The notes under the pieces are model-generated. The model saw only the letters and a program-made list of their open reading frames with translations, searched no databases and had not been told where the DNA came from. Made by a program: the position numbers and the translations under genes. From assembly GCA_021613535.1 (NCBI GenBank), contig CP075492.1, forward strand, positions 17,112,001 to 17,176,000: DNA of 64,000 bases, written 5' to 3'. How positions within the stretch are numbered: the stretch's first letter is position 1; each line of letters begins with the position of its first letter. Source of the stretch: Adineta vaga. Taxonomy: Eukaryota; Animalia; Rotifera. Below are positions 1 through 64,000 of this stretch, in pieces.

Positions 1-785
1 AAAAATCAGTCATTATGTCAACTGTTTACAAAATAACTCTTGAAAATGCAAATTGGTTGTCATAAACTTTGCTACATAGATTTAGATGGATGTGAATGAG
101 AATTAAATAAAACTCACCCTCACCCACACCCATCTCGCTCCATATGATGTCATTATTCAGCATTGATATGACATTATTTAATCCCGTATTCACATTAATC
201 TCAGTAGCATGGATACTCGACCCATTTTCCTTTTCAAATTTTACAGCGTTGAAAAATTTTTTTCACTTGATTAATTTAAATCTTCATATATTTTATAGTG
301 TTGTCGTTTAAATCGTATGCATATGCATCAACTAAGTCAGAGCAGCGAAGCCGAATAGAAAATATTTGAACTTTTCATGAAAAAGACCGGAAATCATCAT
401 AGAGGTTAAGAATTGAAGTGAAATACTGAATAACTTTGTGATTTCTTATTTATTCAAGGCAATAAATAAGAGAAAATATCAAAACGGAAAATTCCTACCA
501 ACAAAAAAGTTTTAAAAAAAGTCTCACTTAAAATTATATCTATTCAAATGATGATATGAAAGAGATAAACATTCATTGATTAGCAGAATTCAATATGTCA
601 TAGTGAATTCATAATTAATTTTGATATTTTGTAAATAATTATTAGTTATATAGAAAATAATGTTTGGTTTCTAATTACTACACTTATAGTGATAAACTCA
701 TTTGTTAGTGTTGAGGGTGTTTTTTTTTCTCTGTAGAATTTACAATATTTATAGATATTATATCATTCGAATATTTTTATTCACT

Positions 786-1651
786 ATGGAACTTGAAATT
801 GCTGGTTTTATCATAACATTAATTTCCTTAATTCATGGTTCATTCGCAACTATTATTTCTTTCATAGTTTTTCTAGTTCTTCTACATCATCAATATTCAA
901 ATCGAATAAAACATGATGAAAGAATCAATTTATTTCTCTTTATAATGATTCATTTGTATTTGTTTATCTATATTCTCACATTAATTTCATTTAATATTCA
1001 AACAGTCTTAGGTGATCTATATGGAATGCATTTTAATTCATCTTGGTGTACATTTCGAGGTTATCTCACTCCTGTCATGTGTTCAGATATTTATCAAGTA
1101 TTTGGTATTCAGGTAATTTGAAATTTACACAAATTCAAATAGAATTAGACATTTTCTTAGGCATTTTTTCGTGTTTGCCGAATTATTTATCCAAAGAAAA
1201 TTATTGCTATGTCACATTTGACAAATCCCGTGGAATGATTTATGTAATATTCACAACATATGGAATTCCACTTTCGATTTTATTTTCACATTACATTCGT
1301 ATAACAATATTTCTTCGTCAATTACCGAATAACCAAACAATGATTGTGAGAAATCAACAAAAACGAGATTTAATTGCAATTCGAAGAATTTTTCTTCATG
1401 TTACTTTACTTCTTACACTTGTTATACCAGGAACGATCTTAAAATTAATAAGATTTATTAGTGGAATTGATTTTTCATTAAACTATCGAATTTTATGGTT
1501 AGGTAGTGAAATATCTATTGCGATATTAACAATAGAAATGATATTAATAACACCACAATTAAAAAATATTTTTCTGAAACCACGGAGAAAAAATCAGGTT
1601 TCGATATTTGTTCGAACAATTCAACACGGACATATTAAAACGATCCAATAA
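786..1651 (+). pseudogene. Rhodopsin-like 7TM GPCR, internally deleted and frameshifted
   Basis: TM1-3 with WCTFRGY; intron 1113-1160 (GT..AG) gives QAFFRVCRIIYPK; the frame then shifts into ENYCYV..TM5-7 (YGIPL, TPQLK), so TM4 is missing. Confidence 0.7.
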
Positions 1652-1663
1652 TTCAAATTGTTT

Positions 1664-3539
1664 TTATGAATCAAAAATAGGATTATCAATAACCATCATG
1701 GAAATACGCGATGGTTCATTAGAATGATAATAAATTGTTTGATTAGCTATTAACGGAGATTGAGTATCAAGTCCAATTGAATATCCTGTATTTGAATTAA
1801 TATTTATCCATGGATAAAAACTACTTGTTATAGATAAACGAATTCGATGATCATAAAGAAACGTATGACCTATTTCATGTAATTCAATATTTATTAAATA
1901 AGTTTCATTAGATATCATTAATATTTCTTTATCATATCCATTTCTATAACGTGTTCGTAGTTGATTAGCATTTCTTGAACCAAGTTTTATTGACTTTCCA
2001 TCAGGCATAACATCCATTAAATGAATAATAAAATCAGTGTCTTTTGCAGTACTTGATATTTTTAATTCTACGTTTATATCTCCAACAACAGTTACAGATT
2101 TCTTCAATGGTTTTGATGTATAAACAAGAATATCATCACGATTGAGAAGAGGAGTCATGTCAACAGGTAAACTAAGTGGTTTCTCGTAGTCACTTATGAT
2201 TAATGGATTATTCGGATCAAATAGATAATGATCACTAAGAGATATTGATGAATATTCCCATTGTAAATATCCATCACCATAAATACTATTAGCATGCCCA
2301 TTACTTCCTAAAAATAATGATTTTTGATGAGCTAAGGGCGGTGGAAATGTCTCTCTTGTCATCCATCGATTACTTCCAGTTATATAAAATCTAACTGGTT
2401 TCCAAACAGGTTTTGGTCCATCTTTTAAACACCAATTAAAAAATTCTTCAGTCATGTTGAGACCAGGTAAAAGGGAATTTCGTTCGAGTGAAATATCTCC
2501 AACAGTTAACATTGGTAAACCAGTTGAAAAATCATATCCACCATCAGGAGCATTTCCATGTGTATATGGGCCAACTATTAAAAAATGTTTATTCAAATCT
2601 GAGAATAAATGATGAATTTGTTTAAAACGCCAAATAGTTCCATATAATGTTCCATCAAACCAACCACTAAATGATAATGATGGAATTTTGATTTTCGAAA
2701 AATCTTCTAATTTAAAATCGATTGAACGCCAATAATCATCATATGTTGGATGATCAAGAAATTCACGATATAGAGAAAGTTCTCGACCCGTTACATACAC
2801 ATCTAATGTACGAATAGTACGATGTTTTAACCAAGTACGAGGATTCCAATGAGTTTCATTTGTTACGAATGGCCATTTTATATTAACACGTTTTCCAATC
2901 CAATCAATAGCCCAATTTAATGCAAATGCACCATTAAGATAAGGAATATCTTCCATTGGTCGTCCAATAGTTGCACTTGGTGTTATACAATATAAATGTG
3001 GTGGTTGTTCACGAGCAATAAACCATTGATTAGTACCTGTATATGATGAACCACGCATACCTATTCGACCATTTGACCAAGTTTGATTTGATATCCATTC
3101 AATTAAATCATAACCATCTTTACCTTCGTTTTGAAAAAAACTCATTTGACCTTCAGAATCACCAGTACCTCGACAATCTCCTATTACAAATATATATCCT
3201 AAATTAAGCCAATATTGACCTTCATAACGATAATTTATTGAAAGAGGACCACGACCATATGGAGTTAGTTCTAATATTACTGGAAAACGTTTATTCAAAG
3301 GTGGTGATATATAATCAATTGTAATTTTTATTCCATCACGCATCATCACTTTTGTTGTTAAGAATTCACATGAAGATTCTATTTAATATTCGAGATTTAT
3401 ATAGAAATATTCAATGAATAAAAGACATACTCGTTGTTGTTAATGTATTGATTATTGTTTCTTTGGAATTTGTTTTTTTCCCATGTACAATTAAACATGT
3501 TACACAAATTGGTAAAATTACAATTATCGAAAACATCAT
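1664..3539 (-). CDS. Secreted CocE/NonD family serine hydrolase (peptidase S15-like)
   Basis: ELTPYGR, DCRGTGDSEG, GSSYTG nucleophile motif, GWFD, GPYTH. Signal-peptide exon 3539-3431 joins in frame through intron 3430-3379. Confidence 0.9.
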
Positions 3540-3883
3540 GTTTTATTGAATAAAAATATTTGGAAATTATATTCAAATGTTCTAATTAAATGATTTCATT
3601 TGAATAGAGATTCCTATTTATTCAATGTTAAGATTAACCTTAAAGACAAGTGAATCTATCTAAAACACACCTTTAAAAGAAAAAATAAAAGGATTTATTG
3701 AAAATCTCTATGCAAATAATCAAAGATGACAAAATATCAGTTTGTTTTTAGGAAAAAAATCAATATAAATAAAAGAAATTAAATATTGATTTGATAAAAT
3801 CATGCATTGGAATTTAAGATTTTCTCAACATGATCTTCTGTAACGTAAAAAAAATATTTTAAATCATTTAATGATTAAATAAG

Positions 3884-3940
3884 AATCTTGAGGGTATAAG
3901 TGATCTTTCAATATAAGCCACACACCCACCTGTCAAGATT
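3884..3940. repeat. TGAGGG/TGTGGG hairpin element
   Basis: aatcttgagggt...cacacccacctgtcaagatt. Confidence 0.75.
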
Positions 3941-4228
3941 CTTCTTTTTCTTTGATCATGTATTAATTGTCATGTCTTTTCTTCTTTCATTTCCTTCTCT
4001 TATATTATGAATAAATTATTTTTCTATGGGATATATGAAAATTAAATTGACGTACTCAACCGATTGTCATATATATTAAGGTTTTCAATAATATTCTATT
4101 GACTATTTCTAAATAAAATTTCGAAGTAATAAATCATAATATATTCTGATGATAAATAATCTAAGTGACGTATTTATAATTTTTATTAAATATCTCCCTA
4201 GATATTCTTTCATTTTTCATCAGTTCAC

Positions 4229-7200
4229 AATGAGATTAAGAATCAGTATTCTTACATTTGGATCATCTATTAAAACTTATGGTTTAAAATTAAATCTTTT
4301 TCACACTGGTATTGAAGATGAATTAATTATAAAAAGCGAACGACGAACTACTCGTCTCTATTTATGTCTTCTTATTTTGTCAATTCTTCTTTTTAATTTT
4401 TATTATACATTTATACCTTATAAAAAAACATATATTCTTAAATCTCCAACATTAACTCATTATTTAAAATTGGAACAAGAATATTCATTAAAATGTCCAT
4501 GTAAAAGGATTGCAATTCGATATGAAGAATATGTTAAAATGAAACCTTTATTTCATCCGTTATGTGAACATTTATATAAACTTTATGAACAAACAATAAA
4601 TAAAACAATTTCAACACATATTCATCGTATTGCTGTTTTTCAATTTCAAACACTTCGTCAACTTTGTCAATTAACACAAAATATTCTTAATGAAAATCTT
4701 CAAATATTTTTACAAACAAATTTGATTCAAATTGAATTAATATCATTTGCAAATCTTGAAAAAAAAATGTTATTTTTAATAGAAAATTTTGTCAATTCAA
4801 CATCGAAAACATCTATGAGAACATTAAATTTCATTGAAAATAGAACTGAACAAAATTTATTAATGACTGGTGCTTCAATAACAAGTATTTTACCAAGAAA
4901 TCAATATCGTCAATTTGTTCAAGAAAATATTCCTTATGATGGAATGACATATACATTTCTCGATCAATCAACTTGTATTTGTTCAAGTTCAACAGTCAAT
5001 ACTTGTATAGGTTTATCAACATTTAATAATATTTCTATTTCTGGTTTTTATACAGGTTGTTATATGTTAAATGCACTTCTTCATTCCACATTAGAAATAC
5101 TTTTTAATCAAACATAATTTCATATTCTTATTCAATCATTACTTCAACAAATGTTTGTTATTCATTGGTCAAAAGAAATCTTTTTTGAAAATTATTTTAA
5201 TCAATGTTTACCTATTTCATGTCAATATACAATTATTCAACAAAATAATTTTTTATTTATTTTAACATTATTAATAAGTCAATTTGGTGGATTATCATTT
5301 GCATTGAAAAATATCACATCATTTTTAGTTATAACACTTTGGCCAATGATTTATAAATGGATAAAACAAAAGAAAACTTCGACTATACAAATTATTCAAA
5401 TAAATAATCGATTTAAACAATTTTTAATATTAATAAAAGAAAAATTAATTGAATTAAATTTCTTTTCAAGTTTTCCACCATCACACGATTTAATAATTCT
5501 TCGACAACAACGTTATACAACTCGATTCTATATTATTTTTCTTATCTTATCAATTCTTATTATAACAAGTTTAACATCAATTCAATCTGAAACAATTTAT
5601 AAAACAATTAAATTTCCAACATCAAATGAATTTCTTAATCTTTATAAAAAATATTCTCGAACATTAAATTGTCCATGTAATCAAACAGTATTTGATCAAA
5701 AATACATTTCTTATATAAAACCTGAATATCATGAAATCTGTTCAAGTTATTTGATTTCTTCAAATTGGATTCAAATGAAATTTGATCATTCTTCAAAAGT
5801 TCCATTATTAACAAATGATTCTCGATATCAATCAGAATTTCATTTTCAACTTCTTTCAACATTATGTCAAATGGCAAATGAAACAATTGAAGATTCAATT
5901 GAATTATTTAATCAAACAAAATTTCTTAGTAATAAATTATATCATCCTGAATTATTTCAAATACAAATGAATTTATTAATTGAACAATTAAAAAAAACAA
6001 TATCTGAATCATTTCAACGTATAATTGAAATAATAAAAATCAATTATGAAATTAATCAATTTATAACACCCAATGAATTCTTATTTTCGTACTACAGCAA
6101 CTATTGAAAAGAATGATTCAATCACGATTTCTTCATTTCAATATAAAAGATTAGATAAAAACGAATGTCTTTCCGATATGATTCTTCCTGATTTCTGTAT
6201 GTGTTTTCTTCAAGCATCATATCAATGTAGTCAAAAAACAATATTAAAAGAAATAAATGATAATTATTATACAATACCTGGAATGTTTCAAACATGGTTT
6301 CCATTTCAATCACTTCTTATATCAACATTAGAATGTTTTTATGATCAAATATGTCTTTCTCATATAATAAATTCATCATCATCAAATAATATAACAATTC
6401 TTAATAGTTTATTATTACCATCTGATAAGCATCGTCATGATCAAATTGAAACAATAGTTAAGAATGTTTTTATTCAATCATGGAAAATTTCAAGTTCATT
6501 TCAATCTTATTTTAATCAATGTAATCCATTAATATGTCAATATTCTTATCAAAATCGTGTTAATTTTATTTATATTATCACAACAATGATTGGAATTATT
6601 GGTGGAATTAATATTGTTTTACGTTTAGTTTTACCATTTATTATTCAATTAATTATGAAATATTTAAATGAACCAAGACAACATAATTCAACGAGAAAAA
6701 TAAGTAAAGAAAATAGTATTTTTACAATATCTCACGAACGGAAAGAGCTAGAGACCTGCGGTTTTCACCAATAGTCTCCGGCCTTGTATTGGACGTACAG
6801 TCGTGTGGAGGAAGACAATTTCAGACAATACATCGAAGAGGAAGCAAAAATATATGGCCACAGGGATAATTCATCACGCTGATTCCAATGATGATATTCG
6901 TTTTTAATTTTAAATGATTTTGGACGCAGGATGTAGTCTATTATCTTTATATGGGAGGGGTAAGAGAGGATAATACTCCATAACCGATACTGTGGAGTCG
7001 TTAAAATTAAAAACGGATATCATCATTGGAATCAGTGTGATGAATTATCCCTGTCGCCGCATATTGTTGGTTCCTCTCCGATGTATTGCTGCCAAGAAAC
7101 GATCTGATTGGACAGACAGTAGTTTTTAAGTTTTACCTTAGAACAGTTATTTACAATCGGAAATATTTAACCTACGATGATTTCATTGATTTTAGGATTG

Positions 7201-9902
7201 TATTTTGTTAATATTAAACAACGATTAATAAGATTAAATCTTTTCATAACAATTCCAATAACAAATGATCGAAAAATTGTTCAACGAAATCGTTGTACTA
7301 CTCGAATATATTTAATATTATTATTAACATCTTTTTCTCTTCTTATTATTTATACATTATTAAAACAAGAAACAATAGCAATAACAATTGAATCTCCATC
7401 ATTTTCAACATATGAATAATTATTTCACCAATATTCTCAAATACTTCAATGTCCTTGTAAAAATCTAACAATAAAATATTCAAAATTTATCATTGAAATT
7501 GAACCTAAATATCATGAAATCTGTTCAAGTATATTTATATCCGATAAATGGATTGAAAGTATAAGTAAATCGAATGTTTATAAGGATGAAATGATTGATT
7601 TTGATTTAATGAGAAATTTTCTTCGAGAACAATTTAAAACATTATCAATACTTTGTAAAATATCTAAAGAAATGTTAAATATTTCTTTAAAAAATTTTCT
7701 ACAATCAGATTATCTAACAGCATATGTTATTTCTAAAATGGAATTTTCAATTCGAATTCAATTATTAATTGAACAATTTAAAATAAAAATATCAAATGAA
7801 TTTATTGAAATATATTGGACAAGATATTGGCATTTTTCAAGATAAACCATTATCTGTTTTAAGTCGACCACGAATATTTTCTGATAAAGATCAATGTTCA
7901 TGTGGAATTCAATGGAATTGTTCAAAATTATCACGTATATTATTTTCAACATCGAAGGGATCATTTTATGAAACTCTACCTGGCTTTCGTATTGGTAGTT
8001 TATATTTTGATTCACTTCTTCAATCCAGTTTAACTTGTCTTTATAATAAAACATGTCTTAGTTTAATACAAACAACATTTTATCAAGTCAAACCAATGAA
8101 AGTAGAAATTCTTTCTTCATCATTAATGACAAATACAACAATTGAAACACTTCTTTATCAATTCTTTGTTTCTAAATGGTTACAAAATATATCATTTGAG
8201 AATTATTATAGAGAATGTGCACCAGAATCATGTCAATATTCTTTTATTATTGAATATAATACAATTTATATGATCACAATATTAATTGCTGCTTTTGGTG
8301 GTTTAAAAGATGGACTTCACTTCTTAATTAAATGTTTTGCATATATGTTTTATAAAATAGTTGATTATAAATCAAACAAAACTCAAATTCAATCACATAG
8401 AAATCCTTTTGAAGAACAAAGATCACCGTAAATCATTTTTCTATTGAATAAATTTTATAATTATTTTGAAATTTGTATTTTTAGAGAAAAAATTCATCGT
8501 GATCGACTTTTATTAATTTATTTGATTTTCTTTGCAATAATTGGAATAATTACAATATCGATTATTTTCATTGCTAATCGAAAGAATAAGAAAGAAGATA
8601 CAGTTCTATCAATAATTCATTCAACGATTAGAACCACTGAACAATCAGATATTGAATTAATATCAATATTACCAAATATTTCTTGTTATATAACATTTAA
8701 ATATCAATCACATATGTATTCAACGGAATTTGATCCAAAATCTTTTGTAATTGGTGATTTTAATCAAGATTCATTTATTGATATTATTGTGACTAATGCG
8801 AAATAAAATACATTGAGTATTATGTTAGGAAATCAATATGGAACATTTGAAATAGAAAAAAGTTTATATACAGGAAATGAATCTTGCCCTCAAGAAATTC
8901 TAACTGAAGATTTGAATAATGATACTTTGTTGGATTTGGGTATATGTTTAGTTTATACATATATAGATATAAATCAATATGATTTTCTGTTCTTTTCCTT
9001 TTTTTAGTTGTAGTTTTATCAGGAACAAAGGAAATTGTTATATTTTTGGTGTGAAAGGAAGTAAAGTTTTATTCGTTACACCACCTAAGATTCTTCCTGA
9101 ATTACCAAACAATGCTTCAGTAACAACGATTGTTCTTGGTGATTTAAATGGTGATCGATGGATTGATCTAATCGTTGGTTACATCGAAGATAATGAATAT
9201 GATCAGAGCAACAAAATGATATTCTTGAACGTTGATGGCTTTCGAGAAGTGATAACTATAGAAGAATCATATAGAATAGATGGTAAACATATATCATTGG
9301 TCGTTGGTCATTTTATGAATCATGTAGAACGGATAAATTTAGCCGTACTCAAAACTGATGGTGATATCAATATTGAAACTTTTGAACCTTCTCCAGTTGA
9401 TGGAGATTATTTAGAATATAATGGACGTATTCAAACAGTTGATTTTGGATATCGATCAAAAATGATTAAAGGAAAATTTAACTATGATGAAATCGATGAT
9501 TTAGCATATGTTTTACCAGAATCAGATATTTTATATGTTTTTCTTTCTTATCCATTTATTGATGATAATAATGAAAAAATGTTTACTCATACATTATATT
9601 TAACAGACAAACATCCGACATCACTTTCCATTATCAATTTTAATAATGATGGATTCGATGATTTAGCAGTCTTACATTGTAATGGACTGATAACTATATT
9701 CATTGGAACAAATGCGGGACTTTTTGATCGACATTATATATCTTTTAAAACAGATATAATCAATACAAATCATATTAACAAAACATGTTTACATTCATTT
9801 TATACTATCGACTTAAATCAAGATAAAAAACATGATCTTGTCTTTATTGATAATGAAATGAATAGCATTCGAATTATTTTTGCTTCGACTTGTGATATTT
9901 AA
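4229..9902 (+). pseudogene. Multi-TM protein with three CPC..C-P-C-Y..GGL modules and C-terminal FG-GAP/VCBS repeats, disrupted
   Basis: Recurring R-TTR-Y/CPC/STLE/GGL motifs; GDFNQD, GDLNGD repeats. In-frame stops at about 5115, 7417 and 8804, frameshifts at about 6090 and 7820, several short introns. Confidence 0.75.
6822..7091. repeat. Long inverted repeat (about 97-bp arms) in an intron, MITE/foldback-like
   Basis: 6822-6920 is the imperfect reverse complement of 6995-7091 (cacagggataattcatcac..ttccaatgatgatat / atatcatcattggaa..gtgatgaattatccctgt). Confidence 0.85.
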
Positions 9903-10257
9903 CAGGAATTTTACAAACAAACAAATAAATAAATAAAAAAACGCTCATCGAGAAGTTTTCGGAAACTTTCTAATCCGATTAGGATATATTTTCTCTAATC
10001 ATACATAAGTACCCTATGAAATTAAGAATTATGATCATATGAGAGTCGTTTTTATTCTATTCAATCAATTTCATCATTTCGTTGTGAAAGATATTGTGCT
10101 CTTAGGAATCCAAAAGGGTATGAATCTCATATGGGTGGGTGTAAGTTGACACGGGTATCATTACACCTCTTGCAATCTTCACTAATACGCCAATTTACAT
10201 TCTTCCTATGATGTTTGTAACGAAATTCTCAATAGTTATTCGCATCTGACAATAGAT

Positions 10258-10318
10258 TAAGGGTGTGAGTGTGCGTGTGTGTATCTCCTCTTCTCTCACA
10301 CCCACACCCACACCCTCA
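10258..10318. repeat. TGAGGG/TGTGGG hairpin element
   Basis: taagggtgtgagtgtg...cacacccacacccacaccctca. Confidence 0.85.
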
Positions 10319-10319
10319 C

Positions 10320-11738
10320 AATCAGCACAAAACAAAGTATCAGAAAAATACTTTAAAATCGTCGATAATTTCTATAAATCGTCCAGAAAACCGGTGATGA
10401 TCAGAATGTGTCAAAGCTGTGTGAAATTTCACCCAGGTACCCTTCTACAACCCCCCATTGGTAATACCGACTCTCTCTCGGCCATATTCTGGACCTGAAG
10501 AAGTGCTATGTAAATTTTGGTGATCATAGCTTTTACAGGGACTGAACGCATAACACACTAGCAAGGTACTTTATGCTGATTCACAACCTCCCAGACCGAA
10601 AACTTCATACGTTGGAAAATGACAGTAGAGGAAGAAATTATTGCGTCTAAAAGTTTTCATGTCACCACAACATATCCCGCAATGTGTATGACACAGGACA
10701 ACTCAGGCTATGTAGTACTCTAAATCCACCCCTTCCCTCACTGAGCCCGCCACAAAACTTGATCGTTCTCTTACTGACACCGTTGCAAAACTCAATCCTT
10801 ATCTTTCAGATCACGATGCAAAAACCACTCCTTTCTTTACTGATACCGTTGCAAAACTCGATCCTTATCTTTCAAGTCACGAAGCAAACTGCAAAACTCA
10901 TTCATTCTCTTACAGATTTCACTCTAACTTTATCTTCACTTCAGTTCGCATCTGAAAAACTGTCAACTCCGAGATAAAGTTGTTTCTCTCTTGCGTATAC
11001 ACTCAAGTCTACAATGTAGTAAGATATTCCAATAAATATTGTGGGAGAATAAGCGTCGTTTTTCTCATTTACTCCTACTTGCGTGTAAGACATGCATACC
11101 TACGTAAAAGTATTGTAATAAATGAATATTCTAAAACTCGATGGTAGTCACTGAAAAAAAATCTCCGGAGAATGATAAACCGTCAAAAAGGGTTTATAAG
11201 GCGAAAATCAGTTTATTAACCTGCTTTCCCCGTTGATAAACCCTTTTTTGAGGGTTTATCGTTCTTCGGAAATTTTTTCGGTGATGAGTTGATTGAAATT
11301 GGGTGGAATGTCACCCACTTCGTGTTTCCTGCCGTTCTTGCACATATTAACTCACCCTCGACTTTCCCATGCATTTGCGACTGTCTGGAAAAGTTTGATG
11401 ATTTTATGTTACAGAGCAGTATCAGGATAAAATTCGACCCAGGTACTCCGCCCCTACCCTTACGAATGATACCAACCATTTCTAAAAGTTCCTCTGGATC
11501 CATGGAAGCGTTGTGAAAAGTTTTGTGAGATTGGCAAATACAAAAATCACCTGAGTGAAATTTATCCAGTTATCTCCCTCCCACTCTCTTCTGAAACGCC
11601 GATCCCATATCGAGCTTCCTTTGAGTTTAAGGAATTACCATGGAATGTTTGATGATTGGAGCTACTACATGAACTGAATGCATAGGGAACAGACGAACAA
11701 ACAAACTTTCTCCTTTATATATATATATAGAATAGATT
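10320..11738. mobile_element. Composite non-autonomous TE remnant(s) with a Helentron/DINE-like end
   Basis: Ends in acagacgaacaaacaaactttctcctttatatatatatatagaatagat; internal short tandem repeats 10750-10900 and hairpin 11147-11285. Confidence 0.5.
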
Positions 11739-11834
11739 TATGATTAATAGAAAAGTTTCTGTTTATGGGTCTGAACCCAAACATTCCCGACTATTAAAAA
11801 AAAACATTCAAAACACGTTCCGTTGAATATATCA

Positions 11835-13544
11835 ATGAAAATGCAATTGGAATTTTTACCCAATGAAATCTTTATTCAATTCTTCAAATATTTCAATATG
11901 ATCGATATTTTTTACTCATTTGATCAATTAAACGATCGTTTCAATATACTTATACGAAGTATTCCATTATCATTAAATTTCCGAAATGTTTATCAACGAT
12001 TCTTATGTGATCAGCTCTGTAACAAAATGTCAATGGATACAAGAATAAAAGAACAAATTCGTTCATTACATTTATCAAATAAGAATACATGTTATCCAAT
12101 TCATTTATTTATTTCAAAATTTTCACTTTCGGACTTCTCTCATCTTCGTTCTCTAACTTTGACTGAATTCACCGAATGTAATTGGAAACAAATTCAACCG
12201 ACATTTCCACTGCTGTCTGAATTAACTGCCTTTCGACAATCAGGCAGTTCGACATCATCTGATATGATATTTGACTTACCACTATCCCAATTTCATACAT
12301 TAATGATACTTCTACGACTACCAGAGTCTATTCCTCTAATACAATTCTCGTCAATTGTCAATTTAACTGTAAATGAATGTAGTTTCTATTTATTATTTCA
12401 GTTAGTAAATAATGCATCGAAACTTCAGTATTTAACAGTGAGATTTCTTATTCCAAGCATAATGTTGGAAAATTCCTCCTTGAAAGAAAATCATACAAAT
12501 CACCTAAAGCGATTATGTCTTGGTAATTTTCCATGTTCAATGTCTTATCTTGTAATGATATTCCAACGAACACCAAAGTTAGAACACTTAATAATAATGA
12601 ATGATGACAATAATGGCATAGCAAATGCTTATGAATGGCAAAAGTTAATAACTTCTTTCTTACCTCATTTAACGCTTTTCAAATTTGAATTTTTCTTGGA
12701 AAACTGCGAAAAAGAGAGTATGGTTGAATTTTTTAACCAATTTCAAAGCGATTTTTGGTGCAATCAACATCATTGGTATACAGAATGTTTCTTATCGGGT
12801 TCCTCAGGTTCAATATATACAATACCATATTCATTTAATACATTTTATCTTCCAAAATACACAAAGAAATGTACTAATGAATCAATCAAACATGGAGATT
12901 CATTCGATAGTTTGAGACATTTAACAATTACCCTTCCAACGTCAGCTGAACGTCTTCAATATTATTTTCCTAATATTGTCTCATTAAAACTCGACTATAA
13001 ATTTGAACATCCTTCAATATTTTACAGAATGACATATGACGACTTAAAGGATCTCTCCAGAATAGTTAATTTATTAAATATCAAACATTTGAATACAGAT
13101 ACCATGATATTTAGATCAGCAAATGTATTTCAAGATTTATTAAAAGCAATGCCACAATTATCGTCACTCGATATGGCATCAGGTGTGTTAATAGAATATC
13201 TGAACAATGATGAACTACGCAAATATTTAAATAAATCTATTAAGAAATTCAAAATACGTTTTGGTATACCTGGTATTTCCGGAAAGTTAGAAGAATTCTG
13301 TCACATTTTTAGTAATCTCGAAGAACTTTGCTGTGATGTAAACGAGTCCAATACTTTATTTTTATTGAAATCTTTACCTAAATTAACATATCTATGTGTT
13401 CATCCAGCATATCTTGATCATCTCACGTACAAAATCGAAGAAGCAATATCAACATTAGGTTTAGATATCACTTGTCACTTTCATGATCATTCTAAACGCT
13501 CTGTTTTATCAATTTGGATCAATCGGAACAAAAACATTAATTAG
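11835..13544 (+). CDS. F-box / LRR-like protein
   Basis: N-terminal LEFLPNEIFIQFFKYF F-box, then Leu-rich repeats and a W..LI..LP.L..F / YTIPY motif; intact long ORF. Confidence 0.85.
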   Translation: MKMQLEFLPNEIFIQFFKYFNMIDIFYSFDQLNDRFNILIRSIPLSLNFRNVYQRFLCDQLCNKMSMDTRIKEQIRSLHLSNKNTCYPIHLFISKFSLSDFSHLRSLTLTEFTECNWKQIQPTFPLLSELTAFRQSGSSTSSDMIFDLPLSQFHTLMILLRLPESIPLIQFSSIVNLTVNECSFYLLFQLVNNASKLQYLTVRFLIPSIMLENSSLKENHTNHLKRLCLGNFPCSMSYLVMIFQRTPKLEHLIIMNDDNNGIANAYEWQKLITSFLPHLTLFKFEFFLENCEKESMVEFFNQFQSDFWCNQHHWYTECFLSGSSGSIYTIPYSFNTFYLPKYTKKCTNESIKHGDSFDSLRHLTITLPTSAERLQYYFPNIVSLKLDYKFEHPSIFYRMTYDDLKDLSRIVNLLNIKHLNTDTMIFRSANVFQDLLKAMPQLSSLDMASGVLIEYLNNDELRKYLNKSIKKFKIRFGIPGISGKLEEFCHIFSNLEELCCDVNESNTLFLLKSLPKLTYLCVHPAYLDHLTYKIEEAISTLGLDITCHFHDHSKRSVLSIWINRNKNIN

Positions 13545-13639
13545 AAGATATATGCAGAATTCTCTTTCTTTTTGACCTATTTGCTATTTGAACTGGTATT
13601 TTCCTAATCTTTTTTGAAGAAAATCGACAGTATTGTTCT

Positions 13640-13696
13640 TGAGGGTGTGGGTGTGGGTGAAGATAAGAGTCAAACCCACCCACACCCACACCCTCA
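13640..13696. repeat. TGAGGG/TGTGGG hairpin element
   Basis: tgagggtgtgggtgtgggt-spacer-acccacccacacccacaccctca. Confidence 0.9.
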
Positions 13697-14208
13697 CCCT
13701 TGCACTTTTTTAATAAAAATACTAGAAAAAAATTGAAAGATCTCGTGAACAAAAAACCCAATATATTTTTTCGTACTTGTTAGAGATTCTCTTGATTTTT
13801 CTATATGACGCTAGAAAAACTGAAGAATGGAATTACTATGGATTGATTGAGGAAGAAATGTTCCATCTTACCATACCAAAAGGAAAAACTTCCATTGTTT
13901 CACTGATATTTACGTTTTCTTTCTATTTAAATATAAACAAAAGAAATTTGAACTTCCCTTTATCAATTTCTGTTTTTTTTATTGAAAAAAATTGGTTGTT
14001 TTCTTCTTCAATGAAACAATTAGTTTAAAAGACAACAAAATCTTATTTATTGGAATCTTTTTTTTCAAAAATATTTTCGGAAGTTTTTATTTCAATTAAA
14101 TTTAAATCAGAAGTTTCATTCTGAATTTATTCAAAAAGTTTTTTTTCTTTTATAGTCTTTGTTTTATTGGATTTCTGTTTTAAAAAATAGTCTTTTTTTC
14201 TTGTCAAC

Positions 14209-16436
14209 TTATCCATATATTTCACAACTGGCCAAAGGAGAACTGCTGCATCCACCAGTAACTAACACATTTCCATTTGGTAAAATTGTTGCTGTAGTAT
14301 CACTTCGTCCAAAATTCATATTTCTTGTTTTTGTCCAAATACCTGTTGATGGGTCATATAATTCAGCACTGTTGAGACAATTACTATCGAATCCCCCCGT
14401 AACTAAAACTGTTCCATTTAACAGTGTTGTTGCTGTATGAGATCTTCGTCCAAAATTCATATTTCCTGTTGTTGTCCAAATACCTGTTGATGGGTCATAT
14501 AATTCAGCACTGTTGAGACAATTACTATCGAATCCCCCCGTAACTAAAACTGTTCCATTTAACAGTGTTGTTGCTGTATGAGATCTTCGTACAAAATTCA
14601 TATTTCCTGTTGTTGTCCAAATACCTGTTGATGGATCATATAATTCAGCACTGTTGACATCCAAAGTACCATTCGTTCCTCCAGTAACTAAAATTTTTCC
14701 ATTTGATAACATTGATGCTGTATGAAAAGTTCGTGCAGAATTCATATTTCCTGTTTTTGTCCAATTACCTGTTGATGTATCATATAATTCCGCACTATTG
14801 TGATAATTACCATTGAATCCCCCAGTAACTAAAACTGTTCCATTTAACAGAGTTGTTGCTGTATGAGATCTTCGTCCAAAATTCATATTTCCTGTTGTTG
14901 TCCAAATACCTGTTGATGGGTCATACAATTCAGCACTGCTGACATAAGAACTACAACTGTATCCCCCAGTAACTAAAATTTTTCCATTTGATAACATTGA
15001 TGCTGCATGAGAAGTTCGTGCAGAATTCATATTTCCTGTTTTTGTCCAATTACCTGTTGATGAATCATATAATTCAGCACTGTTGAAACAACTACCATTC
15101 CATCCCCCAGTAACTAAAACTTTTCCATTTAACAGAGTTGTTGCTGTATGAGATCTTCGTCCGAAATTCATATTTCCTGTTGTTGTCCAATTACCTGTTG
15201 ATGGATCATATAATTCAGCACTGTTGACATCCAAAGTACCATTGGTTCCTCCAGTAACTAAAATTTTTCCATTTGATAACATTGATGCTGTATGAGAGGA
15301 TCGTGCGACATTCATATTCGTAGTGTTTGTCCATACTGGAAAAAATGATTTCAATGAAATTCAAAAGAAATACTTTTTTGCAAGAAAACAAAATCGCTTG
15401 GTGTGAGCGACTGAAGATGACGGTACAATATCTACAAATATATCCACACCCTTATTTCACCTATTCATATCCTTAGTGACGTGAACACTCTGAATATCTC
15501 GATAAAAGTATTTTTGTAGAAGTCCTAAACTTTTTCCTATCACTTTCTTTATATGAAAATGCAATAAAGGTGATCCTAAAAACTATTCGAAAACTCGGAA
15601 TTTTTAATAGAAAGAACATATTTTCTCTCATCAAATGTGTTTTGTGAAGCAAACGAGCATTTTGAATGGAAAAGAAAACCTTCCCAAAAAAAGTGAATGG
15701 ATCTCGAAAAATTCACTCAATAGTTTTGTTTAAAGGAGGTGTGATGGTTTCACTATATTTCCTTTCACAAAATTTCAATCGGATTTCAACGGAATGTTAA
15801 TTAGCTAGTTATTCTTGATCTAATATGAGGAGGGAACGTTTCGAATTATTACACGTTGTTCCCGAATGAATGTGTGTTTTCGGTTAGAGCTCATTGAATG
15901 TAACAAATTAATATAAATCTTAATGAGTTTTACTGGAAATACTTACTTGTTCCTGTTGTTGCAGTAGTCGCTGTTGTTGTACTTGTTCCTGTTGTCGCAG
16001 TGGTCGCTGTTGTTGTACTTGTTTCTGTTGTTGCAGTAGCCGTTGTTGTTGTACTTGTGTCTGTTGTTGCAGTAGTCGCTGTTGTTGTACTTGTTGTGGA
16101 TGATATTGTTGTCAATGGTTCGGGTGGAAAATTTGGAAAGAAAAAAGACCCAATGGTTGTTCTTTCAAAACGGAAATCATTCGATGAATAATTGCTAATC
16201 AACTGGCATGTTTGATTGACTGTAACACAGTTCCATCCAACTGCACCAACAGTTAGAGCCGCACATGTACATTGAGTACATGTTGTATTCAAAAATATTT
16301 TGTCCACATCCGTTGTAATGAAGATTGTATTTGAGATCATTCCAATACTCACCGAGAAGGCAATGTCGAGATTAAGCAACAATATAAATAGCATATAGCT
16401 ATCGAAAAAGAAATATAATAATTTGATAGAATGCAT
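14209..16436 (-). CDS. Secreted PAN/apple-like domain + Thr-rich linker + kelch-repeat propeller
   Basis: Hydrophobic leader, CTQCTC..WNC..CQL, Thr-rich tract; phase-1 intron 15946-15336 joins in frame to about eight 48-aa kelch repeats (HTA..L.NG.VLVTGG..SAELYDP). Confidence 0.85.
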
Positions 16437-17314
16437 TATTAGATGGTTCCCTTTCGCTCTGTCTATGTTAGTATATTGCGTGAAAAGAATTTTATCTGAA
16501 AACACAATTAATGATTAATGTATCTGTAAACGTTTACATAATTAGATTCGATTTTTCAGAGACTTATACAAGACTTCGCTCATCAACTTCATAAAGATAG
16601 TTTCATTATTGAGATTTTTATTAACATTTTTTTTTCCGTATACTCACACTGACGCAGTATTGTCATTTGTTTTCGTATTTAATTCAATACAGTTTATTAG
16701 ATATGTCTACTGTAGCAATTAGATTATTTCACGATTCGTCTGATCTACTTTTTTTTCAACCATTTTATAAAACTATCTGATAGTAATAGATAATACCGGA
16801 TGCCACAAAATGTCTGCACATCTTTTTATTTTGCATATATTTCGTCATGAATGAAAAATCATAAAATTGTTGAATTTTTTTTGAGAGATGCACTATGAAA
16901 AATTCTGTGAAAATAGTAAAAGCAGATCTCTGCTGACTTGAGCTAATGGTCTTTTCTATACTTAAAAGAAAAAATATACATTACACTGTATCTTCTCGCC
17001 GTATTGAATGTTCTTTTGTTATGGAATCCGAATATTTGATTACCGCATTTGTGTAGAGCTTTTGATGGCGCAGGGTGTGGGCATGTTTACCAGTGCCCGG
17101 CAGGACAGATTTGATCGTACTTAAAATCCATTTTATTCTGTTCTGATTTTTTCAATCTCATCTCTCGACTGGCTTTTTAGCTGACCTTGCAAACTTCAAT
17201 ACGTTCCATTTACCATAAGTAATATAAAGGGCATGGTTGTGAATGAGTTTCAATGAAAAGCAATATTTACCTACAGTGTCTTATACTCACATTCATGCAT
17301 CCGTCCACAGCCAT

Positions 17315-17994
17315 CCCAGACAGACAAGACTTTCAAAAAACACGTAAAAACGCGGTTAAAAAGCGTAAATACACAGTTTAAACGGTAGATCGCCGTAAAA
17401 ACGCCGTTTTTACAAACTGCTCATAGGTTAAAAACTAGATGGCATCTCGGCATCCGAAATGCGAGATAAGGTGCGAAGACACTGGTTTCCTTGATTCGCT
17501 TTCACCTTCTTTTGTGGCTATGTATTCTCTGTGTTCAGAAGTATGCCATATGATTTCTCAGCTGTAAACATATGTATACCCGAAGTTAGCGCCTAGTCGT
17601 CTTCTTTTAAACGCCGTTTTAATTATCTCGAAAAAATGACCAGTGAAATAAGTCATTTTTAGCGACATTTTGTATACATACGGAGAGTCATAATTAAATT
17701 TTGAAAACTAATGGTATAGATTCAGTCTCGATACTTTAGTCTCGCATTTGAATAGTGTTTTTCTGATATACCGTTTTTTAGATCGTCGCGTCACCAAATC
17801 ACAAAAAAAATGCGTACGGACGATAGGAAGAAATAAATAAATAAATAAAGGAAGAAAAAAACTCGCGACGAACATATAAAGAGTGCCTTCGCACCTAAAA
17901 ACGATAAAAACCCACGTTTTAATGCTTTTTAACGCGTTAATTAATTTTTTTGTACCGTTTTTACGCGTTATTTTTTGTTGCTTGTCTGTCTGGG
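17315..17994. mobile_element. CCCAG..CTGGG MITE (CMC/EnSpm-like) with AT target duplication and a nested element
   Basis: TIR cccagacagacaag / cttgtctgtctggg, flanked by AT on both sides. Confidence 0.75.
17432..17899. mobile_element. Nested Helentron/DINE-like non-autonomous element
   Basis: Subterminal inverted repeat aggtgcgaagacact / agtgccttcgcacct, (AAAT)n microsatellite, A-tract insertion context. Confidence 0.55.
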
Positions 17995-18604
17995 ATGTCG
18001 CGCAACAACGTAATCATCTTATATATACCAATAATCGAGACACATCTGACATTCGTCAACAATATAAATTGCTAAAAAAAAGTTGATTACGTCGGCGTCT
18101 CATGCTCACACTCATACTCAACCTTATTGTTTGGCCAAATATTTAGGTGTAAGAAAGAGCTGTATTCGAAAAGTTTCGCTGTTCTTTAACATAAAAAATT
18201 TCAATACCTTAAAACTTGAATATCTTGATTGAAGAATACATCCTATTCCGCAGTGTTGATTCCACAATGTTCAACATTGAGGAGTACGGGGGTTGCTCAA
18301 AGAAAGAGAGAGATCTGAAGAGTGAATATTCTTATGATATTCTTTATACTAACCACTCCGTTCGTCTTGCAATCTAAAAAATATCACACTCACTTATGGA
18401 CTCAAAAAAATTTTAGTTTTTCAAATTGCTGTTACTCATCATTGTCTCCGAGATGATTACTTCGTATCTTTCTATAGAGAACTTAGGAACAATTATGTGC
18501 CTACTTTAATGTGCCATTTTCTCATTCATATAAAAATCTTAAAAGTACAGGGTGATTCATAAGTAAGGAAACAGCGTCTATTATTATCGATGTTCTTAAT
18601 TTAG

Positions 18605-19365
18605 GTGAACAATTTGATGAGTACAAAGAACGATAGTTTTGCTTTATTCTTCTTGGTATTAGTGCAGCAAATCTTTTCGAATCAATTTTTTTGAATGAAC
18701 GTATCAGAATAGGAATTTCATTTTTAATTGAAATCGGTGAACTTTTCTGTTATTTATTTATTCTTAAACGTACATTGATTATTTCATTAACACTTTTTGG
18801 TCTTCAATTTTTATGTTATGTTATCACGTTTTATTTCGCTCAAATTGATCATCAGACGAAACCGATTACATATCGAATTCGAACATTCATTTATCGTCTT
18901 GCTATGTATATTGGTACAAATGGTAGTTCTCTCTTAACATTATTTCTTAATTCAGAATCTCAATTTGGTTAAACACTTTATGAAGTAAGTATAATTATTT
19001 CCATTTTTTTATCTACTGTATCATTTAAAAATTCAAACGTTACTGAGCCATCGACACATCAAATACAAATTCAAAGGATAACCGATTGGAAAATGCCTGT
19101 CCGTTTGAATTTCGGACAATGTCCGAAAGATATTAGCCGTATTGAAGGTGTTTGGACTTTTACAATTTATTTAATTTCAATCGTATTTAGTTGTTTCTAT
19201 ATGACTATTTTAACAGTTGTTTTAGCAAGTCTTGAATTAGAAGAAAAAGGATCACAACTATCATCTTACGATCGAGGTGTTTGTATTTTCTTTTTAGTTG
19301 TTACTTCATGTGTTATATTTTTTGTTATTTATGGTATTATTTCTAAGAAATCGATGTCTCGATAA
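18605..19365 (+). pseudogene. Degraded multi-pass membrane protein
   Basis: Two adjacent hydrophobic ORFs (18691-18972, 19093-19365) on one strand separated by a stop; family not recognised. Confidence 0.4.
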
Positions 19366-20653
19366 GTTCATCAATAAATGGAACGTTTCAGATAAGAAAA
19401 AAAGGAAGCAGAAAAAGTCTCGAAAATGATAATATATCAGATTGAACAGATTGATCTTCCGACATGATATGTCAGTGGATTACCTTTTTCCTATTCGTTT
19501 AGATTATAACAGAAAATTCTATTTTCAAATATCGGACGAAATCAAAGACTAAATTGCGAGAATTTTTTTATGTAAACAAAGACGTTGTTAATCTTTACTT
19601 ACTATTTTGTATCAAATCTTCAATATGAAATTAATCATAAAACGGTTTAAATTATAGAAATAATATAAAATAAATTTCTCAAAATTCAACTATGCAAATC
19701 TCTTGATTCAATATATATTTCACAATTTGTAATGGTTCAGATATTCAACATTGATATTATATTAAAATCGAGAAAATCTTTCGTCAATACATTTGATAAA
19801 AGGTATTTCATAACATTTAACATCAACTGTCTATGATATTCGATAATTCTTATTAATCAGTTTATCATTATTACCATATATTGAAATGAGAAGGATTTAG
19901 AGAATGAGTTTTTAGTTATTAATATAGTTTCAATAGAATATGGATTTTACATACAAAGTTATAAGATATCAATATTTATCAGTTGGTTTTAGTAACAAGT
20001 GAACTCGTATTAAATCTTGTTAAAATAATCTTTTGAAGAACTTTTATGAGCTGTGATGAAAAAATTAATTTTATTATTGAATTTTTTTTTGTTTCATTTT
20101 AACAAATATTAAATTAAAAACAGAAAATTCTACAAAATGTTTCATTTTATTCATTATCTTGATAAAAAGTATACGTTTTTTCCGGTGTTGCTTTAACTAA
20201 TAACGTTGTATATAGTATAATAAGATGAATACATTTTAAAAATCAAGAATAAGGATAATTTTATAAGGGTATCTATCTTTCTAATATATTCTCAAGAAAT
20301 GTTTTACTATGTTTCTTATTCACAAAGAAATTCATAATAAGAATATTCTTCTCATTATAATCGTCGTTAGTTCAAAATAAGACATTTATTTTCATAATGT
20401 TTATAGTAAATATAAATTGAACAACATACTTCAATCGTTTCCAACTGAAATTATTTATACATTCTTTTTATCCAGTTATAGATTAAATAATTTATTAGTA
20501 GAAAATCATCGTCATTGTGAAATTAAGGTTTATTAATAATTCATATGGATACGTGAAAAAACCAAAGAGAAAAGAAGAAATAGGAAATCTACTTACAGTC
20601 ACACCGTCATATTCAACTAAGGAAAAGAAGAAATTAAAAATCTATGTGCATTC

Positions 20654-20715
20654 ATCTTGAGGATGAGTGGGTGAGGCTTAAGAGTAAAGTCTAACCCACA
20701 CCCACACCCTAAAAT
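20654..20715. repeat. TGAGGG/TGTGGG hairpin element
   Basis: atcttgaggatgagtggg...cccacacccacaccctaaaat; a shorter copy follows at 21053-21086. Confidence 0.8.
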
Positions 20716-21818
20716 ATTTTCTCCCAGTTATTAATATGAAAAAAATTTGAAACGTATAGTTTACATATGGAAAAAAGCTCGTATTAATTTTCAATTTTTC
20801 ATATCTATTGTAATTACAGTCAAGAAAATATTATTCCCTCCTTGTCTCTAAAGTACGTAGTTTTCTAAGGATGGTTCCAGAAAATGAGTACTGGGGGTAA
20901 TAGTCGCCAGACTACTGTATTTTCTTACTAAATAAACGACCTATCGTCTTATAATAATACTCACAACATCAACCGCTAATCTAATCACAAGAGAGAAGAA
21001 AGGGTGAGCGGGTACATTTCTCACTAGTGTAAACATTTATAATTTTGTGACATGAGGGTGTGGGTTAACAAGAGACCCACACCCTAGCCAACACAAGTAC
21101 TTAAACAAACCGAGACAAAAATAACTCGAATATGGTGCTGACTTTTCTTACGTGCAAAATTCTTCGATTTTCATAATTTATAAGGAAAATTTTCGCAGGA
21201 AAAAAACCCGTAAAATTTCATATAAACTCAAAATGTTGTGAAACTTTATCAACTTGTGAGCCTGTCTGCATGGCTCTCGAGTGATTTATATCAAAAAGAA
21301 TAAAAAGGGAATCACTCTCCGTATACTGTGTCAGACACACACATATATACCGGGAAGAAAAAGAGAACAAAGGGGAAGAATGGTATCAGAGATAGCATTC
21401 TTTCACGAAACAAACAAAAGGGATGACTGTAACACTCCATGAATCAGAAGGATGAGGAGGAATGTATCCAGACGTGACATGGTAGAGAGGAAGAGAGAAG
21501 AAGAATAGCGAGAACACTCGTCATCGCTAACACAACTTATCTTACATTGACTCAAGTGTGCACACGAAGGAAAAATCCTTCATATATGTCATCATACGAA
21601 CAGGGAAAACTTCAATATACGTATTTCGGAATTGTCCATACTAGCAATAGTTACTACTGATTTACAAAGATTATACATACTTCAGATCGCGCTTGCTATT
21701 TATTATTTTACTAATTTCGACGAAACAAACCGCTAAAACTATTACATACTAATTAGCAAGGTAAGCATCAGACGGTCAATTTATTCATATTTTTATTTTC
21801 AATAGGTAAATTCAACAA

Positions 21819-22970
21819 ATGACAGGCGAAAAAGTTCAAAATTTATTCAAGATCATTGATGATTCGATTGCAACTGATAATGCATTCGAGAAAATCAATT
21901 CATTATTTGATGAAGTTTTAGTTTTATTAAATGAACTCGAAGTTGAAGATGAATCATCATATAATGCAGCTAAACATGAATATCATACAAAAAAATCTTC
22001 TTGTTTAAAATCATTTGGAAAAATAGAAGAATCTTTAAAAGAAGAAACATTAGCTATTCGATATGGATCAAAATTACCAAAAGCAATTCAACAAGAACCA
22101 ATAAATCCTTTGCTATTATCATTACCAATGGAAGATAATGATGATGATGAATTAACGATTTCAAAAGCGAAAGCATTTATTGAAAAAAGTTTTCAAGATT
22201 TGACACAACACAGATTAATTTCCAATCAGATAAGAAATGAATTAGAAAATTTACTTATTGATTATCTTCTTCCAAATGAAATTCTATCAGTTGAACAATA
22301 TGATAATTTAGAAAAATCATCTTCACAAATACATCTTATTGCAAAAACGTTTCACGATCAAATTACTCTTGATAATAATCTAGAACAAATTGTATCAAAC
22401 AATGAAATTTATTCTGAAGATCCAATAACAGAAATTTCATTTCTTCTCACATTATTTGATACATCAATTGATAAAGGTTTAAATGTATTATTAATTCAAA
22501 AGAAAATTTATTAAATGAATTAACACAAAATGGAACCATTTGCGATCGAGATTTAATTAAAAGATATACAAAAGAAGGACAAAAATTATGGGAAATTGCT
22601 CGAGATTATAGTCGAGCAAGAAATGCAAATTGGAATCAATTTGTTCATTTAAATGGAAATGAATTAAGAAATCGAACAGAAACTGAATTAAAGAAACTTC
22701 AAAAGATACATTCATTATTAGCTTATGAACAATATCGTGCAGCAGCATTAACACTTGGAATAGGAGGTACTGCAGAAGAACGTAGTGAATTAAGACGAAT
22801 GATGGCGATTACACTTTATACAGGTGAAGAATATTTACAAGCACAAATGTATACAATTGCTGCAATGCATATTCTATTGAATGATACGAATACAAATGAA
22901 ATTTATTCAAAAATAAACGGTTTACAAAAATTATTAGGAAAAATTCAAAGTACTCAACGTCAACCTACGA

Positions 22971-23001
<31 letters not shown>

Positions 23002-26000
23002 AGCATCGTTATCGTTATCGTCTTCAACTCAACTTGTTTCTGTTAATAATCAACAACCATCATCTTCACTGATATTAAAAGCTCAAATGCAAAACGAATT
23101 ACGATCTATTGTACTTCAACAATGTTTAGTTCGAGGTGAAGAAAAACAACTTGAAACATCAAAAGAATTAATCTTAGCTGCGAAAACAAAAGTTACTCAA
23201 TATAATTCTTTAACATTTGGAATGTTAACCACAACTGCTGGTGCTGCAGTTGCAACAGGTGCACAAGTATATCAGACAATATCAACAGGTTTATTATTAG
23301 GTTCAACAATTGGACCAGTTGGAATGGTTCTTGGAGTTACTGGAGGATTAATTATTATTGCTGGTAGTGTATTATTAACAAAGAAATCTTTTGATATTAC
23401 TAATAAACTTGGTGATGAACCAATTATACGTGATATACTTAATGAAAGATTATCAGAAGCAATGGATTATTGTAAACAACAAATGTATACGAAATTCTTA
23501 GAATCATTAGCTAGACCATATTGGGATGAGTCTTATCTAATCAGAATAGAAATTCATGGTGATTCTGTTGAAATTAAAATTGATTCTCAACATATTATAA
23601 ATCAATTATTAAAACATGAATTTCGTCCAGATGGTATTGCTTATTTATTAATATTACTTGGTGAAGCATTACTTAATAAACCAAAATTAAATGATAAAAA
23701 TACAAATCTACGACAACCAACACAATCAACATTTAATGAATTAGCATCAAGTTTATTTCGAGATGTTTTCAAGAAAAATGATAAATTACAAGAAAAAGCG
23801 AAACAATTAGATTCACAAGTTCAAAAAAAACATCTAGATAATTTAACATTAAATAAATTTGAATATTATTGGCGTTCAATGATATCATCAAAATATTCAT
23901 CGTATGTTTATTCAATACCTGAAGAATATTTTAAAGATGCATTAAAAACTCCATTTACAACTCGATTAGATGAATTAGGTGATATTGCTCGTTTAAATTA
24001 TGCAATTACACAAATAATTATTGGTGGTGTCGATAATTTAGATGAAAGTCAAGAAACAATTCTGGAAATTAAACGTAAACAAATTCTCACAGAAAATAAT
24101 CAATTTTTCAAAGTATCACAATTAACAATGCAAGCTATTGATGATTTAGTTATGGCATTTGGTCTTCAACCAAAATCTTTAGTTGATAATGATTTATTAG
24201 TTTTAGAGAATAAAGTTTTATTTGAAAATATCAATATTATGATGAATGGAAATGTTCCTATTAATTGTGAATCTGTTAAAAGTGTATCAAATGCATCAGA
24301 ACAATTAGAAGCTCTTTTTGTGAATTATGTAATATGAAAATTATTTTAACTCAAAAAGAATTTACTGAAAAAGTTAAAGATTTATTTACTAATGAATCAA
24401 TGAAAGATAAGATTCAATGTATGATGATAAATGATGGAATAGATAATATTAATAATTGGATTAATGAACATTTCTGTAAACAACAATGGATTTTATCTGA
24501 AATACATTTACCAATTCTATCGCATATATTTAACGTAGAAATTCATATTTGTTCTGTTGGAATTCATTCAAATTATGGACGAGTATTTGTTGAACATAGT
24601 AATCATACATTTGATTCATCGAGTATTTTTGTTGTATTGAATGATGAAAAGAATATAATTTGTTTATTCAAAATATGTGAATTAAAATTAAATTATTTAC
24701 TTGATCAATTACATTTAGTTCAAGATATTCAATCAAAAATTCGTTTATATCATCAAATAGTTTTATATTATCGTTTGAAAGCTGAATATTATGAAACGAT
24801 ACATCGATTAAAAGCTTTACCAATGTGGAATAGTGCTAAAGAATATTACTTAGATATCATTCAATTAGATAAAAATGATTTAAAAGCATCACTTGGTTAT
24901 GGACGTTCTCTTATTATGCTTAGTAAATGGAAAAAAGCAACAGAATTCTTACATGAAATCCTTCAATTGCATGAAGATTCGAATGAAGGATGGTATTTAT
25001 TAGGTTTAGCATATCGAAAATTACGAATCTATGATAAAGCAGAATATGAAATTCGAAAATCACTTTCGAAATCATCAGATTATAAAGATGCTATCAATGA
25101 ATTGCGAATAATTGAAACTTTACAAACCGAAAAAATTGATGATCGTCTGAAAGTTTATGATCGTATGACAACGAGTGATACTCGTCGGAATGAAAATTCT
25201 TCAAATTTTAATATTTTATCGATTGATGGAGGTGGCATTCGAGGTTTAATGCCAGCTGTATGGTTAGCTGAAATTGAACGTCGTACAAATCGTTCAGCCG
25301 CATCGATGTTTCATATGATGGCTGGAACATCAACAGGTGCGATTATTGCAGCTGGTCTATCTACTCCAAATCTTGAGTTTTCAAAGCTCGTTATCGAGCT
25401 GCTGATATTGTTAAACTTTATGTTAGTCATTCAAATGAAGTTTTCAAAAAGCCATCAGAAAGATTTTATAATATGCGACGTTATTTATCACAAGAAGCAA
25501 AATATATTGATGATGGTCGAAAAAACTTATTTGGAGAATATTTTGATCATACACTTTTATCACAAGTATTAACTGAATTAGTTATTCCAACTGTGAAAAC
25601 TGATAAACAAATAACACATTTATTTAATCGTTATGATTGTCGTCATAGTCATGCACGTGATTATGAATTACAAGATATTCTTATGTGTACAACAGCAGCA
25701 CCAACTTATTTTTCATCATATCACTTAGATAATTGTCAATATATTGATGGTGGCGTTCAAATGAATAATCCAGTTATGGCTGCATATGATGAAGCAATAC
25801 GATATGGTAAATCAAAAGAAGATATTTTTATTTTATCACTTGGTACAGGTGATTATGTACCAAACCCGTTACATCCAAATGCGAATCGACATTTATTATT
25901 CTATGCAATGAATGTTCAACAAGTTTTGAATATTATTTGTGACGGACCACAATATAATATGGATGTTCATATGTTATCGGTTTTAAATAAAGAAAAATAT

Positions 26001-26171
26001 CAACGTTGGCAATTATGGTTCGAAGAACCAATTGAATTAGATGCGTATAAAGAGCCATTTATTGAAATCTTATTTGATAAAGCACGAGCATTTTTTGAAG
26101 AAATGGAAGGTTATGATAATGATAAACGTTTAGGACTTTTGCTCGATCGATTAAAAGATGATGCACATTAA
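21819..26171 (+). pseudogene. Large helical/Gly-rich TM + TPR + patatin-like phospholipase gene, frameshifted
   Basis: DGGGIRG, GTSTG, AAPTYF, DGG patatin motifs; TPRs at 24800-25110; frameshifts at about 22510, 24335 and 25380 with no intron signals. Confidence 0.8.
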
Positions 26172-26239
26172 TTTCAATAGTTTTCCAACTTTGATTTATA
26201 TTGATTTTTTGTTTTTGTAATCTTATAATAAAATTTTAA

Positions 26240-26292
26240 AAGTGTGGGTGTGAGTAAGGATTATATTCTTCTCTGCACCCATACCCACACCC
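26240..26292. repeat. TGAGGG/TGTGGG hairpin element
   Basis: gtgtgggtgtgagt...acccatacccacaccc, about 70 bp after the patatin stop. Confidence 0.8.
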
Positions 26293-26683
26293 AGGTTATA
26301 TAATAATTAAAATTGATCGAATTAAAAGGGTGAGGGGTGAAGATGGATAAGGACAATACTCATACCTGTTAGTTAAGAAACTTGTTTTATTAGATTGAAG
26401 AAAAAACATAAGTTACAATTTTCTGAATAATTTCTGTCATGCATTTTTTTAATCTACTTGGTATCCAGTAACATCATATGCAAAGCACGTTAAAGGACGT
26501 GTGATATATATTATTTTGACGCTAATATTACTTCAGAACTCGTTCATGATTTTCATTCTATTAGTTGATTTACTCATATATTTTAGAAAAAAATCACGAG
26601 AAAGTAGAAGACAAGAAGCAGTATTAAAAAATACTTGTCAAACTAAAATTTCCATGAACAATAAGTAAAAGAGCATTATATCT

Positions 26684-29600
26684 ATGATTGCTCTAGTCGT
26701 TATACTCTTGGTTATTAATCATTCTGCAGGTAAAAACAAAAATTGATCAGCTTTTTTCTACTTAATCATATGATAGTCTTAATAAAAATATGCATTTACT
26801 ATTATACGAAAGAAGCTTTCAGCACTTAAAAGCACTCCTCCTCACAAATGATTTCCTAGTTTTTATTATTGCTTTGCGCTATAATTTTCAGGATTGAGTG
26901 ACCTTAGTGAGATATGTGTTTTTGGTAAAGGTTTCAACAACTAAATCTCATCAGCCGAATGTGGGTAAAGATATTGTCCCTATGCATCCTCATCCACATT
27001 TCTCGATTATGTCAAAAATGATTAGAAAATTGTCTTCTTCTGTATAGGTGTGTCTTACAATCAGCCCAAATTTAGTTCATGTGCATTTTGGGACTCAAAT
27101 GCAACTACATTTGCTGATGGCTACACAATTGGGCAACAATCATCTGGTATTTTTATCAACGTAAAAAACAATATTTATGTAACCGATGGAGAACATGGTC
27201 GTATTCTCATATGGGATAATGAAACATCGACTCCAACTAAAATTATTAGTGAAGATTTGATCAAACCATGGAGTCTCTTTGTCACGACACAAGATGATAT
27301 TCTTGTTGATAATGGTAATTTTAACAATCGAATCGACAAATGGACAGTGAATACAACGACTCATAAATTTGTGATGAATGTGAATGGTTCTTGTACAGGA
27401 TTATTTGTTAATATCAATAATAATCTTTATTGTTCGTTGGTAAATCATCATCGCGTTGTTAGATTTACACTCGACAACAATCTTGCTCTACCAATGATTG
27501 TCGCGGGTACTGGTTGTCCTGGCCCAATAGCTAACATGCTCGATCATCCACATGGCATCTTTGTCGACATTGGTTTCAACTTATACGTGGCAGATTCATA
27601 TAACAATCGAATTCAACAACTTTTGCCAAATCAAATGAATGCAATCACTGTAGTTGGCTTTGGAGCAGCCGTGTATTTCATACTTAATAGACCGACATGT
27701 ATTGTAGTCGGTGTTGATGGTGATCTTTTTATTGTAGATAGTCACAACCATCGAATCGTTCGATCGACAATACATGGAGTTCAGTGTTTAGTTGGATGCT
27801 CAGGTAAAAGTGGAGCCATGTCAAGTCAATTGCACAATCCACAAACAATGGCTTTTGACAGTAATGGTAATATATTTGTCACCGATTTGAACAATCACAG
27901 AATTCAAAAATTTATTCTCACTATTAACTCATGCGGTATGTCTGTTTCCTTTCGATTGGAAGATGAATATAGCGATTGTTTTTTTACGAAAGTATGGAAG
28001 TGTATTATTAAAAGTATCGATGGATATGTTAGTACAGATATTAAATGAGTGAAATTTCAACACTCACCTAATTTTCGAAAATAGATAACGATAGAAATAT
28101 TTAATTTGCCAATCATATCAAGATTATTACTTCAATCATGTGTTTAGCTGGGTAAAAGTTTTAGAAAAAAATAGAAAAAAAAAGAAATATGATTATTATC
28201 ATCAAACGTACATTAAAATTTTCACTTCAAGACGGAGTTAGATAGTTTTTAGTTACTTTTTTCAACTTATATCAAAAACATTTCCTGATCAAACTGAACT
28301 GAATTAGATGAAAGAAAAAGACGTACGAAATAATCTATTGATAAGTACAACAATTGAAAAAGAATAAAAGTTCAGTGGGTAAACACCAAAATAAAATGCA
28401 TAATTGTTCATTTGCTCTCCCCCTGATTACGTCACTGATCAGCAGTTGTTGTACGATTATATATATTCGATCAAAAAATTTATAATGTTTTAATGCATAG
28501 ACATTTTTTTCTATGCGCATTGAAATGCGTTAAAAAAGGCTTGTGTGATTATGAATTCGTCTATTGCGATCTCACTCGATACCTATTATACTTAACATAG
28601 AACTATATGTGATTGTCAAACAATATGCTAAATTAAAATATCAATAGAAACAAATCACACATTTATAAATACTCTTGTGATATTTTCTATATAATTCTAG
28701 AAACTACGACGACGACGAAAATGACTACTATCACTACGATAATTACTGCTACGACGACGAAAACGACTACTAGCACTACGACAATTACTGCTACGACGAC
28801 GAAAATGACTACAAAATTTACAACGACACCATGTGAGAAGCAATCTTTTTACATTTCTGAATTGCTTTCATTCATTATAGTTTTACATGCATAATAGTGT
28901 TATAAAATTTCTAGATTAATTGAGTATAGCCATTAAGAATAACGAATAACTAGTTTGCTTAAATCCACGAAAAATGATTCCAGATTTATGTGACAGAACT
29001 AAGCACTTATCACTTCATCTTCTATATTTTTGGGATTTCTAATATATAGAATAGTATTTGTTTGTGTATATAGCGTGTTATTTCGGTAAAGATTATGTTA
29101 ATCTCGTCGAAGGTGGACGACGTCAAATTAGTCAATTAAAAGTCGGAGATCGAGTCTGGACATTAAGTCATGATGGCGAACATCTAATCGAAGATGAAAT
29201 CATGTTCATAGGACATGCTGTACCTACTATTCCAAGTTTGTATAATTCTCTATTCTGATTAGTTTTCTAAATAAATTATTTTAATTAAGCTTATTTTTAT
29301 ACATTCACAACAATTGAAGGACATACAATTAGTTTAACAGATGCACATTATATAGTCGTTGCTACCGATGATGAAATAAACATGGAAATTGTTCATGCTT
29401 CAAAAGTAACACTTAACCATAAATTAATAATGGCTGGTCGTCGAATGAGTCTTGAAAAAATAGTCTTTTCTATACGTATTGGTTATTATTCTCCAATAAC
29501 ACTTAGTGGATATTTACTTGTAAATAATATCTCAACATCAGTTTATAGTGATATGTAATTATAAAACAAATTCATATTTTAATACTATACTGTTTTGTTT

Positions 29601-29881
29601 TCTTTAGTTTTCAGGCTTCACACGATTTCCTTCATAAAATAGTTGCTCCATGTAGAATTTATTATCGAATAGCGAGATGGTTATTCGGTAATGATTACAA
29701 TCCATTGGGAAATGGTATTGAAAATGATATTCATCCCATAGGAACATTTGTTATAAATAATTATAAAAAAATTGAATTATTTTTCGTCATAATTCCTTTT
29801 ATAATACCAATTACAATTATGATTTTAATTATTTATTTAACTGAATATTTTTTTCATATAAAATTATTTATTCTTATTTAA
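26684..29881 (+). CDS. Signal peptide + NHL propeller + Thr-rich stalk + Hint/Hog autoprocessing domain + C-terminal TM
   Basis: Exons 26684-26729, 27048-27935, 28701-28832, 29074-29235, 29290-29554, 29608-29881, all GT-AG and in frame. S|CYF, LKVGDRV, SLTDAHY, GYYSPITLSGYLLVNNISTSVYS, HDFLH..P, IHP. Confidence 0.88.
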
Positions 29882-31665
29882 AAAAGATACGTTGTCCCTT
29901 TCATTGGTAACATGGGCAGTTAAATTGTCCGACATGATATTTTTTTGTAACTTCTCTATTTGTCAATAAAAATATTTTGTTTCGATCACAGCACTATATT
30001 TTTATCTTTTTAGTTTTTCCACTTCAATACATTTGTAATTTTTATGCCGTTCTTGGTTAACATACAAAAGTAATTGAATACTACGATGAAGCATTAAAGT
30101 TGTATAAGGATTCTCTTTCTCACAAGTGCGAGGATGTGAGGGTGGACATTTTCTGATTAAAATCGATAGAGCTCGATTTGGGACCAGTGACGGGATCGGT
30201 TCGATTCGCAAAAGAAAATGATAAATATAATTTATATATTTTGTATGTCTATAACAATTGGTCAGAAGACAATCAGTCCGACGATAATTGTTCGTAGTCA
30301 AGTAATCATATAGAGAAAGTTGAATAAGAGAAAAAAAATTAATTAATAACAAATATAAGAACAAATATATTCTTTGTGTTTTCTAATTATGTAAGAGTTG
30401 AAAATGAGAAAATATGACAAGTTATGTAAACGTTTATTTCGATAAAAATCTTATGTTTGAAATGAATGATGATTAGTATTCAATCAGTGCTAGAACATGA
30501 ATATAATTTTCTGCTTTTTTTTACATCTGTTTCACAATAGTTGATTACTTCTATAAAAATGCGATTAAGTGCTATATAATCAATTTATTGTTTACGATCT
30601 CTCATATCGTTTTCTGTGCTGTTCCTTTATTCTAAGCCTAATTAAATTTTTAGATTCTCACATAATGTATCTCTTTACGTTAATCAAGCTATAGTAGTAT
30701 GACGATTCAAAAGATGTTTCTTAATTATTGATAAGCTTACGACAAACTAGTTGTCGTATTAATTGACCTATGAGTAATTTGTCAACTAGTATTTCAAGGC
30801 AATATACCTATGATTTACAAGAACACAAAGAATTTCATTTCTCTCTAGAATTCGCTTGTCGAATATATTCAAGTGCGGACGGACAGTCAACTTTTAAGAC
30901 TGCTGAAAAGATATTCTAATATCTTTGCGAGCTTGGTCAGTTTCTGTTGACAGCACTTTTAAAATAAAGTTTTTATAAATAATACATGGTTAGGGATTAT
31001 ATATTTAATATATATTTTTAACTAGTTAAAAAAGTACAGTAGAACCTCGCTTATCTGAACACCGCGCGGTTCCAACCAAAATGTTCACAATGACGAGATG
31101 ATCATAATGGATAGGATGATTGATAAAATAAATCTAAACACAATTTTTTACCAGTTCCTGTTCTATCTGAATATAACTTAATCATTTTATTCAATAAATT
31201 ATTATTATTTATCATGAAATACGGGCCCAGATAATGTGTATTCTTTTTGATATCTGAAGAATAAACCACTCGTAATTTTTCTCATTTATTTCTTGAGTAA
31301 GGTCGTTTGTTGATTTTCGTTTCATTCTTTTGCTCTTGTTACATTCATAATCGTCAAGATATTCATTTTTTCTTTTAAGAATATTCGACAAGTAACGCTC
31401 GTCGTGCCGACTCACTTAACCCTCGGCTGTGAAAGACATATATTCTTTTAATGTCCCAATAGCGAGACGAATTGACTTAGCAACTTTACATATGAGGAAA
31501 CGGTTGAAGTGCTTTTACTAAAGTATTTATTAACTTTCGAAAACAAAATACCCGATTTTTCTAATAAAATCAAAGAGGATAAAACGTATTTTTCATTGGG
31601 ATCTTACAACAATATCATGAGTACTAGGAGTTACGTGCAAAATTAAACAAAACAAATAAAGATCG

Positions 31666-33068
31666 TCAGAAGCATTGAGCAAAGCGTAGTTGTGTTTCTG
31701 TGTATAGTTTATCTAATCTTTCCGTCTCCGTAAGTTGCGATTTTGCTGGCTTCATCAATAAAGTTTTGTAATCGAAATGTCTTAAAATGATTAAGTCAGT
31801 CAGACGTTTCACACGTGACAATGGAACATAAATTGCGGCAATATCATCAGTTCTGCTTGGTAGTTTTAAATCAATGACAACATTACTCAAAGTTTGACCT
31901 TGACTTTTATGTGTCGTGATAGCAAATGTAGGCACAAGTGGTAATGCACGTCGCTTAATCGATAGAATTGTTTTCGAATGTGATTTTGGTTTCTTATCTT
32001 TTGGTAGCATATCAGCAATATTAATACGAAATGTTTGTTCCATTAATGGTATCGGGATGAGATTTGATTGAAGTTGTTCGAAATTGCATTCAATTTTTGA
32101 CCGAACGATTTCAATGATGGCGTACAATGGTTTACGGATGTATCGTGTATTGTTGGGGAATGTTTCTGAGATACTGTCTGTTGACACAGAATCTTCTTCA
32201 TACACAAGTTGTCGAAAGATCCCATTCATTCCATTGATAAGACCCAGTTCTATAGCAATATTTTGTGTTAAAATAACAGGCATTCCAGGAACTAATGGCA
32301 GAAGACCAGGTAAATGCTATGTTCTGCTATCAGATAATTCTAACAACTTTTTAACTAATTTTGGATCTTCGATTGATTTGCCTTTACAACTATCTTGAGC
32401 AGTGCACACCATAAGTGCTTGACCCACTTCTACTGCCTTATGAATTGGTGCCTTATTGTTTAGTCTTGTCCGTACTTCGTTTCGGAACACGAGAATGGGC
32501 GCCTAAAAAGACGAAGATATGTAAGTATTCGGAAGAAAAAGAATTCTTTACTTTATTCCAAGGTGGATCACATAGAGAATTTACTGACGGTTGTCCTACA
32601 ACTCGTGTTAACAGTGACCCATAATCGTCACGATTACATTGTCCATGACGAAGTCGATCGAGAAGTTGAAGATATCGAGAATCTTCCGTTCGCATTTGTT
32701 GAGTGAGTTTTACAACGCAGTTGATTTGGAGAATTAGAGAACGTGCAACGCGTTGTTGAATTTCCTTCTCATTGAGCGATTTGTCTGATTTTTTTTTCGA
32801 TGGTAAAGAGAAATCGGTATATAATGGTGCATCGTATATGGGTCGGTATTGCAAATAATCACCAAAGAAAATAACGTTTACACCACCGAACGGACTTTGA
32901 GCATCGACATGTTTTGCAGAGCACATTATTCGATTAAGTTTTGCTAATAAATGTAAACCAACCATACTCATTTCATCGATTAACAGATATTCGACTAGTC
33001 TCCACTCTTTTTCAAGTTTTGAATCACCTGCTTTGATGATTCGTGGTTGTCTCGAATCGCGTTGTTCA
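31666..33068 (-). mobile_element. Helitron/Helentron Rep-helicase fragment (PIF1-like C-terminus), 5'-truncated
   Basis: IDEMSMV, FGG..FGDYLQYRP, QQMR, NG.NG, AITTHKSQGQTL, YVPLSRV; one intron near 32504-32551. Confidence 0.85.
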
Positions 33069-33200
33069 CCTAAAAATGAACGTTTGCGACTGTTTAAAAA
33101 AAATGTTTTTTTGACCTTTGACCCTGACACAAACAGACAGACAGACAGGTAGACAAACTATTTTTTCATATGACCCTCCTTACAGTCGAGGGAATAGGTG
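33069..33200. mobile_element. DINE/Helentron-like terminus at the helicase breakpoint
   Basis: (ACAG)n microsatellite followed by a short hairpin ccctccttacagtcgaggg. Confidence 0.45.
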
Positions 33201-34919
33201 ATTTATTACGAACTAGTTCTTTACTTCGTCAAAATTTCGATTTTGATTTGAGTATTGATTACTATGTAATAATGTAATTCTAAACATGCTTTATGATTGA
33301 ATAGATGGAGCCCCATTCGAAATACGTATCGTGTGATGCTTTGAATTTCTGATCTCTCTTTTATAATTGAAATAAGCCATTTGAAAAATTTCTTAAGAAA
33401 AGACGAAACGCATCGTGATAGCTTGTTACTCACCCCACACCCTTACTCTCTCAGTCTGTATTCATCACACAAATATTTATCTTCTTCGATACATTTAAAC
33501 ACTTGATTCAAATGTCGATTCATACGACGATCTTTCGAAGACTATGTTTTGTTCTTGCAACCATTTGAAGAGAGAGTAATATTGATTCAGTTTTACAATT
33601 CAATAGGCAATTTAAAGCCAAAGTATAGTTTCATTGATGAATATTAAAGATTGACTCAGCCAATAATAGAGAACGAGGCCCAACACCGCGAAAAAAAAAC
33701 GTTTTGATGACAGGAACGGTAAAAATTGAGGAGGAGTTGTGCAATTCGAGTGATTCACGAGACTGACGTATAAGTAGTTGAAGAAATCATCTCTCTCACC
33801 ACATATATTTGACAGAAAGTTAAATAGAGAAAGGTAAGCATTACTTTCTGTTTTTCTTTTTTCGAATACAAGTTCGTGACGCTGACGACTTACGAAATAA
33901 TTCAAAGGACGTGATTTGGCTTATTAGAAGCTCGTTTTTACGTAAGATACTTTCAGTTAACTGTGGATCTGTAATGTCTAATAATGTTCCATTAGAGATT
34001 CTATCATCTAGTGATTGGATACTGAGTAGAATACTTGATAATTTCGATACTTATTACTAATTGACATAAGTAGTACTTTTTTAGTAAAAAATATAGTGAA
34101 ATCAGTAAACAATTTATTCTGGTTCATCTTTATATTATATTCTCAAAACTCGTTGATTTTTAATTTCGATCAGTTCCATCGATACCATTTTATAGTGTCT
34201 AGTTTGAAGATTTGTTTCATGAACAAAAACTGATAATTTTTATTAAAGATCGTTCTATACTAAACAATGTAACATATGTCTATGCTGCAATAAAACCAAT
34301 AATAAAATTAAAAAAATAACAAATGATTATAAATGATTCAGAAATTCCATACTAATCATCATCAAAATGGATTGAGTTACAAATGTCGCTTAACTATGAA
34401 TATTAAGTGTATTCTACCCGTATATATTTCCTGAGAAAATCATGTTAGAGTTCAATTGCGCGTCTAAAGCATAAAATTTTGCGCACTGTTATAAACCTCT
34501 CTCATTTTATAAGTAGCTAATTATATCTATAAATCCCATTCCTCACATACTTTAGTTTGGTATGAAATTCGCGAGCTGTGCTATTAAAGATTATAGTAGT
34601 GATCTTGAGGAATAATGTTATTACTAGTATTGTACATCCAAATACCAGTATAAATATATCAGATGTATAGTCAGGCCTTTTCATAGGGAAAATACCCAAA
34701 AGATACCATTTTACTTGCTGTACTTGTTTTCATTCAATGACAGTATGGGATCCTAGTGAGTAATTATAAAAATTTCCTAGTGGGTCAAACTACGTCTTTA
34801 TAAAAAGATGAATATCTAGAAGTTGCTCTCACTGCGAGAAGGAGACTGCAGAAGAAGCTTTTTTCATGTTATGTTACTATTGTTTTGTATTTAGAGACAA
34901 CTACATCAAATCCGATATA

Positions 34920-35610
34920 ATGGATCCAAAGTGGGCCTTTCTTATAATTTCTGTCGGTATTCTCGTATTAATTTCTGCAATGGCATATCCCATTTACATT
35001 TATATTCAAGCTAAAACAGTAACTAACAGCTATCATCTCAATCAATGCAGAGTTCTAGCGACATCTGTGGGTCCAGGAACTTGTACGAAAAGGAGTGGGA
35101 GATCGTGTAAGTGGTTTGACTTTTCAAACATATCTGCATTCATTTTTGTATCGGAATTTTTATTGCTAAATCGACTTAAAATATATAAACAAAATTATTT
35201 GTTTTCCTAGTTAAATCGTATCCTTGCTACGAAGAAGCTGCCACTGTCGAGTACAATATATCAGCAAGTGTTCAACAAGGGATTGTTTATAAACAAGCAT
35301 CGAAGCTCGAAAAATTAATACCGACGGACGTATGTTTCAAGAATAATTACGATCAATTGATGATCTGCAACATGTCTGTGAATTATATATATTTTTTGTC
35401 TAGATTGGCACAGTTTTATCCTGCTATTACAGTCCTTTAGTGAATGGATCATTGAAATGGGAAAAGCCGATACCGACATATGAACGTATTGATATGATTA
35501 TTGCCGTCGTTATCATAGGGCTAATTATCATTATGTTAATTGGATTTCTTATATTTATCGTCTGGACACAATATGAAGAGTATAAAGAATGTTCAACTCA
35601 AGAAATATGA
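34920..35610 (+). CDS. Two-TM protein with Cys-containing loop (BK-channel beta-subunit-like topology)
   Basis: Exons 34920-35106, 35211-35329, 35404-35610 in frame; TM, C.V, PCY, CYYSP, TM. Confidence 0.7.
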
Positions 35611-35623
35611 TAAATAAAAGAAA

Positions 35624-36959
35624 GAGATCACGTAGAACGTATTCTCGGCTTGTCCAAGCGTAACGGTGTGACATTTTGACACACGATTTTCTCAATATCT
35701 CAAAAACTATAAACGCTAGAGAGTTCGTTCAAAGGTCATTCGACATAGCTTGGCATACTCTACGTTCACTGTAAAAATAAATGATTTCCATCAATCGTTC
35801 GATTTTCCAGGAAGATTCTTAGGTCGCGTAACGGTGTGACACTTTTTTTCGAAAAGTCATTATTGTCTTTTTACTTGATCTTAATTTATTTTGACATGTA
35901 TCTGACCGCTAAAATAAACATTTCTATACCTCAGCTGTCGACAGATAATATAAGTCTTTATTAGTACCTTCGTTTTGTTCATCGATCTTCTGTGTCTTTT
36001 ATCTTGATAAAGAGTATATCTCACTTTTGACACATATTTAGAGGCTCTTAGCCACTAGAGTGTAAATGAAAGCACCTCCACTCCAGTGTTTCTCCAGCCC
36101 GGGACGAAGACTCGGCCTCTTTCGAGCTAGATGTTTTTTTTTGTTCTTTTTTTCTTGTTTTCTTTACCTAATCTTATTTACAAATTTCTTATTAATAGTA
36201 TTTTTTTCACTTTTCGCCTAATATCTAGAAATAAATTTAATAACTAAACAAAGTAGAACTAAAAATTTATCCAAATATATTTGATCAATAGGTTATAGTT
36301 TTGTTTTCAGAATGGATTGAGAAATATCGAAATTCTAATGTATTTTCGTCAACAACATTAACTGAAGGCATTTTTAATGTCTCTGGTACTGTTTTTGCCG
36401 TTTCAAAAATTTTTCAAGTTTCTTTTTCGAATTATCAATGTCGTTTCTGGTGATTTCAAATAAAATTATTTTCTTAGTTTTTTGCTTAGCAAGATTAATA
36501 AAATCCTGAGCAGACCGACATACTCCTCCTGCCAAAATTGCTGACCACACGAGTCGCTTTATAGTACCTCCAAATCCATCAACAACACCCTTACCATATG
36601 AAGTTGCAAAAAATGCCAACTTAAATGAATTTTCGTTCAGAAGCAATTTGTGACAGATTTCGAAAATGAAAACGTTGTTTGAACTGGGAGGCTACTCCAC
36701 CTGAAAAAACACTTATCTCTTTAACATTTGGAAGAACTGTTTTGATATGATTTAATATAATGTTTAAAGCAGAATCAACAACGAATTTGTCGTGTGTTAA
36801 ATCTGGAGATGGCGAAGCAAAAGAAAAATTTTCATTTGTTGACCATACAAAAGCAGTAAAAATACTCAACGCCTTTGTATTCCAGTGTGCTTTTTGAATT
36901 TCGTCTTGTTCTTTCATATTGAAATTCTCGGCAAAATCTACCTGCATCACTATTTTTTC
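35624..36959 (-). mobile_element. DDD/E transposon fragment (Sola-like), degenerate and truncated
   Basis: QVDFAENF..QDEIQKAHW, FS(G)G.ASQFK, FFATSYGKGVVDG.GGTIKR; repeated terminal motif cgtaacggtgtgaca at about 35659 and 35827. Confidence 0.7.
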
Positions 36960-37019
36960 ATCTTGAGGGTGTGGGTGTGGGCAACAGAAGATATGAGTAC
37001 CCACACCCACCCTCAAGAT
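36960..37019. repeat. TGAGGG/TGTGGG hairpin element
   Basis: atcttgagggtgtgggtgtggg-spacer-cccacacccaccctcaagat. Confidence 0.9.
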
Positions 37020-37814
37020 ATTTTTTCGACTAGTACAGTGATAATATTTTCATCATAGGCTATTTGATAAGTAATTATGCTATGCTCGTATCGTGGTCGA
37101 TAAAAAATAATAGCAATAATTTCAGCGACATATGGCGTATATTCCAAATGCAGAACAAACAAGATAGTAGGATACGGCATGAAAGCCAGATGTTCAAGAT
37201 AGTTTAGCAAAATAGGAATTGATTTTTATCTGCGTATCTGCATGATAGTTTGAACTATGAACATATTATAACGACTACCCAGCGTAGTATTCTACGGACA
37301 ATAAAGTTTACGCTTAACAGATAAGTATAAAATGCACATGAGAATATAGCTTTTTCATCTATGATGCAACCATAAATCGATATCATCAGCAAAACCATAT
37401 GTTAAGTTTGTTTTGGATGTAAGCGACCTTTTAAACACGAGCTCGAACAATAATTCTGTGGTGTTTCAACGAAGATAAAAACTGTTCTCTTTGTATTTTC
37501 CTTGTACATCTGCTGGACCTAAAAAATTCATATTCAATTTCAGTGATTTTCTTAAAAGCTTTCGATGTAATAAAGTTATATTTTGTTCGACTTTATAATT
37601 AGCATAATAATTATTCTCTATTTCGTGAAAAAATCCATATGATAGTAGTACACAATCGAATGAAAACGAAAATTTGTATTTTGAAATGTATTGAATACTC
37701 TTGCACAACACCATGATACTGATTCATACGTACAGAAGTTTAACAATATAATCTATCGCATGAACCCTTAACTGGTGTAACTCTGTTTATAACTGAACTA
37801 TTTTTCAGAAGCTT

Positions 37815-39089
37815 TTAAGTCATTAATACAGAAGAGTATTTTTTACCGGCTATAGTCGCTTGTCGAAGTTTTCCTTGTGTTACATTAACGAATGAATTTG
37901 GACTGAGACGAGCACCGATATAGAATTCACCATGGTTTTGATCAATCCAATAGCGAGCATTATTTAGACTAACTATTTGATAGATTGAAGAAATATCATC
38001 ATTTCCAGCACCGACGAAGTAACATCTATTGCTATGTTCATTAAATGAATAGCGCGCGGTAGTTACTTTGCCGAGACGAATATTCCAGTCGCTAGGTAGA
38101 TCACCATTATCGCAGTCACTATCTAATGCGGATTCTCCGCCTGAATTTTTTAATAAGCGTTTATCTCGTGCTATTGTTCCATTAGGTAGTATTGTACTGA
38201 CCAGCGATGTGGCACGTAATAATGATTCTTCATCAATATTCTTTGCACCTGTCAAATCGGCCTTAGTAAAGTCAATGCCTGACATTGATACAAAGTAAAA
38301 ATTAGCCTGTCGAAGAAATACTTGATAAAAACGCGTATATGCAATATCAGCTCGAGTGAAATCAGCTGTGTCAGCGTATACCTCAGAAAAATCAGCACCA
38401 TATAAATCTCTATTAACAAATGAGCTGTTTGTCAATGATGCACCTGCGAAACAAGCAAATCTCAGTCGAGCACGCCGATCAGTACTTGGTACATTAACAC
38501 TCATGTCGAGGCCATCTAAAAATGCTCCTTGCAGACTAATTGGTTCATTAACATTCTCGGTAAGCTCGACATGGTTTCGTAGTAACAGATGTGAATCATA
38601 GAAAAAAGAGAGCAAAAATGCTTTTCGATTGGCATCTAGTTGACGCAAAGTAATGAGAGTCTTCGGTCGTATAACGGAAATAAGTAGTTCATGATTGAGT
38701 GAAAAGTTATTAAGTACAAGTCGATCTGCAATATCATGGATGTAAGTCGACAGAACCAAATCCTTTTGAATATTATCGGCAATGACTAGTTGATGTTGAC
38801 GACGTTTTTCATCAATGTCTGCTTCTTGCTTTAAAGTGGCTTCAGCTTGAATTCGATCTTGCTCTCGTCGTTTATCTTCAATTGCAATATCTTTCTCTCG
38901 ATTAGCCATTGCTATGTTTTGCTGCTGAATGGAAAGTACCGTGGCGCTTACGGCCAATATAATGGGAATTAATACAGTGCTGAATATTTGTGCAGTTGTT
39001 TTCAAGTTCACTGCCGATCGACAACATTTCTAAGATTGTCTTTCATTACTGACACTGTTCTCATTTATATAATTTGTGGGTGATTCCAT
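37815..39089 (-). pseudogene. TM + coiled-coil + pentapeptide-repeat protein, early nonsense codon
   Basis: A(D/N)F/L pentapeptide repeats, R.KTL..LRQLD..RK motif. The upstream ATG at 39089 is in frame but followed by TAG at 39032-39030; further 3' exons are likely. Confidence 0.7.
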
Positions 39090-40013
39090 GAATGAAAGAA
39101 GCGGATTTTTTAAAAACTGAAAATAAAAAAAATTCCAAAAACCAAAATTATACAGAATGCCTGTCTTAAAATGTGCTATACTAATAAAAACTTAATAAAT
39201 TTGATCTTTTAGAAGCAAAATAGTTTCAATTTGAATTAGTCAGACGCTTAAACATCCAGACATTTTTAATAGTTACTGGTGAGACAACAATGTGGGAACG
39301 ACAAGATATTCAGTCTCGGAAACAGCTCGGAGTAATATTGATTTTCAGCAGTGCTCTCCGATCATATTTTCACGTGTTTAGAACATCAATCAATACTTAA
39401 TTCTTCGTGGTTTATTCCATAGGAACAATATAAATAACGCTCATCGCAAGTGACTCGTTTGGACCTTTACAGAATAATTAACCCTCGTACATCCAACTTG
39501 GATCACTTTCATACATGTAATAGTAAAAAGCTGTTAATGCACTACCTGTAGGATTAGAAGTGTGAAACACGACGAAACCTCGGATATCCTGGAACATACA
39601 TATAGTTTCTATGGTTTTACGTATACAGTGTGAGGATATATCAAGAATGTCGGTCACGTCTAAGAGGCAGGAGAGGGGGGAGAAGACGAGTGGGTATGGG
39701 CAGATTTGTGCCCTGATACACTTCAATACTCTCTTTCAGATCATGTTTCACAAAAGCTGAATTCATCTATTTAGTTGTGTGAGCTGTTCAAAAAGTTATT
39801 TCAAGTAATTAGAGAGAGAAAGGAAGGCATTGGCATGAATGAAGGAATAGGTGTATGACTAAATAACTGAATCGATGAACTCAACTTTCGAGTTTGATCT
39901 AATGGAATTAGATGTTTTTGAATAAACAATTTGGTGGATAAAAATTATCAAACATTACTAATTTATATTTTCATTCCTAATCTTATCAAGTATCGAGAGA
40001 GGCAGGTGGGTAC

Positions 40014-40517
40014 TGTTAGCGTCATTGGATATTACTTCATGACGCTACCTTCTACATAGTTGTTTTCTTTCATTTCTATACATATATATACACATATATA
40101 TGTATATCTTCTTTCTCTTTCTTTCCTGTCGTCTTTTGGTTTTCGTTGATTATCATGTCCGTTCTCATGATGATTTCTGTGATTGTATTTCTTCTTTGTT
40201 TCTTCTCTTTTCTATTTTTTCTCAGATCATCTCTGATCTATATTTATATTATTGTTTTTCTTTTTCTCTAGTCAGTCTTTTGTTATCATTTTCTTTAGTG
40301 TTTTATTTGATTTCATCCAATAAAACACCGTTATCATCTTTCCTCATCTCATCCACATCCATTTTCTTCATCTCCTCATCCATTCCAGTCATCTCCGGTA
40401 GGATTTTTGACGTGATTCTTGATTTCACATCAGATCATACGTTCATATAGTTGTTCAGCTTACGATATATTCGTTAGCTGGAGATTTATCTTCATCCCCT
40501 GATATAAGAGACTCACA
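40014..40517. mobile_element. LTR copy 1 (504 bp)
   Basis: TGTTAG...CTCACA termini; near-identical to 49977-50619; flanks GGTAC / ATAAG. Confidence 0.85.
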
Positions 40518-41789
40518 ATAAGATGTAAGATATATCATTGCGAGTTATATATATGGAGTAAAAATAAAACTTTTTTTTTATAGAATTAAAGATGGTTTCT
40601 TTCTGTAATGGTAGTGTCGTTAGGAAATAACAATAAAAGTATAAAAAACGGCGCTCTTCTTGTTGAACCTTCTATAAAAATTTAAAATAGAAAACTGATA
40701 TAACAGTTAGCACTCAGACATCGCAATAGTAACTATTTGTGCTAGCTTGATTTATTTAATCTCGAATTCTTTATATTTATTCTACTGAAATCTTCTCTCT
40801 CTAGAATTCACTATTTAGCATTAACTGGTATATTCAACTTATAATCTACCCCTTTTGTATGAATTCTCTAGCTACTAAACTGCTGCTTGATTTCTCCCTT
40901 GTACGCTAACAAACACACATTCTTCTTTATTATAGGGCGGGTCAGTGAGAACTTAAACTTCATTTACTACCAGACATTGCGACCATTTCATTCTTCATAT
41001 TATGCTAAATATTTCTCCGATTTTAAAAGCGAAGTTTACACCTCTGTATCATCTTTTTGACTTTCTGGTAATCCGATTTGTTTCTTCTAAGTAAAAATTA
41101 TACTATTCTTCTGCGATCCTTCGCTTGTGTCCATCATTACCATTGATACTGGTGATCTCTGACACATTTTTATGCTGGCAACAAAGTATTTTTTCTTAAA
41201 AAGATCTCAAACTTTTTGGAACTTTCCGTAGCTATACAAACCAATCTACGTTGCACATACACACTATCAATAACCAACGAAGTTATTCAAGGCGTCATAA
41301 GAAAACTACGGGATCACCGGAAGATGAACAAACTTAGCCATGTTCTCCTGTCCAGCACGTTAAAACTTCAACAAATCGAGACAATAATTGGCACTCACCG
41401 CAAAAATACATAAAAAACTATGGAAGATTTAGTACACTGTCGGTAGCTTCCTGCAAAAAATGCAAAACAGCCAGAACTATGCCAGGTTCAGTACAAACTC
41501 GGCGTAACCATCAGTAGTTTGGTTCCACACATAAAGAACCTTTTCGAAGTTTAGTAGGAAGACTACGAAACTATATGTGAATTTCTGAAACTAAAAAGTG
41601 TTTCTTCGATGGCTACGGAATCTTCTACACTCTGCCGAACTTTTTATACTTCACCGCAGAACTACTGAACCTTTAAAGTACAGTAAAGTACCTTTTTCTT
41701 TAGAGTGTACATTAATTGATATTCACAAAATTTTCCGAATACTCCCTTAGTAACAGAACAACTACATAAAAATGAGTTAGTGATCATTT

Positions 41790-42112
41790 CTTTAATAGAT
41801 TGGTTAAAAATATAGTACTATGTCGCATAATCATCGGCTTTTTCGATACTTGAACCCCATTTGAGTACTTCATGAGGTTTAATATTAGCAGAGATTAATT
41901 TTGAAAACTTCTGTAATTGTCCTCCATTATAGCATTCCATTTCTGTAAATTCATTATTAATCAAATGAATATCAGATCCGTCGTAGATACAATGAAATTT
42001 CTCTGTTGAATGACTATCATCCATACTATTCAATTAAATATTTTCATGATTTTGATCCACGTTTCTACAAATGAACATTATAAGCAACAAAACAATCAAG
42101 AAATTTCTCATG
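41790..42112 (-). pseudogene. Truncated secreted-protein fragment
   Basis: Signal-like MRNFLIVLLLIMF, an in-frame stop, then CYNGG..NIKPHEVLKWGSSIEKADDYA. Confidence 0.4.
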
Positions 42113-45100
42113 CTTTCTATATGAAAGATTGTGTGCAAATATTCTATTTCTTCTCTTGTTTTAATGTTAAAACTCAAAGATCATTTATCTTCATATATCG
42201 CGTGATTTTATTCAACTTAGAGAAAAATTTGTTTGAAATATTAGCTCGCACATAAAATCTGTCAACGTGTCTAAGTCATAGATTTTCATATTCTCAATCA
42301 TTCATTATGTCAAAAGACATGAATAAGTGCCACTGCTTTATATGCACTTGATTTCAAAATGAATTATAATACTATTATCATACATCTTAAAAAAATTGGT
42401 ATTTTACCAAACCTAAACAAAGTTTTCCATGTTTTTACCGAACGATTTTAAGTTCGATAAGATCAAGAAGTTTCGGCAGTTGAGAAGAAAAAACACCTGA
42501 AGGTGTTCTATGTGGTACGTGAAATCATTGCTAGTTTCGTAGACCAGTTGATGGTTTGTCAATTTTCAACAAGTTCAGAATATTTTAAGCTAAACCAAAT
42601 AAGGTTTCGTGCTGCTTGTCTAAAACCAATAACAAGTTCGCGAATCCTTAAGAGCTGAGTATAATTCATGCGAAACTTTGAATCATCTGATTGTCTCTGT
42701 GAAGGTTCGATTTATGTACAAAGAACAATTCACAGTTTCGTTTGAACCTATAATGGTAAAGCACAAGACCTTCTAGAATGCAGTAACTTCTACGAAGGTT
42801 TCGTATACTTGTAATTAGTTCCGTGTAATTTCTGCAAAACGATCACTGATATAGTGAAGATTGTTAGAGTTCAGTGAACTGTCTACCGAACGACTGACAG
42901 CTACCACTGGTACATTTAACAAACGGGAAGAGCTCAGTGAAAGATAGAAGTATTGATATCGGCAGACGTCCACTTTTCAATAGTCCAACAGACAATCAGG
43001 TAAGCGATGATATATTATAGAGTACATCCTGTCTTCTAGACTGTTTAGAGTCAATGTCAATGATGTTACTGGAATGGCCAACATCCACTCAGATACCAGA
43101 AATTGATAAGTTTTTGGAAAGATCCTTTCTTTTTTACATTGTACCTGTGGGCTAATTAGAAATGATGATTCACAAAGGTTATATGCAACGAAAGGAAAAA
43201 ATTATTGCAGAAGGACAACGATTATTTAAAGATCGACAACAAACACAGCTTCAATCGTTTTATTCAAAGAGTGCAGAAATATTTCCTAAGCTTTGTATGA
43301 ATATGCAGCGTCTTTTAGAAGCAATCCTTGTTTTATTCGAAATGAGAAAAAATGAAGATTCACAATTTACACAAGTTATTGATCAAACATTTGCAACAAA
43401 AGCGAAATGTTACCTTGAGAAGCATTTAGTCTTTAACAAACGTGATAATGGTGATATTGTCAATTATATGTTTCATTAGAAACATGTCATATTACTGCAA
43501 ATTTATTCGACAACTACTTGTTTAAGAACACATTGAATTTATTCAATTTAGACCATTTAGTGAATCAACCAAGCATGCCGTCGACTCAGTTTCGTACATT
43601 AGTTGCAGAAAAACCATCTATAGAAAAATGAATCTTGTATTTACTATATCAATTCTTTTTCGCCCTGACTTACAGCAAACAACAACGAATAAAAATGGTA
43701 AAAGAAGTAATGCTCCTTTTCATCATGTGGACGGTAATTTAATAAACAATATAATTAATAAATTAGTTGCTTGAAAATTACTAAGAATGGGCAATTTCAT
43801 TTCTCGTTCACGAGCAAAACAAACTCAGTCGTTTTTAAAAAATCCAAAACCCAATGAGCCATTGGGAAAAGAACGCTTTCTTCAACTTTGAAGTATAAAA
43901 GTATACTTACTCGTTCAAATCTACCTAATAATCGTACTGTGCTTCCAGAAGCTGAACAATTGCGAACTATGAGAGTTGAACATTATGATGATTGTATGAA
44001 ATAGGGTCTAATATCAATAGATATGCATGATGGTATTGTTTTTTACTCATATTACGAATAAAATAGAAAAATGTTATTTCTGAATTGATCTAAAATATTT
44101 TGCAACATGTATTTTTGTGGTATAATTAGTCTGCGGGAATTTTATTATTTTAGTGAATTTCAACAATGAACATGAATCTGATGATGCACTTGTACTAAAC
44201 CTTATCTGTTCCAGTCCTTTTCCACCAAAACATGAAGTATGAGATATGTTCAGAAGAAAAGGTCATGATTATTAATTGAATCAAAATCCGAGGAAAATGG
44301 TGAGTTTCGGTGAATGTTTTTATTTTTCGTACGGTTCTTTGATTTTCTGGTGGGATCTATACGGAATGCAGCTGAAAAAGGATGCTTTCCGGCTGGTTCC
44401 TTTCGGGCCCGGAGGCGAAAACGTTCGTCCTGCGTGCCGGCACAATGTACTCACTCAGTTTTAACTACTATAACGCTTTATCTGTATTTATATGTATGCA
44501 ATTTTTTTATCTACCTGCCGATGTTACGGGTATTTTTCGAAAGATTTTTCAGCAGCAAATGCGAATAATGATATCACGTCAAACAAACACACACAAAAGG
44601 TTGATAGGAGCATATACGCATTTAAAAGTAACATTAGTAAAAACAAATTTGGACACTCATACCCTGGTACGTGTACTAAAAACACCAAAGCATCTTCCCA
44701 CGAATTCAGGTTCGATAAAAACTAGTGGCGTAACTGGGGTAGGGCATAAGTAGGCCCCGCCTAGGGTGTGGGTGAGAATGACTGTTGAGTCATACCCCAT
44801 CCTCACTCGTGCGCACCTTACATCCACCCGTACGTGTTTTGGTAGAGAAAGGAAACTGCGTTCGTAGAAATCTTCGGATTTCTGGCGATTGAAGGTGAGA
44901 AGATCCATTTTGAGATCGTTTTCAACATCGAACGTTTTCTTTCGTAAATGACTATACAGAAAACTTTTTCAGCCATCGATCTTGCAATATGAGATCTGAT
45001 GTTTTCTTGTAAAAAATAAATGCTATCTTGTTTTCACTGGAGGGTATGGGTGATGGTGTCTCTGTCACATTCAGACCCTCATCCACACCCGTCCCCTAGA

Positions 45101-45224
45101 TGAGAAAAGATATATGATTTTTTTTTATCAGCTTTATTTGATTTAAAAGAACGACCTTTTCGTTTTCTTGCGATATGTTGACATAAAAGAGCAAATTACG
45201 TATAAAGAAAGGTTTTGAATAGAC

Positions 45225-47363
45225 TTAAAGAGGAACAGTTACAACGGCGACGCCCCAGGACGGAATTGTAACTGACAATTGACCATTCGATACAGAGACC
45301 GGAGCTGTTTTGATCGACGCAGCGTTCGGAGTTTCGAGAGTGTTGAATACCGTCGCGGGATCGACGCCTGAACCGGCTGACAGGATGTAAATAGTACCGG
45401 TAGAAGATGCTGAAGATCCTTGAATCTGCGTATTGACGGTAATATCGTTAGGATCGACATTGGCGAACTTGATGATCAACGTATTACTGCCGGTATTTTT
45501 CGTAGCGACAAAGTAGAGATTTCCGAGTTTACCATCTCCTTCTTCGCCTCTTTGGACTTTCTCATGAGCAATGGTACCATTAGAAGCAGTCGAGTTCAGA
45601 TAGAGATTGCCAAGATTTTGACCGATGATTTGTTGAGCGAGGTATGAAGTAGACCTAACAACCATGGAGGTGTTAAAGAGGATAAGATTTGGTGTCCATT
45701 GGACATAGTTGTGGTTTTCAAGAACTGGAGCGTAGCAACCACCAATGACGATATCTGAATTGCGCTCGAATCCAATGCGATAAACTGACTCGGCGACAGC
45801 AGATCTCACAGAAGGATATAAAAGTCGATCGGATTCCAAAGGATTGTTCATGTGCGCGTCGTCGTCGTTTACAACTGAAAATTCGCCAATAAGCACTTTT
45901 GGGCCAGTTCGAGAAACTGTCTCGTATCGACGGAAGTTTTGAATGAAAAATTGAGGAACTTGGTAGTCATGATCATCTTGAGCTGGCGGAGTTTTAAAAT
46001 TCCCATTCGCGGTGGCAATAAAGGTAATATTAGGAAAACGCTGAGACAGTGCATTGTAAAAAGCCGGCCAACGGTAACTGTACGTACCTCCAGGACTAAA
46101 CCAATCTTCATTGCCAATTTCCACATATTTGATAACAAACGGTTCGCTACGACCAAAATGCGCCCGAAGCGCACCCATCCGATTTCCAATGGCAGGAGCA
46201 GTCAAAAAGTCAATTTCATTAATAACTTCATCGATGTATGGTTGAAGTTCATCCTTCGGCACTGAGCTACCATTTAGCGAATATCCAGCGTAAACTGCTA
46301 GAACAGGTGACGCACCGATATCTTCGGCAAACGTCATTAATTCAATGATTCCAAAGCCTTCGGTGTTGTAGCCTATCCATGATCCTCTTCGACCGGGCCG
46401 CGATTGGAGTGGGCCAAGTGTTTCATTCCAGATGAAACGCTCTGGAATGGAAGGACCTTCAAGATCGTTACCGCCCGGAAGTCGAATAAAGCCAGGCTTG
46501 AGATCAGCAAACGCTTGTGCGATATCCTTGCGAGCACCATTGATTCGACCGTTATACGTAGGAGGTAAGCATGAGATGAGATTGAACTCAAAATCACCTT
46601 TGGATCCTGCAGGAAACTCAACAAAAAAGTAGTTTTTCGCAGATGGAGCAGCACTGGGAACAACGATGAGTGAAATGAAATTTACCCAACTACCTGCGGC
46701 AACACTGGATACGTCAACAGTAGCCGAGCCGTACGTGATTTGGCTATTTGAGTCTTTCAGTCCGATAGTTAATTTACCACCTGCTACAGAAGCCCCAGCT
46801 AATGGTTTGTAGAAGAAACTCGAATTGTAAGTTTGAGCTTCGACCTTCATACCGTTGAAACCGAAGTTCATGAAACCGGCGACAGCAGTTGAAGTCGATG
46901 CCAGTGAGAATTTTAATTGAGCTGGTAAAGCTGAAGACAAAGGTTGATCGGTGACAAGGTTGATCGATCCCGATCCGTAGGAAGCCCATCCATCGAGCGA
47001 TCGACTTCTCTCTATAAATCATAGCTAGGTTGAATAGATATTCTGGTAGGAAGGAGAGACAGACTTACCTTGAAAAGCACGATTATAGATGAGCTCAGCA
47101 TATAAACCGCCATCGTCACCCCTATTGATGTTGGTCTCGAGAATGACACCATGCATTGTCGATGGAATACTCTGACCAGTGGTAGCATCCTGGATATTGA
47201 GTGAAACAGTGTTGGCACGTATGCTATTCGAAGATGGCCAGGCGACTGACACTGTCGCTAAAAGCACAATCATAAAGCCGAATATCGACAGTGAAATCTA
47301 AATAAAATCCAATTTAGTTAGGCGGTTTTCGATACCAAAAGCAGAAGATGTACTTGCCTTCAT
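45225..47363 (-). CDS. Secreted GH51 alpha-L-arabinofuranosidase, fungal-type
   Basis: GGLYAELIYNRAFQ, RLPGGNDLEG, VEIGNED, DDHDY, IGEF, ERNSD, YAP, QWTPNLI. Exons 47363-47358, 47297-47069, 47011-45225 (first intron GC-AG). Confidence 0.92.
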
Positions 47364-48665
47364 GATTAAGACCTTTCAGAAACACAAACGAACGATAGTA
47401 TGACAAAACGAATGAAAGAAATGAAAACTGAGTGTGATAAGATAAGGGACAATGCTTTATATAGAGGACTGAGCCTCACAACCACTCATTCTGGGTATGG
47501 CATATTTCTCTGATAACAGCAGAAAGTTAAATTTAATTTCACCTTTTCATTAAGAACTCCCGTATCTGGTTCTTTACGATATCTGCGCATAAGAAAAAAT
47601 ACCGAATGTTCGGGATGGATTTCGCAATTGCAAAAGTCAATAAAGTATAGTTAAAAATAGGATGCTCTGAATGAAATCCGCCTAGAAGTTCGTAACAAAA
47701 TCTGATAACCCATTAACTGTGATTTAAGAGATCAGATTTGACTGAAAATCGGAATGAGAAAGCTGCATGGGTGTGATTGCGGTTGTCAGTATAACTCGGA
47801 GATGAATATAATATGTACACCCATATCCACAACCACCTTTCGAGTGATCGGGTACTCTGCTCACCGATCTATGTTTCACCCACACCCTCTATTACGTAAT
47901 TTTCTTATGATTATAATTTCAGTGAAGAAAAATGTACAATAGACGCAAATCTATAAAACCTTATGATGATGATGATGATTATGATGAAACATTTTCACAA
48001 GGCAAATATTTTTCTCAAGTCCATCTGCACATCGAAATTATGCTTAATTCGAATCATTATCTATGTTATATGTGAAAATGATGGGTGTAAGTGGAGTAGA
48101 ATATAGACGTACGCGTCCACTCTCACCGCATGATATTGACCGCACCATTATGCAAATTATGGTGTGTGTGTGTAAAGAACACTGTTCTGATACTTTCACC
48201 TGCATTCTCACTACCATTGATAGAATGCTTTAAAAATTCAGTTGGAATTCAGTAATTGAAATGATTTTATTGCCTTCAATAACTGACAATCATCAGATTC
48301 ATCACAAATTCTACAATTCAAATTCTTATCGGGTTCCGTATATATTTTTTATCTAAACATACCATGAAAGAATCATCTCAGCTAGAAAGAAAAAAAAAGA
48401 ATTCGTATAGGGAAGATAAGAAAATATTTTATTTTCATTTGTTCTTATGTTTTCACTAATATAAGTTATGACGTTTTAGTTTTTTATGTTGACTTCGTAT
48501 TTCATCTATTATTTATAAATAATCAAAACTGTTATTGCGTAAATAATTGCTTCTACTATACTGGATTTAAGGGTGTGGGTTAAACGTAAAGCCCGACCCA
48601 CACCTACATCCACCCCATTTTACATATTATTTATTTTAAATTAAGCTGATTACATAAAAAAGAAA

Positions 48666-49529
48666 TTAAATGGCATCATATTCAGTAGGTAATCGTGAAA
48701 TAGATTCTATGACTGTCTTTTTAACTTCATCATAATGAGGTCCTTCGACAAGAACATAACCACTATCTTTGATTATATCTATACGACACAAAGGGCATGT
48801 TGCTGTTTTCATTTCCTTTACTTGTGATGACCTAAAAAGTATTCCAGACATATGAAGACTATTTATTTAAGAATATGAATGATGAACTTACCATTTTTGA
48901 AAACATTGATCACCAAATACATGTGTACATGTTAGAAGAAAATTTGCTGATTGATCCGTACAGATACAACATTCCTTGATATTCGAAACAGTATTCGATC
49001 TAAATACGAAATATTAATTTATAAAAAGAAATTATTTCTTTAATACTTACGAAGTTGTCATTGTTAATGAAGATAAAGTTTTCTTTCTGCATTTGACGTA
49101 CATTTGTCTAATGCAGCGATCTGTTGTGTCAACGACTTGCGTATGGAAAAGAATTGAAATAAACTGAGCATTCTTCCATCAATCATTGTTTGATCAGATG
49201 GAGAAATCTATTTTATATAAATAAAATGAAAAACATATATCATAGTAGAATGAACATACTCGATGGCATTGAATTCGTGTCATAATTTTCCAAAAATAAC
49301 CAGCATCAGATAACGGTAATATACTAAATTGTAATGAATAGAATTCACCTTTGGTAACTCTTTCTAAGAGCTGATTGAATTGATTGAATATAGTCAAAAA
49401 TTCGAGATGTGTTAGATGATATATCTCCAACATCTTCAACAACGTTGGAACTAATTCCAAACCTTTGTTTTCTTCGTTGTCATCAGGTTCATGATCAATT
49501 TTGTCTTTTTTACTGGACGAGGATGACAT
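48666..49529 (-). CDS. RING-finger protein (putative E3 ligase)
   Basis: Spliced exons give ECCICTDQ..LTCTHVFGDQCFQKW..TCPLCR; three short introns. Confidence 0.8.
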
Positions 49530-49976
49530 TACTAAAATCTAGTTGTGAATGTTGAAATGAATGAGAATATAATATTCTTCATTTTTATATATAAGCATGG
49601 TTTGTTATCTGAATTTTCGCCGACAAACTCCTTCTTTTGAAATTTCTTTGACGAGTCAGCACTACATTCACCATAGAATCATCGATGAAGATGATAAATT
49701 TAATTATTCTCTATATCTCGGCAAATGTAAAGCTGACAAGATCGTTCCTTTTTATTTTGAATGATCTATCCAATATTTTAATATGTTATCTTGAGGGTGG
49801 GTGTGGATACCACGTCCATCTATCATAGCCACCCTCACCCACACCCATTTTATAAAAGGTGGTGATGTTGTAACCGGCAATAACATTCATGCTATTTCTA
49901 TGTATAGGGATATATGGGTACTCGCGATTAGTCATGCATTATATAAAGGGCGGTGAGTTTAACTGATCAAGATAAG

Positions 49977-50619
49977 TGTTAGCGTCATTGGATATCACTT
50001 CATGACGCTACCTTCTACATAGTTGTTTTCTTTCATTTCTATACATATATATACACATATATATGTATATCTTCTTTCTCTTTCTTTCCTGTCGTCTTTT
50101 GGTTTTCGTTGATTATCATGTCCGTTCTGATATTACTTCATGACGCTACCTTCTACATAGTTGTTTTCTTTCATTTCTATACATATATATGTGTATATAT
50201 ATGTATATCTTCTTTCTCTTTCTTTCCTGTCGTCTTTTGGTTTTCGTTGATTATCATGTCCGTTCTCATGATGATTTCTGTGATTGTATTTCTTCTTTGT
50301 TTTCTTCTCTTTTCTATTTTTTCTCAGATCATCTCTGATCTATATTTATATTATTGTTTTTCTTTTTCTCTAGTCAGTCTTTTGTTATCATTTTCTTTAG
50401 TGTTTTATTTGATTTCATCCAATAAAACACCGTTATCATCTTTCCTCATCTCATCCACATCCATTTTCTTCATCTCCTCATCCATTCCAGTCATCTCCGG
50501 TAGGATTTTTGACGTGATTCTTGATTTCACATCAGATCATACGTTCATATAGTTGTTCAGCTTACGATATATTCGTTAGCTGGAGATTTATCTTCATCCC
50601 CTGATATAAGAGACTCACA
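49977..50619. mobile_element. LTR copy 2 (643 bp, with a 138-bp internal tandem duplication)
   Basis: Same termini as copy 1; 49991-50128 is repeated from 50129; flanks ATAAG / GGTAC. Confidence 0.85.
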
Positions 50620-51328
50620 GGTACGAATACATGGTGATCATAGTTAGTATATCTTCTAGACATCGACCATCGTCTACTAATCGGGCACATAGTTTTTTTG
50701 ATTGAAAAACACAGTAAGTCATAACTGTGACAAAGTCATGAAAAATAATTAAAAAAAAACATGATCAACCTTAGTTTTATACGTTCATTCTACGTGCTAT
50801 GTACTTCCGATAAAAAAAACGAGTATATTTGGCTAAATTTTATTTAAATAAATACATGATCTAATGAAGAATTTAGCTGAAGTCTTTTGGAGCATCTTGA
50901 GGATGTGGGCGGGTGTGGATGCGAGAGTGGGCTTTACATCTTATTCTTAACCACCCACACCCACCCATCTATCATTTCATACAAAAAGATTAATGATTTC
51001 TTTGTATAACGAAGAAACCGATCTAATCGAGAAATTATTTTTCTAATGAAATAGACTAGATCGTAGATTTTTAGTCGATTTATTATATTGTAAGTAAAGA
51101 GTCCTAGCTGATATGATTATCAGCTATTTTCTACATGGAAGAGAGGAAGAGAACATCTGTATATGTCTTTTGTTGCGAGTTGCATAGATTACATCGGCCG
51201 TCAAAATTGCTGACGAAGTTGCAATTTCGACGGCCAACATAACTTCGATACATCACATATATATATACATATGTGCATAAGAGACAATTGTTTAAATAAT
51301 CATATATTTTATTATACTTATTTACATA

Positions 51329-53369
51329 ATGGATGAAATCTTTTCTCTCGATATTCTTTATGTTGATGAATACATTCCAGAGCAACTCTGCCAACTTGTT
51401 CAAAATGGTTTATGTTCTCAATTAGATACTCGATTGTATGAACTTTCAAATTCTGCCGAATATCTGACAGCATTAACTTGGCATTATGGAGAACAATTAA
51501 GTTTATTGATGAGTGCAACTCTCAATGGATATGATGATATTGTTCGTGTACTTTTAACTCATTGTGATTCAAAACTTCAAATTGAATTAAAAGGACAATT
51601 AATTCTTTATGATGAAACGTTAGTCAAAGGTGTAACAGCACTTTATTGTGCATGTTATCGAGGACATTTTACTGTGGCAAAAACTTTAATCGAATTTGGT
51701 CAAGCTAATGTTAGTCAAGAAACAGAACGTCATCCATATTATCCACTTTTTCTTCATGCTACGGTAATGAATCGTCAAGATATAATTCATTTTCTTCTGG
51801 AAAACAAATACGCGGATATAAATGAAACGAAATCGAATGATTCTGATGAATCAAGTGCATTGATATTGGCTGTACGTCAAAATCGCACATCTCTTGTCAA
51901 ATATTTGATAGACAACGGTGCTGATATCAATTATTGTAATCGAAATAGAACATCTAGAGGTTTAACAGCAGTCATGTACGCTACGTGATATGATAATGTA
52001 GAGATACTTCGACTACTTTATAATGCTGGTGCAAATATTAATATAAAATATAATACAGGAGACACTTTATTCATGAGAGCTGCTAAATACAATAGTATTA
52101 TTCAATTGTTAGTTTCCTACATGAACATTCGATAGATAATACTATAGAAGATCTTGAATTAGCTGCTTGTTATTTATTTGATATTTCATCTTCCATTGAG
52201 AATATCAATGTAGTATTTAATCTTTTACGAACTGCTTTACAACAACGTCAATTATTACACATAGAAAAAATCAGTATTGAACCAATGTATATTTATAATA
52301 ATCAACAAGAATGTCAAACAATTGATGAACTTGATCGTATTAAAAATGATCGTAATAGAATTTTTATTGAAATATCACTTATGCGAGAACGTATTTATGC
52401 ATCTAAAAAAAATATAAAAATTATAGAATTTTTAAATGATTATGGTGATCAACTGGCAAACAAGAAAGAATATAATAAAAGTCCTGCTGTTTATATTCGT
52501 AGATTTAATTTTTATCAACAAACAGAAATGAGAAACAATTTAGCAAATTTTGTTTGGTTATTCTGTAAAATGCTTACTAATAATCGAATAATATCTATTC
52601 ATGATTTTCTTCAAGTTTGTTATCTAACATTTGAATTAAAAAATAAGGAAGATAGAGATTTGACAATATACAATGCACTTTTTCTTGTGATTATTTCAAC
52701 TAAAGTAATTCTTTTTTCCTCTTTTTATATTTACTCTATATTTTATTATTATTATTTAGATTTTTGAACAAAAACGAATAACAAAAGAAGAACAAATATC
52801 AATCTATTCGTGGATAAAAGATTTATGTCGTCATCAATTGACTACTCAAAATGGACAAACTCTACTTCATCTTTGTGTTGATAGAAATACTAATGATAGT
52901 CTCAACTTTCGTTCTAAAGATACAATTCGTCAGATAAAGTAAATATGAGATTTACGAATTTCTAATAGAATTTTATTTTTCGTAGATTACCAAATGAATC
53001 TGCACTTCGATTGTTATATTGATTTGTGGAAGTCATTGGCTTGATTTCAATACAACTGAACCTATTCATTATGATACACCACTTCATACCATATGCAAAC
53101 GGGATCAAAATAAAAAAATAATTAAATTACTTTTAAATTCTGGTTGTCACATGGATTGTGTAAATAAAAGTGGTAAAATTCCGTTAGATTATATAAATGA
53201 TAAAAAAATTCAAACATTATTTACAACTCCATTTCCTCTCAAATGTTTATGTGCACGAATTATTGTTAATAAATCTTTTTATACAACTATTTTGAATACA
53301 TTAACATCAACATTGAAGAAATTCATTTTCTTACATGATAGTTTACATATTGATTTAATCTTGAAATAA
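51329..53369 (+). pseudogene. FEM1-like ankyrin-repeat protein with C-terminal VHL/SOCS-box, disrupted
   Basis: ELKG..GVTALYCAC..GH, ECQTIDEL, GQTLLHL, DTPLH, LKCLCARII; in-frame TGA at 51986-51988, further lesions, two introns. Confidence 0.8.
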
Positions 53370-53881
53370 AAGAGTTTATTTTTGAGGGTGTGGGTGTTGG
53401 TGTGGGTCTGTCGCGAGTGAGAGGAACATCCATTCTTCTCGGATGGCTCAGGATTCAAAGATCGTAGAAAAAAAGCAGGAAAAAATTGACCATGACATCT
53501 GACGTTGATAAGTTCGATCGTCCAGATATCAGGGATCATAAAATCGGCCTCTCAGATTTTGGAGCGTGAGGTGGAGTATAGTAGGTCTAACATGGGCAGG
53601 CCAAGTCAACGAAAAAGTCAGCATGCTTAGACCTCTGACACATAACACTCGGATTTTAATCTGACATTTCCGCATTTATTTTCGAAGCTGACGCTGCTAT
53701 GGACTTACAATTTATTCTTTCAAAATTTTTCTTTAGAAAAAGAGAACATTAATATAATTTAATTCTTTCACTATAATATAAAGATATTTTTAATTTCAAT
53801 GCACTCTCTCTTTTCTGGAATAATATTTTTACAAAAAAAGAAAACTTATTGAATAAAAAGATTGTTTTTTGTTTCTATGTA

Positions 53882-54472
53882 TTAATTATCCATTTGGTCT
53901 GTCATATAAATACAAAACTAGAATTAAATGTATGTATACATAAAATATATGATAATGAAAATAATTTACTTCATCAAAGATAATATAACCACTATGATTT
54001 CTATCAATTGAATTAAATTTTAGTTGTAATAGTTGTGTATTTAAATCAAGTAACTCATGACCTTTTTTAAATTCATCAAAACTTATTCGATGATCATCAT
54101 TGACATCTAATTGTTGAAATAAATTTTTTAATTTATCATAACGATTAAGCCAACGAATTAATGTTGAAAACTCATTAAATTCAATCTGACCATTCTTAAG
54201 AGAAAAACAATAATATTGTTTTTTTATTATTAATTATTATTTCTTCTTACTCCACTTTTATCAGCATTTTTATAAGCTCGTATTATTGCATTTTTATGTT
54301 TAATAATATGTGGATAATGTTCTTTGATAGCTGTTTGAATTTCTGCTAATGATAATTTTCCATCTCCATTATCAAATGTATCGAATAACTAAATTTTATT
54401 TTAATAATAAAAATAAATTTATTGATAATTACTTACTTTTCTCAATTCTTTTTCATTAAGATTTTTTGACAT
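53882..54472 (-). CDS. Four-EF-hand calcium-binding protein (not in ORF track)
   Basis: FDNGDGKLSLAEI, ADKSG|NGQIEFNEF, LDVNDDHRISFDEF, IDRNHSGYIIFDE; three short GT-AG introns. Confidence 0.85.
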
Positions 54473-55298
54473 ATTAGAATAATTTTATCGTTGTATTTTT
54501 ACTTTTAATAACGAAAAACTCTTGTATAAATAGTCGACGAAATATTGATTATGAGAAAAAGCTTAGTTTCTTTTTCGAAATAAAGAATAGATGAATTCTT
54601 TTTATGCGTCATTTCCATTTTAATACAGACAACATAGTAAGAGAAAAACCCCATCTTTAACAGTTTGTTATTTACATAATTCTTATTTATGTGGAAAAAT
54701 TCACAGAATAATGAAAGACGGCAGAAATATCCGTTCCCACACGGGGTGGTGCGGCGGAGCTCGAAAAAAAAGAGAACTGAAAGAACGTGTTTGAATTATA
54801 TTTATCATCACGATTAGTAGAATTAAAACAAAAAATAGAACCAAGCGTAAAAAGTACTTCTATAATTCATCAAATAAAATTACTAAATAGACGAATAACT
54901 ATTTTGGAAATCATAAAGACAATTCAATTCATTTGATTCTCTTCATATTCTTTTTTACAATAACGTTCGTCGAAGATGACTCGCTTAATCCTTGACTGAG
55001 TTCTTGATCAAAGATAAAACAAGTAACTATCATTTTTCGGATTCGCTTACCCCTTTCTTGACAGAACTTAAAGGGTGAATCATAAGTCGTAGTACCTCTC
55101 AGAAAAAATGTTCAAACTTTGCCATCTTATTCTTTAAAATTGGACCAATATAAGAGAGAAACTTTATCTCATCAGATTCGGCAATAGTAAAATAAATAAT
55201 ATGAAGTTTTGTTATTTTTCGAAAAACAAAGCTGCATGATTAAAATATCCTTCATTGTGTAGATTGTAGAGCTTTTCACGCTGCATCCACAGCAGTAT

Positions 55299-55369
55299 TA
55301 GTGGCGTTATCATGGTAGAGCAAGGTTGGGCTGAACCCAACCAAGCGCCTTTTTCTGGTGACGCCACTA
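55299..55369. mobile_element. Tiny hAT-like MITE
   Basis: TIR tagtggcgt/acgccacta; 8-bp flanks agcagtat / aacagtat; internal hairpin ggttgggctgaacccaacc. Confidence 0.7.
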
Positions 55370-56003
55370 AACAGTATATTTTGTTTTCTTTACAGAACGC
55401 ATCCTATTGTTGAAAAGTAAAACGTAAAAATGACCCATTTACAAGTATTATGCACTGATTTAAATTTTGATAATGAGGAAAACAATTTTCCTACAATATA
55501 ACCTATATTTTAGGATATGGGGTCTATATAATTGATATATAGTACGAAGATCTGTAGTGGTAATAACTACAAATAAATAAAAGCTGCCTTTCAGTTTGCT
55601 TTCGACACCACTTATACTGAAAACGGTCTATATTTTCGAGAGAGCTTCAACAACGTCATGAGAAACTGAATAAATTTATTTTTCAGAAAAATTCAGTAAT
55701 TTTTTTCTTTTCGCCTACTCAGACAGAAGATAAACAAAAAATGGAAAATTTCTCATCATTTGTATTTCTACGTCAATGAATCACGCTATGTCAAAGAAAT
55801 AAGGATGATGGAGTGTATAACGAGTTGAAAAAAAAAGCATATTCACTTTGTAAAAGTGCAATTGGACGTTTATCATTAAGACCTAGACTTTAGCTTTATT
55901 TACCGTTAAATCTTATCGTTTTATAGTGAACTTCAAGATGTGTATTATTATTTTCTAATTAAATATGTCAGATTTAACAATGTCTGTATGATTCTGTTAC
56001 ATT

Positions 56004-56775
56004 TTATTGATTTGTTGACATATTTTCATTAATAACTTCTATGTCATTACAAGCCGATGTATCCGCCGTCAATTCATTGGGAGTGGCATCGGTACCCTCA
56101 CATGGTGGATCATATGAAATGTTAAACATTTCCCTATACTCTTGAGATGTTTTGCCTCTAACCATATATGCAATTGTTTTACAACCGACACTGACTAATG
56201 ATTTGATTCCAAGATAATTCGATGCCTATTCTTAATAATAAAATTCTATTCAATGTGCATAGAAATATAGAATAAAAAATTTAGCATAATAATATCGAAA
56301 AGTGTTCCATCTTTAGCAGTAAATTGTTGCGTAAAATTTAAATCCCATTCACTGATATCATCAGCTCTTAATATAAAATATTTTGTTGTTCTATTTCTTC
56401 AAGCAGAAATCTTCACAATCATTACCGTTTAGATTCATAAATATCCCTATTTGGATCATCATCATCATCATCATCAAATTCTGGTTGAAGATCATTTTTA
56501 TGATGATTGCAAAACTCAATAATCTAAGAATAAAATGAAACAGTTGATCAAAGTAAAAATTCAAATAAACTTACATGTCTTAAAAAGACACTGTTAACTT
56601 TGGATAAAGGCACAGATCCACTAAAACCTTCTTCAATTGGGCAAAAGCATAACAATTGAATCGAAAAGATGAAATACTTACCATCAGAATATAGTTTTAA
56701 TATTGATGATTGTTGTGCAATATTATCATCAATTTCAAATTCTTCTCCATCATTCGATACGACTTTGAATACCAT
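56004..56775 (-). CDS. Divergent Skp1-like protein
   Basis: SNDGEEFEID..S, VPLSKVNS, IIEFCNHH, ISEWD..F, ASNYLGIKSL..GCKTIAYM.RGKT..E.REMFNI; one splice donor near 56284 looks non-canonical. Confidence 0.8.
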
Positions 56776-57788
56776 GTTACTCTATGATCAACACAAGAAA
56801 TAATATGTTGTTAATATTTTGTATGCTTTAATAACGAAAGAATTAGTTGGAAAAAACCTCTTCACGTCTACCGCCAACTAACTGATAATATGAGAAGAAC
56901 AACAAAAAACGCTACTTTGTCAGATAAACAGGTGTCGATAGAAACACGTGAGTACGATAATCAAAATAAACTTGGAAAAAAAGTGCACATTGCATGGTAC
57001 GATGAAGTATTGAAGTATTACTTTTTTTCCCCGAGACTCATCAGCCTCATCCTTCATCCTCTACGAAACCATAGCAACATTAAAATTTTAGGCAGTAGAT
57101 TTATTTTATCATAGTTTTGAATTACACATTCAGTGATTTCTATCAAAGTTTTCTTAGACGATTTCCTTCAACTATCCATCCATTCTGTATGGCTCATGTT
57201 GTTGGCATGAAATCAATACCATTGGGGTCACAGGTAGCCATTTCGTGTATTTTTCCATTTAACACAGCTCTATTACTTTGTATAAACCAAATCCTCCTGA
57301 TAAAGCAAGTTCAATATAAGGATTCGGCGAAGAATTGCTAAAACGTAGATTACAAGCACCAACCTTGCCCTTGTGATCACTGATGATACTGTCATTGTGT
57401 GTGTAGCGCGACATAGATCCAATGATCTTCGCATCTGTTATTTCCATTTTTGCCACACTTCAGTGAAACGTTTTTGAAAATATAGTGTGTTACACTATAG
57501 ACGTAAACTATATAATCTAAAACATTTGAAAAACTTCTCTTATGGGCCAATGTTTTCAATACAAAAATAAAATATATCCAAAGGTATCATAAAAAACCTT
57601 TATATTGTTCTTCAAAAGACGAACATGTCTCTCTCAAAACATAAACGTGGATATCTAATAAAAGTACCTTATCTATCTTCTTTGCATTCTTTCAGTCTAT
57701 TTCTAAAAAGATTGTTTCATTTGAAAAGTTACAACCATTGTAAAAAAGAAAATTTTCTTCAAATAAAATATGTTTCCACGATTATCTT

Positions 57789-59462
57789 ATGTCTCAGATA
57801 GTAATTATCATATAAAAGAGAAGATTTTCGTGTGGTTTGGCTCGATGATCAAATAAATAATAATTATGATTGTCTTGCTATTCGAACAAAATTATTGGAA
57901 CTCAATCCAGCTGCTCAATTCTATGAAAATAACACATGCTGAAAAAATTTTCTTGATCATCTCTGCTGTATATGCAAGACAAAATTTAATCAAACTAAGT
58001 AGTATACTATTTGTACAAGCGACATTTATCTTCTATAAACATCGACAAGATTACCAAGATGATGAAATTCAACATTCGAAAATAATTGGTCGATTTACCA
58101 ATGAAAAAACAATGCATTTACTCTATTCAATCAAAAAGAAAAATCAATAAGAGATTTATCTAAAGAACGAGCGACATTTCTATGGCATCAACTTCTCATT
58201 TATGTTCTTCGACAAATGATAGATGATGAACACGCTAAAAAGGATATGCTCAAGAAATGTATCGATTATTATCGACATAGTCAGAAAGAATTGGAAAATA
58301 TTGAATGATTTCGATCGACATATACACATGAAAGTGCTATTTATTGGTATACGATAGATTCATTCATGTGTACGTTACTCAATAGAGCATTTCGAACAGA
58401 AAATATTCAATTAATTTATGTTTTTCGTTATTTTATTATTGATCTGTGTACTCAACTAGAAAAAAAAAGTTTGAAATTAGAAGAAAACAGTATTTTAAAA
58501 GTCTATCGTTGTCAACAAACTCCTGTTGAAGAATTTAATAAAATACGAAAGAATATCGATAAATTCATAGCACCAAATGGATTTTTTTTCCGCATGAAAA
58601 GATAGGAAAGTTTCGATTATATATGCTGGACAAAGTTTAAAAGAAATGACGGCTGCTCTATTTGAAATATAAGTTAATCTATCGCTACGATCAATCACTT
58701 TAGCAGATATCAAAGAATTAAGCAATTTTAAAGATGAACATGAAGTACTCTTTTCAATTGATTTTGATTCAAATTTGAATCTATGGAAAGTACAATTGAC
58801 GAATACAGATGATGGTTGGGAATATATTGAAGAATATTTACAAATAGCTGAAGATGAAATGAAAGATATGAGTCCAATGATTTTTTTTTGGTAGTCTTCT
58901 TCTCAAACGAACTTGGACAAATTGATTGTGCTGAGAAATATTTTCGTGATCTTCTTAAAACACTTCCATGTGATCATCCAGATATTGCAGCATTAAACAT
59001 CGGACTTGGACATGTATATATAAAACGAGGTGATTATCGTTTAGCATTAGAAAAATATCAACGAGCTTATGAAATTCGTCAAGAAACATTATCAATTTTA
59101 AATCCTCGTATCGCTTCTTCATTGAGAAATTTTGGTAATACATGTCGAGCTATGGGAAATTTTGATCAAGCTCTTTTTTATTTTCGTGAAGCAATGAAAA
59201 TTTATGAAAGAAATTACTCGCCTGATCATATTTGTATTGCAATGACATTTGAAGAAATCGGTTTAACATATCAAGACAAAGCTCAATGGGAAATTGCTTT
59301 AATTTAGTTAAAAGATGCTCTTAAAATTTTCAAACATATTTTACCTTCACAACATCCTCAAATTGCTCATTGTTTAGTTAGTATAGCAAATTTATATAAA
59401 AATATGAAATAATTTGATCTTGCATTAGAATATCTTCATGAAGAATTAAAAATGGATGAAAT
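57789..59462 (+). pseudogene. NAD:arginine ADP-ribosyltransferase + TPR gene, degraded and truncated
   Basis: VVWLD, WYT.DSF..LLNRAFRTENI, VYR, DEHEVLF, TPRs; many stops and frameshifts; ends at a hairpin at 59463. Confidence 0.8.
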
Positions 59463-59686
59463 AGGGTGTGGGTGGGTGGGTGGGTGTGGACTAAGAGATA
59501 TCCACACTCGCACACACATCCACCCTTGAATATATCATGTAATTCATTTGAAAATTCAGATCAACTAGAACAATTCTGTAAAATATTCGAGAATCTTTGT
59601 CATCTTGAATTTTCTTTAAATGAGTGGGTGTAGGTCTCTTGTATTCACAATCTACCACACACCTCACCTACCTACACCCTCAAGAT
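59463..59686. repeat. Two adjacent TGAGGG/TGTGGG hairpins
   Basis: agggtgtgggtggg..cacccttga and tgagtgggtgtagg..caccctcaagat. Confidence 0.8.
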
Positions 59687-59908
59687 GGCGCCATCTATGA
59701 AATATTTACATAGTTTATGTAGATTTGGGATCATTTTTATTTTGTCTAAAGATCTACGATGTTTTCGGCATTATTTTCTGTTTTTCTGAATTTTTATTAG
59801 TCAAGTTTTAAAATAAATAACTGAGATACATAACCAATCTGATAGTTATTCGATACTGTTATAGTTTTCGGTTGGAGATCTCGTCAGTTTTACTAGTTCT
59901 TATCTGGT

Positions 59909-62403
59909 ATGGAGAAAGATAAAAACATTCGCCATATTGATACAAAGGTCGTATCATCATTAAATCTCAAAATATCTGATAATTTCGATGAATATATTAT
60001 AATAATCGTTGGTTTAAATCACGACGAAATTTTATATGATGGTCTTACAAACATGTTAAAGCTGATCGTATAGAATCATTCGATGACGTTGAAAAAAGTC
60101 TTCCATTTATTCAATCTAAATCAAGTATAGATATTTTCTTGATTATTTCAGGCACATTAGGTAAACAGTATATTAATCGAATTATTCATGAAACACAAAT
60201 TATTGCTGCTTATATCTATTGTATGGATAAAAATCAACATGAAAAATGGACAAAAGAAATTCAAAAGGTTCGATATACAACATCCGATCCAACAAAATTA
60301 ATTTATCAACTTCATCAAGATATCAAAAATTTTTCCAACCGATGGCCTTTTGAAGAAAAGTCATTTGAAAAAGCTTCGATATTCTCATCTCAATGGTATC
60401 ATTTATTTCTATATGTGATTTGTAATCGATCTGAATCAATAACATTATCTTATTACAATATGCTTCAGGAATGTCGTAAATATTATGAAAATAATTCATC
60501 GATGATTGCAAAGATCGATCGATTCGCACAACAATATAAACCATCGAAAGCAATTCAAGAATATACACGAAATAGCTTTGTTTATCGTATTGTTAATCAT
60601 GCTCTTCGTACACAAAATATGAGACTTATCAGAATATTTAGTCCGTTCATTCGAGATTTACATTATGAAATATCGAAATATCAATTGAAATATTATCAGA
60701 ATATAAAAAACGAAGAATTAATTCGTAGTGTTTATCGAGGACAATATCTAAGTATTGAACAATTGAATCATCTTCGTTCAGTATGGAAATCCAATAATCC
60801 TATTGTCACATTAACCACATTTGGTTCCACTTCACTTGATCCTGATGTTGCAATCAATTTTGCATCTGAGTCTGATGGTTTGATATCTTGTTTATTTGAA
60901 ATTATCATAAGTGATAATTATAACTATATGGAACATGTCTTTCTTCGTCATGAACAGGTGTTTGCAAATATTTCTTCGTTATCAGACATGCCAGAAGAAC
61001 GAGAAGTTCTCTTTTCTCTTGTTACACATTTTCATATAATAAGTATCGAACATCAGCATAATCATTTGAGCAATTCTTGGGTTTTAATTACATTGAAACT
61101 GGTCGTGGAAGAATATATTCCAAGTTCTTTTAGTGCTTATGATATTATTGAAGAATTGGAAAAATTAAAAGATGTACACATTTATCATGATATTTTGGAT
61201 ATGTTAGAAAAAACCATAAGTGATAAGACAAAATTCGATAATACGAACTGGAAAATATGGTGGAATAATCTGAAGGATCAATGGCATCAGGGTCTTAGAG
61301 ATAAAACACCATTAAATGGGATATTTTACGGCTGTTTTACTAACTCGATATCTTGGTCAAAAGAAGCCATTGAAATGCACAAACGTCTCCTACACACAAT
61401 TCCTGCAATTCAAAATAACCAATCTTCGTTTGATGATTTATATACATTTTCTAACTCCGAGAAGGCAATACCAACAAGATGGATAGCTTTATTTGAAGAA
61501 TTTTTAGAAAATATTTGCAAACCAGATACTAAAAAAGGCCTCATTATTTTCAAAACCGCTGCAGATATGTATTCAAAAATTGGAGACATAGATAATGCAT
61601 TAAAATGTTGTAGAACAGTATTAAACTTCGATCCAAATAATCGTGAAATACAAAGAAAACTGAAAAACTTCGAAAAAACTCAAAAACCTTATCAATCAGG
61701 AAATAACGAACACAGAGAAATATCAAATAATGATTGCGAAGAAGTTTCAGAAGTGTATAAAATGCAGAAAGTATTAGAATCATTGTATCAAATTTACAAA
61801 GAAAAATCTAATGACATTTCTTCTATAGAACCATATATTGGACAAATCGTTCGTTTGGTTAAAAGCATGCAGAAATGGTATGATGCAACTGATTGTAAAA
61901 TTATTCTTCATTTACAGTTCGAGAAAGACGAAGATCTATCGGTGAATGACTATCGATTTAATTTTCTTTCAGCTGTAAGAAGACATATTTCAACAATAAC
62001 TTACGATGGAAGTGACAATCGTTTGCTTTCATTATATCGTTATGAAAAATATATGCATGAATGGATATTACTTGGTCAATTAAAATATTATTTATTACCA
62101 TTTCACAATAAATTTACAAGTATGACTACTGTGTTTCTTCCTCAAATCAATCGATTGGTGAAAAAACTCGCTGTATTAATAAGTATATGTACGATTTATA
62201 TATGCATTGAACCAAATAGTAATGAAATTAACGTCAACAATATTCGCTTTATCGATATGAGCAAAATACAAACGAAACAATATATTTTATCCGATGATCT
62301 GAGAGCACTATCAAGAAATAATTTTATTCCTGATGAAACATATTACGATATACCAAATGACGAAAAATTCATTGCAAGAGACCTTTTTGATTATTTTACT
62401 TAA
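59909..62403 (+). CDS. R-S-E type mono-ADP-ribosyltransferase + TPR protein (one N-terminal frameshift near 60050)
   Basis: YTRNSFVYRIVNHALR, VYRGQ, FGSTS, EEREVLF, TPR; 754-codon open frame. Confidence 0.8.
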
Positions 62404-62467
62404 AAATTCTACAATTTAATATTTGATTTATCCAGAGTGACTCGCTCAATCCTCGACTGAATTAATG

Positions 62468-62537
62468 AATCTTGAGGGTGTGGGTGGGGGTGGCTGGATA
62501 TGTTCAGTCTTCATCCACATCCACACCCACACCCACC
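62468..62537. repeat. TGAGGG/TGTGGG hairpin element
   Basis: aatcttgagggtgtgggtgggggtgg...ccacatccacacccacacccacc. Confidence 0.85.
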
Positions 62538-62858
62538 TTTATTCTCAAAATATTACAAGTAAACTTTTCTCTAACTCAAGTAAGTTTTGCAAAAGAATTC
62601 GTTCTCATCGAAAAATATCAAGAAAAACAGTATCTTCATAGGAAGTTGTACTACTTAAAACATTTAATTTCACATTGATTTTCCCGATAAATATTTTAAA
62701 TTTATCAAATATATATAAATTCAAAAGGCACATTCATATCCTCAAACATTTGAAGAATCTTTTATTGAAAAGTAAAACAATATTATTACAAATTACAAAT
62801 TACAAAATAAGAAGAAATAGATCGATTACGGTCAAATGTCTATCTTTCAGATCTGTTC

Positions 62859-63325
62859 TTAGAATATTTTTTTACATATAAAAGCAATCAATGCTACTAA
62901 TATACAACATCCGCAAATACTTCCAATAATGACACCAATCAGTCCACCGAGTGTCAAAGCTCCCCATCGACGAATACTAGGTCTACAACTTCGAGTAGAA
63001 TCAACACATGAATCAGTCGCTAGTATAGAAAAACAAAATTATTGTTTACTATTCTTTATTTTCTCAACTGCACTTACACGCACAACACCATGGAGCAAAA
63101 GCTGTGCCACAACATCGACCTTAATTAATAAATAAAGAATGAAAACTAGTTTTGAAAAATAACACGAATTTTTCGTTTTTACATACCATTTTTTCCATTA
63201 TATGCTGTACTACAACTTCCTTGTTGATTGCAACAACTTATACATTGAGGAGTTTGTGCCAATGTTAGACTGAAAATCGCAATTAATACGAATAGTATAC
63301 AAAAAACATAGGTTAAAGAGGACAT
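62859..63325 (-). CDS. Small (113 aa) Cys-rich single-pass membrane protein (not in ORF track)
   Basis: Exons 63325-63187, 63119-63078, 63019-62859 in frame: signal peptide, CISCC..C..RCCG..WCC..C..C, TM LGGLIGVIIGSICGCCILVALIAFI. Confidence 0.8.
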
Positions 63326-63589
63326 TTTATGAAGAATCTTTCGTAACAACCGTTAGAAAGAAAAACGAAACGAAGTATATTTCAGATTTGATCAAATCTT
63401 TTATATACGTTTTATTATGAAGAGAACGCAAAAGCAAAAAAGAATGATTTATATGATTTCACTAATATCAGTTATTTTTTATTTCTCTTTTTATCAGTAA
63501 ATCCAATATTTACCATTCAACTATTTTAGGAAGTAAATCTTAACTATTCAAAATCTCGATGATAAGAGAAGACAAAAAATCCACACTCT

Positions 63590-64000
63590 CAAAATGCAAA
63601 TGATCGTTGGAGAAATTTTATGAAAAGGACATTATAGGAGATGATTTTGCAGTGTATTGCGTGGATCTATCCATGTACATTTGATGTTGGATTCAGGACA
63701 GGAAATTGTTGTTCGTGTTGATTAATATCACCACGTTATATATTTTTTTGACCACATCGTTTGCAGCGCATGCATAGTCGATCTAACTCATTAAGTACGA
63801 TACGTGTCGAGAATTGGTAAATTTCTAATGTGGATACTACACTACGACAACTTGAACACGTTCACTGATTATTGATCCATGACTCGATACATTGTTTACA
63901 AAATGTATGACCACTTCTTGCACTCGTTGGTATTTCAAATGGTTGCGTAGAAATTGAACATTTTAATTCGCCATCAATATACTCATACACATCAGATGAT
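63590..64000 (-). pseudogene. RING + TRAF-type zinc-finger pseudogene
   Basis: YEYIDGELKCSISTQPF..GHTFCKQCIESW..*TCSSCR, then LNELDRL..C..CG; stops and frameshifts. Confidence 0.7.

What the first reader, a model, noticed from the sequence alone, without database searches (positions are those of the whole stretch)
26684..29881. Hedgehog-type self-cleaving protein carrying an NHL propeller instead of Hedge
Seen: an intact six-exon ORF that the ORF track shows only in pieces. The Hint starts at Ser|Cys-Tyr-Phe, keeps the block-B TxxH (LTDAH) and the GYYSP.T.SG.L.VN motif, and is followed by an SRR-like region (HDFLH..P..IHP) and a TM tail. Established: Hog domains cleave before this Cys and can attach a sterol to the N-terminal product. 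Differences from Hh: His where Hh has the Asp near position 46 (MFIGH, as in nematode Hh-related proteins) and Val for the second Cys (SVYS). Inference: a membrane-anchored precursor that releases or lipidates a mucin-stalked NHL propeller. I do not know this architecture from described Hh-related families.
Basis: partly seen in the sequence, partly recalled or inferred. Interest (0 to 1): 0.85.

Follow-up and report, generated by a model that had tools for sequence, protein, structure and literature searches.

The report
Rotifer NHL propeller fused to Hog
A bdelloid rotifer (Adineta vaga) gene joins the exons of a secreted six-bladed NHL propeller and a threonine-rich stalk to a hedgehog-type self-cleaving domain with a membrane tail. 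This combination is undescribed, but it looks like a young, species-specific exon-shuffling product, and I found no evidence that it is expressed or that it cleaves.

Summary
Window 26684-29881 (+) carries an intact six-exon, 588-codon frame. It encodes a signal peptide, a six-bladed NHL propeller, a Thr-rich stalk, the site Ser|Cys-Tyr-Phe, a hedgehog-type Hint, an SRR/ARR-like helical region and a C-terminal membrane helix. Cys1 and the TxxH motif (LTDAH) are kept. His lies at the column of Drosophila Asp46, and Val replaces Cys143.

The genome is Adineta vaga, chromosome C3. Both halves come from large, intron-phase-compatible families:
- an NHL-exon family with 897 first-look candidates, of which 133 were scored and matched;
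- at least 54 six-frame Hint matches, with no Hedge domain found.

The 5' half (signal exon, NHL exon, long intron, Thr exon) matches the structure of the NHL paralog L033, which continues into another domain. The 3' half matches a bdelloid Hog subfamily that normally starts with a cytosolic tail, a membrane anchor and a Thr stalk. I infer that the junction lies in the 241-nt intron.

The only other NHL+Hint locus found is a recent 8.7-kb duplicate 1.55 Mb away, and its Hint is decayed. No RNA evidence could be obtained, so cleavage and lipidation are inferences.

Verdict: a new cargo variant of a known kind (Hog proteins). It is real at the genomic level and of moderate interest. Other notes of this scan had already flagged the rotifer Hog and NHL families elsewhere in this genome.

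The parts
26684..26729 (+). Exon 1: start codon and a 15-residue signal peptide, ending in a phase-1 donor (GCAG|GTAAAA)
   Evidence: Sequence. Hydrophobic core ALVVILLVI, mean hydropathy 3.87. Homologous exon of the same length with the same donor in the NHL paralog L033. Used as exon 1 in the annotated duplicate P0077.
26730..27047 (+). Intron 1 (318 nt). It contains a possible 39-nt mini-exon at 26892-26930, which I rejected.
   Evidence: P0077 splices exon 1 directly to the NHL exon. The resulting 'signal peptide then SYNQPKF' matches the family norm.
27048..27935 (+). Exon 2: complete six-bladed NHL beta-propeller, a symmetric phase 1-1 exon
   Evidence: Pfam NHL 2e-22. AlphaFold2 pLDDT 92.4, pTM 0.91. 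Foldseek matches Pizza6, PknD, TRIM2/71 and Thin NHL propellers. 133 scored paralogous exons of 897 candidates in the genome. GT donor conserved at the same phase-1 position in seven of the eight distinct loci read there; L036 has AGTATG.
27936..28700 (+). Intron 2 (765 nt). It contains a 250-nt element (28191-28437) that has a 76-80% identical copy on chromosome C1.
   Evidence: The read-through frame is not conserved in the duplicate. L033 has a 629-nt intron at the same place.
28701..28832 (+). Exon 3: Thr-rich (67% Thr+Ser) mucin-like stalk, phase 1-1; varies by an in-frame 42-nt repeat unit between copies
   Evidence: The 42-nt gap appears in the duplicate and in public DNA contigs. L033 has a Thr exon in the same position and phase, with the same ...CC(A/C) T|GT end.
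28833..29073 (+). Intron 3 (241 nt): inferred junction between the NHL-family part and the Hog-family part
   Evidence: Upstream of it the structure matches L033, which goes on to a different domain. Downstream of it the structure matches the Hog subfamily, whose corresponding introns are about 55-80 nt.
29074..29235 (+). Exon 4: split-codon Ser, then Cys1-Tyr-Phe (predicted cleavage site), the N-terminal third of Hint, and His at the general-base column
   Evidence: Pfam Hint positions 13-59. Alignments to 1AT0/6TYY. Family alignment A2.
29290..29554 (+). Exon 5: Hint core with T69xxH72 (LTDAH), GYYSPITLSGYLLVNN, and Val at the Cys143 column
   Evidence: Pfam Hint positions 67-161, 46.9 bits. 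Alignment to 1AT0/6TYY. The split codon at the exon 4/5 junction gives Thr, as in relatives (PTIP-T-YFYTF).
29608..29881 (+). Exon 6: SRR/ARR-like region (SHDFLHKIVAPCRIYY ... DIHP), a C-terminal membrane helix, and the stop codon
   Evidence: Aligns with relatives along its whole length. The profile aligns this region to Drosophila Hh up to residue 431. The model of relative P0002 shows helices 147-171 and 185-232 after the Hint. Hydropathy 3.09 over 19 residues. Ten paralogous copies in the genome.
29965..29970 (+). AATAAA, 84 nt after the stop: a possible polyadenylation signal
   Evidence: Pattern only.
21075..29804 (.). Extent of the recent segmental duplication shared with C3:18689983-18698538; it ends inside exon 6
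   Evidence: blastn shows four collinear pieces of 92.8-97.1% identity between 21075 and 29804, with short unaligned gaps.

Best explanation
This is a real but evolutionarily young chimeric gene of Adineta vaga.

Origin (inferred). The first three exons (signal peptide, NHL propeller, Thr-rich stalk) belong to a member of the very large bdelloid family of secreted NHL-propeller genes. The last three exons belong to a member of the bdelloid 'membrane anchor, Thr stalk, Hog, membrane tail' family. All the introns concerned are phase 1. A rearrangement inside what is now the 241-nt intron therefore produced an in-frame gene in which the propeller replaces the usual N-terminal anchor.

Predicted product (shown at sequence level). 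A type I membrane precursor of 588 residues: signal peptide, NHL propeller, O-glycosylatable stalk, Ser|Cys, Hint, helical SRR/ARR, membrane helix.

Predicted mechanism (inferred from the Hh mechanism). In the secretory pathway, Cys1 attacks the Ser-Cys peptide bond, helped by Thr69 and His72, to give a thioester. A nucleophile then resolves the thioester and frees the propeller-stalk from the membrane-held Hog part. If the nucleophile is a sterol or another lipid activated by the His at the Asp46 column, the propeller ends up lipid-tethered. If it is water, the propeller is shed.

My odds: about 0.75 that the six exons form one transcript, about 0.6 that the protein is made and cleaves itself, and about 0.25 that a sterol-like adduct is attached.
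For: One frame:
- Six exons with GT..AG introns and matching phases, no stop.

Domains:
- NHL at 2e-22 and Hint in two collinear pieces; 72.1 bits in the genome search.
- The NHL exon folds as a six-bladed propeller, pLDDT 92.
- The Hog domain of a 60%-identical relative folds as Hint plus helices. Its best Foldseek matches are 6TYY and 1AT0, with TM 0.90 and rmsd 1.5 A.

Catalytic set:
- Cys1 and T69xxH72 are present. His aligns to Asp46. The best PDB match of the family profile is the active D46H mutant 6TYY.
- D303H keeps activity in Drosophila Hh (review PMC9163320).

The 5' half is an established gene structure:
- Paralog L033 has the same 46-nt signal exon and donor, the same NHL exon, a 629-nt intron, and a Thr exon ending in the same phase.
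- DNA similarity between the two loci is confined to the exons.
- The GT donor after the NHL exon is conserved in seven of the eight distinct paralogous loci read there.

The 3' half:
- About ten A. vaga paralogs and relatives in Adineta and Rotaria share the three exons, their intron positions and the split-codon residues.
- Their Thr exons are phase 1-1.
- Hog exon 4 begins at an acceptor directly before Cys1, so it needs an upstream exon.
- Nothing resembling the N-terminal regions of the twelve Hog relatives tested was found in window 20000-34000.

Independent gene model:
- NCBI's model for the duplicate locus (I4U23_016779, P0077) joins NHL and Hint through the same splice sites.

The window copy is the complete one:
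- The duplicate, only 3-4% diverged, already has LTDAD, a 1-nt deletion and no membrane tail.
Against: - No transcript evidence. None of the nine runs of this species guessed to be RNA held a measurable share of the stretch's words (0.00). The four runs that did hold it are DNA, with contigs running through the introns.
- Between the two copies, exons are no better conserved than introns. dN/dS is 0.45 for the NHL exon and 0.4-1.1 for the Hint exons.
- Polarised changes fall on both copies. Constraint on the window copy since the duplication is therefore not demonstrated.
- No ortholog with this architecture was seen in other bdelloids.
- Cys143, reported to form a branched intermediate in Hh (title of PMC12054796, listed), is Val here.
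- The residue before the scissile bond is Ser, not Gly.
- Introns of 765 and 241 nt are long beside the 53-54-nt introns in the same gene.
Confidence: 0.6

Rival explanations
1. The locus is a neutral by-product of rearrangement in a shuffling-prone region. The frame is still open only because the fusion is young. It is not expressed at a meaningful level and is on its way to the state of its decayed duplicate.
For: - The sister copy is already broken in three ways.
- Exon and intron identity are similar, and dN/dS is 0.4-1.1.
- The window copy carries derived amino-acid changes too.
- The runs of this species guessed to be RNA held 0.00 of the words.
- No ortholog with this architecture was found.
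Against: - 588 codons are open with all catalytic residues intact, while the duplicate lost them at only 3-4% divergence.
- Derived changes in the window's Hint are conservative (I to V, I to M, N to D).
- The duplicate's defects partly follow from the duplication breakpoint inside exon 6, so its decay says little about the parent copy.
- The RNA rows are guesses, and the tool states that a 0.00 share is 'no proof of absence'.
Confidence: 0.25
2. These are two transcription units. The first is an NHL-plus-stalk gene that terminates in or after the Thr exon. The second is a 5'-truncated Hog remnant, or a Hog gene using a cryptic first exon in one of the long introns. On this reading the one-gene model is an artefact of compatible phases.
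For: - Introns of 765 and 241 nt are unusual here.
- Intron 2 holds a conserved element (28191-28437). It has an ATG followed by a hydrophobic stretch, and a copy elsewhere has a good GTAAAT donor after it.
- Tandem 'propeller gene then Hog gene' pairs do exist, for example at L050.
- Gene predictors can fuse neighbours.
Against: - The Thr exon ends in a phase-1 donor with no stop. In L033 the same exon continues into further coding exons.
- The only in-phase donor after the intronic ATG is a weak GTTGTT; the others create TAA with the Thr exon (read).
- Hog exon 4 starts at an acceptor, so it cannot be a first exon.
- No family-type N-terminal exon was found nearby.
Confidence: 0.1
3. The protein is made, but the Hint does not cleave. 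Without Cys143 and Asp46 it serves as a structural or binding module, and the product stays an intact type I membrane NHL receptor.
For: Val at the Cys143 column, His instead of Asp at the general-base column, and Ser at position -1.
Against: - Cys1, Thr69 and His72, the residues needed for the first step, are conserved across the rotifer subfamily aligned in A2. The row for P0018 begins one residue after Cys1 only because of how I cut it; the protein has that Cys.
- D46H Hh is active (PMC9163320).
- Loss of the motif-J Cys is common in Hog proteins of other eukaryotes (PMC2362128).
Confidence: 0.05

Closest known systems
Hedgehog C-terminal autoprocessing domain (Hh-C / Hog: Hint plus SRR; PDB 1AT0, 6TYY, 6TD6)
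   Same: - Matches Pfam PF01079.
- Cys1 at the domain start and T69xxH72.
- The Hint fold of a 60%-identical relative superposes on 1AT0/6TYY at TM 0.90.
- The helical region after the Hint aligns to the Hh H..x-A-P-x-R motif.
   Different: - The cargo is an NHL propeller plus a Thr stalk, not the Hedge signalling domain. No Hedge domain was found anywhere in the genome (that search has no positive control).
- His instead of Asp46, Val instead of Cys143, and Ser instead of Gly before the scissile bond.
- A membrane helix follows the SRR-like region.
Bdelloid 'membrane anchor, Thr stalk, Hog, membrane tail' proteins (e.g. CAF2144924.1 Rotaria magnacalcarata = P0002; CAF1484815.1 Adineta ricciae = P0004; A. 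vaga I4U23_001329 = P0016)
   Same: - The three Hog exons are 45-71% identical, with the same intron positions.
- The same His column, STSV(Y/F) motif, SRR-like motifs and C-terminal membrane helix.
- A Thr-rich stretch directly before Cys1.
   Different: Those proteins begin with a cytosolic region and a signal-anchor helix and carry no folded cargo. Here that part is replaced by a cleavable signal peptide and an NHL propeller.
Nematode Hh-related proteins (Warthog, Groundhog, Quahog) and choanoflagellate Hoglet (Burglin 2008, PMC2362128)
   Same: - A Hog domain behind a non-Hedge, secreted N-terminal part.
- Thr-rich stretches occur in Hoglet and in Xiphinema Thog.
- Trichinella Hog proteins have His at the same column.
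- A lineage with an expanded Hog family and, apparently, no Hedge.
   Different: The N-terminal domains (Wart, Ground, Qua, cellulose-binding-like) are unrelated to NHL. NHL is not mentioned in that survey (0 occurrences). No C-terminal membrane helix is described there.
Bdelloid secreted NHL-propeller family (e.g. A. ricciae NHL+D8C protein P0139, Rotaria socialis NHL-Thr-NHL protein P0258, A. vaga paralog L033)
   Same: Signal peptide followed by 'SYNQPKF', a 295-residue propeller in one phase 1-1 exon, then a Thr-rich linker, then a variable C-terminal module.
   Different: Here the variable C-terminal module is a Hog domain. Among the 120 best of 1178 NHL hits, only the duplicate locus carries Hint.

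Membership tests
Hedgehog-type Hint/Hog autoprocessing domain (PF01079) | Significant match to the Hint module profile over its length | tested here: met
   Exon 5 alone scores 46.9 bits (cut-off 29.7) and exon 4 scores 28.5 bits; the two are collinear, positions 13-59 and 67-161. The six-frame hit scores 72.1 bits. The family profile hits 6TYY, 6TD6 and 1AT0 at 1e-18.
Hedgehog-type Hint/Hog autoprocessing domain (PF01079) | Nucleophilic Cys as the first residue of the domain | tested here: met
   Exon 4 begins CG|TGT TAT TTC, giving Ser|Cys-Tyr-Phe. The Cys aligns to Cys1 (Cys258) of Drosophila Hh.
Hedgehog-type Hint/Hog autoprocessing domain (PF01079) | Block B Thr69-x-x-His72 | tested here: met
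   LTDAH aligns to VTPAH of 1AT0. It is invariant in relatives except that two have Ser for Thr. It is mutated to LTDAD in the decayed duplicate.
Hedgehog-type Hint/Hog autoprocessing domain (PF01079) | Asp46 (D303) general base for sterol transfer | tested here: not met
   His occupies the aligned column. The column alternates between His and Asp among Hog proteins, with Tyr in one (P0016). The D303H mutant is active (PMC9163320). The chemistry may therefore be retained, but the defining Asp is absent.
Hedgehog-type Hint/Hog autoprocessing domain (PF01079) | Cys143 (motif J, SCY) | tested here: not met
   The window has STSVYS where Hh has ASCYA. The column holds Val (Thr in one relative, P0013) across the rotifer subfamily; the more distant relative P0031 keeps Cys.
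Hedgehog-type Hint/Hog autoprocessing domain (PF01079) | Sterol/adduct recognition region after the Hint | tested here: inconclusive
   The family profile aligns through H..x-A-P-x-R to Drosophila Hh residue 431. Relatives match PF01079 to position 211 of 213. The model of a relative shows helix-loop-helix. The window's exon 6 alone gives no Pfam hit and was judged only through alignment A2.
Hedgehog-type Hint/Hog autoprocessing domain (PF01079) | Autoproteolysis, with or without a lipid adduct | not testable with these tools
   Needs expression and biochemistry.
Hedgehog proper | N-terminal Hedge signalling domain (PF01085) | tested here: not met
   The N-terminal exons hit only NHL-type families. 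There was no PF01085 match in six frames of the whole genome (that search has no positive control).
NHL-repeat six-bladed beta-propeller | NHL repeats forming a closed six-bladed propeller | tested here: met
   Pfam NHL 2e-22 with four stretches. AlphaFold2 pLDDT 92.4, pTM 0.91, with about 24 strands. Foldseek matches Pizza6/PknD and TRIM NHL domains at E down to 4e-17.
Bdelloid anchor-stalk-Hog subfamily | N-terminal cytosolic region plus signal-anchor helix before the Thr stalk | tested here: not met
   tblastn of twelve relatives against window 20000-34000 finds only the Hog exons. The window gene starts with a cleavable-type signal peptide and the NHL exon.
Bdelloid anchor-stalk-Hog subfamily | Three Hog exons with shared intron positions and a C-terminal membrane helix | tested here: met

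The most novel reading that the evidence does not exclude
In bdelloid rotifers the Hog domain may be a free-standing 'plug-in' exon cassette that can be spliced behind any secreted module. Here it would turn a member of the hypervariable NHL recognition family into a self-releasing or lipid-tethered surface receptor. That would be a use of hedgehog-type autoprocessing for display or shedding of a recognition propeller, and not for a morphogen, in an animal that seems to lack Hedgehog itself.
Probability: 0.25. Interest if true: 0.65.

Novelty: new variant of a known kind. Interest (0 to 1): 0.45.

Why it matters
Hog domains are known to process Hedge, a few nematode-specific domains and some protist N-termini. 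A folded beta-propeller as cargo has not been described in what I could search.

If the protein is made and cleaves, three things follow. First, the Hog module tolerates large unrelated cargo in a natural setting. Second, there would be a natural His-for-Asp46, Cys143-less enzyme to compare with the engineered D46H Hh. Third, two bdelloid gene expansions (NHL propellers and Hog proteins) would be linked through phase-1 exon shuffling.

The locus is also a datable example of new-gene formation. The parent structures of both halves are still in the genome, and a sister copy is decaying.

Its weight is limited. It is a single species-specific gene without expression evidence.

Tried and rejected
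1. A seventh mini-exon (26892-26930) that also keeps the frame. I rejected it because the annotated duplicate skips it and the family norm is signal peptide directly followed by SYNQPKF.
2. Read-through of the NHL exon to the stop at 28046-28048 as the true end of an NHL-only gene. I rejected it because the tail is frameshifted between the two copies. Seven of the eight distinct paralogous loci read there have a GT donor exactly at that position.
3. A cryptic first exon for a separate Hog gene inside the 765-nt intron (ATG at 28396). The only in-phase donor is weak; the others give a stop.
4. A search for the usual Hog-family N-terminal exon, or for the L033-type C-terminal domain, near the locus. 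Neither was found.
5. RNA evidence. Their 'variants' are mostly the paralog, namely the 42-nt gap and the 1-nt deletion at 29455.
6. An orthologous locus in a metagenome contig (P0079, 75% identical NHL, 8973-nt contig). No DNA was available; the called neighbours show no Hint.
7. More sequence downstream of L033.
8. A tree of the 87-residue Hint exon, to date the fusion. It was unresolved around the window sequence.
9. The ESM Atlas. It returned only NHL clusters from rotifers and none with Hint.
10. Bacterial polymorphic-toxin Hint as an alternative origin. I did not pursue it, because the match is to the Hh-type profile with SRR motifs and the closest relatives are all rotifer Hog proteins.
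Full report
METHOD NOTE

The references were window:27050-27934, 28703-28831, 29076-29234, 29292-29552 and 29609-29878. That step is left out. Where a continuous protein was needed, I used database proteins by id: P0077 (the annotated duplicate), P0002, P0004 and others.

1. WHAT IS THERE

The window is Adineta vaga chromosome C3:17112001-17176000, from an assembly of six contigs and 100.8 Mb. NCBI names the 95%-identical protein P0077 'I4U23_016779 [Adineta vaga]', on a contig of the same length as C3.

On the + strand, six exons form one open frame of 1767 nt:

| Exon | Coordinates | Length |
|---|---|---|
| 1 | 26684-26729 | 46 nt |
| 2 | 27048-27935 | 888 nt |
| 3 | 28701-28832 | 132 nt |
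| 4 | 29074-29235 | 162 nt |
| 5 | 29290-29554 | 265 nt |
| 6 | 29608-29881 | 274 nt |

The introns are 318, 765, 241, 54 and 53 nt. All are GT..AG, with phases 1,1,1,1,2.

- Exon 1 is a 15-residue signal peptide.
- Exon 2 hits Pfam NHL at 2e-22. With an alignment of 42 homologs it folds as a six-bladed propeller, pLDDT 92.4 and pTM 0.91. Its best structural matches are Pizza6, PknD and TRIM NHL domains.
- Exon 3 is 67% Thr+Ser.
- Exons 4 and 5 hit the Hh-type Hint profile PF01079 collinearly, at positions 13-59 and 67-161.
- Exon 6 has no Pfam hit by itself. It aligns along its length with the C-terminal regions of rotifer Hog proteins. It ends in a strongly hydrophobic 19-residue stretch.

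2. RESIDUE-LEVEL CLAIMS

A gapless phmmer alignment of exon 4 to Drosophila Hh-C17 (1AT0) puts Cys at position 1, with Gly46 and His47 at the Asp46 site. A profile built from 16 family sequences introduces a one-residue gap in Hh. It then aligns the family His to Asp46. Its best PDB match is 6TYY, the engineered D46H mutant.

The column alternates between His and Asp among Hog proteins in the library, with Tyr in one (P0016). It is His in Trichinella Hog proteins.

LTDAH aligns to T69xxH72, and STSVYS aligns to ASC143YA. The family profile continues past the Hint into the Hh region H-W-G-L-A-P-M-R, up to Drosophila residue 431. This corresponds to SHDFLHKIVAPCRIYY in exon 6.

The Hog part of relative P0002 (about 60% identical) folds as a Hint beta-structure followed by helices at 147-171 and 185-232. 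Mean pLDDT is 85.9.

3. CONTEXT: TWO LARGE FAMILIES

The genome has at least 54 six-frame Hint matches. I estimate these as some 35-40 loci. There is no match to the Hedge domain PF01085. That search has no positive control among its control genomes, so absence is not proven.

The NHL exon has 133 scored matches out of 897 first-look candidates, mostly 40-58% identical and almost all as single open exons of about 295 codons.

The closest Hog relatives are 55-71% identical in exon 5. They come from Rotaria, Adineta steineri, A. ricciae and A. vaga itself. Their architecture is a cytosolic N-terminus, a membrane helix, a long Thr/Ser stalk, Cys-Hint, an SRR-like region and a C-terminal membrane helix. 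Only Hint, or Hint plus low-complexity hits, appears in Pfam for them. About ten A. vaga loci share the window's three Hog exons with the same intron positions.

4. WHERE THE TWO HALVES MEET

The closest NHL paralog apart from the duplicate is L033 (C3:3.33 Mb; 71% amino-acid and 77% nucleotide identity). It has:
- the same 46-nt signal exon, ending GCAG|GTAAA;
- the same NHL exon;
- a 629-nt intron;
- a 78-nt Thr exon that ends, like the window's, in ...CC(A/C) T|GT, in phase 1.

It then continues into a 114-codon exon with no Pfam match. DNA similarity between L033 and the window is confined to the exons plus 30-40 nt of flank. So exons 1-3 and the long intron 2 are an inherited NHL-gene structure. 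They are not an accident of this locus.

Among the eleven NHL loci fetched, I read the base right after the NHL exon in the seven that lie on the + strand of their locus. Six of those seven show a GT donor at the same phase-1 position; L036 has AGTATG instead. L033, read after reverse-complementing, makes seven of eight distinct loci.

On the Hog side, the annotated A. vaga paralogs P0016 and P0013 have small Thr-rich exons in phase 1-1 directly before the exon that starts with the split codon and Cys1. Their introns are about 55-80 nt.

The split-codon residues at the window's junctions fit the family: PTIP-T-YFYTF at exon 4/5 and SD-I-FQASHDF at exon 5/6.

I therefore place the chimeric junction in the 241-nt intron 3. 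This is an inference. Upstream of it the gene is an L033-type NHL gene. Downstream of it the gene is a Hog-family gene whose own anchor exons are gone (no trace). The NHL gene's original downstream domain is also gone (no trace).

5. THE DUPLICATE

A segment covering window 21075-29804 is repeated at C3:18689983-18698538, in four collinear pieces that are 92.8-97.1% identical. It includes the upstream TPR-patatin gene. It ends inside exon 6, so the copy lacks the membrane helix. The copy also has LTDAD instead of LTDAH, a 1-nt deletion in exon 5 and a 42-nt in-frame gap in the Thr exon.

NCBI annotates the copy as a 452-residue protein that joins NHL and Hint through the same splice sites as my model. 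It stops at the frameshift (P0077). Because exon 6 of the window aligns with other family members through its membrane helix, the window copy is the complete, parental form.

Identity between the copies is similar in exons (96-98%) and introns (92.5-100%). dN/dS is 0.45 for the NHL exon and 0.4-1.1 for the Hint exons. Outgroup polarisation assigns amino-acid changes to both copies. The damaging ones (His to Asp, Leu to Pro, the frameshift) fall on the duplicate. The Hint changes on the window copy are conservative. This is compatible with constraint on the window copy but does not prove it.

6. IS THE ARCHITECTURE KNOWN ELSEWHERE?

- A search with P0077 (length range 249-791 residues) lists 1178 NHL proteins at E<=1e-30. 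Among the best 120, only P0077 itself carries PF01079.
- A search restricted to its Hint part finds only Hint-only proteins besides P0077.
- A reading of the whole 1.84-billion representative library with exon 5 gives 76 hits. I scanned 20 proteins with Pfam: 18 of these hits plus two cluster members. None has NHL. An A. steineri model has FG-GAP repeats and EGF before the Hint, but with a membrane helix in between, which may be a fused model.
- The ESM Atlas shows only NHL-only rotifer clusters.
- The window's own protein never appears in these tools. The tools say that records of the window's genome may be left out.
- Burglin's survey of Hog proteins does not mention NHL or rotifers. Full-text searches for rotifer or Adineta with Hog, Hint or NHL found nothing relevant.
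- Other notes of this scan, on other parts of the same genome, had already flagged the anchor-stalk-Hog family, Hog genes with small Cys-rich cargo, and modular NHL exons joined at the same phase-1 junction. I reached the family-level statements independently through.

7. EXPRESSION

Nine runs of the species that are guessed to be RNA held 0.00 of the sampled words. The four holders are DNA: their contigs cover the introns, and the only joint is the 42-nt repeat-unit gap. Transcription and splicing therefore remain unverified. The near-zero share is weak negative evidence.

8. MECHANISM

Shown:
- the order of domains;
- the presence of the residues needed for the N-to-S acyl shift (Cys1, Thr69, His72);
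- a His at the general-base column, which is functional in engineered Drosophila Hh and widens substrate tolerance (PMC9163320);
- an SRR-like helical region;
- a C-terminal membrane helix.

Inferred:
- The precursor is a type I membrane protein with the propeller, stalk and Hog domain on the lumenal or extracellular side.
- It cleaves between Ser and Cys.
- The Hog part stays in the membrane.
- The propeller-stalk is either shed (by hydrolysis) or tethered through an esterified sterol-like lipid.

The lack of Cys143 argues that the route differs in detail from Hh. A 2025 paper reports that this residue forms a branched intermediate in Hh. I saw only its title, PMC12054796, listed.

9. VERDICT

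The thing is a new cargo variant of the Hog kind. It arose by phase-1 exon shuffling between two expanded bdelloid families, it is apparently specific to A. vaga, and it lacks expression or activity data. Interest is moderate (0.45).

Noticed in passing
whole genome G000: A. vaga shows at least 54 six-frame matches to the Hh-type Hint profile. It shows none to the Hedge signalling domain PF01085. That resembles the C. elegans situation: many Hog proteins and no Hedgehog. The Hedge search has no positive control.
   Followed up: partly
window 28191-28437 and G000:C1:14564018-14564298 (-) = L061:4519-4799: A 250-nt AT-rich element inside the 765-nt intron is 76-80% identical to a stretch about 1 kb downstream of an unrelated NHL exon on chromosome C1. 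It contains TTACGTCA and an ATG followed by a hydrophobic stretch. In the C1 copy this runs into a GTAAAT donor. It could be a promoter plus first exon, or a small mobile element. It is unexplained.
   Followed up: partly
window 21075-29804 and G000:C3:18689983-18698538: A recent 8.7-kb intrachromosomal duplication, 1.55 Mb apart, in four collinear pieces of 92.8-97.1% identity. It copies the TPR-patatin gene (98.7% identical) together with the NHL-Hog gene. One breakpoint lies inside the last exon of the NHL-Hog gene.
   Followed up: yes
window 24334-26171 (+): The upstream neighbour is a two-exon gene with TPR repeats and a patatin-like phospholipase domain (Pfam 2.5e-08 and 1.7e-12).
   Followed up: partly
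L033 (G000:C3:3329662-3333549), minus strand; exon at L033:387-728: The closest intact NHL paralog continues after its Thr exon into a 114-codon exon beginning CTTRVTFDD. That exon has no Pfam match. It is an uncharacterised C-terminal module of the NHL family.
   Followed up: partly
L050 (G000:C3:5279500-5289499), minus strand, 4618-5998 and 1800-3559: A gene for a membrane anchor, a Thr stretch and a divergent NHL-type propeller (Pfam NHL 5.5e-07) lies about 1 kb upstream of, and in tandem with, a typical anchor-stalk-Hog gene. This kind of neighbourhood could give rise to fusions like the one in the window.
   Followed up: partly
proteins P0018 / P0283 (Adineta steineri CAF1035788.1, CAF3751714.1): Gene models with FG-GAP repeats, a membrane helix, a Thr stretch, EGF and then Hog. 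The topology looks inconsistent, so these may be fused models, or they may be another propeller-plus-Hog combination.
   Followed up: no
window 28706-28749: A 42-nt (14-codon) in-frame repeat-unit difference in the Thr-rich exon. It is seen in the duplicate and in public DNA contigs of the species.
   Followed up: partly
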